44,390 nucleotides of DNA from a virus: IMG/VR virus record IMGVR_UViG_3300030503_000223. One strand, given 5' to 3'. Of the stretch, positions 1 through 44,390 are shown piece after piece. The position numbers and the translations under genes were made by a program. Numbering within the stretch: position 1 is the first letter of the stretch; each line of letters opens with the position of its first letter. Under the pieces are notes generated by a model. That model ran no database searches. It was not told the DNA's origin and worked only from the letters and a program-made list of their open reading frames with translations.

Positions 1-127
1 TCGCCCTCCCCTGCGCGGCGACGAAAGGGAAATTCCTACTTTTCGTCCTTGCCGTTCTTCTCGAAGATTTTGGCGGCTTCTAGACGATCAGGATGGAAGA
101 GCAAGTCCCTAGTCGACCAAATGATCT
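1..127. repeat. Terminal direct repeat, copy 1 (identical to 44264-44390); indicates a circularly closed contig
   Basis: Bases 1-127 match 44264-44390 base for base when read by eye. Confidence 0.9.
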
Positions 128-335
128 GGCCGGACGAGGTGACCGTCGGGGATTCAGAAATCGTGATCTGCCCGCCAGAGGGCTGTATCACAACTTCCGC
201 AGGATTGTTGGCCATAGCTCCAGACCCGCTGCTAAGGTCCGACCATAGTATCTTTAGGGAACGCATAAAGTGTGATAGGTGGCTAGGAAAGGTAAAACTT
301 CCTTCCCGCAAGCAAGTTTCATGCCTAGCTGGCAC
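36..335 (-). CDS. Hypothetical protein, last ORF of the leftward cluster (start uncertain)
   Basis: Open frame of 99 aa. The best internal start is ATG at 215, with GGAG just upstream, which would give 59 aa. No recognisable motif. Partly inside the terminal overlap. Confidence 0.3.
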   Translation of the reverse strand: MPARHETCLREGSFTFPSHLSHFMRSLKILWSDLSSGSGAMANNPAEVVIQPSGGQITISESPTVTSSGQIIWSTRDLLFHPDRLEAAKIFEKNGKDEK

Positions 336-416
336 TACTAAATACTGGGCTCAGATCCACCAAAAACAATCCCGAAGCTCAATAGTAATCTCTTTCCCGC
401 ACCGAGGTGAGCCAAT

Positions 417-680
417 TCATTGTCGGTGGGTTCCCACGCGCGGGGCCATCACGAGATCCCCTTCGCTTGCGGTCGGGAGTGCGATCATGAGGGCCTTGGG
501 GATCGCTTCCTTGCAAGAGGCTTCGTCCTTGAATAGATACGAATCCACATACGTCACTTCGAGCGTCTTGGGTGCGTACCAGTAGACGTGAAGAACGGCG
601 GCATTGCCGAGGGTGCGGGGCTGGTGCTGTTCGTCAGCATTTGCGGTAGCGGCCAGTAAGAGTGCAATCAAGTATTTCAC
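417..680 (-). CDS. Small secreted protein with signal peptide, distal end of the lysis cassette
   Basis: GTG start overlaps the upstream stop (GTGA) and has an AAGGA RBS. The N-terminus KYLIALLLAATANA/DE looks like a signal peptide with an AxA cleavage site. 87 aa. Confidence 0.5.
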   Translation of the reverse strand: MKYLIALLLAATANADEQHQPRTLGNAAVLHVYWYAPKTLEVTYVDSYLFKDEASCKEAIPKALMIALPTASEGDLVMAPRVGTHRQ

Positions 681-1024
681 TGATGTTTCCTTCTCACGTT
701 GATGTCGGCCCCCTCTTCTGCTCTTTCCCACTTGCGCGATTGTTCATCGACGCGGCGTTCAAGATCGTTCACCCTCTCCTGCAGCACCGCGGCTGAGGTG
801 TCGCGTGTGGGCAGGGAATCGATCTTGGTGGTAAGTTCGGCTACGCGCTGCTCGAGGCGATCGATCTTTCCCGTAAGACCTTCCCAGAACGCACCGGCCG
901 CCCACACGAAGCCGATAAAGCTGAACACCGCAAGCACAAACCTGTAGTTGACGGATGCCCATGAGGCGCCCTTCTGGAGCGTCCTTAAGGTCGCCGTGAA
1001 GGTTTCATCGGGCTTGGTATCCAC
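677..1024 (-). CDS. Single-pass membrane protein with coiled-coil tail (lysis-associated, function unknown)
   Basis: 115 aa. One hydrophobic span (FVLAVFSFIGFVWAAGAFW) is followed by heptad-like charged repeats. Sits directly after the spanin pair. Confidence 0.5.
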   Translation of the reverse strand: MDTKPDETFTATLRTLQKGASWASVNYRFVLAVFSFIGFVWAAGAFWEGLTGKIDRLEQRVAELTTKIDSLPTRDTSAAVLQERVNDLERRVDEQSRKWERAEEGADINVRRKHQ

Positions 1025-1502
1025 GAAGCTGCGCGCTCACGGCGTCGGCTCTTGCCGCAAGAAAGTTAAGCAGTCCACCGACATCGGGGCCTGGCCCTGT
1101 CCGTACGCCAGAATCTCGCGAAGGCACCGGCTGAACATTTGTGGGGGCGGCGCTGGGATGGCTAGCTCCGCTGCTACCACCGGTTGCTTGGGGCATGCTT
1201 CCACCATTGGGGGCTTGGTAGCACAGCCGTACATCAGCCACGGGATGAGCATCCCGATAAGCAGCCGCTTCACTTTGTTCCTGCACATAGGCTTTCTCCG
1301 CAGCGTCAGAGCGCTGCTGTAGCTCCATTGTCTTTGCTGCGGCCTCTACTTGCGTCTTCTCATCGTTGGCCGTTTCCTGCGCCTTGTAGCTCGTGAACTG
1401 GTTTTGCAGGTGGCTATAACGCACGTCCTCATAGAGATGTGTGGCGTAGCCACCTACCGCAGCGCAGAGGAGCGCGATGGCGGCGTAGATATACGCGCTC
1501 AT
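1005..1502 (-). CDS. Rz: Inner-membrane spanin subunit (Rz-like i-spanin)
   Basis: N-terminal TM segment (YIYAAIALLCAAVGGYA) and a long charged helical region. Contains a complete lipoprotein ORF in another frame. Located just after the holin. Confidence 0.7.
   Translation of the reverse strand: MSAYIYAAIALLCAAVGGYATHLYEDVRYSHLQNQFTSYKAQETANDEKTQVEAAAKTMELQQRSDAAEKAYVQEQSEAAAYRDAHPVADVRLCYQAPNGGSMPQATGGSSGASHPSAAPTNVQPVPSRDSGVRTGPGPDVGGLLNFLAARADAVSAQLRGYQAR
1037..1288 (-). CDS. Rz1: Outer-membrane lipoprotein spanin subunit (Rz1-like o-spanin), fully embedded in the i-spanin gene
   Basis: ATG with GGAG 9 nt upstream. Basic N-region, hydrophobic core and a lipobox-like LMYGC. The mature part is Pro-rich (KPPMVEACPKQP..IPAPPPQ). 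The ORF is wholly inside 1005-1502 in a different frame. Confidence 0.65.
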   Translation of the reverse strand: MCRNKVKRLLIGMLIPWLMYGCATKPPMVEACPKQPVVAAELAIPAPPPQMFSRCLREILAYGQGQAPMSVDCLTFLRQEPTP

Positions 1503-1750
1503 TGGGGCGGCTCCGGTGGCTTCAGCGTTGCCTGCTTGGCGCGCCAGAAGATGAGGCTGCCGAGGGCTACGCGAAGGCCTGCGTACCAGTGGCCCCCGAT
1601 CAGGGTTGTGATGTCGTGCTCGAACCCCGTTAGGTAGGCGACCACGTCACTGCCGGCAAGGATTACAAGGAAAGCCGAGATGGTCTTCTGGATATGATTG
1701 GCCCAGAAATAGGCCAGCTTGGCTTTGATAGAGGCTAGGAAGGCGTTCAT
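1499..1750 (-). CDS. Putative holin, two TM segments
   Basis: 83 aa from ATG 1750, which overlaps the endolysin stop (ATGA); an alternative ATG lies at 1762. Two hydrophobic spans (ISAFLVILAGSDVVAYL, WYAGLRVALGSLIFW) and a charged C-terminus. Sits between endolysin and spanins. Confidence 0.55.
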   Translation of the reverse strand: MNAFLASIKAKLAYFWANHIQKTISAFLVILAGSDVVAYLTGFEHDITTLIGGHWYAGLRVALGSLIFWRAKQATLKPPEPPQ

Positions 1751-2196
1751 GAATTCACCCATTGGCCACTTGAAAGTATTTGCATTTCGCGCTTAGCGCG
1801 TCCCGGCGTCTGAAACTTGGCCCAATCGCTATCAAGTCCTGCGGCAGCCGCCGCATTCCAGTCCTGAGCGGTCAGGGCTCCCATAAAATCTGGCCAGTTG
1901 AGCGGCTTATCCCCGAGCTGGAAGGTCATAGAGATGAGCGCGGCTTGCTGGTTGTCATTCATTTGGCCCCAGTTGGGGAATTGTCTAGCGGTGTTTTCGG
2001 CTGCCGCCATATCCTTTTCCAACTGTAGGTCGGATTTTAATTGCGTCCATATGAGACCCCGATACAGTGCATCGTTCTCGGCATTTGAAATCCCTAGCGT
2101 GTGCCCATAGCCAATAAACCAGTAGCCCATCGTGTCGATGGCTGCCTCAAGGATGCATCCCTCTTCCTCGGTTATCAGAACTTCCGCGAGACTCAC
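1747..2196 (-). CDS. Endolysin, T4-lysozyme-type (GH24) muramidase
   Basis: [23 protein letters not shown] aligns with T4 lysozyme [41 protein letters not shown] aligns with the T4 AAINMVFQMG..W..QTPNRAKR block. GTG start overlaps the upstream stop (GTGA). Confidence 0.9.
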   Translation of the reverse strand: [149 protein letters not shown]

Positions 2197-2432
2197 TTGG
2201 GCTTCTCCGGCTTTTCCTTCTGCCCGTGGTAAAGCGCGTCTTTCATCTCCTTCTGTTCATCGGCGTAGTAGTCCGCCTCAGCCCTAAGATCGGCAGAACG
2301 CTTGGCATCGGGCTCCTGCATCGCTTCCCGGTGCAGCGTGTCGCTACGCTCGCCCAAGGCGTGCACAGCAGCTTCACCGGTAGACTGACGGATGTGTATC
2401 CAGATCCAGCGGATTAAGTGCTTGACGGTCAT
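2193..2432 (-). CDS. Hypothetical charged protein
   Basis: 79 aa. ATGA-coupled to the tail fibre stop and GTGA-coupled to the endolysin start. Confidence 0.4.
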   Translation of the reverse strand: MTVKHLIRWIWIHIRQSTGEAAVHALGERSDTLHREAMQEPDAKRSADLRAEADYYADEQKEMKDALYHGQKEKPEKPK

Positions 2433-4396
2433 GCGAGAAGGATGCCGCGCGCCTTGAGTGCCAGTAATATCTCGGCCACTGCGCCACTGGTCTGCAGCAA
2501 CGTTGCAGTCGCCCCTGGAAAGTTCGTGGTGATGGTGTTACCCGTCGGAGTGCCGAAGCCGGAAGCATAGGGCGCTACATTGCAGGCCCAACTCGTGCCA
2601 TCCACGCCATTGCCGCCAAATGTCCAATTCGCGGAATTTCCTATGAGGACACAGTTACCGGTGACAGCCGCCACAGCACCCAAGCCGCTGCCGATGTTCA
2701 AAACCATGCTGCCGGTCAGAAGGAAACTCTGTCCTGAGAGCTGACCGGGAATGTTCAGGCCCTGACTCGTGGCCTCACTGATGCGTGATACCCAAAGACC
2801 ATTGAGAGTGACGTTGGCATCATGAGCACCAATCGCTGCCCCCCCTGAAGCATTGGAATAGAGCTTGCAGTCATGGATGGAGATAGCGACGTTCGTCATC
2901 GACGACGCAGCGGCGCCGAAGTAAATGGCATAGGTCGGTAACGTCGCGGCTCGCTCAGTCGAGCAACCGATGAAACTGCAGTCCGAACTGAAGCCGTAGG
3001 TCTGATCAAAGTACACGCCTGACCGACAGCCGTTCGCAGAGCACCACAGGTTACTGGCCCGGAAAGACGCGACTTCATCAAGGCACAAGCAGTCGGAAGT
3101 GTTCGTACCTGAGTTGATAGCCAGGTCTGTGTCAGTGAAGCGGATGACCGTGGTGGAGGCTGGCGTCGGCACCGGGTTGTAAATCGTGGTGAACGGGGAC
3201 GACAGGCCCGCGTTGTTGTTCGCGGTGCAGACTGCCGCTCGCGCCCCGGCAGCGGGGTTGAAGTTATTGAAATAGCACCCGTTCACCAGCAGGTTTTCAG
3301 AACCGAAATTGTAGAAGCAGGCCACCGAGAAATAGCCAACAATCTTGACGCTCTTCAGCTGATTGATGAGGCTGCCGCCGGTGTTGTTGCGGGCCAAAAG
3401 TATCCCGGTCTGTGGAAATAGGTTGCTCGTCGGGATGGCGGTCCCGATAGTGAGATCCTCAAAGATGATGTTGTCATTACCGGTGCAATCAAAGATGGCA
3501 ACGCCGTTGTGCTGGGCAATCACCTGATACGTCTGGTCCTTACCGCCGATGCCGCGCACAAGAACCGGATTCTGGTTGGCACCACCGGTGAACGTACAAT
3601 TGATGGGCGCTGACACAAAGTAGGGTCCGCCTGTCAGTTCCAGTCGACCGCCGGTCTGCGCGATAACGTAATAGGCCGTCTGGATGGCCGACGTCATGTC
3701 GGTAGTGCCTGGCGTTGTGTTCACCGTATAGCGCTCAGGCCGCCCCACGGCTGCAAAGAAATTCGCCACCGAACCGCCATACAGGCCGAACACGGTAGTT
3801 TCGGTCGCCGTCTGCGCGTAAGGCGTGCTTGAACCTAAGAACGTGTTGAACTGTGACTGCGGAGTCACCGCATACATCGCGTTGAAGGTCGCCTGCGTCA
3901 GCGCATTAAGCAGCGGAACTGCGACTGTCGGGAGCCCATTGCTGTCGAATCCGAGCAGCGTATTGGCGCGAGCGGATGCATTCGGCAGCATCGTCCACGG
4001 AGTGAGTTCCGTATCCGGCCCGTGGAAGCCGAACGTCAGAACCTGTCGCACGACGTCCTGCAATGCACGGGTCAGCCGGTCCATGCCGTTGGTGGTGTTC
4101 TCCGGCAGGTAGGCCGTGAGATTCGCAAACTCCGTGGGCTGGATCTCGGGCACCGCGGTGCGCAGGTCGACTGTCGTATTAAGGGGCGGGGCTGTGGTGA
4201 AGGTGACCTGTCCGCCGCCATTAACGCCTACGCCAGATACGGTGTAGCCGGTCGTCTGGAGTTGATACACCCCGCCCGTGATGAAGCCGACGACAAGGTC
4301 GGTGGTGGCGAAGATCTTCCACGGGAAGCTGAAGGTAACGGCCGTGCCGTTGCCTGCGTACTCAACTGGGGAAGAGTTTCCTAGCGCTATAGTCAT
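2429..4396 (-). CDS. Tail fibre / tailspike with predicted right-handed beta-helix body
   Basis: 655 aa. The N-terminal ~110 aa resemble phage tail-fibre anchor domains (VEYAGNGTAVTFSFPWKIF..). The remainder is a Gly/Asn/Thr-rich ladder typical of pectate-lyase-fold spikes. Last structural gene before lysis. Confidence 0.65.
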   Translation of the reverse strand: MTIALGNSSPVEYAGNGTAVTFSFPWKIFATTDLVVGFITGGVYQLQTTGYTVSGVGVNGGGQVTFTTAPPLNTTVDLRTAVPEIQPTEFANLTAYLPENTTNGMDRLTRALQDVVRQVLTFGFHGPDTELTPWTMLPNASARANTLLGFDSNGLPTVAVPLLNALTQATFNAMYAVTPQSQFNTFLGSSTPYAQTATETTVFGLYGGSVANFFAAVGRPERYTVNTTPGTTDMTSAIQTAYYVIAQTGGRLELTGGPYFVSAPINCTFTGGANQNPVLVRGIGGKDQTYQVIAQHNGVAIFDCTGNDNIIFEDLTIGTAIPTSNLFPQTGILLARNNTGGSLINQLKSVKIVGYFSVACFYNFGSENLLVNGCYFNNFNPAAGARAAVCTANNNAGLSSPFTTIYNPVPTPASTTVIRFTDTDLAINSGTNTSDCLCLDEVASFRASNLWCSANGCRSGVYFDQTYGFSSDCSFIGCSTERAATLPTYAIYFGAAASSMTNVAISIHDCKLYSNASGGAAIGAHDANVTLNGLWVSRISEATSQGLNIPGQLSGQSFLLTGSMVLNIGSGLGAVAAVTGNCVLIGNSANWTFGGNGVDGTSWACNVAPYASGFGTPTGNTITTNFPGATATLLQTSGAVAEILLALKARGILLA

Positions 4397-7300
4397 GGTG
4401 CGGCGGCCTCCGCTGGTTGCCGGTCAGCATTGCTAGTTCCGGGTAAATCGAACAAGTCGCCGATTCCATCTTCGGCAGCATTCACGGCGCGGCGGAAATA
4501 CCAGAGGTTCTGGCCAGGGGCCATGCGGCGCAGGAAGTGAAGGTCAGAGCGTCTGAAGGGCAGGTTCTCCTGTCCGGGGAGTCCCTGTCCGCCCGTGGCA
4601 AGGTTTGCAAGGCGCGCGGGGAAGCGGTGCGCCCAGGCATCCCCGAGCATCCCGACCGAGGGCCCGAGGACCGTCTCGTACGGGTCGCGGTCACTCCAGC
4701 GCGATAGATCCTTAAAGCCTGCCATCCAAAGCGCGGGGAAGATCACCTCCCCGGTCCACCCGAGGAGGTTCGACTTATCGAGCACTTCGCCCGCAAGTTT
4801 CCCCGGTGTCGTCTCGATGGGCTGGCCGGCGGCCTTTTGCTTGGCGACGTACGAGAGCGTGCCCATGGCGGTGAGGGCGATCAGGGCTTCGGCCGAGCGC
4901 ACATCCCCGTGGGCTAGTCCCTGCATCAGTGGCATTGCAACAACGCGACTAGCCGCGAATGCAAAGCTCTTGAACTGGGCGACCGCCTTACCCCATTCCG
5001 TTGACATGAATAGCGGGGTATCCCCGACACCGGGACGTAACGTGACGCCGTGGGCTTCCCGCAGGACCGCCGACTCGAACGCTTTAGCGGCCTTCTGATC
5101 CTTCCAGGTATCCGACATCCCGAAACGCAGACCATTGACCTTTCGCCCATTGGCGGTCCCTTCGGTGGCTATACGCCGCAACATGTCTTCATCGAGGCCG
5201 GCGGCGGCGAGCTTCGCGGAAAGATTTCCGTTGACTGCGCGCCCACCGGCTACCCGGTCAGCGACATTCAGGATCTCGTGCTGGGCGAGGGTTGAGGTCA
5301 TCGCCTGCACGAGCGTGATCAGCGGGGTCTCGCCCGTCCCAATCGTGAAAGCTCGAGCCGCCCCCGCTGCGAACCGCTGCTCCAGATACCGGCTGTGCGA
5401 GCCGTAGTCTCCGAGGAGTGAGGCTGAGACATTCATCGTCATATCGATGGCCGCGCCCATGCGCTGCGCTTGCCGCAAGGAGAGCTTCGCCGCTTCCATA
5501 CTGGAGGCGAGCTTCGCCATGGCGGTGAAGGTATTGCCCATCCCGTAGCGAGCGATGACATTGCCGATGTCAGGGAAGTGGGCGAGCGTCGCAGCGCCCA
5601 GGAGCCGCCCGACGTTCGCCTGACGCATGAGACGCCCGGCACGCACGAAGAAAGAGCCGGGGTCCTTGGGCGCGCCATAGATCCCATAGAGCCTGTCGCG
5701 AATGGCGCCCAGGTCCCGCAGTACGCCGTCCCGCTCGTTATCGAGTGAGACCATGCCCTTCTCATCGCCCTGCGCCCTCGCCTGTTCGATCATGTGGGCG
5801 TATTCGTCGGTGATGTCGCCGAACTGGTCTTTGAGGTCCCGGGACCCAAAGCGCTCGGTCATCTCCACTTCCGAGCCCATCGAGCGCAGGTAGGAGTGCG
5901 AAAGATGGTCGATATCGTTGACGAGGAAGGGCTCAAGCTCAGTATCCGGCATCGAGAGCGTGCGTTCCTTCATGTTGTCGGACTTAGGAACGATGCCGTC
6001 CGTCGTGTGCCAGTCCATCGTGCCGCGCTCGCTCCCCCTGACGTTACGGGTGGCGGCGTGCGCCACATCGGTAGCTTCCGCGGGATCTACCCCCTGACCG
6101 ATGAAGTGCGTACGCAGGCGATCAATCCAGTCCTTGTAATTGGCATTGATCTTCTGAATGTCGTACTGGCGGGTCAGGTAGGAGTCCGCATAGAGCTTGG
6201 CCTCCTCGGGGACGAGTCCCGCCTTGGTCGCGCGCTCGTAGAGCGGCTGGAAAATGTTCTTGCGCGTCCACTGAGCGGCCTTCGCAATCTCAGGCACCGC
6301 GCTCTGATCCCCCCGGCGCATGGCCGCAGAGATACCCTCCATAAAGTCCCGGCGGGGCATGGCCTGCTGGCCTTCCTGCTGCATGCGAGTGACGTACTCG
6401 CCAAAGGCGGTCTTCCTCGCCTGCATGCCCTGAACGTGCAGCCCGTCATAGCCCCAGAGGATGCGCTCTACGGGATTAGGATTAGCCGCCCCGCGATAGT
6501 TCTGGGTGAGCGTGCCCGGGAGGTTCGCCAGCTCGGTGAGCGTCTCGCGAGCCTTGACCGACTGGCTGCCCATGATCCTGCCGCCGGGCGTGACCTGACC
6601 TACGGTTGCTGTCAGCGTCTGTGCCCCGCGCGCGGTAGTCAGCCCCTCTTTCGTGGGCTGACTCGCCGCAGCTGCGCCCATCGTCGACTGCTCTTCGGGG
6701 TTAACGTAGGCGGGCTCCCCGGGGAGCGAGCCCTCAAGATGGGTCTGCTGCGCGGGCTCTACGCCCTCTGCCGGCTCATGCTTGGGTATCTCGCCATCGA
6801 CTGTGGCATCCAGCGCGCTACGTTGCTCGGGGCCCATCATCTTATCGCCCTCACCCTTGAGTTCTGGTGCGAGGTTGGTGCGCAGCCGCTCAAGCGTGCG
6901 GTTAGGGGCGGTGCGCGCAATACCCCCCAAGAGGCCTCCCAGGACCGCGCCAGCGCCTACATTCAATGCAGACTCACCGAACGTGCGCGTCTCGGATAAC
7001 TGATGGCTGACGAGCTCCTGACCTGCCGTGGTGGCAGCGTTGGTGAGCCCCCACCGCAACATGTTGCCGAGGCGTGTCGGCGCAGCCTCCGGAACCAGCG
7101 CCATCGTGGCGAGTGTCAGGGGATCTGTGGCGCCCGCTGCAAGACTCGCCGCCACGCCCCTGGCGCCCCCGCGTGCGATCACGCCCTGATCCGTCCGCTC
7201 GGAATCAATCTGCCGCTTCTCCTGCTCTATCTGCTCAGGGTTGGTGGCGTGTAGAAAGCGCGAACCGTAATCGTGCAGGTAGCCAGCCGGGATGTGATCG

Positions 7301-7512
7301 ATGGGATTAAACCCGGGTTGCGCTTTACCTGATGGGAATAGCGTGTCGTTAGACCACCGGTCGTAGAGTTGGCCTGCGATGTTGCCGGTACGCTCGGCAG
7401 AGGCCATCACGTCCAGGGTGTCAGGGGCTGGCTGCGCCTGCTCGGGAGGTGGGGCGGGGAACCGCGGTAATGCTGCGTCCGTAGGATCTGCGCTGGAGTC
7501 CAGAACTGGCAT
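4393..7512 (-). CDS. Large internal virion / ejection protein (position of T7 gp16-like core protein)
   Basis: 1039 aa. ATGA-coupled. Third of three consecutive genes between the tail tubular B gene and the fibre, as in podovirus ejectosome modules. No catalytic motif recognised. Confidence 0.5.
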   Translation of the reverse strand: MPVLDSSADPTDAALPRFPAPPPEQAQPAPDTLDVMASAERTGNIAGQLYDRWSNDTLFPSGKAQPGFNPIDHIPAGYLHDYGSRFLHATNPEQIEQEKRQIDSERTDQGVIARGGARGVAASLAAGATDPLTLATMALVPEAAPTRLGNMLRWGLTNAATTAGQELVSHQLSETRTFGESALNVGAGAVLGGLLGGIARTAPNRTLERLRTNLAPELKGEGDKMMGPEQRSALDATVDGEIPKHEPAEGVEPAQQTHLEGSLPGEPAYVNPEEQSTMGAAAASQPTKEGLTTARGAQTLTATVGQVTPGGRIMGSQSVKARETLTELANLPGTLTQNYRGAANPNPVERILWGYDGLHVQGMQARKTAFGEYVTRMQQEGQQAMPRRDFMEGISAAMRRGDQSAVPEIAKAAQWTRKNIFQPLYERATKAGLVPEEAKLYADSYLTRQYDIQKINANYKDWIDRLRTHFIGQGVDPAEATDVAHAATRNVRGSERGTMDWHTTDGIVPKSDNMKERTLSMPDTELEPFLVNDIDHLSHSYLRSMGSEVEMTERFGSRDLKDQFGDITDEYAHMIEQARAQGDEKGMVSLDNERDGVLRDLGAIRDRLYGIYGAPKDPGSFFVRAGRLMRQANVGRLLGAATLAHFPDIGNVIARYGMGNTFTAMAKLASSMEAAKLSLRQAQRMGAAIDMTMNVSASLLGDYGSHSRYLEQRFAAGAARAFTIGTGETPLITLVQAMTSTLAQHEILNVADRVAGGRAVNGNLSAKLAAAGLDEDMLRRIATEGTANGRKVNGLRFGMSDTWKDQKAAKAFESAVLREAHGVTLRPGVGDTPLFMSTEWGKAVAQFKSFAFAASRVVAMPLMQGLAHGDVRSAEALIALTAMGTLSYVAKQKAAGQPIETTPGKLAGEVLDKSNLLGWTGEVIFPALWMAGFKDLSRWSDRDPYETVLGPSVGMLGDAWAHRFPARLANLATGGQGLPGQENLPFRRSDLHFLRRMAPGQNLWYFRRAVNAAEDGIGDLFDLPGTSNADRQPAEAAAP

Positions 7513-9692
7513 CAGTAGCCCACCCCGGGGGTCTGGTTCTGGGCGGCTACATCCTCGCGCTGCCGACGTCTATTGAGTGCTGCGCGGTCCTGATCTTCCT
7601 GGGTCTGGCGCTCCACTTCTGCCATGGGGTCTGGCTTCTTTTGGCCGGGGAGTTGGTAGCGCACCGGCATGCCCTTATCGTTGCGGACCACGTCCCAGGC
7701 GCCAAATTCGTCCTTCTGCGCAAGGCTCCAGACCCGTCCGCCAGAAGACCCCGTCTCCGGGCCCTCGACTAACCGCGCAGCGCCGTATCCCGACGCCGCC
7801 ATATCTGAACGAATGTCGTCCTTGGAGAGATACGGGAACATGCGCTCGGGCGCGTACTTCATGAGTTCGCGCGAGCCATTGACCTCGGACACCCCCCACG
7901 TGGCCTTAAGATCATTAATGGCAAGCTGCTGCGCCTGTTTGAGATTGCCGTCCGTGTGATAGAAGTATTGCTTTGTGAGTTCGGAAAATTCAGCGGCCAT
8001 CGGGGTGGGCGGCACCGGCACTGTGTTGCTGAGGTGCAGCCCCGGCGCCTTGTAGTGCTCATCATCCGCTAGCCCGTTGCGAATGGCGTTGCTGTCAATC
8101 GTCATCCACTTCTGCCCGGGCGAGCGCTGCGAGTTCCAGGCATCGTCCAGAAACTTCTTGTCGGTGGCGCTCCTCGCGGTAGCTTCGCGCGTAAGATTGA
8201 CTGCGCCCTCAGGAGACGCGCCGGCAGTGACAGCGCTATTGATGCTCTCAGCCATCGCGCGGGTCTGCTCGTCCGTGGCTTCCATGTACGCACGAGGGTT
8301 GGCACGCTGCAGGCTCGCCAGTAACTGCGCACCCTTGGCCGCAGTATCTGGATCTGCGCCCACGATGCTGGCGCGCCCGAACGAGACAGCGCTCTCAGGA
8401 ACCACGCCCACTCGGGAAGTGATGGCGACCGCCGCATTGTTGTATGCGTCAGACCCCGCAGGCGACCCCATCGTCGTGAACGCGAGATAGGAATTAACGG
8501 CCTTCTTGGCCTCCGCACTCTTACCGTCCATGGGCGTGGATGACTCAACGTGATCGCGTACGTAATCGAGCGACAGTTCTTCCTGATCGCCTTTCTTCTG
8601 AGCGCGCAGGATCTGATCGCGCATCGTCAGGCGCTGATCGTCGGTGAGGGCGCCTTTGCGCCACAGTGACTCAACCGTCCCCAGGGCGCCTGGAGTGACG
8701 GTTCCAGAAGCGATAGAGCCATCCAGCGCAGTCAATGCGCGGCGGTTAGCGGGGTCTTGCCGGCGCTCATTAGCCAGCGCCGCCCTCCCCCGGTCGACCT
8801 CTTCTGTAACCTTGGCCTGCTGCTCCGGGGTGAGCCCGGACTGTTCAATCTTCGAGAGCGCATCGGCGCCCACATTCGTATCCTGCTTGTAGGCCCCGAG
8901 GATTGAATTTGCGCTGGCAGACACCTCGCCATCCTGGATGGCACGCTCGAACGTCTTAGCGTCCTGCGGGCGAAGCTCTGCGCGCACAGCATCGTAATAG
9001 GCCTTCGCCATCGGCACTTTCTGGTCGGCCAGCATGTTGCCGATGACGCCTTCATTCATCTTGACGTGAGCCTGGTACTTCGACTCATTCAACATGTCAT
9101 CCGACCACCCTTGCTGATGGGCGAGACTTTCTAAAGAGGCATCGATGTGATCGCGATTGGTGGCGAGAATGTCGGGATGGTTGTAGTTAGCCGCCGCAGT
9201 CTGCTGGGCGAGTTCAACCGAGGTCTGCGCGGTTTTTATGCCGAACTGGCGGTGCTGCTCAAGTTCGTGCGTGTCCAGCTGCTCTGAGAGATGGTTCCTG
9301 ACCTGTCCGGCGGCTAATGCTGCGGCTTGCCGGGCCCGTGGATCGGGCACGGCCGCCACGATATTAGCGGCCTGTTCATCGAACTTCGGCAGGTACTGAC
9401 CTGAGATACCGAAGGCGTCTTTCCCCTCCTTGGTAAAAGCCCCGGTACTCGGATCGTGCGTCAGTCCGAGCGACAGCGCCTGTAGTTGGTTATGGGCGTC
9501 CGTGAGCTGTGATTGACGCGCCTGATCCATGGCAGCGTTGACGTGCTGCTGCACCTCGGTGCCTGCGTACTCAACCGCCCGTCCCACTTCGCCACCAAAG
9601 GCGCCTGACGGGACTTCCTCAGGGACGTGCGGATAGGCACGTCCCGGCAGTGCATCCGGCTGGATCTGCGGGCTATAGGTCAGATCGACCAC
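7512..9692 (-). CDS. Internal virion / ejection protein (gp15-like position)
   Basis: 726 aa, helical and Ala/Gln-rich. GTG start overlaps the upstream stop by 1 nt. Confidence 0.45.
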   Translation of the reverse strand: MVDLTYSPQIQPDALPGRAYPHVPEEVPSGAFGGEVGRAVEYAGTEVQQHVNAAMDQARQSQLTDAHNQLQALSLGLTHDPSTGAFTKEGKDAFGISGQYLPKFDEQAANIVAAVPDPRARQAAALAAGQVRNHLSEQLDTHELEQHRQFGIKTAQTSVELAQQTAAANYNHPDILATNRDHIDASLESLAHQQGWSDDMLNESKYQAHVKMNEGVIGNMLADQKVPMAKAYYDAVRAELRPQDAKTFERAIQDGEVSASANSILGAYKQDTNVGADALSKIEQSGLTPEQQAKVTEEVDRGRAALANERRQDPANRRALTALDGSIASGTVTPGALGTVESLWRKGALTDDQRLTMRDQILRAQKKGDQEELSLDYVRDHVESSTPMDGKSAEAKKAVNSYLAFTTMGSPAGSDAYNNAAVAITSRVGVVPESAVSFGRASIVGADPDTAAKGAQLLASLQRANPRAYMEATDEQTRAMAESINSAVTAGASPEGAVNLTREATARSATDKKFLDDAWNSQRSPGQKWMTIDSNAIRNGLADDEHYKAPGLHLSNTVPVPPTPMAAEFSELTKQYFYHTDGNLKQAQQLAINDLKATWGVSEVNGSRELMKYAPERMFPYLSKDDIRSDMAASGYGAARLVEGPETGSSGGRVWSLAQKDEFGAWDVVRNDKGMPVRYQLPGQKKPDPMAEVERQTQEDQDRAALNRRRQREDVAAQNQTPGVGY

Positions 9693-10168
9693 TAGCTACC
9701 CTGATTCCACTGGCCGTAGGCGCGCGAGCCAGACGTGATGAGAGATCCAAGGCCCTGCATAATCCCGGCCTTCTGGTCCCAACCAGCTTTGGCCAAGTCG
9801 CCCGCCTGATCAACCTGGAAACCCCAGGCCTTACGCGCAGCGTTCGTCTGGATACGCGCGATGTCCTGTGCGCCGATTTCTGAAGTGGTCGACAGCGATC
9901 GCAGAGCCGACCCCGACATCGTGACGTTCGCCCCACCCACCTGAGCGGCCTGCTTGCCGAGGGTGGCGTTTAGGTGCTGACGATAGACGTCGGCCTGTTC
10001 CGCCCCTGCCTGAACGGTGCTCTGGGCCTGCATGCCAGAAACCTGCGCCGCCGTGCGTGCAAGAGCCGCATTGGAGTTGCCCTGCGCCATCGATGCGCCG
10101 AACTGCATCCCGCCGCCGAGCATGGAAAGGTACGGTGCCCAGTCGGTATAGCCTGCTGAATTTTCCAT
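9692..10168 (-). CDS. Small Gly/Ala/Gln-rich internal virion protein (gp14-like position)
   Basis: 158 aa, low-complexity G/A/Q-rich. Immediately downstream of the tail tubular B-like gene. Confidence 0.45.
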   Translation of the reverse strand: MENSAGYTDWAPYLSMLGGGMQFGASMAQGNSNAALARTAAQVSGMQAQSTVQAGAEQADVYRQHLNATLGKQAAQVGGANVTMSGSALRSLSTTSEIGAQDIARIQTNAARKAWGFQVDQAGDLAKAGWDQKAGIMQGLGSLITSGSRAYGQWNQGS

Positions 10169-13100
10169 TAGCCGGCCTCTCCTACATCGACGGTGGCGAC
10201 CCAGCCGAGCACGCGAAGGGGGGCTGGGTCAGACATCTGGATGCATACCGTCGCGTCATCGTCAGGCTCAGTCTGCAGCGGCACATGGATGACACCGGTA
10301 TAGGCCGACACCGGCTGGTTATACAGTTCGTACTGCCGCTGAACGGACGGCACGAGGTGCTCAAAGTCAGGGCCTGCATAGAACGGATAGCTCTGATCCA
10401 CCACCACAGAAAGCGTCGGCGTTTGCTTCGTGTGATTGCGAATGGGTTTCTGGTTCTGGACGTTGAAGTTCAGCGACTGAAGCTGCGACACGTAGGGCAA
10501 TCCTGCATGCACTACGCCGCCGGGATTGGTGAGCGTGATGCTGCCGCCTGCGGATACCACTTGTTGCGCGAGCACGCTGCCATCGGCAAAAATGCTCGCC
10601 AACTGACCTGCGATGTTCGCAAGTCCAGTGAAGTAGACCTTGGCAAAGGTCCACGCTGTGAGCGCTACGCTTTGATAGGCGACAGGCACCGGGTCCAGGA
10701 ACGTCACTTGAGCCTGGTCACCGTTCAATATCTGTGTAATTTGCAGACGGCACACGAGCGTCCCGTCGTTCGTGAACCAGATGGCGTTACCGACGTCAGT
10801 TGGCTGGAAGCCCGTAAAGGCGTTGCTCATCGTGAGCGTGCCGACATCCTGCGCAAGCCACGTCGTCCCGCCCGTGACGGTCGCTGTGGTATTGGTCGTA
10901 TTGCGACCGTCGTAGGTGAGGCCTGAATCCACAAAGAACGCATCTGAGATGTACTGATATTCCCGCACCGCAAAGCGCTCGATGTAGCGCTGGTATGTGC
11001 CATTGATAGTGCGGCCGACGATGCAGTAGACCGAAAAGGTGCCGTTCTCTGGCACCACGCACACGTCCTCGAAGTTGCCTTGCGTGGTGTAGCGTGTCCA
11101 TGCCACGACTTCCTGCTCTGGCAGGTACGAGCACACACACATCACGCCATCCGAACGCACACAGTAGATGAGCCCGTAAGGCTCTGGTGCGAACGCCACA
11201 CGCTGACAGGTAGTGCCCACGGGGAACATCTGACGGGCAAAGACGGTGAGTTCCTTGCCGAGAAATTTGTCGTTGTAGAACTGGTAGATGATGTCGCGCA
11301 GCTTCCGGCCACCCCACTGGACATAGATGATGGTGGTACCGGTCTGAACGGCCGGCACGTTCTGCATCCCGTAGAACTCCTGCGGGATAAGGGAAATGTC
11401 GGAGGGCGTGATGGCGCCGATGCCGCTCGAATCCGTCACACGCCAGGAAGCACTCGCGGTTCCCAGCAGAAGATTGTTCATCGGTAGAAGATTGTTAATC
11501 GGGTTCTGCTGTCGCGAGTTGATCGTTTCTGTAATGGCGTCAGAGTCCACCTGAGGGTCCGAAACGTTGAAGTTCAGGTAGTCAGACACCTGAGAGGTAA
11601 AAAGGGTCTGAGGCTGTTGAGCGGTGCCTGAAAGCACCAAGCGGTCGTTGTAATAGCAAATGTCGGACGCATACCCCTGAATCGGGGAGATGGAGCCGAA
11701 CGCCCAGTACGTCGACAGACACAAGCCCGTCATGTACTGCGGAGCAGCACTGGATTGGTTGTTATAGATGTTGGTGAGCGAGCCTGTGACTTGCCTTATC
11801 ACCACATTGTTCGTACCCGTAGGCGGGGCGGTATAAAACGTAATGGCGGTGCCGGTGAGATTGATGATGTAGGAACTCGGGTCCTGAAAGACCCCGCCCA
11901 CCGTTACGTAGAATTGGTTAGGGTCTGAGGTCGTAATGGCGGTGAGGCCGGTGAAGAGCTTATTTGTGCCATTGCCGCTATAGGTGAAGGGCCCCACCGC
12001 GATCTGCGGGCCACCCACAACGGTCGGCGGGAAGTTTGAGTAAATGCCTTTATAGGACTGCACCACCGCGGTGACGTGCTGTGAGTCGGTGTAGCCGGTG
12101 ATGAGCGCAGCCCCGGCATTCGTTGACACGAACTGCCACGACACGCCGCACACGTTCACAAAGTTTGGGACCGGCTGGCCATCCCCGTCAGGAATCGTCC
12201 CCTGCGTGTGAACTGGTTGAAACGTCCCCGTGGCCGTGTGGTCGGTAGATACCGGCGCGTAGACGCACTGATAGATTTTGTTATCGCTGCGGATGTACAT
12301 GCCCACAGGACTTGAGGCAGTGGGATACGTCAGGATCTTCTGCGCTTCCCAAGGGGCAATGGAGTTCAGGAACTGTTCTTCTAGATAAAAGAGCGCTCCA
12401 ACATGTGTCGGCTTGAATATCGGCGCGCTGGCGGTAAGCGTCACAGTCCCCTGGGTGTTGCTCGCATAGACGGTCGTCGTGCCATCCGTATTGATGTCCT
12501 GAAAGGGACCGAAGAGCAGTTGCGGGGCGGTGAAGGTAAACTCATTGGCCGTCACCCGCGTCAGCTGATACATCGGCTGCGTAGATACCACGACACTCAG
12601 AACGTCTGCCGACTGCGCCCAGCGAAGGCTCGGGAGGTCGGCAAAGGCGTAAGGGTTCGTGAGGTTGTACGGCACTGTCGCCTGCCCACCACTCACGTAC
12701 GCAAACGACTGCACCTGTCCTAAGAAATCGACCGTAAAGCCCGTTAGTGATGCCGTAGCAACAGTCCAGGTGCCATTGGGATTGAAGGTGCCGATGTAAA
12801 CGACTCCGGTAATGGTAACGACCTGCCCCGCACTGAAGGTGTTGGCTGCCGTGACATTCATCAAGTGATTGCTGGCGGTGACGTGCGTGATCGTTGCGGC
12901 GGTCGTGAAGTTCTGGATGAACGCGCCTTCAGAATAGAACTGCATTCCGCCAGCCGAGAACTCACAGACGTAGCTTTGCTGATTGTTGTAGACGAAGGGC
13001 AGGAGGTAGGAACCATTCGGCGTGTTGCTCAAACAACTGCCGATGAATTCAAGGCCCGGCCGATTGGTCGCAGCCCCTTCCGCATTGATGAAGAAATTGA

Positions 13101-13206
13101 CCGCTGTCTGCACAGCAGAGGCGTAGAACTGGGCATCCGTGCGATCTGCCGCGAGAGGGCTTATCTCACCCTTGGCGAACGAGACTTGCGGGATTTCTAC
13201 TTCCAT
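10168..13206 (-). CDS. Tail tubular protein B / nozzle-like large tail protein
   Basis: 1012 aa. The N-terminus (PQVSFAKGEISPLAADRTDAQFYASAVQTAVNFFINAEGAATNRPG) matches a signature I associate with podovirus tail hub proteins. Follows the tubular-A-like gene. Confidence 0.55.
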   Translation of the reverse strand: MEVEIPQVSFAKGEISPLAADRTDAQFYASAVQTAVNFFINAEGAATNRPGLEFIGSCLSNTPNGSYLLPFVYNNQQSYVCEFSAGGMQFYSEGAFIQNFTTAATITHVTASNHLMNVTAANTFSAGQVVTITGVVYIGTFNPNGTWTVATASLTGFTVDFLGQVQSFAYVSGGQATVPYNLTNPYAFADLPSLRWAQSADVLSVVVSTQPMYQLTRVTANEFTFTAPQLLFGPFQDINTDGTTTVYASNTQGTVTLTASAPIFKPTHVGALFYLEEQFLNSIAPWEAQKILTYPTASSPVGMYIRSDNKIYQCVYAPVSTDHTATGTFQPVHTQGTIPDGDGQPVPNFVNVCGVSWQFVSTNAGAALITGYTDSQHVTAVVQSYKGIYSNFPPTVVGGPQIAVGPFTYSGNGTNKLFTGLTAITTSDPNQFYVTVGGVFQDPSSYIINLTGTAITFYTAPPTGTNNVVIRQVTGSLTNIYNNQSSAAPQYMTGLCLSTYWAFGSISPIQGYASDICYYNDRLVLSGTAQQPQTLFTSQVSDYLNFNVSDPQVDSDAITETINSRQQNPINNLLPMNNLLLGTASASWRVTDSSGIGAITPSDISLIPQEFYGMQNVPAVQTGTTIIYVQWGGRKLRDIIYQFYNDKFLGKELTVFARQMFPVGTTCQRVAFAPEPYGLIYCVRSDGVMCVCSYLPEQEVVAWTRYTTQGNFEDVCVVPENGTFSVYCIVGRTINGTYQRYIERFAVREYQYISDAFFVDSGLTYDGRNTTNTTATVTGGTTWLAQDVGTLTMSNAFTGFQPTDVGNAIWFTNDGTLVCRLQITQILNGDQAQVTFLDPVPVAYQSVALTAWTFAKVYFTGLANIAGQLASIFADGSVLAQQVVSAGGSITLTNPGGVVHAGLPYVSQLQSLNFNVQNQKPIRNHTKQTPTLSVVVDQSYPFYAGPDFEHLVPSVQRQYELYNQPVSAYTGVIHVPLQTEPDDDATVCIQMSDPAPLRVLGWVATVDVGEAG

Positions 13207-13926
13207 CTACCACCGCGCGATGATAGAGGGCGAATCACGCTCAAGGTCCTGCTGGTTCGCGTTTAGGTGCTGGGCCAGTGCATTGAGCCGGGCCGATTCG
13301 TAAGCGGCCTTACAGTCTGCCACCCGCTCCCTGTCTGCCCGAAGCTGTGCTCCCGCGCGCCAGCCGATGAGGTAAGACAGCGTGTCCGAGAACATCGGGT
13401 CGAACTGCGCAGTGTTGCTCACGCACTGGATGTAGAAGAGGTAAAGCGGGTTCTGCGGGGTGGCAAGAAAATCGCACAGGATGCAAAGACCCCCGGGGTT
13501 CGCCTGACTCTCCACCACCTTGTAGGGAATCTTCGGAATGGTGAGCGTCATCCCGACCGAGGGCCACCAATAACCAAGCCAGAACTGCGGGCCGAAGCGC
13601 TGGCCGGCAAGGGTTGTGACCTGTAGCGGCTGCAGGCAGTCGTTCGGGTACTGGTAGCTGTACTGCCAGCCCGGGGCCGCGTAGCCCTGCTGGGGGCCCA
13701 AGGGGGCGGGAACGGGTTCCTGCACCAGATTGATGTTGGTGTCGCAGAAGTTCCAGGGGGCGGACTGAAGAAGCTGGTCCCGACACTTCGGGTACCAGAA
13801 GGAGGCTATCTGCGCCTGGGCCGTCTGGTCAGGCGGAGTGATCGAATTGATGGTGACACTGATGCCTAAGTGCCCCATCGCCATGTTGCAGATGTCGGTT
13901 TCGGACAGGGCGGTGATGCTTGGCAC
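13207..13926 (-). CDS. Tail tubular protein A / adaptor-like
   Basis: 239 aa. N-terminal ICNMAMGHLGIS..I...........A......Y...RDQLLQSAPWNF pattern as in gp11-like proteins. Adjacent to the large tubular B-like gene. Confidence 0.55.
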   Translation of the reverse strand: MPSITALSETDICNMAMGHLGISVTINSITPPDQTAQAQIASFWYPKCRDQLLQSAPWNFCDTNINLVQEPVPAPLGPQQGYAAPGWQYSYQYPNDCLQPLQVTTLAGQRFGPQFWLGYWWPSVGMTLTIPKIPYKVVESQANPGGLCILCDFLATPQNPLYLFYIQCVSNTAQFDPMFSDTLSYLIGWRAGAQLRADRERVADCKAAYESARLNALAQHLNANQQDLERDSPSIIARW

Positions 13927-13936
13927 GGCTCATGGC

Positions 13937-14494
13937 TCAGTCATTGGGGAACTCGATCCACACGAGTCCGACTTCAATGGTGGAGCCCGTCAAAGTCGCC
14001 CCTGCCGCCACCGCGGCATATCCTTGCACTCCGACCTCAACCAATCCTCCGAGCGGGACCAGGTTGTCATCGTCCGTCGCCACCGTAATGGCACCCGTCT
14101 GAACGTGTCCGATTGGCAGGAAGAAGGTCCCCGCGTTAACGACCGTCCCAGCGGCGTAAGCCGTGCACTGAGGCGCAGGTCCCGCGGCAGCACCGCCCAC
14201 GCGAAGGTTCGCTACCGCACCGATAGCCGTTATCGAGGTGGGTGCTGCGACTTGGCCAGATGCGCCCGTAATACCGATCGCAGCGGGCACCGTCGTGGCG
14301 ACCGTGAGCCCGAAAGACGTTGCCAAGAGATAGGCCGTCACTCCGCGGCCTCCAGAGACCGCAGAGCCGTTCCACAAGAGGGGGCCCGTCAGGGTCGTGC
14401 CGGTATAGATCGCGGGCGTGACGCTCGCGTAGGCGCAGAAGATGTTGCCCTTGCCGCCCCCGATCTGCGTGTAGTCCCTAAACCCTGCGAGCAC
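13937..14494 (-). CDS. Hypothetical virion protein (Gly/Ala/Thr-rich)
   Basis: 185 aa, beta-rich composition, in the head-tail junction block. Confidence 0.45.
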   Translation of the reverse strand: MLAGFRDYTQIGGGKGNIFCAYASVTPAIYTGTTLTGPLLWNGSAVSGGRGVTAYLLATSFGLTVATTVPAAIGITGASGQVAAPTSITAIGAVANLRVGGAAAGPAPQCTAYAAGTVVNAGTFFLPIGHVQTGAITVATDDDNLVPLGGLVEVGVQGYAAVAAGATLTGSTIEVGLVWIEFPND

Positions 14495-14497
14495 GGA

Positions 14498-15040
14498 CTA
14501 AACCGCCCGTGCGATCGGATTCCGAGCGTCCGGATCGACGATGGTCCTCCAGCGAGCATTGACTACTGCAACATCGGTGCGCGGGACCGCGGTCTTCGCC
14601 CCGTCCTCGTGTACAGTGACTGTGACAGGCTCATACGGGTCATCCGACCACAGCACCGGAACGTCGACCTCGAAAATGCTGACCGGCTGGCCCATCTTGT
14701 TGTCCGGGCCGTACTGGTAACTGCCGATGACGCAGTCGGTTCTCGCGCGCACCGTCCCCTTGTAGGGGACGAACTTCGGAGGGACCCCCCGTAGTGGCGC
14801 GGTGGCTCTGGAAGCCCCCGGGCGCAGAGCCTCCAGTTCCGCCTCCGCTTCTCTCAGACGCCGCGCCATCTCAGGGTCAGGCTGAGCGGGCTTTGCGGCG
14901 AAAGCCGCCTCGAGCTTTGCGAGACGCTCTGCCAGGGCTTCATTCTGGGCCTTGGTCTCGGTGAGTTCGGCAGATAAGGTTTCACGCGAAGGTCCCGGCG
15001 GGCGCCCTCCTTTGTTCCTCAGGGCTTCTGGTTCTGTCAT
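14498..15040 (-). CDS. Hypothetical virion-module protein with N-terminal coiled coil
   Basis: 180 aa, tightly packed in the structural operon. Confidence 0.45.
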   Translation of the reverse strand: MTEPEALRNKGGRPPGPSRETLSAELTETKAQNEALAERLAKLEAAFAAKPAQPDPEMARRLREAEAELEALRPGASRATAPLRGVPPKFVPYKGTVRARTDCVIGSYQYGPDNKMGQPVSIFEVDVPVLWSDDPYEPVTVTVHEDGAKTAVPRTDVAVVNARWRTIVDPDARNPIARAV

Positions 15041-15044
15041 GTTC

Positions 15045-15410
15045 TTACGCTCCTACGCACCAGCTGTTGCCGCCGACATAGCGAAAGGCGATGGACGCCC
15101 CCGCTGCGAGGGAATACCCGCCGTTGGTGGCGAGTGTTCCGATCTTTCCCCCCGTTGAGGGGTAGACCTCAAGCGCATTCGCCCCGTGATTGGCAACGAT
15201 GTAGTCCTCACCGAGCGATATCCCCGCAGGTCCCGGCAGCACCGTGCCAGTGGCGCTTGCGACCGTCGTAACCACCGACAGGTCCTGTCCCAGCGGAATC
15301 GCAAGGGCAGTCCCCTGCGTGCTCCCCGTCGCCGTCAGATTGCCGACAGTGTTAGGAATCCAGGGCGTCTGCCCGAGGGGGACACTGGGGAATCGGGTGA
15401 CAAGAGCCAT
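15045..15410 (-). CDS. Hypothetical small virion-module protein
   Basis: 121 aa, Gly/Thr-rich, in the structural operon. Confidence 0.45.
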   Translation of the reverse strand: MALVTRFPSVPLGQTPWIPNTVGNLTATGSTQGTALAIPLGQDLSVVTTVASATGTVLPGPAGISLGEDYIVANHGANALEVYPSTGGKIGTLATNGGYSLAAGASIAFRYVGGNSWCVGA

Positions 15411-15413
15411 GGG

Positions 15414-15923
15414 TTAGAACGGCTCATAGACGGCGTGTCCGCCAATCGCGCCCGAAGTGGTTCCTGTAAAGGCTGAGAGCGACAGCTCGCCCAAGTTGGC
15501 GGTGTTGCCCACCAGGTCAATTTCCTCCCAGTCCTTGGCAAGCCAGCGGGCCGCGCCGCCGTAGGCGTTGAAGGAGAACACCAGAAGGTGCCCGCCATTA
15601 CCGGCCAGGCGCTGTGGGGCGGTCGAGAAGGCGTTACCCGTAATGGGTGCTGCAGCAAGAGCTGCGGTGGCCGCCATGGCTGCAGAATCCACGGTCGAGG
15701 TCGACCCCAGAGTGACGGCTACCGTGGAATCGCGCGACAGAATGATGATCTGCGGCTGGCTCGTTGAACTTGACTGTCCGCCGAGCATGATCTCCAGCAC
15801 GTTGATGCGCTGAGTACCCGAGCCTCCCTGCAGGACGAACGGGTAGGTGTTGTTGGTCATGCCTGAGGTATCACCAAATGCACTCGTGGTGATCGAGGCG
15901 AAACTGACTGTACGCTTTGACAT
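15414..15923 (-). CDS. Hypothetical virion-module protein
   Basis: Start trimmed to ATG 15923 (AGGAG RBS, just after the upstream stop at 15935). The 5' extension in the ORF track is Arg-rich and overlaps the upstream gene. 169 aa. Confidence 0.45.
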   Translation of the reverse strand: MSKRTVSFASITTSAFGDTSGMTNNTYPFVLQGGSGTQRINVLEIMLGGQSSSTSQPQIIILSRDSTVAVTLGSTSTVDSAAMAATAALAAAPITGNAFSTAPQRLAGNGGHLLVFSFNAYGGAARWLAKDWEEIDLVGNTANLGELSLSAFTGTTSGAIGGHAVYEPF

Positions 15924-15934
15924 TTTCCGTGCTC

Positions 15935-16468
15935 CTACTTGATCGAGTAGCCGGAAACGCCGCCGAGGTCTACGGCGTCGAGATCCCAGCCAATCCACGC
16001 CACGGCCTGACCGCCCGTCATCGTTCCGACCGTGACGAACTGAAGTCCGATCCACTCTAGCCACGACACCGAGCGCGGGAGAGCGGCGGTCTGACGCACG
16101 AACTTGCCGTAGCCGGTGGGGCCTGTGAGGTTCGCGATCACTACCGCCGTGAAGTCGTACATCGTTGTGGGCGAGGACAGAGACGAGGATGCCGAAGTAA
16201 TGAGCTGTGCATCCACGCTGGTGCCGCCCAAGGGGGCCTGAATCCAGTCAATGCACAGCCACAAGCGCTCCCCACCGCCCATGTCGCGATAAGTGTTCGC
16301 ACCCGCTGACAACAGCGTGTCGCTTGGGGTGTTTTCAGAGAGGTAAGCCGCCAAAGGCGCCGTGTCGATGGAGTTCGGAGCGATATAGGTCCCGGCAGCT
16401 CCCACGATGGACACGTAGTTCTGCGTTGAAATGTCGCTAAAGGAGAACTGAACGTCGCGCATGGTCAT
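15935..16468 (-). CDS. Putative capsid decoration / cement protein (by position)
   Basis: 177 aa, directly downstream of the major capsid gene. Confidence 0.4.
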   Translation of the reverse strand: MTMRDVQFSFSDISTQNYVSIVGAAGTYIAPNSIDTAPLAAYLSENTPSDTLLSAGANTYRDMGGGERLWLCIDWIQAPLGGTSVDAQLITSASSSLSSPTTMYDFTAVVIANLTGPTGYGKFVRQTAALPRSVSWLEWIGLQFVTVGTMTGGQAVAWIGWDLDAVDLGGVSGYSIK

Positions 16469-16479
16469 GGTGGTTCTCC

Positions 16480-17481
16480 TTAGGAAACCGTGGCTTCGGT
16501 GTTGAGGATCTGGTCGACCTTGCGAAGCGGAATTCCCAGGAACTTGTATTCGATCTGGGTCAGACCCTCCTCTACGCTCAAGGCGGCGTTGGATTTCGCC
16601 AGCGCCTGAATCTTCAGGATGCTGAACATGGTGCGGTTCATGTAGAACGCACAGTTACCGGCCGTCAGTGAGGGCAGACGGTCAATCGAGCGGCTCATGA
16701 GGCCGATGAGATCCGCCGCGATGTTGTTGGATGTGATGGTCGTATCGATGTTGCAGATACGAACTACATACCTCCAATCCGGTACCGCCAGGCCACAGCG
16801 CCACTCCCAGTACTCCCGATACGCCATCATGCGGGCGCCACCGACGCCTGCGACGTTCTCCACTACCTGGAGGCCCAGGTCATGGTGCTGCAAGCCTGCC
16901 TGTGAACCCTTCGGGAAGATGCCAAAGACCGAGTTCGGTCCCCAGCACACGAGCCAGATGGAGGTATTGACGGAGGCCGAACCACCTCCTGAAATGATGT
17001 TCTGTGCGAATGCGCCGCCCGAGATTTTGTTGTATCTCGGAAAGAGTCCGCGGAAGACCGAAGGCGCTGCTGTCGGGTCACCGTAGATGGTGAGCTGCGA
17101 GAAGCCCTGGTTCATCGATTCGATGAAGGCATCCGCTTCCGTCATGCGGAAGGCAGCTTCTTGGCCGTTGAGTTCGGCCACGGACTTATCCACTTCGAGG
17201 AAGCCTGCGAGTTCCGCGGTAGCCTCATCCACACCCATCGTGGTGGACTTGCTCGGCGGAATGCCCTGGTTCATGGCCCGGGCCATGACGACCGGCAAAC
17301 CCGTGCGCTGGATTACCCTGTGACCGGTGGCAAGATTGCCTTCCTGCCAGTGCATGTCCGGGAGCATCTCGTTCTTCTGAGCGAGTAGCTCAACGATGAG
17401 CGGGATGCGTCCACCGGGATCGGAACGCGTCGCCCAATCGGCAAGGGTGAGAACGTTTGAAGCAACAGCTATTTGGGTCAC
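16480..17481 (-). CDS. Major capsid protein
   Basis: 333 aa. GTG start with AGGAG 8 nt upstream. The N-terminal LADWATRSDPGGRIPLIVELLAQKNEMLPDMHWQEGNLATGHR pattern is typical of one HK97-fold capsid family. Follows the scaffold gene. Confidence 0.8.
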   Translation of the reverse strand: MTQIAVASNVLTLADWATRSDPGGRIPLIVELLAQKNEMLPDMHWQEGNLATGHRVIQRTGLPVVMARAMNQGIPPSKSTTMGVDEATAELAGFLEVDKSVAELNGQEAAFRMTEADAFIESMNQGFSQLTIYGDPTAAPSVFRGLFPRYNKISGGAFAQNIISGGGSASVNTSIWLVCWGPNSVFGIFPKGSQAGLQHHDLGLQVVENVAGVGGARMMAYREYWEWRCGLAVPDWRYVVRICNIDTTITSNNIAADLIGLMSRSIDRLPSLTAGNCAFYMNRTMFSILKIQALAKSNAALSVEEGLTQIEYKFLGIPLRKVDQILNTEATVS

Positions 17482-17500
17482 TCAAGCACTCCTAGACGCG

Positions 17501-18145
17501 TCAGCTCGGGTTTACGCCGTAGAGCTTTTCCTGGGCGCGCTCGCGCAAGCTGCGGTTGTCCACAGGCTTTGGCGGGGGTTCCGGGCGGCCGAGGTCGTCC
17601 TCGGACAAAAGCTCACCAACCAGACGCATCGCATTGGTGAAAACGGGGTCGTTCAGCTGCCGCTTTGCGACTTCGCGGAACTTAGGATCGAAGGAGGCGA
17701 ACCAGCCCACCGCGGTCTTCGCGGCAGCGAGTTCTTCGGACGAGAACGTGGCCTTACAAGCCGCTTCATTGGTCCGATTGGTGTCCTCTATCGTCTTGAG
17801 CCACTGGGCATTCGCATCGCGCGCAAGTTCGACGTAGAGGTCCGCAGTCTTCTGCCTCGATTCGGGCGGGTAGCTCTTCAGGGCTTCCGTGAACTTCGTC
17901 ACCATGCTTTCGGGTGGCTTGAAGTCATCGGGGAGCGTGAAGAGCGGTGCGTCCGGATCAGTCTTGGCGAGCTCTGCCTTCGGGGGTTCTGCGGGTGCTT
18001 CGGCTTTTGCGGGCTCAGAGCCTGTCTGAGGTTCCGCGGGCTTGGCTTCCGTTACCGGGGCAGGATCAGCGGGTGTAGCGGTGGGCGCAGCTGCAGGTTC
18101 TGCAGCCGGGGGAGTGCTTGAATTTCCCGGTTCGCCTTCGGCCAC
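17501..18145 (-). CDS. Scaffolding protein
   Basis: 214 aa. Pro/Ala/Glu-rich N-terminus and helical body. GTG start with GGAG RBS. Immediately upstream of the capsid gene. Confidence 0.6.
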   Translation of the reverse strand: MAEGEPGNSSTPPAAEPAAAPTATPADPAPVTEAKPAEPQTGSEPAKAEAPAEPPKAELAKTDPDAPLFTLPDDFKPPESMVTKFTEALKSYPPESRQKTADLYVELARDANAQWLKTIEDTNRTNEAACKATFSSEELAAAKTAVGWFASFDPKFREVAKRQLNDPVFTNAMRLVGELLSEDDLGRPEPPPKPVDNRSLRERAQEKLYGVNPS

Positions 18146-18222
18146 ACGTATCTCCGTCGTACGCGGGCGAAGTTGAATCGGAAACTGGTATTAGGGAATG
18201 GTCACAAGTTAAATGCGTAAAT

Positions 18223-18396
18223 ATGGGTAATCGGTTGAACGTTTCGGCAGCGGCGAAATTCCTCAAAGTGAGCAGGAAAACGTTGTACAACTGGACCCGA
18301 GAGAACGTCGGGCCGCCGCGCATCCTCATAGGAAAGCGCTATTACTACACCGCAGAAATGCTCACCCAGTGGTGGGAAGCGCGCCGCTTAGCCTGA
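18223..18396 (+). CDS. Excisionase/MerR-type (HTH_17-like) DNA-binding protein, antisense to the late operon
   Basis: 57 aa. AAKFLKVSRKTLYNWTRENVGPPRILIGKRYYYTAEMLTQWW matches the excisionase-family HTH pattern. It is the only plus-strand gene between 36 and 34413. Its 3' end overlaps the convergent gene by 9 nt. Confidence 0.65.
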   Translation: MGNRLNVSAAAKFLKVSRKTLYNWTRENVGPPRILIGKRYYYTAEMLTQWWEARRLA

Positions 18397-18816
18397 TTTC
18401 TTCTTCGAGGTTTCCGGCTTCGGCCGCTCGCGCTCAAGTTCCGAGCGCACACGAAACCATAAACTGAGTTCTACGTCACATATCCACTGCTCCAGCTGAT
18501 AGGCAATGGAGCGCCTACCTGCGATCTCGCACATGACGCTGTTGGAAGGGCTCCAGTACGGCGCATTCCATCCACAGGGACCCGCGATTACCCGCGCCAC
18601 GAACCGCACGCCTTCATCGGTTGCCAGAATCGCCCTGAGATCATTTTCGGCCTGCAGGTCCTTCTGCTTGTCCGAGAGCGCCTTTTCCTTGAGCGCTTTC
18701 GGGTCATTGGACTTCTGCGGTCTGTCGAGAAACTTATCCGTCGGATCAGGTTTCTTCCCCGGTTCAAAGAGACTCTCGGCCGATGTGGCAGGACCTGCGG
18801 CTTCTTCCTCCGTCAT
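18388..18816 (-). CDS. Hypothetical protein between portal and scaffold (position of Bbp19-like proteins of BPP-1-type podoviruses)
   Basis: 142 aa, ATGA-coupled to the portal. The family assignment rests on position and weak recollection only. Confidence 0.4.
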   Translation of the reverse strand: MTEEEAAGPATSAESLFEPGKKPDPTDKFLDRPQKSNDPKALKEKALSDKQKDLQAENDLRAILATDEGVRFVARVIAGPCGWNAPYWSPSNSVMCEIAGRRSIAYQLEQWICDVELSLWFRVRSELERERPKPETSKKKSG

Positions 18817-20741
18817 GCGCCCTGCCCGGCCCCAATAGCTTTAGCGATGTCCCCAAGGCCCCCTGAGGCGCCGGCATCGGCTGCGCTCTTGAGCGCTCCT
18901 GCGTGCGCCTGCATCGTCTGGGCGGCCTGTGCCTGCTGCTCGAGCTGAGCTTGTTTCGCCTGCACCTGCGCACGCTGGGAGCGGATCTGTTTGACCGTCG
19001 CATCATCGCGCACGCATTCCGGAGGCGCCCCCACCGCTGCCGCATACTTCTCAATCGACATGTCCGCATCCCACTTATCCAGCGCGGGGTTATTGGCCAT
19101 CTGCTCGGCCTGCGCGACCTGCAGCACGTATTGGGTCAGCTGCTGAATCGACTGGGCGGTTACTGCATTGATGGCTTGCGCGAGAATTGAGATGTACTTC
19201 ACACGAATGGACGCGCCCTTCAAAGCCGGCGGCGGGGGCGGAAACTTCCCATGCCGAAGACACTCAGCAAAGAGCCAGTCGTGCAGCGGGTTGAACAGAT
19301 CAAAGTTCATCTGCCCCAATACCGGGCCTAGCATCAGCAGCTTCTCTTGCTGCTTGGCGTTGACTTCCGCCGCGGTCTCCTTCTGCCCACCGGGAGAATC
19401 CCGCTCTGCCTGAATGAAGAGAGCGAATATATCGGCGTGGCAGATGCCATTGATGCGTCCCTGGGTTTCCTTGATATCGGCGAGTAAGTCCTGCGTTTCT
19501 GGCTTGATGAGGTAGGCGGGCTCAAAGCCGATTTTATTCCCGTCGGGAGCCGCAAACGTCACATCCCCGGGCAGCTGGCTCGTGCGTTGATTGCGCAACG
19601 AGGGATGGGCCACCATCGGGGGGTCGACATGCTTATCGATGGCCTGCGCTTTGCGCTTCTGCTGAAGCTGAAGCGCGCGGGCGTCGCCGAGACAATCCAT
19701 GGCAGGACCGCGGCCCCAGGCGTCTTCGGAATTCGTGTACCAGCGCGCACAGAAGACCGGGAAGTCCCTGAATCCACCCACGCGCAGCAGCTTCTTTTCA
19801 TCCTCCGCCTGCCCTTCAGTCTTCTGGGCGCTGTTTTTCAAAACCTTATCGGGTTCACCACCGCGCTCGTAGGTGACGGATCTGAAGCGCATCCCGCGAG
19901 GGCCCAAGGCGCCGGGCTTGTACTCGGGGTTTTCCTCCACCGCGTGAACGAGTGACACCCAGCTATCGCGCTGGTTCTGCTCCCACTGTCCGCGCACGTA
20001 ACGGGAGATATTCACCCACGTCTCTTCCTTGCGCGGGTCAAAAGTCCCATCAGCCTGCTTGACGGAGAACTTCTCCACGACCTGCTGAACCGTCCAGCGA
20101 TAGTCGCGAAACCACGTATTAACCCTGCGATGACGGTCGTTGCCGATGTAATAGCTGCCGATCGTGAAGGGTTGGAAGTGCGGGATGTCATCCTCCCCAT
20201 TCTTAGGCAGCGGCCACTCGCGTCCCAACGCCATGATCCCAAACACCGGGTATTCGCCGAAGCACTCCGACAGCGCGTTATAGAAGTTCGAGCGTGAGAG
20301 AAGATCGCGAACGATCTTTGTCGTAGCTGACAACCATTCCTTGACCCCCTTGGCTTCCATGAGAGCGTCGTCCGTGAGTTCGTACGCGAACCACGGGCGT
20401 GCTTCCGATGCGGTCCCGGACATCAGTCCCGCCTGACAGGTATTGATGGCCGATAGTGGGGTTGAGTCGACAATGGCCCAGTTACGCCGCCAGCCGCGAT
20501 TTGTGTCCCACGCATCATTCACCATGAAGCGACCGCGGTATGGCCGAAAATTCTCACTTAAATCACGCCAATTTGGATACCAGGTCATCCGATCAATATT
20601 CAGCATCGACTTGCGGCGCTCGAGTCTCACTTTGAGAGCTTCCGGTATCCCGCCGCGCTTGCGATTTCTCTGACGCAAGGCGGATGAAGGCTGTACGAGC
20701 CCCTCATCCGGCGTCATGTAACCCATCCGTGTGTCGAGCAT
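18813..20741 (-). CDS. Portal protein
   Basis: 642 aa. Size and position fit (upstream of scaffold and capsid). The N-terminal region resembles head-to-tail connector proteins of podoviruses. Confidence 0.75.
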   Translation of the reverse strand: MLDTRMGYMTPDEGLVQPSSALRQRNRKRGGIPEALKVRLERRKSMLNIDRMTWYPNWRDLSENFRPYRGRFMVNDAWDTNRGWRRNWAIVDSTPLSAINTCQAGLMSGTASEARPWFAYELTDDALMEAKGVKEWLSATTKIVRDLLSRSNFYNALSECFGEYPVFGIMALGREWPLPKNGEDDIPHFQPFTIGSYYIGNDRHRRVNTWFRDYRWTVQQVVEKFSVKQADGTFDPRKEETWVNISRYVRGQWEQNQRDSWVSLVHAVEENPEYKPGALGPRGMRFRSVTYERGGEPDKVLKNSAQKTEGQAEDEKKLLRVGGFRDFPVFCARWYTNSEDAWGRGPAMDCLGDARALQLQQKRKAQAIDKHVDPPMVAHPSLRNQRTSQLPGDVTFAAPDGNKIGFEPAYLIKPETQDLLADIKETQGRINGICHADIFALFIQAERDSPGGQKETAAEVNAKQQEKLLMLGPVLGQMNFDLFNPLHDWLFAECLRHGKFPPPPPALKGASIRVKYISILAQAINAVTAQSIQQLTQYVLQVAQAEQMANNPALDKWDADMSIEKYAAAVGAPPECVRDDATVKQIRSQRAQVQAKQAQLEQQAQAAQTMQAHAGALKSAADAGASGGLGDIAKAIGAGQGA

Positions 20742-20745
20742 GGCT

Positions 20746-21039
20746 TTAGCTCTCTGGCTTCATCTTCACGCGATCCAGCACGGCGTGCGGCGTCTGCTCT
20801 TCCCGGGTGCCGGAATTGCCGTGACGCTTCGCATCCGCATTCGGGTGAGTAGCATCCGCATAGCCACCCCCGGGCAGATGGCCTACGGTTTCCTTGTGGT
20901 GGTGCGCGATACCGCCACGGTGATGCACCGGGAATCCCCCGAGGACGGGGTCAACTTCGCGCGCATCGGGGGTTGAGGTCTGTCGAGGACGTGCGCGTAG
21001 CGTCTCGCGATACCCTTTACCGGACTTGTAGTCGCTCAT
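20746..21039 (-). CDS. Small His/Gly-rich protein
   Basis: Start trimmed to ATG 21039 (AGGAGA RBS, downstream of the upstream stop at 21050). 97 aa with HH and HHH clusters. Confidence 0.45.
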   Translation of the reverse strand: MSDYKSGKGYRETLRARPRQTSTPDAREVDPVLGGFPVHHRGGIAHHHKETVGHLPGGGYADATHPNADAKRHGNSGTREEQTPHAVLDRVKMKPES

Positions 21040-21049
21040 GAGAGTTCTC

Positions 21050-22291
21050 CTAGAAGACAAAACGGACGGGTGGGATGGGGTCTGAGATCGGCAACAAGGG
21101 CGTCGGTTGCGCGGTGGCAAGGGTGAAGAGCGGGGTCGTTGAGGGAACCTGCATCATCCAGCCAAACTGCTGCGTGGCTGAGTGAGGCCCGTAGTTCACG
21201 TTGTAAGCGCTGTAGTCGGATGCGAAGGCGATATCGAACACATCCCCGATCTGGTGATAGATCCCACCGTAAGTGCCGGGCTGCACCGCTACGCAGCGGA
21301 AACCGGTATTGGGCGGCGTCGGAGGCGGTAAGAAAATCGCCGCCACATTCGGGAAATCGAAGTGCTCCTGAGTCTTCGCCCCACGCCACTGGAGAGATTC
21401 GTACTGCTGAAAGACAAAGGGTTTAGGCGCCTGATTCGGCGTGATCTGCGTGATGATGACGTTTGGGAAGTCGTATGGCGCTTGTGGCGGCTGACGCTTG
21501 AACTGCAGATCCGGGAACGTCGACTGAACGAAGGGAGACGTGGGCTTTAGGTTCAACGCAACGACGTTCGGGAAGTCATACGTCGCCTGTGCCTGCTGGC
21601 GCTTGTAGCTGTAATCCTCGCTCTGACGCTGAACGAATGGCGCTTGCGCTGCAGCGATCCCCAGGATGAGTGCATTCGGGAAGACGAACGGGTCCTGTGC
21701 CGGTTGGCGTTTAAAGACCGGGGTGTACTGTTCCCCCTGCACCAGGGGTTCAGGTTGCGGCAGATAGATCGTCGAGCGGCCATATTGCCCGGAGAGCGAA
21801 TCTCGATGCTTCAGCTGGTCATCAAAGAGTGTCGGGATGAAGGGCTTCGCACCAATCTGACTCAAGTTCGCGACGAGATTCGGAAGCGGAGACGTGTCCT
21901 GAATCTGACGCCGCGTATGAATGGCCGGCATCATGACAATGGACCCGGGCTGCCCGGGGACGATGTGCAGGCCAAAGACCGAGGTGAGCAGGTTCGGCGC
22001 GTCCGGCAGCTGACCCTTCATCGTCTCGCGGTGATAGGTCTCGCTGTTCGCGTCGAGATTCAGGACCGTGTTGAGCGAAGGCCCCGGATGGCGAACCAGA
22101 AGGTTCGGCAGCAGGTCCATCGTCTGGCCCTTGAGGGACTCGCGATGATAGACCTGGTTGGAGACGTCAAGATCGTACTGAAGAGGCGGCGCAGTGAGTC
22201 CGGGACCTAAGTGAAACAGCAACAGGTTCGGTGGGGCAGAGGTGTCCTGCCACTGCCTGCGCCTGAATACGGGGGTATGAATCACTGCCAT
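21050..22291 (-). CDS. Repeat protein with about nine degenerate ~40-aa repeats ending in PN[LV]
   Basis: 413 aa. Recurrent [FYH]-[KRH]-R-[QE]-x-x-Q..(Y/F)DFPN(V/L) motifs are seen in the translation. Confidence 0.6.
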   Translation of the reverse strand: MAVIHTPVFRRRQWQDTSAPPNLLLFHLGPGLTAPPLQYDLDVSNQVYHRESLKGQTMDLLPNLLVRHPGPSLNTVLNLDANSETYHRETMKGQLPDAPNLLTSVFGLHIVPGQPGSIVMMPAIHTRRQIQDTSPLPNLVANLSQIGAKPFIPTLFDDQLKHRDSLSGQYGRSTIYLPQPEPLVQGEQYTPVFKRQPAQDPFVFPNALILGIAAAQAPFVQRQSEDYSYKRQQAQATYDFPNVVALNLKPTSPFVQSTFPDLQFKRQPPQAPYDFPNVIITQITPNQAPKPFVFQQYESLQWRGAKTQEHFDFPNVAAIFLPPPTPPNTGFRCVAVQPGTYGGIYHQIGDVFDIAFASDYSAYNVNYGPHSATQQFGWMMQVPSTTPLFTLATAQPTPLLPISDPIPPVRFVF

Positions 22292-22292
22292 A

Positions 22293-22634
22293 TCAGAACG
22301 GAGAGATGAACGGCAGCCCCTTCAGCGCTGCTTCCTGAGCTTCCTCCACCACCTTCTTGAAGGGCCTGCAAATACCTGTCAGGAAATAATCGGCCCCACA
22401 CCCATCGCAGATGTGATGGTCACACTTCTTGCACCAGGATCGCGGACGCGTGCGTTTGGGATCGTTGATTACTACGCGCTGACAGTGATAACAGGTGAAC
22501 GTCGATGTCTCAAAAAGCCCTCTCCCAGCCCCCGTCGGAAGACCCGCCTTGTGGACAAGCTCATCAGATACACCGGCCCCTGCGTGCCGGTGATCCGTCA
22601 TGAAATACCCTTCGTGGTCGCGTTTACTGCCCAT
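22293..22634 (-). CDS. Cys-rich putative zinc-ribbon protein
   Basis: 113 aa with CYHC..(16)..CKKC..HHICDGC. Confidence 0.5.
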   Translation of the reverse strand: MGSKRDHEGYFMTDHRHAGAGVSDELVHKAGLPTGAGRGLFETSTFTCYHCQRVVINDPKRTRPRSWCKKCDHHICDGCGADYFLTGICRPFKKVVEEAQEAALKGLPFISPF

Positions 22635-22637
22635 AGT

Positions 22638-24026
22638 TCACATGAGGATGGTGCCAAGAAGCGGGAGAGTTACGATGCCAGCGGTTTGGCTCAACACGCC
22701 AATCACAGCCTGAGCGCCATTGGTGTTCGCGTCCGTCCAGCCAAAGGCTGCAGACGGTGTGGCGCTACCGGCGTAGATCTCATAACACTGTTCCGCACCA
22801 AAATTGGCAGTCGCGGTGTTCGAGATGTTGTTGACGTCGGTAAATCCGGTGCAGGCAAATCCTGCATTGGTAACGCCTACCGTCGTGTGCTGTGCGATGG
22901 CGGCCAGCGCTATGGCCGGTGGCGCTGCCAGCGACTGGCCGGAACTCGCCGTTAGGACGGACCCCGATGACCACACGGCAGAAGCTGGCTGCGTCGGGTC
23001 TGCGGGACTTGCTGATGCGAGCCCTGAAATCTCAACGAGCGTGACCGAGCCAGTTGTGAAGTTGAACCCCGCAGAGGCAAAGGACACCTTGACGGTGTGA
23101 GAGCCAGCCACGACGGTGCCGCCCGGCAGGTACCAGATCCCGGCCCCGAGGTTACTCACCGTCCCCACGAGCACGCCGGGCGGCGTCTCAAGCGCCGTGA
23201 GTGCTGTGCTATAGGTCGTGTCTACGCACGTCGGCACCGGATGACCCCCGCCGGCGGACGTATTGAAGTAAGAGGCAATGCAGACGATGGTGTTACCTGC
23301 CGTCACGCCGTTGATGGTGACGACAATATCTGTGGCATTGCTGACCGTCTGACCGTTGACTGACTGGACGACCGCGATTGAGGGCGCTACGTATTCAGCA
23401 AACGCCACCGCGAAAGTGGTGAACGTATCGGTGCCATGGATCGTCGTGAAATTGGCAAGCGCGTTGCCTGTGGCAGTGACGCGGGCATCCTCAAAAGCCT
23501 GGCCCGTGTTCTGGGAGGCCCCGTAACGTAAGGTGAAGGCGAGCGGGGAAGTCCCGGCAGCCGACACATTGTTTTGATTGATATCGTAGGTATACCCGAG
23601 GAGTAGCGCCGGCTGTGTCGAGACATTGACGTTGTTCGACGTAATTGCATTCGTGCCGGTCCCCGGTGATGCCTGCGTGTTCTTCGTGGCAACGCCGATA
23701 TAGGAAGCAAGCCCGGAGTACTCCGCAACCACCATGTTGCAGGTGCCGGGAGTGCCACCATTGAACGTCGCGGTAAGCGTCGTGATACCGGCCGGGCAGT
23801 TCAGCAAGTAAAAGATGCTGTGATACGCCCCGTTTCCGTCATTCACTGTCGCCTGAGCGGTAGACCATGTGTCACTGAGGTTGTCCGTGAATGTGACTGT
23901 CGGGCTGCCACCACCGGCTGACGTGCTGATGCATACCACCAGCAAGTCCCCACTGTTCGTGGGCGAGAACGTGATGGTGTTACCGTTAGAGGCGTTGGCG
24001 CCGTCTTTGACGTATGCGTATGCCAT
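22638..24026 (-). CDS. Two-domain beta-rich protein (internal duplication), function unknown
   Basis: 462 aa. GDLLVVCISTSAGGGSPTVTFTD in the first half is echoed by GNTIVCIASYFNTSAGGGHPVPTCVD in the second half. Confidence 0.55.
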   Translation of the reverse strand: MAYAYVKDGANASNGNTITFSPTNSGDLLVVCISTSAGGGSPTVTFTDNLSDTWSTAQATVNDGNGAYHSIFYLLNCPAGITTLTATFNGGTPGTCNMVVAEYSGLASYIGVATKNTQASPGTGTNAITSNNVNVSTQPALLLGYTYDINQNNVSAAGTSPLAFTLRYGASQNTGQAFEDARVTATGNALANFTTIHGTDTFTTFAVAFAEYVAPSIAVVQSVNGQTVSNATDIVVTINGVTAGNTIVCIASYFNTSAGGGHPVPTCVDTTYSTALTALETPPGVLVGTVSNLGAGIWYLPGGTVVAGSHTVKVSFASAGFNFTTGSVTLVEISGLASASPADPTQPASAVWSSGSVLTASSGQSLAAPPAIALAAIAQHTTVGVTNAGFACTGFTDVNNISNTATANFGAEQCYEIYAGSATPSAAFGWTDANTNGAQAVIGVLSQTAGIVTLPLLGTILM

Positions 24027-24027
24027 G

Positions 24028-27000
24028 TCAGGTCACAAAGCTGCAGCCGATTTCAGTGACGGTTCCGTCCCACGCTCCGACGTTGCAGGCAGCCCCCGTT
24101 GAGACCCCGCCCACGCGTCCCGTCTGATAGGCGGTCGAGCCTGATTGGACCTGATACTGAAGCTGAAACGCCCCGTTGTTGGTGAAGGGATTGGTGGTGG
24201 TGCTGGTGGAATGGGCATCCACACCAGTGGCGCTCTGCCAGGCAGCCAGCGATGAGTAGCCCACGAACCCGCTGGAACTCTGCGTGCCTGAAGGGACGGT
24301 GCCGTAGAGGTTGTGGCCGCCATAGATGTTGTAATCCCACTTGGTCGAGAAATCGAGGTTGAACGTCGTATAGCTGTACGTCGAGGCCGGGGTAAACCCT
24401 TCATCCGCGTAGAGGTTATTCCAGCCACTGATGACGTGGCTTCCGGCCGTCGTCTCAAAGGCGTTGGTGCAGAACACCGCTCCGGCCGCTTGATTGGCCG
24501 TGGCAACGAACGTGTTGTTGTAAATCTGTACGGGTGTCGTCCATCCGAACTGCCCCGTATCGTTCGTGAGCGAGATATAGCAGAAGGCGTTGACGATGAT
24601 GTTGTGGTGGATGCTGGTGAGCGTTCCTGCCCCGCCATCCGCATTGAACCCAAAAATTCCCGCGTAGTTCTGCGTAGACCCACCCGAGGGGGTCTTATTC
24701 GTCATATCGATGTAGTTGTAAGCTACCGTGCTGTTGTACTGCGTCGCCTCTTTGCTGTGGATGTTGCCGGTATTGACGAAGTGGTTGTAGGTGACCTGAA
24801 CGCCGCTGCTCGCGCCATTCAATCCCCAGATGTACATCGCCGAGAAGTGATTGGCGTCCGTCCAGCCCGAATTGTCGTGCACATAGTTATTGGTCACCGT
24901 GCAGTTGGTGTGGGCGTACATGATGATCGGGCCCAGGTTCACACCCGAAGACACAGTGGTGCTCTGCGCGTTGCCGCCCGTAATCTCGCAGTTCTGCAGT
25001 GTGGCGTTCGGGACCTGGCCGCCGCCGCCGTCGTAGTTACCGAAGTGCACGGCCCAGAGTGAAAAGCCCGTCAGCTTGATTCCGTCAATAATCCAGTTGC
25101 CCCAGTTGGCGGGTCGGTTGACTTCAATGCCGCAGCCGATCATCGAACTGATGTTCGCGTTGCCGCCGCCGTAAAACCCATTCCCATTGGCGGTGATCGT
25201 GGCAAGGCCTCTCACGTAGACACCTGAGCTATTGCAGGAGGCGATGTAGGTCTTCGTGCTGGAGTTAGGGCCACCATTCACGTTCAGCACCGGGGTGTGG
25301 TACGTCGTGTTCATCAGCCCCGAGACGTCGTAACTGCCCTGGTCGCCGATAATTCCGACTCTCGTCCCGCCGTACGTGGACTGCATCGCGTTGATGGCAG
25401 TGAGTGCCCAAGGGCTCGCCAGCGTGCCGGGATTGCTATTACTGCCGGTGGGAGAGATGAAGTAGTTGAAGGCCGCGGGCTGAGCAACGATCGTGAAGGG
25501 TCCCGGGGCTACGTTGTTCAGAACCGTCCCTGCGTTATTGACGATATGCGCGTATACGGTCTGGCCGATGGTGAATTTGTCCTGCCAGCACTTCGCTGTA
25601 GCGCTCGTATTACTGACGGCGCTCGGCAGCTGATAGGCCCTGATCCTCGATGCTGCAAGCGTTGGCTGGTCGCCAAGATACATATGCCAGAACGCAAGAT
25701 CCCCGGCAGCGCCCACTCCAAAGGTGAGGTTGGACACCCCAATCATGTTGTTCACGCCGCGGTTGCGGCTGTACGCAATCCCGAAGACATGATTGCGCTG
25801 AGGGAAATTTACTGCGGTGTCGGTGGTCTGCTGATAATTTATGCTGTTGAGTAGCACCCCTCCATAAATCTCATTCTCAACCCAAGCCCCCGTACTCTGT
25901 GTCGTGATGATGGCGTTCGTTTCTCGGAAGATGTAGCCCGAACCGATGGGGTTATAGGCCGCATACTGGTACGAGCAATCCGTGTTCCCCGTGTTGTCGA
26001 CCATTTTCCAGGCGCCATACGCGACGGCGTCGGTCGTCATGAGACACGTCGGCTGAGTCGTGCACAGAGCGTTCGGCGAGAAAGTATTGAAAGCCGTGTA
26101 GTAGCTATCGGCAGGGAACGGACCGACTCCCTGGCCAAAGACCTGAGTCTTGAAGTTATCGTCCGTACCGAAGGTGAACGTATCGCTCGCCTGCGTGGAC
26201 AGAATCGAAATCGGGTTACCTGTCCCGTCGTCAGATTCAAGCGTGATTGTGCTGCCAGCGATTGATTTTATGACGCAACCGGGAAGCGCGCCGGCTGAAT
26301 CCGTGACGTAAAGACCTGCCACCACGCCCGTTGGAATACTCGGTACCGTGATCGTCGTCGCGCCCTGAACGCAACTCCCCGTCGCCGTGTTGGGTCCTGT
26401 GAAACTGTTGAAATTCCACCCGGAATGGCACTGATAGCTATAGCACGCAAAGATCGGGTACACGCCTCCCGTGACCCCGGGAGCTGTGTAATTGATGTAG
26501 ATCGACGCTGCATCGCTCTGGGAGCTTGGCAGATCGACACCACCGACCATGATCGCTGAAACAAAAGGATCTGATCCCCCAGGCGTCCACCCATTTTGGG
26601 TAAAGGTCGTCGCCTGGTTCTGCATGTCATAGTTGCCACCGGCGCCGGCAAACGCACCGTTGATCCCAGGGTCCAGATTCCCCACTCCGCTCTGCCCGCG
26701 AGCGCAGGTGATGGGCGTGAAGACGGACGGCGTGCCAAAGCCCGTTCCGGTTACCGTGAATACCTGTCCGTGGTAGAGCGTATTACCCGTTGAGGGGAAC
26801 GTCGTGCCCGTAGCGCTTGCGCTTTGTGCGCCTTCGATGTTGGACTCGTTTACTTCAGCAACGGTGTACGTGTAAGACGTACCCGGCTGCAGCGCCCCAC
26901 TCGTATCCGCCATGGAGTTCGTCGTGGGGAAGGCTAACGACACGCCACCGCGGTAGACGTGATACTTCAGGAAGTTCAGGTCACTGACCGCATTCCAGGT

Positions 27001-27615
27001 GAGATCGATCTGCGCCTCATTCACCCCGACCGCTTGCAGATTCTGCGGAACGGCAGGCGAGATCAGGATGGTGAAGGGTTTGCTGGCACTGTTCCCCAGC
27101 GCATCCGTGACCTTTATCGTCAGGGAGTCGGTATCTGAACCCAGCGGCGTACCGCTCAAGACGCCCGTGCTACCGTTGATGGACGCCCAGGTATCGGACT
27201 GCGTCGTGATACTCCACGTCAGCGGGGCCAAGCCTCCTGAAGCTGCAAGCGTCGTGCTGTAGGGGGTATCGACGACCACACCGGGGAGTGAGGCTGTCGT
27301 GATGGCAGGAAGCGTGATGACGTTGAGCGTGAACCCTGCACTCGAGCTATTACCTAAAGCATCTGTGACCTGAACGCTCAGAGCATAGGTCCCTGCCGTA
27401 CCGGGCGTCCCCTGAAGGATTCCGCCCGTCGTAAGCGTAAGTCCACTGCCGGAATCGGTTGTCTTCGTCCAGGTATAGGGCGCTGTGCCGTTTACCGCAG
27501 TGAGTGTGAAGCCGTAAGCCTGACCCACATCGCCCACCGGTAAGCCGGCAGTCGTGATCAGAGGACCGGTTACCGTGACCTTGATCGATGAACCGGTTTC
27601 AAAGACCACGGGCAC
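24028..27615 (-). CDS. Giant Ig-like x2 / FN3 / beta-helix protein (putative glycan-binding or depolymerase fibre)
   Basis: 1195 aa. Two tandem ~90-aa repeats (GxxYxxTLTA.GGxxPxTWS...G.L.GTP...G.......V.D..GNS) fit the putative-Ig (He_PIG-like) pattern. PQNLQAVGVNEAQIDLTWNAV...YHVYRGG is FN3-like. The C-terminal part has beta-helix-type repeats (NNYVHDNSG, HHNIIVN). Confidence 0.65.
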   Translation of the reverse strand: MPVVFETGSSIKVTVTGPLITTAGLPVGDVGQAYGFTLTAVNGTAPYTWTKTTDSGSGLTLTTGGILQGTPGTAGTYALSVQVTDALGNSSSAGFTLNVITLPAITTASLPGVVVDTPYSTTLAASGGLAPLTWSITTQSDTWASINGSTGVLSGTPLGSDTDSLTIKVTDALGNSASKPFTILISPAVPQNLQAVGVNEAQIDLTWNAVSDLNFLKYHVYRGGVSLAFPTTNSMADTSGALQPGTSYTYTVAEVNESNIEGAQSASATGTTFPSTGNTLYHGQVFTVTGTGFGTPSVFTPITCARGQSGVGNLDPGINGAFAGAGGNYDMQNQATTFTQNGWTPGGSDPFVSAIMVGGVDLPSSQSDAASIYINYTAPGVTGGVYPIFACYSYQCHSGWNFNSFTGPNTATGSCVQGATTITVPSIPTGVVAGLYVTDSAGALPGCVIKSIAGSTITLESDDGTGNPISILSTQASDTFTFGTDDNFKTQVFGQGVGPFPADSYYTAFNTFSPNALCTTQPTCLMTTDAVAYGAWKMVDNTGNTDCSYQYAAYNPIGSGYIFRETNAIITTQSTGAWVENEIYGGVLLNSINYQQTTDTAVNFPQRNHVFGIAYSRNRGVNNMIGVSNLTFGVGAAGDLAFWHMYLGDQPTLAASRIRAYQLPSAVSNTSATAKCWQDKFTIGQTVYAHIVNNAGTVLNNVAPGPFTIVAQPAAFNYFISPTGSNSNPGTLASPWALTAINAMQSTYGGTRVGIIGDQGSYDVSGLMNTTYHTPVLNVNGGPNSSTKTYIASCNSSGVYVRGLATITANGNGFYGGGNANISSMIGCGIEVNRPANWGNWIIDGIKLTGFSLWAVHFGNYDGGGGQVPNATLQNCEITGGNAQSTTVSSGVNLGPIIMYAHTNCTVTNNYVHDNSGWTDANHFSAMYIWGLNGASSGVQVTYNHFVNTGNIHSKEATQYNSTVAYNYIDMTNKTPSGGSTQNYAGIFGFNADGGAGTLTSIHHNIIVNAFCYISLTNDTGQFGWTTPVQIYNNTFVATANQAAGAVFCTNAFETTAGSHVISGWNNLYADEGFTPASTYSYTTFNLDFSTKWDYNIYGGHNLYGTVPSGTQSSSGFVGYSSLAAWQSATGVDAHSTSTTTNPFTNNGAFQLQYQVQSGSTAYQTGRVGGVSTGAACNVGAWDGTVTEIGCSFVT

Positions 27616-27619
27616 GAAT

Positions 27620-27937
27620 CTACGTGCCTAGCAGTGCTTTCCCACCGCTCGTGGGCCCCGTAGCCCCGGTTTGCTGTTGCTGAGCGTTAGCTCCGGTTAC
27701 AGTGCTCTGCAACCCACCGGCAGCCGCTGCACGTCTTCGTGAATCAGCCGCCGCGGCTTGCCCTTGAGGGCTGATGAGTGAAGCCCCGGGCGGTGGCGGA
27801 ATGCCGATGTTCGGCGTCTTGGGTGCAAGAGCTGCCGAAAGACCCGCACCGACTCCGGCCGCTGCAACTGAACCTGCAACCGCCGCTCCACTGGCGGTAC
27901 CGAAGTAAGCCCCGATAGCCCCGAGCGTGTAGCCCAT
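27620..27937 (-). CDS. Gly/Ala-rich small membrane-like protein
   Basis: 105 aa. N-terminal GAIGAYFGTASGAAVAGSVAAAGVGAGLSAAL and a Gln/Ala-rich tail. Confidence 0.5.
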   Translation of the reverse strand: MGYTLGAIGAYFGTASGAAVAGSVAAAGVGAGLSAALAPKTPNIGIPPPPGASLISPQGQAAAADSRRRAAAAGGLQSTVTGANAQQQQTGATGPTSGGKALLGT

Positions 27938-28413
27938 TAGCGGTCCAACCTCTTGGTGTAGAGGTAGTCCTGCAACTCGTACCCTAAGCGTTTGAGAATG
28001 GGCGAGAAATCATGCGCAGCTTTAATGTGCTGCACCACGACCTGCACGCCTTCGGCTTTGAGTTCGCCATCGGCGTACTGGATGAGCTTCAAACCAAGGC
28101 GCCCTTCCCTTTCCTCGGGATCGAGGTAGAGAATGTCCTGTACGGCCTGCAAGCTGCCCTGATAGTGCAAGGATGGCGCCACACAGAAGATGGCATAGCC
28201 CTTCAGCGCTCCAAGAACACGCACGGTGAACACTCGCAGCGCACCGGCTTCTTCCATCCTGCGATAGCGTCGGTAGTCAGGATCGAGCGGGATATCAGCG
28301 TAATGGGCGATTTCTGCAAAGTGCAGCTTCAGCAGCGGTTGAATTTCGGCAAAGACGTCATCCATGCGCTCGCGCTCAAAGGCCAACCTGCGTTCTTCGA
28401 GAACGGCGTTCAT
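27937..28413 (-). CDS. GNAT-family N-acetyltransferase
   Basis: 158 aa. Beta-strand/helix pattern with the acetyl-CoA motif region EREGRLGLKLIQYA. ATGA-coupled to the upstream small ORF. Confidence 0.7.
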   Translation of the reverse strand: MNAVLEERRLAFERERMDDVFAEIQPLLKLHFAEIAHYADIPLDPDYRRYRRMEEAGALRVFTVRVLGALKGYAIFCVAPSLHYQGSLQAVQDILYLDPEEREGRLGLKLIQYADGELKAEGVQVVVQHIKAAHDFSPILKRLGYELQDYLYTKRLDR

Positions 28414-28589
28414 CGCTTGCTGTAAAGCGCCGCCCCCGCACGCTCACGTACGGTCGCATTCGTGGGCAAAGCGGGCTTAACAGGCGCTGTGACTTCAAGA
28501 GGCTTCGGCTCAGCGGGTTTCTCCACCTCCTTAGCCGGATAGAGCTTTGCCTGTGCACGCGCCGCCAGGGCTTCCTGTGGAGCTTTCAT
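28410..28589 (-). CDS. Small Pro/Ala/Lys-rich protein
   Basis: Start trimmed to ATG 28589 so it does not overlap the upstream gene. 59 aa. Confidence 0.35.
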   Translation of the reverse strand: MKAPQEALAARAQAKLYPAKEVEKPAEPKPLEVTAPVKPALPTNATVRERAGAALYSKR

Positions 28590-28611
28590 GCCCTTGGTGT
28601 GCTCGCGAAAC

Positions 28612-28935
28612 CTACTTGCTGCCGTTATAGCCGTGGCTATTCTCATAGGCAGCCTGCTCAGCATCGTGGGTGGGGTGCTTGGCCTTGGTGCCATGATTCA
28701 GTCCACCCATCGCCGGATGTTCTGGCGCGTAGTGATGCACCTTGCCGTGCTCGGCGTGATGGGCCGACGTGGGTGCTACGCGTTCGTGTCCGAAGGTCGG
28801 TTCTGTAGTCCCACCGGCATGTCCGACCTTGCCGGGCGTGCGCGGCTTACCGCCGTCGCGGTCGAACTTCGACGTCACGTGAGGATTCTCGCCAACGCTG
28901 TCTGAACCAGCGCCAGCCACTGTGGGTCTAGCCAT
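28612..28935 (-). CDS. Small His/Gly-rich protein
   Basis: Start trimmed to ATG 28935, which overlaps the terL stop (ATGGCTAG). 107 aa with many His (HAGG, HHAEHGKVHHY, HPTH). Confidence 0.45.
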   Translation of the reverse strand: MARPTVAGAGSDSVGENPHVTSKFDRDGGKPRTPGKVGHAGGTTEPTFGHERVAPTSAHHAEHGKVHHYAPEHPAMGGLNHGTKAKHPTHDAEQAAYENSHGYNGSK

Positions 28936-30400
28936 AGGTCTTCTCCTGTTCTTTGCGGAATGTTTCGTAGGGGTCGTAGTCGTGGACGTGCTGCGTGCGC
29001 TCAATCAGCGTGGAGAGCGTCTCGGGCAGCCCAAAGACGTTCTTGCGGGGACTGTAGATGGGGTAGGCGAAGGTACAGGCGAGTGCGTCTTCGAGATCTG
29101 GCGAGCGTCCGAGACGCGCCTTGATCTGCTTTTTGTCCTCCATGAGGATGCGACCATCACGACCGTAGGTGTATTGCATCGTGGATAGCCCCATGACCAT
29201 CTCAGGGACGTTCGGAAGCAGCCCGCCGTCCTTCACCCACTCACACATCTGCCAGATGATCTCGGCACGCTTGTTCGCAAAGCGCCGGTCACTGGCCGCC
29301 GCACCCCCAAACTGCACGCCCAAAGCGTCCGTGTGACCTAAGGACTTCAGACCCTCGAGCCACGAGAAGCCCCAGCCCCCGGTGGCATCGATCTGGATAG
29401 AATCCGCGCGCTTCTCCCCCGCCATCCTCGATACGTGCGACGCGCCCACGATGGGGGTCAGATTGCGCATGCGAAGCGGGGGGTAAGCGATCTTGCCGCG
29501 GCGGGGGAAAATGACGCTCTCGTCGTCCCCAAAAGCTGCTACGTCCACCCCCAGCACCAGGGGGAACTCCGTGAACTGGGATTCGTGGTAATTGCGTCGC
29601 TGCGCGTCCCGCACCTCATCCGGGGAGATGAGCGTATTCAGGCCCGACAGCGGGAAGCGACCGAAGACGTTCACCAACACCCAGGGGTTATCGCGTCCCC
29701 AGGCATCAATCTGCTGCTGCGCCCATTCTTTGGACACCCTCGAGGCGCGCTTGGGGTCCTCAGGGTCGCCTGTGATCTCGGTCACATCCCAGTGCTGACG
29801 CTGGTTGATGACAGCATGCCCCAGCACGGAATCCTGATTGTTCGGATTACCCGCGATGACGATGTGCTGGTCCGCCCCACCCGATAGGATCGCCTCAGCC
29901 GTCGCAAGGATCGAGCGCGGCATACCCCCTGCCTCATCCAGCAGGAGCAGGACATGGTCCTCGTGTAAGCCCTGAAGCGCTGTGGCTTGGTCCTGAGGGT
30001 TGGCCGAGCGTGGATAGGACCGCGCCGACATCCACCAGGTCTTGGGCCTCTCCTTCGATGTGATGCGTTCGCCATCCAACTGGAAGGCTTCCTGCAACAG
30101 CGGGGATCTCGAATACCACTTCCCAAGCTCGCTCCAGAGCGTGTCGCGCAGGGTGTCCGCGGTAATGGAGAGCGCAGCACAGCGACAGTCGGGACGTGTG
30201 AGCATGAAGTTCCACCCAAGCCAGGCGAGTACCGTGGACTTCCCCGGACCCTTACACGCCGTCATCGCCTGTCGGGGCTTGTGGGGGAAGGCCTCCAGCA
30301 CCCCTTCCTGCCACACATCAGGGGTGGCTTTGAACACCTCCCGGACGAACTGCGCCGGGTGAGCCATCCAACGCTTGAGGATTTCGCCAGCGCTGTCCAT
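28928..30400 (-). CDS. terL: Terminase large subunit
   Basis: 490 aa. Walker A-like CKGPGKST and Walker B-like HVLLLLDEAGG. C-terminal nuclease-type region. ATGA-coupled to the upstream small gene. Confidence 0.9.
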   Translation of the reverse strand: MDSAGEILKRWMAHPAQFVREVFKATPDVWQEGVLEAFPHKPRQAMTACKGPGKSTVLAWLGWNFMLTRPDCRCAALSITADTLRDTLWSELGKWYSRSPLLQEAFQLDGERITSKERPKTWWMSARSYPRSANPQDQATALQGLHEDHVLLLLDEAGGMPRSILATAEAILSGGADQHIVIAGNPNNQDSVLGHAVINQRQHWDVTEITGDPEDPKRASRVSKEWAQQQIDAWGRDNPWVLVNVFGRFPLSGLNTLISPDEVRDAQRRNYHESQFTEFPLVLGVDVAAFGDDESVIFPRRGKIAYPPLRMRNLTPIVGASHVSRMAGEKRADSIQIDATGGWGFSWLEGLKSLGHTDALGVQFGGAAASDRRFANKRAEIIWQMCEWVKDGGLLPNVPEMVMGLSTMQYTYGRDGRILMEDKKQIKARLGRSPDLEDALACTFAYPIYSPRKNVFGLPETLSTLIERTQHVHDYDPYETFRKEQEKTYG

Positions 30401-30675
30401 CAGTTGAGCGCAGCAGGTTCAGACTCTGGCTTCTCCAATACCCCAGCCGCCTGCCTGATGAGCTGCTCGAGCGTGAGAGAACCGCTGATATTCAGGCTCT
30501 TGGCTGCCTCTGCCCGCGGAACAATGCGCTCAATCAGGAATATGGCAGCGCGCACCTGAGTGGACTTCATTTTGCGATTGCCAAGTACATGATCCTGCAA
30601 GCTCTTGGCGAGCATGCCGACACGCAATCGCTGCCTTACGACTTCAGGGGTCCAAGTACGTCGCCGTGCAGCCAT
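30400..30675 (-). CDS. terS: Putative terminase small subunit
   Basis: 91 aa, basic N-terminus, helical. Directly upstream of and coupled to terL. The call rests mainly on position. Confidence 0.45.
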   Translation of the reverse strand: MAARRRTWTPEVVRQRLRVGMLAKSLQDHVLGNRKMKSTQVRAAIFLIERIVPRAEAAKSLNISGSLTLEQLIRQAAGVLEKPESEPAALN

Positions 30676-30989
30676 CAGTTGCCTCTCGCGATCGCACTGG
30701 GCAAGCCACTGGCTACCCGAATCTTCGGAGCCTGTGCCTCAAACGCCTCCGCCATGCGATTCATCGCTCGTGCGAAGGCCGCCTGCAAAGCGTCATCCAG
30801 GGTGAAGGTGGCATTCGGTGGGTTGAGGTACAGCTCGGTGAGTGCGTCCACCCGTGCGCTTTGAAGACAGCCGTTGACGTAGGCTGCGAATCCCACCTGC
30901 ATCATGTCCATGGGCTGAGCTTTCAGAGCGCTCAGGAGGCGTTTGCGCGCATCACTCACCGCAGCTTCGTAGTTAGCGTCATCGGCCAT
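30675..30989 (-). CDS. Hypothetical protein
   Basis: 104 aa, helical, in the operon upstream of the terminase genes. Confidence 0.45.
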   Translation of the reverse strand: MADDANYEAAVSDARKRLLSALKAQPMDMMQVGFAAYVNGCLQSARVDALTELYLNPPNATFTLDDALQAAFARAMNRMAEAFEAQAPKIRVASGLPSAIARGN

Positions 30990-31155
30990 GGTTGCCCTTC
31001 ATTCGTTTGACTGCTGCATTGGCTTCACGGATCGCCCGACCCTCATCCCCCGTCCGACTCAGAACTGCATCACTGATTTTTGCCCAGACCTTGCGTGCAT
31101 GAGGGCTCTTGGCCTTGCGCGTGTGCTTCTGGGCGTCCTCGGGATTCCAAGGCAT
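30979..31155 (-). CDS. Small basic protein, below the ORF-track size cut-off
   Basis: Hand translation: MPWNPEDAQKHTRKAKSPHARKVWAKISDAVLSRTGDEGRAIREANAAVKRMKGNHGR. Its ATG overlaps the upstream stop (ATGA at 31155). It fills an otherwise empty gap. Confidence 0.35.
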   Translation of the reverse strand: MPWNPEDAQKHTRKAKSPHARKVWAKISDAVLSRTGDEGRAIREANAAVKRMKGNHGR

Positions 31156-31463
31156 CACGGTCTGCCCGGGAATATGCGAATGGGAGTGCCTTTGGCGTCC
31201 TTGCGTCTCAAATCCTCGACGGTGAACTGCTGCAGGCTCAAAAGCCCCAGGCTCTCGTCATACTTGGGCCCGCGCACGGGGTATTCGCTCGGATGCATGG
31301 TGTGGGTGGGGGGAGTGGGGAGTTCTCTTACGCGAGCTTCCAGAAATTCCTGACGCTTCTGCCACACCACGGCCAGAACCTCCGCCGGTGAAGGCGTGGG
31401 AAGCTGCCAATCTCTGTCGAGTGCATCGAGCTCCGCTTCGAGTTGTTCACGCGTCATGAACAT
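31155..31463 (-). CDS. Hypothetical protein
   Basis: Start trimmed to ATG 31463, after the upstream stop at 31468. 102 aa. Confidence 0.4.
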   Translation of the reverse strand: MFMTREQLEAELDALDRDWQLPTPSPAEVLAVVWQKRQEFLEARVRELPTPPTHTMHPSEYPVRGPKYDESLGLLSLQQFTVEDLRRKDAKGTPIRIFPGRP

Positions 31464-31467
31464 CGCG

Positions 31468-31710
31468 CTACCCTGCAGCCCCTGCGCTCTTGGTTTCAAC
31501 TCGCCGATTCAACCAACGACAGGCGGGATCTGGCAGATGCACCCCGTGTAAATCCTCATCCAGCACATAGATTCGCTGGACGCTCACCCGGTATTTGGCC
31601 GCCAATAGCTTGACGCTCAATCCACGAAGCTTCTGCAGGAGTCGGCGACGCACCCGCAAAGCGGCAGACAGTTCACGCTTTTGAGCCTCACTGAGCTTGC
31701 TGCGACTCAA
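31468..31710 (-). CDS. Putative small HTH regulator (start uncertain)
   Basis: The C-terminal LSVKLLAAKYRVSVQRIYVL looks like an HTH. The 5' part of the tracked ORF overlaps rusA and is Ser/Pro-rich. A TTG at 31710 is proposed as the start. Confidence 0.3.
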   Translation of the reverse strand: MSRSKLSEAQKRELSAALRVRRRLLQKLRGLSVKLLAAKYRVSVQRIYVLDEDLHGVHLPDPACRWLNRRVETKSAGAAG

Positions 31711-32050
31711 TACGCACCACAGTTCTGTGAGGTTTACCGATGTGCTGGTGATATTCGGCGGTGAGATGAGCAGGGGAGTCATCGAGGATGAAGCCCTCAG
31801 CGACCAGGGAATCAGTGAGGGGCTTGGTGCCCGACACGAAGTTGTCGAAATCGAGAAGTCTTGCGCCGTAGCGCTCAATCTTCAGACGTACGTGTTCGGG
31901 AGGCGTCAGGGGTGGGTGTAAGTGCATCCTCGCTACCCTGACTAGCCACGCCCATTTCTTGCGTTCCTTCGCCTTCTTCGTCCAGTGATGACCGTGAAAA
32001 CGGTTCATCGAAGGCGTGGCCACGGGAATGGTGAGTGTGATGGGCGTCAC
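31688..32050 (-). CDS. rusA: RusA-like Holliday-junction resolvase
   Basis: ITLTIPVATPSMNRFHGHHW and LLDFDNFVSGTKPLTDSLVAEGFILDDSPAHL align with E. coli RusA ITLPWPPSNNRYYRH and [27 protein letters not shown]. A GTG start at 32050 is proposed. Confidence 0.65.
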   Translation of the reverse strand: MTPITLTIPVATPSMNRFHGHHWTKKAKERKKWAWLVRVARMHLHPPLTPPEHVRLKIERYGARLLDFDNFVSGTKPLTDSLVAEGFILDDSPAHLTAEYHQHIGKPHRTVVRIESQQAQ

Positions 32051-32052
32051 GC

Positions 32053-32280
32053 TCAGTGCTTCACCAGAAACCACACACCGGCAACGGTGAGCGCCCAGAA
32101 GCCAAGAAGACACAGCCCCAACATCAGTACCGCGTGACGCTCTGAGAATGTTTCCCGTGGAACACGCGGGGCGTAGTGGGGCTCGAGGGTATATAAATCC
32201 CGCAACCCCGCGCGCAGGCGAGTGTCGATAAGTTCGTTGTCGTCTATCACAGGGCCTCCCGATACACACGCAAGAACCAA
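32053..32280 (-). CDS. Small protein with C-terminal TM segment
   Basis: 75 aa. C-terminal AVLMLGLCLLGFWALTVAGVWFLV. Confidence 0.4.
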   Translation of the reverse strand: MVLACVSGGPVIDDNELIDTRLRAGLRDLYTLEPHYAPRVPRETFSERHAVLMLGLCLLGFWALTVAGVWFLVKH

Positions 32281-32447
32281 TCTGCGTATGTCAGCTTGTC
32301 GTGTTTGGTGGTGGCCAAATCCCTGGCACGAATGGCGTGACGAGCTTTCTCCTTGCGCTCGCTCTCTGTGGTCAAACCATCGAACAACGTACAGTGGTAT
32401 GGCTTGAGAGCCTTGGCGAGCAGGAGTTCGTCGGTCAATTTGCTCAT
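32247..32447 (-). CDS. Hypothetical small protein
   Basis: 66 aa, in the operon. Confidence 0.4.
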   Translation of the reverse strand: MSKLTDELLLAKALKPYHCTLFDGLTTESERKEKARHAIRARDLATTKHDKLTYADWFLRVYREAL

Positions 32448-32977
32448 GGCTGATCTCGTATCAACTTAGCCTCGGCGTCGGCGCAAGCCATATGCCAGCG
32501 CCAGTGCGTTTTTTGTTCTTCAACCGTAGGCTCGCTTCCCCAATCGCGCATATCCGCGGCCCACGAGTTCTTGTGCCTGACCAAGCATCCGGTGAGCTCA
32601 ACGCCCACGTAGTGAATGCCCTTCTCCGACTGCTTTGCGATGTGCGCAAGCAAGTGGGTGTTCGCTGCGACTACCCAAGGGTCCCACAGTGTCTGATCCG
32701 CAATACGAGGCGCATCGGTTGGCCGATCATCGTCATCGATGGTCCGACAGAACTTCGTGAACTGCGGGAGGGACGGAACTCCCATGGAACCTGACTTGAG
32801 CAGACGCCGCATCCCACGCTCAAGTTCGTAGTCCTTGAGGCCGCCAATCTCGGATACCCACTCCGGCGGGGGCGCCTTGCCAAATCGGCGCTCCACGGAT
32901 TCCCCGCCAAAGATGCCAACGAAATGGCGCCAAAGACTATCCGCGCGCGATTGCGCGTGGGAGCTCGTCGGTTTCAT
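32444..32977 (-). CDS. Replication protein P-like (putative helicase loader)
   Basis: LWRHFVGIFGG..(~30)..GMRRLLKSGSMGVPSLPQFTKFCR parallels lambda P RRQWVLAFRENG...AGMRVARRQNRPFLPSPGQFVAWCR. Downstream of the initiator-like gene. Confidence 0.5.
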   Translation of the reverse strand: MKPTSSHAQSRADSLWRHFVGIFGGESVERRFGKAPPPEWVSEIGGLKDYELERGMRRLLKSGSMGVPSLPQFTKFCRTIDDDDRPTDAPRIADQTLWDPWVVAANTHLLAHIAKQSEKGIHYVGVELTGCLVRHKNSWAADMRDWGSEPTVEEQKTHWRWHMACADAEAKLIRDQP

Positions 32978-33830
32978 GCTCGATCACCTGTGCGCTGCCG
33001 CCGTTGAGGTGGCGCAGGATTCGTTCGGAGGCGTTCTCTGCCTTGGCTGGAGGGTTCCAGGGGAGAAGGAACGGTTTGCTCGGGCCGAGGAACGACGCTG
33101 CTTGCTTGACGTACTCGGTGGCGTTTTTCCCGGTTGCCTGGATGAACGCCGCGTAACGCTTAGCGCCAGCGAGGAACTCGTCGGCGGTGTGGCCTTCGGC
33201 GAGTCTGGCGTTGGCGGCTCTCAGGGCTCCGCGCCAGTTCTGGTCCCCCGCTCGCTCCGGATAGCTGAGCTTGAAGTCCAGCATCCAGTCGGGACCTGTT
33301 TCACGTGAATCCACCAACCTGGTGGGCGGCGCAGCCGCCGTACAGTTCTTCTTCTTGTTTGAGTCTGAGTTTGAGTCTGAGTATGAGTATGAGTATGAGT
33401 GAGTGTCTTGGGGTATGCTGTGGTGTCCGGTGGTGTCCTGAGGTGTCTGTAAGTGTCTCTCCTTGTACCTGCGAACCTTCTCGGCATTGCGTCCGTCTTC
33501 GACCTGGTTGCGGTCAGAGGCTTTGCGGCGGTACAGCTTGAAGTTGACCACGAGCCAACCCCAATCGCGATGGCCGTCAAGGAGTCTCAGGCGGGCACCG
33601 CTGGCGTCGCTCGAGCGCGAGCCGGGGTCCGCAGCGCAGAAGCGCTTCATGCACGCTACGATTTCAGGTACGGGCAATCCGGTGACGCTCGCCAGGAACT
33701 GGGGCGTCACATCGACCTTACCCTCCCAGTCGGTGAGCGACAGGACGATGGGCCACAGACCTATGTCTGGCCATTTTCCGCAGAGTGTCCCGGTTGTCAG
33801 TGACGGGAACAGGGGCGTGTAGCCACTCAT
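32937..33830 (-). CDS. Putative replication initiator (lambda O-like position) with low-complexity linker
   Basis: 297 aa. Sits between the HTH gene and the P-like gene. The central linker QDTTGHHSIPQDTHSYSYSYSDSNSDSNKKKN is encoded by iteron-like DNA repeats. Confidence 0.45.
   Translation of the reverse strand: MSGYTPLFPSLTTGTLCGKWPDIGLWPIVLSLTDWEGKVDVTPQFLASVTGLPVPEIVACMKRFCAADPGSRSSDASGARLRLLDGHRDWGWLVVNFKLYRRKASDRNQVEDGRNAEKVRRYKERHLQTPQDTTGHHSIPQDTHSYSYSYSDSNSDSNKKKNCTAAAPPTRLVDSRETGPDWMLDFKLSYPERAGDQNWRGALRAANARLAEGHTADEFLAGAKRYAAFIQATGKNATEYVKQAASFLGPSKPFLLPWNPPAKAENASERILRHLNGGSAQVIEHETDELPRAIARG
33347..33461. repeat. Candidate replication origin: (TTC)n tract, 7 tandem GAGTNT hexamers, and 5 RGTGTCY sites phased at 10 bp
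   Basis: GAGTCT GAGTTT GAGTCT GAGTAT GAGTAT GAGTAT GAGTGA at 33361-33402. RGTGTCY sites start at 33402, 33422, 33432, 33442 and 33452. Confidence 0.45.
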
Positions 33831-34024
33831 CCGGCGAGCCGATAGCTCGCGAAGCGCTTATCCCCGCATTTCTCCACTCGGGAGGTGATGCGGTGACCGT
33901 CATTGCGCAGGTCCAGAATCCGTGCGGCCAGACGAAAACAGCCAAAGCGCTTGAGAGCGTCAATGGCTGTTAAGGGTCTGCCGGTGGCGAGGTGGTCAAT
34001 GATTCGTTGGGCTTGGGTTCGCAT
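33827..34024 (-). CDS. Small winged-helix/HTH protein (HTH_39-like)
   Basis: 65 aa. QAQRIIDHLATGRPLTAIDALKRFGCFRLAARILDLRNDGHRI matches the pattern of that phage HTH family. AAGGA RBS. Confidence 0.55.
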   Translation of the reverse strand: MRTQAQRIIDHLATGRPLTAIDALKRFGCFRLAARILDLRNDGHRITSRVEKCGDKRFASYRLAG

Positions 34025-34164
34025 GCCTAAATCCTTATGTACGTTTTCGTACAGACGAGGTACCGGTTGAGCCGTCTAATAGCGTTGAGGTTGTCTAGTC
34101 TTGGTATTGGTGCAGAGCACAAAAACCCTCTTAGGTCTGGACATTAAGTCTTAACTCAGTTGAC

Positions 34165-34190
34165 AAAAAAAGGCTGGAAATACAGCCTTT
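34165..34190 (-). terminator. Rho-independent terminator downstream of the XRE repressor gene
   Basis: On the minus strand: AAAGGCTG-tatttc-CAGCCTTT followed by a run of seven T. Starts 17 nt after the stop at 34207. Confidence 0.7.
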
Positions 34191-34206
34191 AGAGCGAAAC
34201 TAACTT

Positions 34207-34413
34207 CTAACTAACACGCTTCCGGCTCTGCTGGTCGAGAAGCGCGTCGATCGAGAGTCCCGTTGCAGTCGCTAGCTTCTTCAGCGTCTCCGCTGAGGGG
34301 AGGCTGTCCCCGGAAAGCCATCCCCAGACGGTGGGCTGCGTCACGCCGACGCGCCGCGCAAGCTCGGCTTGCGTCATCGCCTGCTCCTGCAGGTATTCCT
34401 TGAGTCGGTTCAT
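34207..34413 (-). CDS. XRE-family (Cro/CI-type) HTH repressor, probably leaderless
   Basis: 68 aa from ATG 34413. MTQAELARRVGVTQPTVWGWLSG is a classic HTH_3 motif. Upstream ATG and TTG candidates lie inside or upstream of the promoter -10 element. Confidence 0.8.
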   Translation of the reverse strand: MNRLKEYLQEQAMTQAELARRVGVTQPTVWGWLSGDSLPSAETLKKLATATGLSIDALLDQQSRKRVS

Positions 34414-34420
34414 AGGCGTC

Positions 34421-34448
34421 ATTATAGGCGAAACCGATGCCCTGTCAA
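34421..34448 (-). promoter_or_regulatory. Leftward sigma70-type promoter TTGACA-16-TATAAT
   Basis: Minus strand reads TTGACA (34448-34443), a 16-nt spacer, TATAAT (34426-34421), then 7 nt, then ATG 34413. Confidence 0.65.
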
Positions 34449-34497
34449 TAGACAATCCCTATATCCATGGCGGTACAAGAAATATAGGTTTCATCTA

Positions 34498-34526
34498 TTG
34501 ACACGGGCATAGGTCGCGCCTATAGT
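34498..34526 (+). promoter_or_regulatory. Rightward sigma70-type promoter TTGACA-17-TATAGT
   Basis: TTGACA at 34498-34503 and TATAGT at 34521-34526. GGAGG RBS at 34542-34546 and ATG at 34552. The 15-bp palindrome ATAGG-TCGCG-CCTAT (34509-34523) overlaps the spacer and -10 element. Confidence 0.65.
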
Positions 34527-34551
34527 GCCTCCACTGACCTTGGAGGCGAGC

Positions 34552-34734
34552 ATGAAAAACCAGATTCTCAAAGACACTGACGGCTTCACCGTTCTGCCGG
34601 AACGCGTCGAGCACATCGCCGAAGAGTTCCAGCGCGCACTTCAGACGCCGGTACTCGTCACCAAGTCCGAAGACGACCTGCGTAGCGTCATCATCCAGAT
34701 CGCGCTGCTCGGGGGCCGGAGGGCGCGCCAGTGA
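34552..34734 (+). CDS. First rightward early protein (Cro-position), function unknown
   Basis: 60 aa from the ATG with a GGAGG RBS. The 5' extension in the ORF track would overlap the promoter. Confidence 0.5.
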   Translation: MKNQILKDTDGFTVLPERVEHIAEEFQRALQTPVLVTKSEDDLRSVIIQIALLGGRRARQ

Positions 34735-35105
34735 CCGACCTACGTTCCGAGATAGAACTGCTCGAAGCCAAGGTGCGCGCCGCCTGCACGGCGCTGCGTC
34801 AGGCCCGAGAAACCGTCAACCTTCTGCGCGAGGAACGCGACGGGCTTGCTGAGGCACTCTGGACCATCAGCACCGGCTCCGATCTCGTCTCCGCCACAGT
34901 CGCAAGAGCTGCGCTCCTGAAGATGCCCCTGTGCATGGAGTGCGATCAGCGGCGCGCCGTCGAAGGCGAAGACCTGTGCGAAGAGTGTGCGCAGAACCAG
35001 GCAGAAGCTGCCCACGAACGCGATCAGGGGGAATGCTTTCGCGGTGCAGAAGCTGAGGCGTTCCACGCAGAGCAAATGGCTCGCATCCAGAGGATGTTTA
35101 AGTGA
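34731..35105 (+). CDS. Hypothetical coiled-coil / CxxC...CxxC protein
   Basis: 124 aa. GTGA-coupled start. Contains CMECDQ..(11)..CEEC. Confidence 0.5.
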   Translation: MTDLRSEIELLEAKVRAACTALRQARETVNLLREERDGLAEALWTISTGSDLVSATVARAALLKMPLCMECDQRRAVEGEDLCEECAQNQAEAAHERDQGECFRGAEAEAFHAEQMARIQRMFK

Positions 35106-35268
35106 ACGTGATGCACTGGTGGCAGACACTCTCATGGTCGCATGCCGCTTTAATCCTTTGCGTACTTGGAGCCGGGGGAAGCCTCGTCACCCTTCTCCAC
35201 CGAAGACCCGGGCGTCTCCCGGCTCCGAGTGCTCACTGCCAGCGCAACAGCGTCGAGGCGGTGACGAA

Positions 35269-35433
35269 ATGAACGGCCCCAACGATTACTCCGATGAAGC
35301 CGAGACTGGCTACCTCGCCGACATGGACGCCGACTCACGGCAAGCCTACCGCGAAGACATGGAAGGCGATCCGTGGGGCGAAGAGCAGTGGCCCGAAGAA
35401 GAAGACGACACAGATCCTCAGGAGTTTAAGTAA
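35269..35433 (+). CDS. Very acidic 54-aa protein
   Basis: MNGPNDYSDEAETGYLADMDADSRQAYREDMEGDPWGEEQWPEEEDDTDPQEFK has 20 Asp/Glu against 3 Arg/Lys by hand count. GAGG lies upstream. The stop overlaps the SSB start (TAATG). Confidence 0.45.
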   Translation: MNGPNDYSDEAETGYLADMDADSRQAYREDMEGDPWGEEQWPEEEDDTDPQEFK

Positions 35434-36065
35434 TGGCAATCATGGCTGAAGACACAGGCGGCAAGGACTTCAAGAAAGTCCCCGCGGGCTGTCACTTCGC
35501 AATCTGCAACATGGTGGTTGATCTTGGCATCCAGGAATCGACCTACATGGGCGCGCCCAAGCGCATGCACAAGGTCTATCTGCGTTGGGAAGTCCCCGAC
35601 GAGCGCGTGTCTTACGAGAAAGACGGCAAGAGCATCGAGGGCCCTTGCTCCATCGGCTCGATGTACACGCTGTCGCTCTCCGAGAAGGCAAATCTGCGCA
35701 AGGTACTGGAGAACTGGCGCGGTGTTCCCTTTACACCCAAGGAGCTCAAGGGCTTCGATATCACCACCGTCGCCGGTAAGTGCTGTCAGGTCATGGTTCA
35801 GCACAAGACTTCAGGCGACAAGACCTACGCCAACATCACGGGCGTCATGGGCATCAGTAAGGATCAAAAAGAACGCGCTCGCAACGCGAAGTCTGAGGTC
35901 GGGGTCGTTGTCTACTCCCTCGACGACCCCGACCCGGAGGTGCACGAGCGTCTGCCTATTTGGCTGAAGGAAAAACTAGAGAACCGTATAGCGCCTCCGA
36001 GTGTTCATGCCGCAACGGCTGCAGGCACGACAGACGAAGAATTCGACGACGATATTCCTTTCTAG
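35433..36065 (+). CDS. ssb: Phage single-stranded DNA-binding protein (DUF669-like body) with bacterial SSB C-terminal tip
   Basis: 210 aa, ending ...TDEEFDDDIPF, identical to the E. coli SSB acidic tip DDDIPF. The N-terminal KKVPAGCHFAICNMVVDLG pattern resembles DUF669 phage SSBs. GGAG RBS. Confidence 0.65.
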   Translation: MAIMAEDTGGKDFKKVPAGCHFAICNMVVDLGIQESTYMGAPKRMHKVYLRWEVPDERVSYEKDGKSIEGPCSIGSMYTLSLSEKANLRKVLENWRGVPFTPKELKGFDITTVAGKCCQVMVQHKTSGDKTYANITGVMGISKDQKERARNAKSEVGVVVYSLDDPDPEVHERLPIWLKEKLENRIAPPSVHAATAAGTTDEEFDDDIPF

Positions 36066-36067
36066 CC

Positions 36068-36337
36068 ATGAGCATCATCGCGTCAAACATCGATCCGCGC
36101 GGGGATCTCTCCGGGGTTAATCCCGATTCTGTAACGGGTCACTGCGCTGTCATCGAGTACATCCTCACGCGCGACAAGGATGAGTTCCAGATTGCAGACG
36201 AACTGCGGGCGTATGTGAAGCAGTACTTCTACTCGAATCACGAGCTTTACATCGCTGTGAACGACAAGCTGGCCGCAGATAAAGTGATCTCAAAAGCCAA
36301 CTGGAAGAACTATCTTTCGCTGGTGCTGGAGGTCTGA
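36068..36337 (+). CDS. Hypothetical protein
   Basis: 89 aa from ATG 36068, just after the SSB stop. Confidence 0.45.
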   Translation: MSIIASNIDPRGDLSGVNPDSVTGHCAVIEYILTRDKDEFQIADELRAYVKQYFYSNHELYIAVNDKLAADKVISKANWKNYLSLVLEV

Positions 36338-36816
36338 TGGAACTTCTGTTCACCAAAGGCAACACCGGGCTCGTTCCAGCAAGTGACGAAGCGCGCGAGT
36401 GGCTGGATAAGAAGAAGCGTGGTGTCGCAATCATGGTTGAGCCGAGAGAGATCCGAAATGGCGCGTTCTTTCGCAAATGGTGGGCGCTCGTGAAGCTCGG
36501 CTACGAATATTGGGAAGGCAGCGCACAGACCATCGAGTACAAAGGTCATGCAGTGCTTCCCGATTTCGACCGCTTCCGTAAGGACGTGATCATCATGTGC
36601 GGTCACTACCATCCCGTCGTTGGGATCAAGGAGGAAGTGCGCATCGAACCGGATTCCCTGCGTTGGTCGCAGATGGATGAAGGCACATTTGAGAAGCTGT
36701 ACGAAGCAACCATCCGCGTGCTGCTCGCCCGTGTGTTCAATGGGAAGATTTGCCCCGCATGGACCGAGGAACAACTACGTGAAGTCGCGGAGAAATTTCT
36801 TGAGTTCGCGGCGTGA
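36337..36816 (+). CDS. DUF1367-like phage protein
   Basis: 159 aa. REIRNGAFFRKWWALVKLGYEYW resembles the DUF1367 signature as I remember it. Confidence 0.5.
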   Translation: MELLFTKGNTGLVPASDEAREWLDKKKRGVAIMVEPREIRNGAFFRKWWALVKLGYEYWEGSAQTIEYKGHAVLPDFDRFRKDVIIMCGHYHPVVGIKEEVRIEPDSLRWSQMDEGTFEKLYEATIRVLLARVFNGKICPAWTEEQLREVAEKFLEFAA

Positions 36817-37415
36817 AGGCGCACAAGCTTGAAATGGCCTGTGCCGAGTGCGGCCGCTCCTACTTCAAGAGGGCAGATCGCATTCGTGACCCAGATTTCT
36901 GCCGGATCGCGTGCAGGAAGTCATGGGACGCCAGAAGACGATTCGAGTCTCGGGCAAGGGATTGTGAGTATTGCGGGAAGAATTTCATTCCCCGGGCGGC
37001 CCAGCTCCGCGCAGGGGGTGGCAGATTTTGTTCCGTTTCCTGTTCCACACGCGCAATGGGGCATTTGATCCACTCTCCTGAGAGCCGCAAAAAGGCGGCA
37101 GCCACATGGCGAAGGAATGGGAACAAAGTGCCAGAGGGGCCTGGTCATCCGCAGTTTATGGGCCGCAAGTTGGTTAGCGGTTATGTGATGGTCTGGGTGG
37201 ACGATCGCGGCTACATACAGGAACACCGGCTCGTTGCAGAGAAGAGCTTGGGGCGCATGCTTAGGGCTGATGAAGTCGTCCATCATCGCAACGAAATAAG
37301 GACGGATAACCGGCCCGAGAATTTAGCGGTTATGACCCGCGCGGAGCACATGAACGAGCATCGCGACACGCTTGTTACCGCAAGAAAGGCCGTGCCATGG
37401 CGCAAGACCGGTTGA
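36813..37415 (+). CDS. HNH homing-type endonuclease with two N-terminal zinc-ribbon repeats
   Basis: 200 aa. HHRNEIRTDNRPENLAVMTRAEHMNEH is an HNH motif. N-terminal CAECG..FCRIAC and CEYCG..FCSVSC repeats. GTGA-coupled start. Confidence 0.8.
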   Translation: MKAHKLEMACAECGRSYFKRADRIRDPDFCRIACRKSWDARRRFESRARDCEYCGKNFIPRAAQLRAGGGRFCSVSCSTRAMGHLIHSPESRKKAAATWRRNGNKVPEGPGHPQFMGRKLVSGYVMVWVDDRGYIQEHRLVAEKSLGRMLRADEVVHHRNEIRTDNRPENLAVMTRAEHMNEHRDTLVTARKAVPWRKTG

Positions 37416-37678
37416 GCAAGGAGGCAAGAGGTCGTGAGTGCCAAGGTAGGATTCCTGGCGCATGCAATTTTAACTCGGAAACAACGGTGCTCGCGCACTT
37501 CAGACTTATCGGAATTTCCGGCCTCGGTATCAAGGCTCCTTCCTGGTGCGGAGCATGGCTTTGCTCGGGGTGCCATACCTTGGTTGACTCCTGCAAAGAT
37601 GATGACGTCCAACTCGACTTCGCAAAAGCCGTTCTTCGGACCCTCGGCATTCTTTTCACGGAGGGAAAACTGAAATGA
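37397..37678 (+). CDS. DUF1364-like (YbcO-type) putative nuclease
   Basis: 93 aa. CQGRIPGACNFNSETTVLAHFR......G.G.K......AWLCSGCH..VD fits the DUF1364 Cys/His pattern. Confidence 0.55.
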   Translation: MAQDRLSKEARGRECQGRIPGACNFNSETTVLAHFRLIGISGLGIKAPSWCGAWLCSGCHTLVDSCKDDDVQLDFAKAVLRTLGILFTEGKLK

Positions 37679-37715
37679 GCCGCCCGACCGTCATGAAGCA
37701 GAGGAGCTAGGGTAA

Positions 37716-38882
37716 GTGAATAATCCGCTCATGCCGCTCTCATTCACGCGCACTCTGCGTCTGAAAGTTCGCGCCGAGTCCTATCCATGGCTCAATGCTG
37801 CGGCGGTCGAAGTCAATCAGGTATTCAATTGGGCGAATGCGACCAGCTTTGATGCACGCCGCCGCACGGACCTTAAATCCAAGTGGCTCTCTGGCTTCGA
37901 CCTGTGCAACCTGACCAGCGGGGCGACGGAGTATTTCGAGCGGATCGGCGCTGACACGATTCAGTCAATTTGCACGCACTACGCGCAGAAGCGGACAGCA
38001 GCCAAGCGCCTGAAACTACGCTGGCGCGTGAGCCGAGGTGTGCGCCGCTCGCTCGGCTGGATACCGTTCAAGGCGGCGAGTCTCAAGCGACGCGGCAACG
38101 CGCTGCGATTTGCCGGCAAGAGTTTTCGGGTATTCGAAAGAGAGCAACTCGCCGGTGTAAAGTGGCGTGATGGGTGCTTCGCGCAAGATGCAGTCGGGGA
38201 CTGGTACTTGTGTCTGCCGGTCATTGTGACGGCAGAACAGACCGTAGCTCCGATGGAGGCCGTCGGCATCGATCTTGGACTCAAGACCATTGCCACGACT
38301 AGCGATGGCGAGAAATTGGAAGCCGGACGCTGGACGGTCGGTAATGCGGTAGCGCTTGCCAATGCGCAGCGCCGTGGGCATAAGCGCCAAGCCAAGCGGA
38401 TACACCGCAAGACCGCGAACCAGCGCAAGGACGCGCTGCATAAATTCAGCACTGGGATCGTGCGCAGATATCAGACGATAGTCGTTGGCGACGTGAGCAG
38501 CCTCAAACTGGCCAAGACCAAAATGGCCAAGTCCGTTCTGGACTCAGGTTGGGGGATGCTCAAGAACTTCCTGGATTATAAGAGCCAGTCGGCTGCCAGG
38601 AATTTCTCAGTAGTCAGCGAGAGTTACACCAGCGTCACTTGTTCTTTGTGCGGGTCGCTTAGCGGTCCGCGTGGGGTAAACGAGTTGATTGTAAGGTCGT
38701 GGATATGCCGGGACTGTGGTGAGTCCCATGACAGAGACATTAACGCGGCTCTGAATATCCTGACCGCCGGAAGGTGCTCCGGTCCGTGCGCGGGAACGAG
38801 TCTTTCACCGCATGCAGTCGCGTCGAGCACGGCATCTCGCCGTCGCGAGACAGGTAAAAGACTGCGTGAGGTGGCGGCATGA
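37716..38882 (+). CDS. tnpB: TnpB (IS605 OrfB family RNA-guided endonuclease)
   Basis: 388 aa. GAGGAG RBS 9 nt before GTG. RuvC-I is AVGIDLGLK (D186). Zinc finger CSLCG...CRDCG. RuvC-III is HDRDINAALNI. The canonical RuvC-II E is replaced by G258 (IVVGDV), and a Glu lies at 302 (VVSESYTS). Confidence 0.9.
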   Translation: MNNPLMPLSFTRTLRLKVRAESYPWLNAAAVEVNQVFNWANATSFDARRRTDLKSKWLSGFDLCNLTSGATEYFERIGADTIQSICTHYAQKRTAAKRLKLRWRVSRGVRRSLGWIPFKAASLKRRGNALRFAGKSFRVFEREQLAGVKWRDGCFAQDAVGDWYLCLPVIVTAEQTVAPMEAVGIDLGLKTIATTSDGEKLEAGRWTVGNAVALANAQRRGHKRQAKRIHRKTANQRKDALHKFSTGIVRRYQTIVVGDVSSLKLAKTKMAKSVLDSGWGMLKNFLDYKSQSAARNFSVVSESYTSVTCSLCGSLSGPRGVNELIVRSWICRDCGESHDRDINAALNILTAGRCSGPCAGTSLSPHAVASSTASRRRETGKRLREVAA

Positions 38883-39042
38883 GCACCGGGAAACTCGCAC
38901 GCGAAATCTTCTGGTTCCTGATTATTTTGGTCATCGCGACGTGCGTCAGTTTTTTGATACCGCCTGCGGATATTGGGGTGAGCTATCTACCGGGTACGCA
39001 CTGATGGGCCGATCCGCGATTCATTTTACCACTGGAGATATT
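38760..39042 (+). ncRNA. Candidate omega (right-end) guide RNA scaffold of the TnpB element
   Basis: Assigned by position: the 3' end of tnpB plus a 164-nt non-coding tail. Hairpins CCGGA-aggtgc-TCCGG (38767-38782) and TCGCG-t-CGAG-cacggcat-CTCG-ccgt-CGCGA (38818-38847). T-run at 38950-38955. Boundaries are not defined. Confidence 0.35.
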
Positions 39043-39046
39043 TGAA

Positions 39047-39370
39047 ATGACTGCAAAGAAACTCGATGCTGATCAGATCCGTCAGGGAGACGTTCTCATC
39101 GTTCGTGTGGGTGACGCTCCGCGCTCAAAGAGCGAAGGTCGTGTGGTGATCGCGTACGGGGAGGTAACGGGCCACAGCCATCAATTCATGGCCGAAGCCA
39201 AGGTATCGTACCTCGGCCGTGAGGCGGGACTCGACCGCTATGGCGTCCCTGCGACGGCAAAACTCTTGCATGAAGAGCACACCGCCCCTGCCGTGCCGGC
39301 CGGCCTCTACGAGCGTCCGGTACAAGTCGAATGGCAGGACTCGATGGAGCCGCGCATCGTCGCAGATTGA
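39047..39370 (+). CDS. Hypothetical protein with GEVTGHSH motif
   Basis: 107 aa. GGAGA RBS. QGDVLIVRVG...IAYGEVTGHSHQF resembles a recurrent phage protein family of unknown function. Confidence 0.5.
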   Translation: MTAKKLDADQIRQGDVLIVRVGDAPRSKSEGRVVIAYGEVTGHSHQFMAEAKVSYLGREAGLDRYGVPATAKLLHEEHTAPAVPAGLYERPVQVEWQDSMEPRIVAD

Positions 39371-39383
39371 GGGGGAAGCCAAT

Positions 39384-41075
39384 ATGTCATTACTCGATCA
39401 GTACAAAGAAGCCTGTAACTTCCCGGGCAAACTCGATGTAGCCGCTGTTGAGAAATCACTGGCGGCTTACTGCTCAGCGCTGGGCGTCAGACGGGAGATC
39501 GTCCGCTTGCCCAGGGGCTGGTCGCTGGAGAAGTATCCACCCCTGTCAAAAATGATCCACGAGGTTCTGACGGACTTCGAGAAGCGTTCGGGGCGTAAGC
39601 CCAGCGCCGCCCTCGACGCCCTCGACGCCCGCGCCGCCCACGCCGCCAGCGACGCCCACGACGCCCACGACGCCCGCGCCGCCCACGACGCCCACGACGC
39701 CCTCGACGCCCACGACGCCCGCGCCGCCCACGACGCCCTCGACGCCCACGACGCCCGCGCCGCCCGCGCCGCCCGCGCCGCCCACGACGCCCACGACGCC
39801 CTCGCCGCCCTCGACGCCCGCGCCGCCCGCGCCGCCCGCGCCGCCCTCGACGCCCGCGACGCCCGCGCCGCCCGCGCCGCCCTCGACGCCCGCGCCGCCC
39901 ACGACGCCCTCGCCGCCCACGACGCCCTCGCCGCCCACGACGCCAGCGCCGCCCGCGCCGCCCTCGCCGCCCGCGCCGCCCACGACGCCCACGACGCCCG
40001 CGCCGCCCTCGACGCCCGCGCCGCCCACGACGCCCTCGCCGCCCACGACGCCCTCGCCGCCCACGACGCCCTCGCCGCCCACGACGCCCTCGCCGCCCAC
40101 GACGCCCTCGACGCCAGCGCCGCCAGCGACGCCCGCGACGCCCTCGCCGCCCTCGCCGCCCGCGACGCCCTCGACGCCCGCGCCGCCCGCGCCGCCAGCG
40201 CCGCCCACGCCGCCCTCGACGCCAGCGACGCCAGCGACGCCCGCGCCGCCCGCGCCGCCCGCGCCGCCCACGACGCCAGCGCCGCCCGCGCCGCCCTCGC
40301 CGCCAGCGCCGCCAGCGACGCCCTCGTTACTTTCTCACCGCTACACAGTTTTGCAGAGTGGTGCATCTATCGGCGCACCTGGTGGTGGACTGGTGAATTG
40401 TCCTGGTTCAGCACGACGCACGTAGGTGCGGTGCAATTACAGAAGCCGACTGTGCTTCATTGGAGCCAGCACGTATTCGATGCCTACGTTTCAGGGGCAT
40501 GGCTGCTGGTATGGACAGACACCACCTTGTACTGGATCGCAAAACCCACCGTGACGACAGAGCTTGTGAATGGTCGCAGACAACTGCACAACGCGACCGG
40601 TCCGACCTTGGAGTGCGACGTGCAGAATCTCTACTTCTGGCACGGCGTGATGGTGCCGGCGTTCGTGGTAGTGAAGCCTGAGTGGATTACGCTCAAGCAT
40701 ATCGAGACCGAGGACAATGCCGAAGTACGCCGCGTGATGATCGAGCGTTATGGTACGGCGCGATACATCAAGGATTCAGGGGCTGAAGTGGTTCACGAAC
40801 TTCCGGACAACTATTACGTCAAGGGGCTGCAAGGCGCGAAGCTTTATCGCAAACCGCGCAAGGATGATTCAGACATCATCATGATCTCGGTCGCCAACTC
40901 CACGCCAGAGCCCGACGGTAGCATCAAGCAGTACATGCTGCGCATACAGCCCGACGCGTACAACGGAGCAGCGGCCAAGGATTGTCACGCGGCCATGGCG
41001 TCTACGTGGCGGCGGCAGGATGGGACGCTGTATTTCAGCAAGCCGCAGGACTACCGCCCCGAGTTTGAATCATGA
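39384..41075 (+). CDS. Tripartite protein: 73-aa N-terminal region, 240-aa (X-[D/A]-A)x80 repeat, 251-aa Trp-rich C-terminal domain
   Basis: ATG 39384 with a GAGGGGGAAG RBS. The tracked 5' extension overlaps the previous gene. The C-terminal domain (HNATGPTLECD..YFWHGVMVP...ITLKHIETEDNAEVRRVMIERYG) resembles an uncharacterised domain I believe is Pfam DUF6745. Confidence 0.75.
   Translation: MSLLDQYKEACNFPGKLDVAAVEKSLAAYCSALGVRREIVRLPRGWSLEKYPPLSKMIHEVLTDFEKRSGRKPSAALDALDARAAHAASDAHDAHDARAAHDAHDALDAHDARAAHDALDAHDARAARAARAAHDAHDALAALDARAARAARAALDARDARAARAALDARAAHDALAAHDALAAHDASAARAALAARAAHDAHDARAALDARAAHDALAAHDALAAHDALAAHDALAAHDALDASAASDARDALAALAARDALDARAARAASAAHAALDASDASDARAARAARAAHDASAARAALAASAASDALVTFSPLHSFAEWCIYRRTWWWTGELSWFSTTHVGAVQLQKPTVLHWSQHVFDAYVSGAWLLVWTDTTLYWIAKPTVTTELVNGRRQLHNATGPTLECDVQNLYFWHGVMVPAFVVVKPEWITLKHIETEDNAEVRRVMIERYGTARYIKDSGAEVVHELPDNYYVKGLQGAKLYRKPRKDDSDIIMISVANSTPEPDGSIKQYMLRIQPDAYNGAAAKDCHAAMASTWRRQDGTLYFSKPQDYRPEFES
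39603..40322 (+). repeat. 80 tandem 9-bp units [CTC|CGC|CAC|AGC][GAC|GCC]GCC, in frame, with no indels
   Basis: Parsed codon by codon from the sequence and consistent with the ORF-track translation. Confidence 0.95.
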
Positions 41076-41383
41076 GCGCAGAGCATCGGGCTGAAGATCA
41101 GCGGGTCGTTTGTTCCGCGGTGCGGCACGCCGACGGCCGGATGGTCTGCGGCCCTCGGCACCTAGACGGCATCATGTGGGCTCAGATCCTAGGGATGACC
41201 TACGAGGACTTCGCGCGCCTTCAGCGGCTGAACGCCCTGCCGCCCTTGCCGGACGAAGCCAAAGGGTGGGCGAAAGCCGAGCAGGGATTCATTGACCAGT
41301 TCGGGACGTTCCTTACGCGCGAGGAAGCCGCCAAGATCGTCGGGAAGCCCTCGGGCGTGCTCTACAGCGAGGATCTTTATTAA
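41072..41383 (+). CDS. Hypothetical protein
   Basis: 103 aa, ATGA-coupled. VVCSAVRHADGRMVCGPRH...EQGFIDQFGTFLTREEAAKI...LYSEDLY resembles a recurrent phage family of unknown function. Confidence 0.5.
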   Translation: MSAEHRAEDQRVVCSAVRHADGRMVCGPRHLDGIMWAQILGMTYEDFARLQRLNALPPLPDEAKGWAKAEQGFIDQFGTFLTREEAAKIVGKPSGVLYSEDLY

Positions 41384-41724
41384 TGCCTGCTCCGCTGTCA
41401 TCGAAACCGTTTAACGGCCTAACCGAGGCTGAGGCAGAACAGACGCTCGTGTGCGATGCGCATCCAGATTGCGATTGGTCAGGCCCCATGGCAGAGACCG
41501 TTGAGGTCGATACTCTAATCTGCTGCCCAAAGTGCAAGTCCGCCGTAACTACGGCCCGGGGCCTCAGCACGCAGGAATATAGGGCCGTGTGGCGAGTCCT
41601 GCGCCTTGTAGACGGCTATCTGAGTGAAATGCCGCAGGAGACCTTACACGGGCACGGGGGCGGCTTTATGACAATAGCCGAGCTTCGGCAACACGTTCAG
41701 GGGGCACTGGGATTACTGGAATAG
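41383..41724 (+). CDS. Hypothetical Cys-cluster protein
   Basis: 113 aa. CDAHPDCDW...CCPKCKS. Start overlaps the upstream stop (TAATG). Confidence 0.45.
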   Translation: MPAPLSSKPFNGLTEAEAEQTLVCDAHPDCDWSGPMAETVEVDTLICCPKCKSAVTTARGLSTQEYRAVWRVLRLVDGYLSEMPQETLHGHGGGFMTIAELRQHVQGALGLLE

Positions 41725-41729
41725 CTCAC

Positions 41730-42155
41730 ATGACCAAGGATCATCGACTCAAAGGGGCTCTGGCGAACATAGAGCGCCGTGCTCAGGCTGGCGGAAACGC
41801 CTTCAACGAGTTCTGGCCGGCCGAAAGGCTGGTGGACTTCAAGGCGTCCCGGACCATGTACCAGCGGGCCAATCATCAGCTCTACTTCCGGTTTATCTCA
41901 GCCTCACAGCCGGTTATCTACGGGCCAGCCCCGGTGCTGCCGGTGGGGACTCTCCTGCCCGGAGACCTCGGTACCGGCATGGGGCCCTACAAGCGTCCGG
42001 GGCAGGTCTTCGGTGAGCGCGATCCTGTGAGCCCGTACCTGACCTCGCGCGCCGCCGCTGTCCCACCGCTGCTGAGTTTGCCCAGTAAAGCCCCCGCCGC
42101 TGTCCCACCGCCTCAGTCCCTCCAAGGCCCCGCCTATGCAGCCGCGTCCTGGTGA
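41730..42155 (+). CDS. Hypothetical protein with Pro-rich tail
   Basis: 141 aa. Contains an in-frame 18-bp direct repeat. Confidence 0.45.
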   Translation: MTKDHRLKGALANIERRAQAGGNAFNEFWPAERLVDFKASRTMYQRANHQLYFRFISASQPVIYGPAPVLPVGTLLPGDLGTGMGPYKRPGQVFGERDPVSPYLTSRAAAVPPLLSLPSKAPAAVPPPQSLQGPAYAAASW

Positions 42156-42221
42156 AGGCCCGTGCCCGCTGTGCGGGCGCACGGACGCCCACAGTCACTA
42201 TTCAGGGCCTTGGTGGATGAC

Positions 42222-42596
42222 ATGAGCGAGCAGCCGACTTCAAATCTTGTGAGCACGCTGCGGGAAGTATTGCGCGCTGACCCGGCACGAGATAGTCGCA
42301 ATGTCCGCCTTGCCCTGAGCGACGCCATAGGCGAGATCGAGCGGCTTCGGGCAGCGCTGGAGCGCATCATGCACGGCCATAACGTCCATGCCGAGGACAT
42401 GCAGAAGCTGGCGGCGGCAACGCTAGCAGGAGCACCGGACGACTCGTCCGACGGACCCGGCGAGGAAGATGGGCCGTGGGCTGCTGGCTATAACGAACGC
42501 GCCGGACTATGCCCGCACGGCATGAGGCTCGCTGACAACACCTGCGGACCGTGCTCCAAGGGACTACCGAATAAAACAAAACCGGAGCATCCATGA
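42222..42596 (+). CDS. Hypothetical protein
   Basis: 124 aa from ATG 42222. The upstream extension is Arg/Ala-rich and unlikely to be coding. Confidence 0.45.
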   Translation: MSEQPTSNLVSTLREVLRADPARDSRNVRLALSDAIGEIERLRAALERIMHGHNVHAEDMQKLAAATLAGAPDDSSDGPGEEDGPWAAGYNERAGLCPHGMRLADNTCGPCSKGLPNKTKPEHP

Positions 42597-42850
42597 GGAT
42601 CATCTACGGCAACGGCCCAACCAAGTATGGTCCAGGCGTTGATATCCGGCTGACCGGCGACGAGGTAGCCATTGCGATTATGGCTTGGCTGGTCGCCAAA
42701 GGCGTTCACGTCGATGGCCCCCGGACGGTCACGGTCAACGGCGAGTTGTGCAATAACGGGCGCGTGTACGTAGATCCCTCCGGCTTCGCCATCACTCCAA
42801 AGGGTCGGAAGCTATCAGGCAGAGGCGCTGAGAACGGGTCCAATGAATAA
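42593..42850 (+). CDS. Hypothetical protein
   Basis: 85 aa, ATGA-coupled. Confidence 0.45.
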   Translation: MRIIYGNGPTKYGPGVDIRLTGDEVAIAIMAWLVAKGVHVDGPRTVTVNGELCNNGRVYVDPSGFAITPKGRKLSGRGAENGSNE

Positions 42851-43049
42851 AATCAACCAGAGGTGGGAGCAGTTCACCGCAGAAGCCGAGCGCCGGGGTT
42901 GCGATGTGCGGGTGGCTTACCACACAGACAGCGGCATCTGGCACGCTCTGGATCGTTCCAAGGCGCCTGCGCGTGTACCTTTAGGTCAGTGGACTGATGT
43001 TGAGGGTGGGACTGCCGAATGGTTGGCGGAGAATGGGCAAGAACCATGA
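42843..43049 (+). CDS. Hypothetical protein
   Basis: 68 aa. Overlaps the upstream gene by 8 nt. Confidence 0.45.
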   Translation: MNKINQRWEQFTAEAERRGCDVRVAYHTDSGIWHALDRSKAPARVPLGQWTDVEGGTAEWLAENGQEP

Positions 43050-43165
43050 TGCATGAGATACGAGTGTGGCTTGGTGGGTGCCTTTTGGTCGGCGGTTGGG
43101 CGGTCGCTGCTGAAATCGCAAAATGGCTTGGGGCCCATTGGGCGTTCGAACTTCGCCGGCACTGA
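43046..43165 (+). CDS. 39-aa putative membrane peptide, below the ORF-track cut-off
   Basis: Hand translation: MMHEIRVWLGGCLLVGGWAVAAEIAKWLGAHWAFELRRH. ATGA-coupled upstream. Its stop directly abuts the next ATG (43166). Confidence 0.35.
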   Translation: MMHEIRVWLGGCLLVGGWAVAAEIAKWLGAHWAFELRRH

Positions 43166-43477
43166 ATGAACATCCTGCAGCTACTCGACAGGCGTCCTGA
43201 CGTACCGCTCAAATTGCGGCTCATGGCTGTTCAGGGTGGCCTCTGCTGGATTTGTCACAAGCCGATCTGTTTGGAGAAGGGCTGCATGAACTATGCCACT
43301 AGGGACCATATACAGCCGGTGAAGCATGGCGGCACAGCGCAATCAAATATTCTGCTGGCTCATTTCGCCTGCAATGTCGCGAGACAGGCCCCGAAGCTAA
43401 TGGAAAAGCGCAGAACCTATATGGAGTGGGCGCTCTCGCGCGTCAGGCGAGCAGCTCCAACCGTGTCAGATGAATAG
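43166..43477 (+). CDS. HNH endonuclease (small, phage-type)
   Basis: 103 aa. CWICHKPI...DHIQPVKHGGTAQSNILLAHFACN is an HNH motif. Confidence 0.75.
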   Translation: MNILQLLDRRPDVPLKLRLMAVQGGLCWICHKPICLEKGCMNYATRDHIQPVKHGGTAQSNILLAHFACNVARQAPKLMEKRRTYMEWALSRVRRAAPTVSDE

Positions 43478-43491
43478 AAATCCGGTTGAGC

Positions 43492-43701
43492 ATGCTTGAT
43501 TTCATACGCGCATGGATCTGGCTACCGTCCCGCGAGGGGAAGTCCTACGGCTTCGCCTCGGGCTCTGAGCGCAGACGCTGGTTCGAGCGCGGGTCGGTGG
43601 AGGTTAACGGGCGGAAAGCGGCTGCGGACGATCCGTGGCCCTCAGAAACAGATAGTGTCGTACTGCATCCCAGTGGCCGGCACAGAACGACACTCGTTTA
43701 G
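43492..43701 (+). CDS. Hypothetical protein, possibly S4-like RNA-binding fold
   Basis: 69 aa from ATG 43492. GFASGSERRRWFERGSVEVNGRK weakly resembles the S4-domain pattern (SKSEARRLI.QGGV.VNG.K). Confidence 0.35.
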   Translation: MLDFIRAWIWLPSREGKSYGFASGSERRRWFERGSVEVNGRKAAADDPWPSETDSVVLHPSGRHRTTLV

Positions 43702-43713
43702 AGACTCCGCACC

Positions 43714-43818
43714 ATGAATCTAGAAGTAGATGCGCCGCATGGGTTCGACTGGCGTGAATGTGTGAGGGAATGCATCACTAGCGCACGCTCAGCCGTAACC
43801 GTGGACGTTAAGCCATGA
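43714..43818 (+). CDS. 34-aa micro-ORF
   Basis: Hand translation: MNLEVDAPHGFDWRECVRECITSARSAVTVDVKP. Its stop overlaps the next ATG (ATGA). Confidence 0.3.
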   Translation: MNLEVDAPHGFDWRECVRECITSARSAVTVDVKP

Positions 43819-43955
43819 TAATACCTACGGCTGGGTGGATTTTGGCCCGCAGCTATCAGCTGGCGCGGTTCGATGTCACTAACGAGTTTGGCGTGCGTTT
43901 GGTCGGTTGGGCCTATATCGGCCCACCGGAATCACAGTCCGAGGGACAGAAATGA
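43815..43955 (+). CDS. 46-aa micro-ORF
   Basis: Hand translation: MIIPTAGWILARSYQLARFDVTNEFGVRLVGWAYIGPPESQSEGQK. ATGA-coupled at both ends. Confidence 0.3.
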   Translation: MIIPTAGWILARSYQLARFDVTNEFGVRLVGWAYIGPPESQSEGQK

Positions 43956-44233
43956 GATATGAGACTCGTTGGCGTCGCCGCGCTAGAGAGCGCGAACAAT
44001 GGCACGTCAAATTCGCTCTGTTCCCAAGGGAGATTGGTGCCGAGAGCGTATGGCTAGAGAATTATTGGCGTCGATGGTGTCCTGGGCCTTATGTGACTGA
44101 AGATGACCGCATAGACGCTATCTATGCCGCAATGGCCGGATGTAATTGGGGCTATTGGGAATACAGTTTGCAGCCCCCGAAGTCGCCCGATAGGGACGAG
44201 AAAGTTGTTTCCATAAGAAGGCTCACCGTTTAA
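43952..44233 (+). CDS. Hypothetical Trp/Arg-rich protein, last rightward gene
   Basis: 93 aa from ATG 43952, ATGA-coupled. Confidence 0.45.
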   Translation: MRYETRWRRRAREREQWHVKFALFPREIGAESVWLENYWRRWCPGPYVTEDDRIDAIYAAMAGCNWGYWEYSLQPPKSPDRDEKVVSIRRLTV

Positions 44234-44250
44234 CTCAAGTCCTGAGCAGG

Positions 44251-44284
44251 AAATAAAAACAATTCGCCCTCCCCTGCGCGGCGA
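44251..44284 (-). terminator. Candidate terminator at the convergence of the two transcription directions (spans the contig junction)
   Basis: On the minus strand, after the stop of ORF 36-335: TCGCC-(11 nt)-GGCGA followed by ATTGTTTTTATTT. The stem is short, only 5 bp. Confidence 0.35.
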
Positions 44285-44390
44285 CGAAAGGGAAATTCCT
44301 ACTTTTCGTCCTTGCCGTTCTTCTCGAAGATTTTGGCGGCTTCTAGACGATCAGGATGGAAGAGCAAGTCCCTAGTCGACCAAATGATCT
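44264..44390. repeat. Terminal direct repeat, copy 2 (identical to 1-127)
   Basis: Exact identity to the first 127 bases. Confidence 0.9.

Follow-up and report, generated by a model that had tools for sequence, protein, structure and literature searches.

The window analysed here (44,390 nucleotides of viral DNA, IMG/VR record IMGVR_UViG_3300030503_000223) contains, at ~37677–38889, a transposase-less tnpB element of the IS200/IS605 type (IS1341-like). The best overall explanation of its position, and in our judgement a highly probable one, is that the element inserted into the start codon of a small phage gene, which an ATG in the right end of the element now restarts. The course of events that we propose has three steps: firstly, the element would have inserted into the ATG of a 38-codon gene, and this ATG most likely shared bases with the stop codon of the upstream YbcO-family gene (CTGAAAT/GAAACTC, an ATGA coupling); secondly, the first base of the element, a G, would preserve that ATG at the left junction, where it would now open a short leader ending just before tnpB; thirdly, tnpB would be translated off the ribosome site of the host gene, and the right-end ATG would then restart that gene. 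In sister phages that lack tnpB, TnpB and its guide would be expected to cleave at the opening codons of the small gene, whereupon repair would copy the element in (homing). The predicted empty site has the form ...GGAGGGAAAACTGAAATGAAACTCGCA..., ...CTGAAATGAAACTCGCA..., with YbcO upstream and without tnpB. Guide target and element end are both corrected relative to the original prediction, and experiments planned on the earlier coordinates would use the wrong guide and seek the wrong empty site.

Table 1. Features of the tnpB locus, in window coordinates
Feature	Position	Strand	Remarks
YbcO-family (PF07102) gene	37397..37678	+	Pfam E 2.4e-22; C-terminus ...FTEGKLK and stop native
First TGAAATGA copy	37671..37678	+	YbcO stop 37676-78; overlapping ATG 37675-77; predicted left junction 37676/37677
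Leader stub MSRPTVMKQRS	37675..37710	+	11 codons; begins at the former host ATG, enters the degenerate left end and ends 5 nt short of the tnpB GTG
Degenerate left end	37677..37715	+	Homology secure only from 37686; terminal GAAG and hairpin (GAAAC..GTTTC type) absent
tnpB	37716..38882	+	388 codons from GTG 37716; conserved MPLSF.. from ATG 37731; RuvC and zinc ribbon
Omega-RNA scaffold	38766..38889	+	Almost wholly within the tnpB 3' coding region; 7 nt beyond the stop
Omega-RNA helices	38766-71/38778-83, 38791-38819/38860-38888, 38822-28/38845-51	+	Covariation
Right-end terminal motif GGCATGAGCACCGG	38876..38889	+	tnpB stop TGA 38880-82 overlapped by ATG 38879-81; conserved in 23 copies
Small membrane-protein ORF	38879..39004	+	41 codons, MSTG+KLAREIFWFLIILVIATCVSF...; native gene 38 codons (38890-39004)
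Predicted guide template GAAACTCGCACGCGAAATCT	38890..38909	+	First codons of the small gene; position from the right-end boundary
Second TGAAATGA copy	39043..39050	+	Spacer and ATG of gene 39047; 154 bp past the right end; no element boundary
107-codon phage gene (phrog_27831)	39047..39370	+	In many phages paired with the following DUF6745 gene

The tnpB protein

The encoded protein contains the Pfam domains PF07282 and PF01385 and resembles the RuvC and zinc-ribbon protein of ISDra2, whose TnpB it matches in the PDB with E 1.7e-24 (8EXA, 8BF8, 8H1J; Karvelis 2021, PMC8612924). The zinc ribbon is intact and the RuvC triad D-E-D is incomplete: both Asp residues are kept, and the position of ISDra2 E278 holds Gly followed by Asp (VVGDVSS). 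With the RuvC-II Glu replaced in this way, cutting by TnpB would not be assured. The same Gly-Asp occurs at RuvC-II in five other copies whose codons were printed (L001, L002, L003, L006 and L051/52), and the family includes copies 95–99% identical within one genome, which points to recent mobility.

The exact TnpB protein is present on 86 contigs (35+51). This constancy, together with the replaced Glu and the decayed left end described below, could also reflect domestication as a nuclease-dead RNA-guided binder (TldR-like), or another exapted phage function with no homing nuclease. We consider this unlikely, since the Gly-Asp is common to five other copies of a family with such near-identical copies in one genome, since the protein keeps both Asp residues and an intact zinc ribbon, and since at the filled site the guide's own template lacks a TAM, as in ordinary TnpB elements.

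Searches for a partner transposase gave no match to Y1 TnpA (PF01797) or to serine-recombinase TnpA (NF033518) in four copy-carrying host-like genomes, all of them MAGs that may be incomplete, and no Y1 TnpA was seen near any family copy. The hairpin ends and scarless joints of the family fit the rules of IS605 better than those of IS607.

Right end and omega-RNA

The right end of the element lies at 38889, seven bases past the tnpB stop. The 22 other family copies all end in the same motif at the equivalent position; with the window copy included, the 23 share ...GGC(A/G)TGA(G/A)CACCGG and their flanks diverge immediately afterwards, and real empty sites of two other copies validate the boundary. 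Within the final 11 bases, ATGAGCACCGG, an ATG overlaps the tnpB stop (ATGA).

A structured RNA is encoded up to this boundary. In the 23 copies, 91% of the cells at 35 pairs can pair, as compared to 36–39% when partners are slid, and 23 pairs show changes on both sides, a number reached in none of 500 shuffles (0/500). The single-sequence fold of 38760–38889 is not stabler than shuffles (z = -1.2), so the case for the omega-RNA rests on covariation; a search of the region against Rfam gave no match. Given an element that ends at 38889 and a helix that closes at 38888, the guide starts at 38890, and not near 39043/39051 as had been proposed. The extent of the predicted guide template (38890–38909) assumes the length of ~16–20 nt of studied TnpBs (PMC8612924). 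The 3' tail of the omega-RNA is predicted to read GAAACTCGCACGCG..., and the target to be cut would be AAAT+GAAACTCGCACGCG.

These findings bear directly on the original prediction, which had read an 8-bp direct repeat, TGAAATGA, as the flanks of a recent, clean insertion. Both copies and their 1372-bp spacing were found on the sequence as described, the first containing the stop of the upstream gene (now identified as YbcO/PF07102) and the second the ATG of ORF 39047-39370. A third occurrence lies at 16990 of the window. When a 91-nt left zone was compared with a 181-nt right zone, keeping the real spacing, at least one exact 8-mer was shared in 25% of random placements in the same window (analytic expectation 0.30). 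That the repeat stands at two gene junctions is a coincidence, no more than expected by chance. The 154 bases from 38889 to its second copy are phage DNA, and the TGA at 39043–45 is just the stop of an alternative frame, in the spacer between GGAG and ATG of gene 39047.

Taken as a whole, the earlier model envisaged a 1.37-kb element at 37679–39042/50 between 8-bp direct repeats, an empty site ...CTGAAATGACTGCAAAG..., YbcO coupled to gene 39047 and a guide at ~39043. The 8-mer does occur at the two positions, and if one copy is removed together with everything between them a neat ATGA junction results. We nonetheless find this model hardly credible: all 22 other copies terminate at the equivalent of 38889, 154 bp short of the second repeat copy, so that on the right side their ends differ from the proposed boundary, an outcome that the original prediction had itself named as refuting it; the closing helix of the omega-RNA ends at 38888; the family inserts without target duplication, as real empty sites demonstrate; the small ORF past the right end occurs without the MSTG of the element; and the 8-mer match is expected in a quarter of such comparisons. 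What survives is a solo tnpB whose insertion adjoins the YbcO stop and whose removal most likely recreates an ATGA overlap with that stop; the coupled partner would be the 38-codon small gene at 38890–39004, not gene 39047. The observation behind the original prediction is partly confirmed and its interpretation partly supported.

A probable element-free form of the small gene

The ATG at the right end opens a 41-codon ORF, to which the element contributes the first three codons and two bases of the fourth. The exact 41-aa form was found on 59 contigs, and no homologues were found in the phage collection, Pfam or PHROGs. One other metagenome contig (JGI/IMG, 2,290 bp) carries a 38-aa form, P0011, in which M stands directly before KLARE and which is identical from K5 on. 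This M+KLARE matches the prediction from removing the element, AT/G AAA CTC. JGI/IMG records keep V at GTG starts (P0015, P0017 and P0023), so the M of P0011 implies ATG; this ATG differs from the GGG of the window by two base changes and is exactly what AT/G joining predicts.

Alternatively, P0011 could come from a filled site whose right-end tip has mutated so as to make a start codon just before AAA, which the gene caller chose. Copy L006 does have its last right-end G changed to T, and GGG to GTG takes a single substitution, but a JGI/IMG protein starting with M requires ATG and hence two substitutions, and an upstream in-frame ATG with a better-placed GAGG would still have been open to the caller. 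We regard this alternative as very unlikely.

A 77-codon alternative frame at 38812–39045 was considered as a gene and rejected: its first part is simply the 3' end of tnpB read in another frame, it is absent from the protein collection, and P0011 supports the other frame.

Further searches were made for the empty site around this locus. No close phage relative with a DNA-level empty site was found, the phage collection giving neither near nor distant matches. IMG/VR yielded distant relatives only (YbcO 40%, 107-aa protein 55%), and an exact-pattern scan of it for the 5' end of the small gene found nothing. Three distant YbcO loci came from the metagenome search, none informative for the empty site, and a search for short YbcO fragments possibly on the P0011 contig found nothing. 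Counts of YbcO gene calls in the population are not interpretable, because differences in start choice confound them. No claim made here is based on the unpublished genomes G023 and G042.

The left end and the upstream YbcO gene

The left junction was placed at 37676/37677 from the family rule AT/G and from P0011, through which we infer a scarless insertion in the window itself. The left end that follows is incomplete. With the nhmmer left-end profile the alignment begins only at position 31 of the 88-position model, equivalent to 37686, and the first 16–30 nt are missing. Other copies carry a subterminal hairpin there, GNNAC-loop-GTNNC, with compensating changes (GAAAC/GTTTC, GCGAC/GTCGC, GCAAC/GTTGC); by profile alignment it is absent from the window copy, which would consequently no longer be excisable by a TnpA. 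Without its terminal hairpin the window copy is not a clean insertion, nor does recent describe it well, for the same insertion is widespread, as the contig counts of the identical TnpB and of the fused small protein attest.

Upstream, YbcO homologues (75% and 73% identity) end in ...DEGKLK and ...QERKLR at the same position. A complete left end from 37660 after TCAC, suggested by MAFFT, would make the last YbcO codons element-derived; it was rejected on two grounds, namely that homologues at 49–75% identity share the EGKLK-type tail and that the profile search supports nothing upstream of 37686. The SD-like GGAGGG and ATG 37675 are not independent evidence of a start site, because they are dictated by the YbcO EGKLK codons and stop. 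From this ATG the 11-codon stub noted earlier does run to TAG 37710. Other AT-class copies have leaders of 21–22 codons that end at or overlap the tnpB start, one of them fused in frame.

The left flank, ...CTGAAAT(GA), is supported as the location proposed for the target-adjacent motif. In the family this motif reads YNAY, from 19 copies (at -4, C in 15 and T in 3; at -2, A in 17/19; at -1, C or T in 18/19). The window flank AAAT matches at -2 and -1 and does not match at -4. An A at -4 does occur in orthologous sites that are unfilled, and this position may be less strict than filled copies suggest.

The same facts can be read in another way, with the right side as we propose and a left junction that is secondary: the element would first have landed in the ATG of the small gene in a different upstream context (YNAT/G), a later deletion or recombination would have taken away the left-end terminus along with upstream DNA and joined the remnant to the YbcO stop, and the ATGA at 37675–78 would be fortuitous. 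The missing terminus and hairpin, the break with the family pyrimidine at -4, and the derivation of ATG and SD-like tract from YbcO codons are all consistent with such a history, as are the 5'-truncated copies keeping their right end that are common in viral contigs (L002, L008/9, L066) and a 2290-bp contig on which no YbcO homologue is listed. It requires, however, that AAAT be followed by coincidence by GA, the first two left-end bases of the family, and it must contend with left and right flanks that join in frame to give the observed M-K-L-A. We hold it to be a serious possibility, though a decidedly less probable one than direct insertion at the YbcO stop.

Insertion at start codons in the wider family

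Related genomes with real empty sites show that members of the family enter a gene's ATG after the T and before the G, leaving no scar. At the L051 site one empty ortholog reads MSTTVIPKDR as compared to MNTG+SSSALPKDR when filled, and at the L049 site four empty orthologs read MLLAPYY as compared to MSTG+LLAPYY; at both, the flanks join base for base. Over these five empty sites at two loci, insertion occurred 3' of a short motif and without target duplication. In 8/16 reconstructed sites an ORF of at least 100 aa starts within -3 to +12 of the junction (null 0.026 per position, P ~2e-9). The reading frames that begin in the right end belong to real genes, which encode an aldehyde dehydrogenase, an MFS transporter, an amidase, a TonB-like protein and a phage tape measure.

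These data raise the possibility, to which we give about even chances, that start codons are the docking sites for which the family is made: the G at its left tip would complete a host ATG that drives leader and coupled tnpB, and the right-end ATG overlapping the tnpB stop would let the host gene begin again, now tagged with MST(G). If so, the 5' ends of genes, including essential phage genes such as the tape measure, would become safe harbours, each guide would aim at the first codons of the gene in element-free rivals, and the arrangement would be a translational counterpart of the intron solution of IStrons. Such a habit would account for the persistence of tnpB, with no help from introns, in tightly packed phage genomes and operons, for the retention of right ends by decayed copies, and for guides directed at first codons. 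For this family the habit is documented by 23 copies, five real empty sites and a covariation-backed RNA; in the literature we found no paper describing tnpB insertion between AT and G of start codons.

Comparison with known systems

As in ISDra2 (PMC8612924), the 3' end of tnpB is overlapped by the sequence of a structured RNA, and the DNA flanking the right end supplies the guide. Unlike in ISDra2, the scaffold lies almost wholly in the coding region, the RuvC-II Glu is Gly-Asp, the TAM is ~YNAY rather than TTGAT, and the tip of the right end doubles as the start codon of the host gene. The lack of target duplication, the scarless donor joint and the subterminal hairpins recall the 'peel-and-paste' elements IS608/ISGst with restorative homing by TnpB (Meers 2023, 10.1101/2023.03.14.532601), traits validated here at the family level by empty sites and hairpin covariation; unlike with those elements, no Y1 TnpA was seen near any copy of this family or in the four host-like genomes, and the window copy lacks the left-end hairpin.

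Two further systems solve related problems. IStrons, IS607 elements with group I introns (Zedaveinyte 2023, 10.1101/2023.11.20.567912), likewise place a tnpB IS inside a gene without destroying it; the solution proposed here is translational (leader ORF, ATGA overlaps and a replacement ATG) rather than RNA splicing, and no serine TnpA was found. Free-standing phage homing endonuclease genes (intronless homing) resemble this tnpB in being selfish nuclease genes that sit squeezed between phage genes or at their margins and should cleave sister phages without a copy of their own. Unlike theirs, target recognition in this element would be RNA-guided.

The right end of the element

Relatives of TnpB reach 87% amino-acid identity among IMG/VR contigs and 79% among MAGs of soil Gammaproteobacteria and Steroidobacteraceae, with three copies, 95–100% identical to each other, in the genome G001; the phage collection held nothing similar to the window. 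Comparison of the element ends revealed that DNA similarity stops at one common point in all 22 other copies retaining the 3' side: the end of a motif, GGC(A/G)TGA(G/A)CACCGG, beyond which all flanks differ. In the window this motif ends at 38889, 7 bases past the tnpB stop.

The original prediction had placed the element between two copies of an 8-bp repeat, TGAAATGA. Both copies are present, at 37671–37678, including the TGA of the YbcO-family gene, and at 39043–39050, including the ATG of the ORF at 39047. However, the second lies 154 bp beyond the right end on which the 22 copies agree, so the repeat does not flank the element. The repeat is also statistically weak: with a 1.3-kb segment placed at random in the window, the 91 nt on its left and the 181 nt on its right shared an exact 8-mer in 25% of placements (analytic expectation 0.30). 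A third copy lies at 16990–16997, where no plus-strand gene junction is evident.

Aligning the last 200 nt of 23 copies (the window's and 22 others) yielded a consensus RNA structure of 35 pairs. Paired cells made up 91% of the alignment at these positions, versus 36–39% with the partners slid, and 23 pairs showed changes on both sides, values reached by none of 500 shuffles; a long closing helix in the window pairs 38791–38819 with 38860–38888. Rfam gave no match for this region, and its single-sequence fold was not significant by itself. The conserved structure is the omega-RNA scaffold, lying inside the tnpB coding region and ending with the element, which places the start of the guide template at 38890 (GAAACTCGCACGCG...) rather than at about 39043/39051, as first proposed.

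Insertion within start codons

In the other copies a YNAY motif precedes the left end, which opens with GAAG and continues into a hairpin showing compensatory changes (GAAAC/GTTTC, GCGAC/GTCGC, GCAAC/GTTGC). When empty sites were rebuilt by joining the flanks of the 16 copies having both ends, an ORF of at least 100 aa started within −3 to +12 nt of the joint in 8 of them (null 0.026 per position, binomial P ~2e-9), and in 4 of these 8 the joint splits the ATG as AT|G. A real empty site, the aldehyde dehydrogenase locus of genome G004, equals the joined flanks of filled locus L051 base for base, its protein beginning MSTTVIPKDR versus MNTG+SSSALPKDR in L051; an uninterrupted TonB-like gene in four genomes reads MLLAPYY... 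versus MSTG+LLAPYY in filled locus L049. None of the conclusions relies on the unpublished genomes G023 and G042. Empty and filled sites differ by neither duplication nor loss. The family thus leaves no scar on insertion, lands in many cases within a start codon, and provides a substitute ATG from its right end. This ATG opens real genes, encoding an aldehyde dehydrogenase, an MFS transporter, an amidase and a TonB-like protein, and in the viral contig copy L002 a tape measure gene, whose product aligns from its N-terminus (to PHROG profiles from residue 19). Full-text literature searches turned up no account of a TnpB element replacing a start codon from its right end. tnpB remnants truncated 5' keep the omega-RNA region and right end (L002:3000–6059, L008/L009:3001–3494, L066:1500–1849), which suggests that the right end is retained since the host gene now depends on it.

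Unfilled orthologous sites (L112–L115) read ACAT or AGAT before the start-codon G, and the filled site L049:1400–1407 has CCAT; the base at −4 may determine which genomes are susceptible to insertion.

We propose that in copies of the AT class the element's first G would preserve an ATG at the left joint. This ATG opens a 21–22-codon leader through the left end that stops at or overlaps the tnpB start and, in one copy, is fused in frame to TnpB; the 11-codon stub previously noticed at the window's left junction is its leader, stopping 5 nt before GTG 37716. Translation of tnpB would then rely on the ribosome site of the host gene, and the host gene itself would restart at the right-end ATG overlapping the tnpB stop. 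TnpB and omega-RNA would cut element-free sister phages at the target-adjacent motif plus GAAACTCGCACGCG..., with repair copying the element in, a step that follows restorative homing as modelled by Meers et al. (10.1101/2023.03.14.532601) and Karvelis et al. (PMC8612924). Neither Y1 TnpA (PF01797) nor IS607 TnpA (NF033518) was found in the four copy-bearing genomes G001–G004. DNA cutting by the window's TnpB is not assured, because the position of ISDra2 TnpB E278 (RuvC-II Glu) instead reads Gly then Asp (VVGDVSS, 38473–38490); the same codons are seen in the five other copies whose codons were compared (L001, L002, L003, L006, L051).

A small gene beyond the right end

The right-end tip of the window's copy, ATGAGCACCGG, contains the ATG of a 41-codon ORF, whose product, MSTG followed by KLAREIFWFLIILVIATCVSFLIPPADIGVSYLPGTH, is a typical small membrane protein recorded exactly on 59 contigs. 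A 38-residue form (P0011), with M directly before KLARE..., is found on one 2,290-bp JGI/IMG contig; since JGI/IMG records retain V for GTG starts (P0015, P0017, P0023), this M means ATG. The codon before AAA in the window is GGG, from which an ATG would need two substitutions; ATG AAA CTC arises directly when a left flank ending in AT meets the right flank G AAA CTC. MSTG+KLARE versus M+KLARE thus repeats the pattern of the family's filled and empty sites. The fit of the shorter form to AT|G joining argues that the stretch between 38889 and 39046 belongs to the phage and holds a small gene in whose start codon the element sits.

The left junction

The YbcO C-terminus, FTEGKLK plus stop, is native: at the equivalent position two homologues (75% and 73% identity) finish in DEGKLK and QERKLR, and more distant homologues in REGxLK. 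Aligned to a profile built from the closest left ends, the window matches only from model position 31 of 88 (37686) onward; the terminal GAAG and hairpin are absent, and 37677–37685 can be matched only with gaps. Lacking these features, the window's copy is probably no longer a substrate for excision by TnpA-type enzymes. The clean, recent insertion envisaged earlier thus does not hold, and the identical TnpB is recorded on 35 + 51 contigs.

Should the left flank be original, the joint would fall at 37676|37677 (the next two bases, GA, being ambiguous) and the empty site would read CTGAAAT|GAAACTC, with the ATG of the small gene overlapping the stop of YbcO. Removal would then recreate an ATGA-coupled junction, as predicted, with the small gene and not gene 39047 as partner. 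A secondary left junction is the less probable reading, though an appreciable one: in the window's AAAT, position −4 is A, against C or T in 18 of 19 copies; the ATG and GGAGGG would result from the YbcO codons in any case; and 5' truncation with retention of the right end is common among copies (L002, L008/9, L066).

Genes around the element

Features of the tnpB region (window positions)
Feature	Position	Start and stop	Profile matches
HNH endonuclease gene	36813–37415		PF13392 + zinc finger
YbcO-family gene	37397–37678		PF07102, E 2.4e-22
tnpB	37716–38882	GTG start 37716, stop 38880–82	PF07282 + PF01385
Small membrane-protein ORF, 41 codons	38879–39004	ATG in element right end	
107-aa gene	39047–39370	ATG inside second TGAAATGA copy	

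The HNH gene lies directly upstream of YbcO, its stop overlapping the YbcO 5' end, and represents a second potential homing nuclease adjoining the tnpB element. Gene calls in the YbcO region vary across the population: the call on 9 short contigs is a 79-codon alternative frame inside YbcO (37434–37673), and the 93-aa YbcO is recorded on 1 only. The 107-aa gene and a DUF6745 repeat protein, together spanning 39047–41075, occur as a conserved pair across many viral contigs (L013, L028, L030–L036, L039), and the genes upstream of the pair vary.

Follow-up and report, generated by a model that had tools for sequence, protein, structure and literature searches.

Can a TnpB carried by a phage still cut DNA when the canonical glutamate of its RuvC-II motif is missing and, if it can, which residue does the work in its place? 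The question is posed by a 388-residue protein encoded in the virus record IMGVR_UViG_3300030503_000223, a stretch of 44,390 nt that is called the window here. The original prediction, made from the letters of the DNA, was that the glutamate had been relocated to a position 44 residues downstream, with a nuclease-dead repressor as the other possibility. We followed up both readings by comparing the protein with its relatives and with solved structures, and by delimiting the element that carries the gene, its guide RNA and its flanks.

The phage gene encodes TnpB and is under purifying selection

The product of the gene is TnpB: its match to NF040570 over residues 14–350 reaches 181.6 bits (cutoff 100), and both PF01385 and PF07282 are above cutoff. 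Translation begins at a GTG, where relatives have ATG at the aligned position, and a ribosome-binding site precedes it (Table 1). An AlphaFold2 model of the protein, built on an alignment of 79 sequences (alignment A1), has a mean pLDDT of 90.4 and a pTM of 0.83; in a Foldseek comparison of the model with solved structures, it was matched to ISDra2 TnpB (E 4.8e-19, TM 0.69), ISFba1 TnpB (TM 0.70) and ApmFanzor2 (TM 0.71).

Measured against three relatives, the body of the protein has a dN/dS of 0.09–0.19, and the gene is thus under purifying selection at a dN/dS of about 0.1. The tail (residues 346–388) has a dN/dS of 0.5–1.0, which, together with the disorder of residues 358–388 in the model, is consistent with a constraint on the RNA encoded by the gene's 3′ end.

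The window is a tailed-phage genome, with genes for a major head protein, a head–tail adaptor, a large terminase, an internal virion protein and tail proteins, bearing out the proposal that this tnpB is phage-borne. The structural genes lie on the minus strand; the plus strand just upstream of tnpB holds a NinB-like gene, a 200-aa HNH endonuclease and a 93-aa HNH-type protein. The two HNH-type genes (36813–37678; the 93-aa product belongs to phrog_131) adjoin tnpB, making three consecutive nuclease-type genes after NinB.

Table 1. Coordinates of the features of the tnpB locus, given as positions in the window
Feature	Position	Strand	Basis or remark
8-bp direct repeat TGAAATGA, left-hand copy	37671–37678	+	the 93-aa gene upstream has its stop codon here
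Retained inner left end, including the ribosome-binding site	37689–37715 (~27 nt)	+	similarity to relatives from ~37689–37697
GAGGAG before the GTG start (ribosome-binding site)	37698–37703	+	
tnpB ORF, 388 aa	37716–38882	+	ORF call, Pfam, NCBIfam
D186 codon, RuvC-I catalytic Asp in GIDLG (motif from residue 184)	38271–38273	+	83/83
G258 and D259 codons, canonical RuvC-II position, in IVVGDV (from 255)	38487–38492	+	
E302 codon, alternative RuvC-II Glu, in VVSESYTS (from 299)	38619–38621	+	79/83
Zinc finger CSLC (309, 312) and CRDC (331, 334)	38640–38717	+	each Cys 78–81/83
D341 codon, RuvC-III catalytic Asp, second D of DRD; DRDINAALNI from 339	38736–38738	+	80/83
Predicted omega RNA scaffold	38766–38889	+	overlaps the last 39 codons of tnpB (residues 351–388 and stop)
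Right-end terminus of the element, GGCGGCATGAGCACCGG	38873–38889	+	20/20 copies end here
Predicted guide segment, first 16 nt past the right end	38890–38905	+	length presumed from that in other TnpBs
153-nt stretch from the right end to the right-hand repeat copy	38890–39042	+	not homologous to the flank of any relative
8-bp direct repeat TGAAATGA, right-hand copy	39043–39050	+	the 107-aa gene downstream has its start codon here

A glycine occupies the canonical site and a glutamate is conserved 44 residues on

Translation of the gene places each motif that the original prediction had named (D186, G258, D259, E302, the two CxxC pairs and DRDINAALNI) at the residue given for it. Aligned by phmmer with ISDra2 TnpB (8bf8, 8h1j), residues R250–L263 of the phage protein pair without gaps with R270–D283 of the solved chain. 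In this alignment G258 stands opposite the catalytic E278 of ISDra2 TnpB, D341 opposite D361, and E302 opposite the proline of the segment VSPYFPSS. The canonical RuvC-II glutamate on strand β4 is thus absent from the phage TnpB, as had been proposed, and its absence is clade-wide.

Conservation was assessed over the phage protein and 82 full-length cluster representatives at 33–59% identity to it (n = 83), taken from 1.84 billion proteins that were searched exhaustively, and over A1 as a second alignment. Position 258 is Gly in 82 of the 83 sequences and Pro in the other one, and is nearly invariant in A1; E302 is invariant in A1, and the four exceptions to it among the 83 are mostly sequences that also lack D341 or are gapped there. 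The alignment of relatives gave no misalignment of the canonical site, and the glutamate put forward as its replacement is conserved. It follows G258 at the predicted distance of 44 residues, and six further residues separate it from C309, the first cysteine of the zinc finger. By the secondary structure of the AlphaFold2 model, G258 would lie inside a strand (252–259) and E302 directly after another (296–301), positions that fit the published shift of the glutamate from β4 to β5 of the RNase H fold.

We also weighed whether D259 or another nearby acidic residue, and not E302, might be the third catalytic residue, and give this almost no weight. D259 does adjoin the canonical position. However, position 259 is Asp in 46 of the 83 sequences, Asn in 28 and Gly, Ser, Leu or Gln in the others, an Asp/Asn alternation that argues against a catalytic substitute, and by the alignment with ISDra2 TnpB it would correspond to the D/N that follows the glutamate in canonical TnpBs. 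The nearby D276 cannot be the substitute either, because canonical TnpBs keep it too.

The phage TnpB falls in a published alternative-glutamate class

The original prediction had pointed to a shift of the RuvC-II glutamate by about 45 residues in Fanzor and a subset of TnpBs, and correctly so (PMC10530073, PMC10691335). Fanzors and a subset of TnpBs (TnpB2) lack the canonical glutamate and have a conserved one about 45 residues away; the E467A substitution abolishes the activity of ApmFNuc, the rearranged TnpB of Thermoplasma volcanium (TvTnpB, alternative glutamate E323) cuts DNA in a TAM-dependent manner, and enzymes with the alternative glutamate are without collateral (single-strand DNA) cleavage (PMC10530073). 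The RuvC-II-rearranged clades have been called RIIr; the largest of them, RIIr-5, carries Gly instead of Glu, and some branches, such as RIIr-4, are virus-enriched (PMC10691335). The alternative glutamate has also been defined, as Ealt, by its place six residues upstream of the zinc finger, and is searched for with the pattern D-x-G x(120-160) E x6 CxxC x(12-18) CxxC x(4-8) D (PMC10711439). In a cryo-EM structure of Fanzor2, Asp324, Glu467 and Asp501 form the Mg-binding triad (PMC11832414).

Several observations assign the phage TnpB, as judged from its sequence, to this class (Ealt, TnpB2, RIIr). First, the core pattern E-x6-CxxC-x(12-18)-CxxC-x(4-8)-D matches residues 302–341, as it also does in 119 of 120 close homologs. 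The full Ealt pattern gives no match, solely from the gap between D-x-G and E, which is 113 residues where the pattern calls for 120–160. Second, in a phmmer search with residues 292–352, residues 300–352 were aligned to 465–512 of 9b0l_P, and the end coordinates of this alignment, from which the pairing was read, set E302 on Glu467 and D341 on Asp501. Thus the relocated residue is invariant in A1, stands six residues before the zinc finger and maps to a glutamate of proven catalytic function in ApmFanzor2, as expected if the motif had moved as first suggested.

The DPG pattern of RuvC-I gives no match in the phage protein, which has D186-L187-G188 at this site. DPG (Pro at 187) combined with the alternative glutamate does occur in 19 of the 83 relatives (among proteins P0122–P0271), and three of the 83 match the full published pro-Fanzor pattern. 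The combination has been reported as rare (under 1%) and restricted to cyanobacteria.

The relocation, its conservation, its structural rationale, the activity of other members and their presence in viruses are all already published. The novelty of the case was therefore overrated at the outset: the clade is a large one, has been described before and includes members of demonstrated activity.

The same residues bear on the other possibility raised at the outset, a nuclease-dead, RNA-guided DNA-binding protein of the TldR kind, with which the phage would silence a host or phage promoter. TldRs are defined by the retention of at most one of the three DED residues, and many are without the C-terminal zinc-finger and RuvC part. 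The phage protein shares with them the loss of the canonical RuvC-II glutamate and an apparently fixed, immobile place in a phage early region, and prophage-borne TldRs are known. Yet it keeps D186, D341 and all four cysteines, and its replacement glutamate is invariant and is the counterpart of a proven catalytic one. Neither fliC nor oppF stands next to tnpB, whose neighbours are NinB, HNH and unknown genes, and the guide described below matches no promoter in the window. The combination of G258 and E302 is, moreover, common to actively multi-copy elements and so is not a phage-specific loss. With two canonical acidic residues and the zinc finger kept and the fliC/oppF neighbour absent, we regard a dead repressor as very improbable and favour a competent nuclease.

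Covariation points to an omega RNA that ends with the element

An RNA consensus was built by aligning the last 210 nt of 17 copies of the element, and contains 49 base pairs. Compensatory changes are seen in 22 of these pairs, and 94.2% of cells pair, against 36–42% when the partners are slid by 1–3 columns; the observed pairing values were reached by none of 500 shuffles. The phage copy forms 43 of the consensus pairs. The best-supported helices of the scaffold span 38766–38783, 38791–38888, 38811–38867 and 38820–38854, and weaker ones may extend upstream to about 38696. Folded as a single sequence, the RNA is no better than shuffles (z −0.91), so the claim of an omega RNA is drawn from the covariation; an Rfam search of 37400–39200 gave no match. 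On this basis we predict a structured omega RNA at the 3′ end of tnpB that stops at the right end of the element.

The right end itself is sharply drawn. All 20 copies compared end in ...GGCGGCATGAGCACCG(G) and diverge straight after, which fixes the boundary at 38889; the tnpB stop codon (38880–38882) sits within the terminus. By this boundary, the guide would begin at 38890. In a search of the window, the predicted guide found only itself and one chance match with 3 mismatches. In viral_contigs it had 19 exact 16-mer matches, none of which extends past 16–17 nt, and we take these as chance.

Two further features were seen around this boundary. The first 8 nt past the right end (GAAACTCG, 38890–38897) recur at 39058–39065, at the start of the 107-aa gene and about 11 nt after its start codon, and 13 of 19 positions agree between ATGAGCACCGGGAAACTCG at the right end and ATGACTGCAAAGAAACTCG where the 107-aa gene starts. 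Both resemblances may be due to chance or may be what remains of the site of the original insertion or recombination. In addition, a 41-aa hydrophobic ORF (38879–39004) starts at an ATG in the right end (CATGAGC) and reads into the flank. It is a called gene in metagenome annotation, and the outward-facing ATG is found in most aligned copies, with GTG in three.

The element belongs to a mobile family, and the phage copy has lost its outer left end

Close relatives of the phage TnpB (59–78% identity) are encoded in metagenome genomes of Steroidobacteraceae and other Gammaproteobacteria, with several per genome. Copies in one genome share about 1.32 kb at 95–99% identity and differ outside it, which identifies the family as mobile, tnpB-only elements. 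No TnpA family was detected within 6 kb of the phage tnpB.

Unrelated phages carry the element too: what six other viral contigs have in common with the window is the element alone, and not the flanks. One phage-borne copy, at about 4980–6180 of contig L051 (IMGVR_UViG_3300048502_000065), has 82% DNA identity; there is no ORF of more than 1,000 nt near the start of the match, and the last base of its right end is T, not G. It looks like a decaying copy. In contigs L096 (1405–1510) and L097 (960–1065), both with phage-like arrays of small genes, the gene called upstream of tnpB covers the left end completely and shares 8 nt with the beginning of tnpB; these gene calls may be over-extended into the element.

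Every relative that we examined has a left end of about 75–140 nt upstream of the start codon, beginning A-Y-GAAG, and it is present even in the closest relatives (85–87% identity). The phage copy keeps the inner part (Table 1); for the outer ~45 nt, no significant match was found upstream of it. The segment 37663–37688 was considered as a candidate for the outer left end, on a weak resemblance in MAFFT alignments, and was rejected as not significant against shuffles. Full-length copies share A-Y right before the conserved GAAG at the left boundary. A-Y is not separable, as a target-adjacent motif, from the left end itself, because no empty site was found.

The flanks may give a hint of how the block came to lie where it does. 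A directly repeated TGAAATGA brackets 1,372 bp that comprise tnpB, the shortened left end and 153 nt past the right end, and deleting one copy of the repeat with the intervening 1,364 nt would bring the 93-aa and 107-aa genes together in an ATGA stop–start overlap. Within 1.5 kb, many exact 8-mers recur by chance (18 families), so it is the position of this one alone that is suggestive. IS200/IS605 transposition proceeds through single strands and makes no target duplication. The repeat thus hints that the block entered by a route other than classical IS200/IS605 transposition and, if it is real, the guide would come from the flank of the donor.

The block appears to be fixed in this phage. 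Four other metagenome contigs (~40–55 kb) match this 3.1-kb region at 100% identity, the 24 sequencing runs listed as containing the phage sequence are all contig sets of peat metagenomes, from which it may itself derive, with no RNA set among them, and an identity look-up found tnpB in all 24 long contigs that have the downstream 107-aa gene. A phage allele lacking the block was sought further, and none was found: an exact 25-mer of the right flank is absent from metagenome_contigs, the relatives of the downstream 107-aa protein amount to one distant phage at 55% identity, and those of the upstream 93-aa protein are all about 40% identical. A megablast search of the phage collection gave no match.

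Biological role of the phage copy

Taken together, the residues and the RNA make it probable that the phage carries a catalytically competent Ealt-type TnpB–omega RNA unit that has become stranded in its genome. In the mechanism that we propose, the RuvC triad would consist of D186, E302 and D341: Gly258 replaces the canonical glutamate on strand β4, and Glu302, at the end of the next strand, would take over its role. TnpB would be made together with an omega RNA whose scaffold is encoded by the final ~125 nt of the gene and stops at 38889, with the flanking sequence from 38890 as its guide. The complex would then cut DNA in which the target-adjacent motif of the family lies next to a match to the guide. 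The family as a whole comprises short tnpB-only insertion sequences of the IS200/IS605 type that move among Steroidobacteraceae-like Gammaproteobacteria and their phages. Because its outer left end is lost, the phage copy is probably stranded, and would persist either as a passenger that has become fixed or as a selfish gene of the homing type.

A second account agrees with this proposal in all but the biological role: the unit would be competent and irrelevant, a recently stranded IS fragment with some donor flank that entered by illegitimate recombination at 8 bp of microhomology and awaits decay. The outer left end present in every relative is absent here, the 153 nt past the right end are unrelated DNA, and TGAAATGA stands at both gene junctions, with removal of the block restoring the ATGA overlap. 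The phage contigs are 100% identical, so that selection within the lineage is unmeasurable. Against decay, the ORF, the catalytic residues and 43 of the 49 omega RNA pairs are intact and the block is in 24 of 24 long contigs examined; the argument from the repeat, for its part, is positional only, exact 8-mers being common by chance. We consider this account unlikely.

A more active role is also conceivable, and we would put it forward only as a long shot: the phage may have kept the TnpB–omega RNA unit, which has no left end, and may express it from its early operon as a weapon guided by RNA or for homing. It is likewise doubtful that the guide, brought in with the 153 nt of donor flank, directs the cutting of a competing phage or of a host locus in which this sequence lies beside the target-adjacent motif. 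If either use were real, it would be a step towards domestication that is separate from CRISPR and from TldR.

On the preferred reading, a competent and stranded nuclease, the locus provides one more well-documented phage-borne member of the alternative-glutamate clade, with a defined right end, a predicted omega RNA and the guide position that follows from them. Its size of 388 aa, together with the reported lack of collateral single-strand DNA cleavage in Ealt enzymes, would make it a further candidate editor. For phage biology, it raises the question of whether a TnpB that is immobilised and fixed in a genome of lytic type brings the phage any benefit.

Comparison with known systems

ISDra2 TnpB (8h1j, 8exa) is the best sequence match among natural proteins and the top Foldseek match among solved structures. 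The phage TnpB resembles it in domain order, in the residues of RuvC-I and of RuvC-III, in the zinc finger and in an omega RNA that is predicted to stop at the right end. It differs at the two sites discussed above, with G258 where ISDra2 TnpB has E278, and E302 where the latter has a proline.

TldRs, some of which are carried on prophages, are likewise TnpB-derived, and share with the phage gene a fixed place in a phage genome and the lack of the canonical RuvC-II glutamate. In contrast to the phage TnpB, they have fewer than two DED residues, often no zinc finger, and fliC or oppF as a neighbour; none of these traits is found here.

Fanzor2 of mimivirus (ApmFz2/ApmFNuc, 9b0l) is alike in catalytic layout, with E302 and D341 corresponding to Glu467 and Asp501, and in fold (TM 0.71). 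Unlike it, the phage protein has neither an N-terminal extension nor a nuclear localisation signal, its identity to Fanzor2 is about 15%, and it comes from a phage of bacteria and not from a eukaryote or giant virus. The DPG that defines RuvC-I of Fanzors and pro-Fanzors is DLG in the phage TnpB.

The closest correspondence is with the TnpBs described as Ealt, TnpB2 or RIIr. Here the likeness extends to Gly at the canonical RuvC-II site, as in RIIr-5, to a conserved Glu about 45 residues downstream and six residues before the zinc finger, which the model would place at the next β strand, to DRDxN in RuvC-III and an intact C4 zinc finger, and to mobile tnpB-only elements with an omega RNA, predicted here, that overlaps the 3′ end of the gene. 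The phage copy departs from this class in being without the outer left end and, from the Ealt search pattern, in a D-x-G-to-E spacing of 113, which is below the range of 120–160.

Follow-up and report, generated by a model that had tools for sequence, protein, structure and literature searches.

An 80-unit in-frame repeat array in a tailed-phage DUF6745 gene and the amino-acid grammar shared by its relatives

How a phage gene comes to carry 80 head-to-tail units of 9 bp that differ from one another without a single synonymous change, and what keeps them that way, is the question raised by this locus. The window analyzed here, meaning the whole stretch of 44,390 nucleotides of IMG/VR record IMGVR_UViG_3300030503_000223, represents a circular 44.3-kb tailed-phage genome, and the array sits in one gene, an accessory gene of the phage. 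Read in frame, it encodes (L/R/H/S)-(D/A)-A x 80, with an N-terminal domain on one side and a DUF6745 C-terminal domain on the other. We give a probability of roughly 55% to the reading that the array is a coding minisatellite under concerted evolution, encoding a length-variable Ala-rich linker in which two mixed positions per unit are under selection. The locus comprises the following features.

39047 to 39370, plus strand: partner gene, 107 amino acids, His/Glu-rich, directly upstream in 79 of the 95 loci with enough flank
39384 to 41075, plus strand: gene for the 563-aa protein (N-terminal domain, 240-aa repeat, DUF6745 C-terminal domain), from the ORF, its translation, Pfam and an identical product on 8 contigs
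39384 to 39602, plus strand: N-terminal domain, 73 aa, kept in relatives of the 9-bp type and seen as conserved alignment columns
39603 to 40322, plus strand: array of 80 x 9 bp, (L/R/H/S)-(D/A)-A, eight unit types, from unit counts, the codon test and AF2 helices
40323 to 41072, plus strand: C-terminal domain, 250 aa, DUF6745, with a confident alpha/beta AF2 model (mean pLDDT 86.7)

The arithmetic of the preliminary description, which had been made from the letters alone, held throughout. Positions 39603-40322 span 720 bases and divide into 80 units of 9 bp, each of which fits (CTC/CGC/CAC/AGC)(GAC/GCC)GCC, and the pattern is absent from the units directly flanking the array on either side. 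The hand tally of the eight unit types was exact (RAA 22, HDA 20, LDA 11, LAA 11, SAA 6, SDA 5, RDA 3, HAA 2). All eight combinations occur. Six unit positions are invariant, and variation is confined to position 1 (C69/A11), position 2 (G36/T22/A22) and position 5 (C41/A39). Each amino acid has a single codon, with no synonymous difference at any of the 240 third-codon positions. The reading frame runs from the ATG at 39384 to the stop at 41073-41075 and gives the 563-aa product; the array itself is 50% Ala, 16% Asp, 10% Arg, 9% Leu and 9% His. Codon bias as the source of this monotony was ruled out by a test against background usage (log10 P ~ -92): all 121 Ala codons counted in the array are GCC, a codon that accounts for 37% of Ala in nine other genes within the window, and the flanks of the array gene itself use all four Ala codons.

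The larger-scale patterns that had been described are also present. HDA and LAA alternate over units 48-56 and again over units 34-38, RAA occurs three times in a row at three sites, and an 18-bp period outscores the 9-bp period in this array and in many relatives. Four of these stretches are located as follows.

39756 to 39782, plus strand: RAA-RAA-RAA, units 18-20, left junction of the 26-unit allele L165/P0123
39819 to 39845, plus strand: RAA-RAA-RAA, units 25-27, left junction of the 33-unit allele L001/P0001
40026 to 40106, plus strand: nine-unit HDA/LAA alternation with an 18-bp super-period, from the unit list and a 74-nt exact self-match at an 18-bp shift
40242 to 40268, plus strand: RAA-RAA-RAA, units 72-74, right junction of both the L165/P0123 and the L001/P0001 alleles (junction mapping)

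The coupling of His with Asp and of Arg with Ala that had been proposed is real within the 80-unit array (Fisher p = 4e-8, with the caveat that units are not independent) and fails as a rule of the family, the two variable sites being mutually uncorrelated across 44 arrays (mean correlation ~0) and neighboring units not being positively correlated.

Several familiar classes of repeat can be set aside. As had been argued from the letters, the array is neither a CRISPR, there being no spacers between the abutting units and the whole lying inside a conserved ORF, nor a plain microsatellite, given its eight differing unit types, and the exclusion of ordinary low-complexity coding sequence was likewise borne out. 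A collagen-like Gly-X-Y reading of the minus strand was considered and rejected because the plus frame joins the array to the N-domain, in 33 relatives, and to the C-domain, in all related loci examined; the minus-strand ORFs at 39467-40366 and 39546-40271 are limited to the periodic stretch and are a by-product of its periodicity. The pentapeptide repeat A(D/N)LXX does not fit a period that is 3 residues here and 4 in relatives with 12-bp units. No Rfam family or tRNA was found in the window.

The protein around the array belongs to a large family. Residues 398-526 match Pfam PF20530 (DUF6745) with E = 5.6e-26 and 91.5 bits, against a curated cut-off of 27 bits; one search returned 408 homologues, and the family numbers 4616 clusters at E <= 1e-3. 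By tblastn, 33 related loci have the N-domain ahead of their array; this domain is modeled by AF2 with pLDDT 82-97 over residues 1-60 and has no Pfam or PHROG match. For the C-domain, the best Foldseek match in the PDB reached E = 0.59, so that no solved relative emerged, and the sole match among the predicted viral structures of BFVD was another DUF6745 protein. Neither Foldseek searches of PDB and BFVD with the full-length model nor profile searches of the PDB gave a functional lead, and Pfam, PHROGs, PADLOC and NCBIfam assigned no function to the array protein, its domains or its neighbors. The partner gene also adjoins array-less chromosomal homologues. Its product belongs to a huge, unnamed family and has the invariant alignment columns RQGDV, GExTGHxH, HEEH, E and a C-terminal D; it has no Pfam or PDB match, and its PHROG match, phrog_27831, is annotated as function unknown. 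Judged from gene order, partner and DUF6745 protein form a conserved two-gene unit.

What the repeat looks like as a protein is the weakest step of our interpretation. The AF2 model predicts long helices at residues 75-96, 109-222 and 244-315, with pLDDT 40-86 and arbitrary breaks between them, and the repeat is probably an Ala-rich, charge-speckled alpha-helical linker or stalk. Arg and Asp display no preference for i+4 pairing (mean phi -0.001, 44 arrays). In the relatives with 12-bp units, Gly, Val and Trp abound and a helix is unlikely; a single secondary structure may therefore not be required.

The clearest evidence on how the array changes comes from sister strains whose flanks are identical in amino acid sequence. 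Their arrays have 80, 34, 33, 26 and 26 units, and every shorter one equals the 80-unit array less one internal, in-frame deletion of whole units, with 46 to 54 units lost and all retained parts base-for-base identical to the 80-unit array. The junctions of the deletion alleles lie in stretches of 35, 43 and 5 nt of identity: the 33-unit allele consists of units 1-27 and 75-80 (35 nt), and the 26-unit allele L165 of units 1-20 and 75-80 (43 nt). The same process is seen in other lineages, where two pairs of loci (L029/L036 and L047/L090) have C-domain DNA that is 100% identical and arrays that differ by a pure indel of 19 and 35 units, respectively. At flank identities of 97% and 93.6%, unit order can no longer be aligned. 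These alleles, indels and scrambled orders establish the in-frame unit shuffling that the preliminary description had offered as one of two explanations: units recombine or slip against one another so that whole 9-bp copies are gained and lost, and their order breaks down far more quickly than the flanking sequence diverges. The comparison of orthologues that it had proposed found a variable unit number and an order scrambled between relatives, the opposite of the synonymous drift and fixed order expected of an ordinary Ala-rich linker. Exact-pattern scans, two through metagenome contigs and one through viral contigs, yielded no further alleles of the array phage, and the DNA of allele P0124 was not located.

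Across relatives, copy number ranges from 4 to 80 units, and homologue P0028 has unique sequence at the array's place. Block duplication is visible in 29 of 43 arrays, the 80-unit array among them. Long arrays such as L013, L023, L027 and L121 are indistinguishable from random strings of unit types, and the lag-1 autocorrelation of units is slightly negative, neither of which is predicted by simple growth through duplication.

We surveyed the 80 best-matching homologue loci in IMG/VR and found an array at the equivalent place in 72; the same architecture recurs in hundreds of independent contigs. The units of relatives are either 9 bp, encoding Ala-(Arg/hydrophobic)-(Asp/Ala), or 12 bp. Each contains 2-3 variable nucleotides, which fall mainly at the second codon position (77, 156 and 22 variable at the first, second and third positions, of 296 each). 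Which Ala codon is fixed, GCC, GCA, GCG or GCT, differs from lineage to lineage. Arg is written as CGC, CGG, CGT, CGA, AGA or AGG and Asp as GAC or GAT, always so that Arg shares its first and third bases with its alternative (CGC/CTC, CGG/CTG, AGA/ATA, AGG/ATG, with AGG/TGG also occurring) and Asp shares its third base with Ala (GAC/GCC or GAT/GCT). Since codons differ by lineage while residues keep to the rule, it is the amino-acid grammar that is conserved and not the DNA. Most lineages have two states per variable site. Lys, which AGA and AGG could yield as AAA and AAG, is absent, and Leu, Ile and Met derived by transversion dominate. A few synonymous variants occur in some arrays (L004, L009). 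The grammar sites are polymorphic in 70 of 70 arrays, mostly at 30-50% frequency; singletons make up 25 of the 235 segregating positions, and a Tajima-like D is positive in all 70. That the same two positions are mixed in 70 arrays, with codons particular to each lineage, points to selection on the protein, in keeping with the part of the earlier proposal that envisaged selection on a repeat whose Ala is fixed and whose other two positions are special.

In the reading we prefer, two processes would act on the same gene. Unit turnover would homogenize every nucleotide of the unit, the process known as concerted evolution, and this would account for the lack of synonymous variation; selection at the protein level would keep two adjacent residues per unit mixed, one alternating between Arg and a hydrophobic residue or another single-step neighbor and the second between Asp and Ala. 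Both suggestions derive from the pattern across lineages. The composition of the linker would matter, and its exact length and order would not. The linker would hold the N-domain and the DUF6745 domain apart, and the protein may act together with its 107-aa partner. Consistent with a minisatellite, the units are in frame and multiples of 3, copy number is polymorphic, and units are more alike within an array than between lineages. Counting against this reading is that it offers no concrete reason why a charged/uncharged mix should be needed.

The alternative that survives best, although we consider it unlikely, dispenses with selection: a neutral or selfish minisatellite would have run away in a permissive linker, the variable positions would be the few changes that the protein tolerates, and the seeming maintenance of heterogeneity would be an artifact of which arrays can be assembled from short reads. 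The tolerance of 4 to 80 copies, the unique sequence in P0028 and the ease with which deletions occur are all as this account would have it, and the synonymous variants in L004 and L009 indicate that there is no absolute ban on them. Assembly adds to its appeal, since short-read assemblers cross only arrays that lack long perfect repeats, which could inflate the apparent heterogeneity and randomness; 33 of the 72 IMG/VR array contigs (46%) stop inside the array, and homogeneous arrays would thus be invisible. However, partial arrays at contig ends are just as heterogeneous. Tolerance also fits poorly with the mixing of the same two positions in 70 of 70 arrays, and in unrelated families with other codons, and with the absence of Lys, a conservative change reachable by transition, where transversion-derived residues prevail.

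A bolder and distinctly less probable proposal is an undescribed contingency or diversification device. Here two switchable charged/uncharged sites per unit of 3-4 residues would be acted upon by a dedicated or strongly biased process, together with fast gain and loss of units; the patterns that arise would be favored as phage and host compete (for example, by escaping or saturating a sensor that recognizes the protein), and several unrelated proteins would have adopted the device independently.

We are more doubtful still of programmed diversification, in which a mechanism like that of diversity-generating retroelements (DGRs), or another, mutates two or three set nucleotides per unit. It would explain dozens of differences at set positions against none at 240 third-codon positions, as well as the resemblance of some long arrays to random binary strings and the lack of positive correlation between neighbors. 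Yet the genome holds no second array copy that could serve as a template (blastn self-matches fall only within 39599-40326), and no reverse-transcriptase domain was found among the Pfam calls for 29384-44390 and 1-6812 or in ten large ORFs. The allele sets at unit positions 1, 2 and 5 (C/A, G/T/A and C/A) are unlike strand-specific adenine mutagenesis; in most relatives one site alternates A/C and the other G/T, a pattern that would need an adenine on opposite strands. An array that is identical on 8 contigs, deletion alleles with base-identical retained parts, and identical-flank pairs that differ by indels only all speak against such a mechanism, as does the obedience of allele pairs to the amino-acid grammar across differing codons.

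The preliminary description had also called the two positions specificity-like, and this part of its proposal found no support. A recognition code, with each unit reading one element of a nucleic acid or repetitive polymer via two residues in the manner of TALE or PPR proteins, would make sense of two adjacent variable residues on an invariant scaffold, of all eight combinations and of an arrangement that is family-wide. A 3-residue unit is nevertheless unable to fold as a module. Order is not conserved, and strains with identical flanks can differ by the loss of 46 to 54 of the 80 units. In most lineages a site takes only two states, and the two sites, like neighboring units, are statistically independent. 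We regard such a code as highly improbable.

Very little weight goes, too, to a function in DNA or RNA (a binding-site array, a structured RNA or a recombination hotspot) to which coding is incidental, or to the variant in which arrays are in-frame recombination adapters for domain swaps. In its favor, fixation within each array extends to all nine unit positions, third-codon positions included, and like arrays join differing N- and C-terminal domains in several families. Unit DNA nonetheless differs freely between lineages under a constant amino-acid grammar; wherever a long array lies in a complete ORF, the flanking domains are read in its Ala-x-z frame; Rfam gave no match; and no hybrid protein, with the N-domain of one family and the C-domain of another, was seen.

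That the array is a mis-assembled or collapsed repeat is scarcely tenable, even for a short-read metagenomic contig whose relatives often break at arrays, given the identical 563-aa product on 8 contigs from JGI and ENA assemblies, the intact frame and the hundreds of independent contigs with like arrays. The longest exact repeat within the array is 76 bp (blastn of the locus against the whole window), which falls short of the 127 bp shared by the two ends of the JGI contig and of the k=141 that the ENA contigs carry in their names. The junctions of the deletion alleles also oppose it; for one allele, a junction of only 5 nt excludes de Bruijn graph collapse at k=141. Contig L166 does look chimeric at its array, the final 80 nt of which abut unrelated sequence, and it was left out as an allele.

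The repeat grammar reaches beyond one family: at least four unrelated phage protein families have it together with the codon monotony, in each case read as Ala-x-z and located between folded domains or behind them. Searches of these other families against Pfam and PHROGs gave only a sub-threshold DUF7666 match and, for P0135, a few sub-significant PHROG matches of unknown function. A search of 50,697 deposited phage genomes at both nucleotide and protein level yielded no match. No paper on DUF6745 was found, literature matches to the motif strings were due to chance, and the searchable literature returned no published description of the phage repeat grammar; a paper on repeat mining (PMC10392669) does not appear to treat the DUF6745 array family.

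What began as one odd stretch thus becomes a general rule, with arrays at the same place in most of the best-matching loci of a family of thousands of clusters. Common to all array families is that two adjacent residues toggle while all other nucleotides are homogenized, which would make them a clean natural case of concerted evolution and maintained polymorphism within one gene. Because nearly half of the related contigs break in the array and its length varies by strain, such arrays bear on how soil and peat phages are assembled, dereplicated and typed to strain. The DUF6745 protein and its His/Glu-rich partner make a tractable module that is open to study in cultured carrier hosts; candidates for hosts with an array-bearing element are Paraburkholderia nemoris LMG 31836 (locus L125) and Gluconacetobacter asukensis LMG 27724 (locus L136).

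Among known systems, some are built on recognition or mutagenesis. With TALE, PPR and PUF proteins the array shares an invariant scaffold and two variable residues per unit; unlike them it has a unit of 3 residues instead of 33-36, an order that is not conserved and mostly two states per site. DGRs are likewise found in phages and limit variation to certain codon positions without frameshifts, but the array has no template repeat, no reverse transcriptase was seen among the Pfam calls and large ORFs covered, its alleles are not adenine-specific, it is stable over 8 assemblies, and close relatives differ by unit indels and not by point changes.

In composition, the repeat recalls the Ala-rich charged helical spacers, such as domain II of TolA, single alpha-helix (ER/K) domains and designed EAAAK linkers, which are likewise Ala-rich, intersperse acidic and basic residues, are predicted to form long helices and lie between folded domains. 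It differs from them in its strict 3-residue period, its codon monotony, its hydrophobic/Arg site and its Gly/Val/Trp-rich relatives with 4-residue units at the equivalent place. Another parallel lies in the Borg extrachromosomal elements, whose perfect in-frame tandem repeats (aaTRs) Schoelmerich et al. in 2023 are said to have read as linker or disordered regions. Both are fast-evolving in-frame repeats of mobile elements without synonymous variation; Borg units are reportedly perfect copies with varied unit sequences, whereas the phage units display a rule-bound imperfection under one grammar that extends over thousands of proteins (arrays having been counted in 72 of the 80 best-matching loci).

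The nearest likeness is to coding minisatellites (VNTRs) under concerted evolution, exemplified by the Ser-Asp stalks of the staphylococcal Clf/Sdr proteins and by the alpha C protein of group B streptococci. In these, as in the phage array, head-to-tail units are multiples of three, copy number varies between close strains, homogeneity within an array exceeds that between lineages, and the product is a length-tolerant spacer between folded domains. The phage array is set apart by units of 3 or 4 residues, by two adjacent positions that are always mixed between charged and uncharged residues, and by its place in phage accessory proteins, where it recurs in several unrelated families.

A conserved accessory gene of a tailed phage contains the array, a minisatellite that stays in frame as whole 9-bp units are gained and lost. 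The phage genome that makes up the window is circularly closed, since bases 1-127 are identical to 44264-44390 (44,263 unique bases), and it encodes a GP7-type major capsid protein, a T7-type portal and a lysozyme. The features around the array are the following.

37158-37415, plus strand: HNH_3 endonuclease gene, upstream of the TnpB-type gene
37716-38882, plus strand: TnpB-type gene (OrfB_IS605 and a Cas12f1-like TNB domain; phrog_506 'transposase')
39047-39370, plus strand: upstream partner gene, 107 residues, immediately 5' of the array gene
39384-41075, plus strand: array gene, with ATG 39384 as the likely start, the stop at 41073-41075 and the array in frame
39603-40322, plus strand: repeat array, in which 80 of 80 consecutive 9-bp units match (CTC, CGC, CAC or AGC)-(GAC or GCC)-GCC
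41072-41383, plus strand: T4_Y16D gene (Pfam match), directly downstream of the array gene

The sequence GAGGGGGAAG lies directly before ATG 39384. The product has 563 residues: 73 form an N-domain, 240 the repeat and 250 a C-domain that is Pfam DUF6745. The AlphaFold2 model of the C-domain is confident (pLDDT 86.7), and no structural relative of it was found in the PDB; in the full-length model the repeat is rendered as long helices (pLDDT 40-86). Searches with PADLOC, NCBIfam, PHROGs and Rfam added nothing on function, and no paper in the searchable literature mentions DUF6745 or the motif strings. The 107-residue partner adjoins the DUF6745 gene upstream in 79 of the 95 loci with enough flank, homologues without arrays included. 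It has no Pfam or PDB relative and belongs to a very large, entirely unnamed family; its invariant residues (RQGDV, GExTGHxH, HEEH, one Glu and a C-terminal Asp) suggest a putative metal site. The T4_Y16D and HNH_3 genes are not kept beside DUF6745 genes in other loci. The TnpB-type gene, two genes 5' of the array gene, is located within the phage genome; the 164-nt gap after it gave no Rfam guide-RNA match.

The pattern match over the array bore out the preliminary description of 80 phased units varying only at positions 1, 2 and 5; the 9-mers flanking it on both sides do not match. The hand counts proved exact (units named by residues, RAA being Arg-Ala-Ala: RAA 22, HDA 20, LDA 11, LAA 11, SAA 6, SDA 5, RDA 3 and HAA 2), and the higher-order structure was found as described, with HDA/LAA alternation at 40026-40106 and in units 34-38 and three RAA triplets. 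Codon bias is ruled out as the source of the codon monotony: in nine other window genes GCC accounts for 37% of the Ala codons, the flanks of the array gene use all four Ala codons, and the array's codon choice has a probability of ~1e-92 under background usage. Two long minus-strand ORFs (39467-40366 and 39546-40271) cross the array only because periodic sequence is free of stop codons. Read in one reverse-complement frame, the unit would give Gly-(Val/Gly)-(Val/Ala/Glu), whose resemblance to collagen probably means nothing.

An assembly artefact is likewise ruled out, since eight contigs from JGI and ENA assemblies carry the identical 563-residue protein and the array's longest exact internal repeat, at 76 bp, is shorter than the k-mers that contig names and terminal overlap imply. 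Two side observations concern other contigs. In one (L173/L174), array sequence occupies two separate fetched stretches, and in one of them it runs to within a few bases of the end. In ENA contig k141_1909248 (L166 1-426), the array's final 80 nt adjoin 346 nt matching nothing in the window, which truncates the gene; either the assembly is chimeric or the DNA was rearranged at the array.

Length changes between close relatives demonstrate the gain and loss of units. Alleles in the protein's 90%-identity cluster carry 34, 33, 26 and 26 units between amino-acid-identical flanks. Each of the three compared at the DNA level equals the 80-unit array minus one internal whole-unit block, and the retained parts are base-for-base identical to it. 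The junctions join the RAA triplet of units 25-27 to that of units 72-74 (L001, 35 nt identity), units 18-20 to units 72-74 (L165, 43 nt) and unit 9 to unit 64 (L164, only 5 nt); the last cannot be created by a k=141 de Bruijn assembler. The flanks differ by a few SNPs, and the deletion alleles are therefore distinct strains. In two further pairs with 100% identical C-domain DNA, the arrays differ by a pure indel of 19 units (L029/L036) or 35 units (L047/L090), and arrays compared at 97% and 93.6% C-domain identity could not be aligned. Comparison of relatives thus upholds the in-frame unit shuffling proposed earlier: unit number differs at identical flanks, and unit order is soon unalignable. 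L090, a 161.6-kb contig in a MAG of Candidatus Polarisedimenticolia, has 4 units against 39 in the viral contig L047, and may represent a prophage copy whose array has collapsed.

The DUF6745 family comprises 4616 clusters (50% identity, E <= 1e-3). An in-frame periodic array lies just 5' of the domain in 72 of the 80 best-matching IMG/VR loci and is present in 34 of 80 genome loci; most chromosomal actinomycete and Obscuribacterales homologues are without one. Complete IMG/VR arrays have a median of 38 units (range, 7-80), placing the window's array at the top. Units are of 9 bp, Ala-(Arg or Leu/Ile/Met/Trp/His/Ser/Gln)-(Asp or Ala), or of 12 bp, (Ser/Gln/Ala)-(Val/Leu/Thr)-(Arg/Trp/Gly, or Asp/Tyr/His)-(Asp or Ala/Gly). 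Variation inside an array is confined to 2-3 nucleotides per unit, mainly at second codon positions (variable sites at positions 1, 2 and 3: 77, 156 and 22 out of 296 each), and many arrays consist of only four unit types, that is, two binary sites. The codon of the alternative residue always differs by a single base and shares the other two. For a given residue, the fixed codon differs between lineages (Ala GCC/GCA/GCG/GCT; Arg CGC/CGG/CGT/CGA/AGA/AGG; Asp GAC/GAT); conservation therefore lies in the amino-acid grammar and not in the DNA, which places the constraint on the protein, with each array homogenised internally. These cross-lineage comparisons suggest that concerted evolution removes all variation, synonymous included, and that protein-level selection may keep two adjacent positions per unit mixed between charged (Arg, Asp) and uncharged residues. 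The product might be an Ala-rich, probably helical linker in which composition could matter more than length or order.

All 70 arrays analysed are polymorphic at the toggling sites, mostly at 30-50% frequency, with singletons at 25 of 235 segregating positions. Tajima-like D is positive in every one (mean, 1.57; window's array, 2.36). Block duplication in unit order was seen in 29 of 43 arrays, the window's among them, and several long arrays are indistinguishable from random strings of units. Arg and Asp states are uncorrelated at every residue offset in 44 arrays; the coupling of His with Asp and Arg with Ala noted earlier is present in the window's array and absent as a family rule, and is therefore lineage specific.

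A purely neutral expansion, with apparent heterogeneity inflated by assembly bias, is the strongest rival, and we consider it improbable while granting it some weight. DUF6745 arrays are systematic assembly breakpoints that bias which arrays appear complete: short reads cannot cross an array that has long perfect repeats, and of 72 IMG/VR contigs with DUF6745 arrays (loci L004-L083), 33 terminate inside the array, so complete arrays are a biased, high-entropy sample. A site-directed diversification process of a new sort behind the arrays seems to us very improbable. Diversification by a diversity-generating retroelement is unsupported: no template repeat was found, allele sets are not adenine specific, arrays are identical across assemblies and close relatives differ by indels only. 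The selected repeat envisaged in the preliminary description survives as far as selection on two mixed positions is suggested across lineages; its specificity-like code does not, and a TALE-like code, with units reading a target through variable residues, is unsupported given a unit of three residues and an order that is not conserved. A DNA-level function is unsupported, as the peptide grammar is kept while the DNA varies.

The grammar of the minisatellite also extends beyond DUF6745. A repeat-only search found Ala-x-(Asp/Ala) arrays in at least four unrelated families of proteins without the domain, on phage contigs (L167 953-1906, L168 6001-6858 and L170 6001-6813; also L205, L220, L226, L233 and L234). 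These 9-bp arrays usually lie near the C-terminus, and at the DNA level they are just as monotonous in codon use, two nucleotides of each unit being variable; the sole Pfam match was a sub-threshold DUF7666 in one family. A DNA-pattern scan of IMG/VR for the window's unit type returned 68 stretches, some in proteins of yet other families, and wherever a long array lies in a complete ORF, the frame that runs on into the flanking domains is Ala-x-z. Concerted evolution of coding minisatellites is already known. Three features appear to be new to the searchable literature: a unit so short with two residues that toggle, the conservation of this unit across thousands of phage proteins, and its reappearance in unrelated families.
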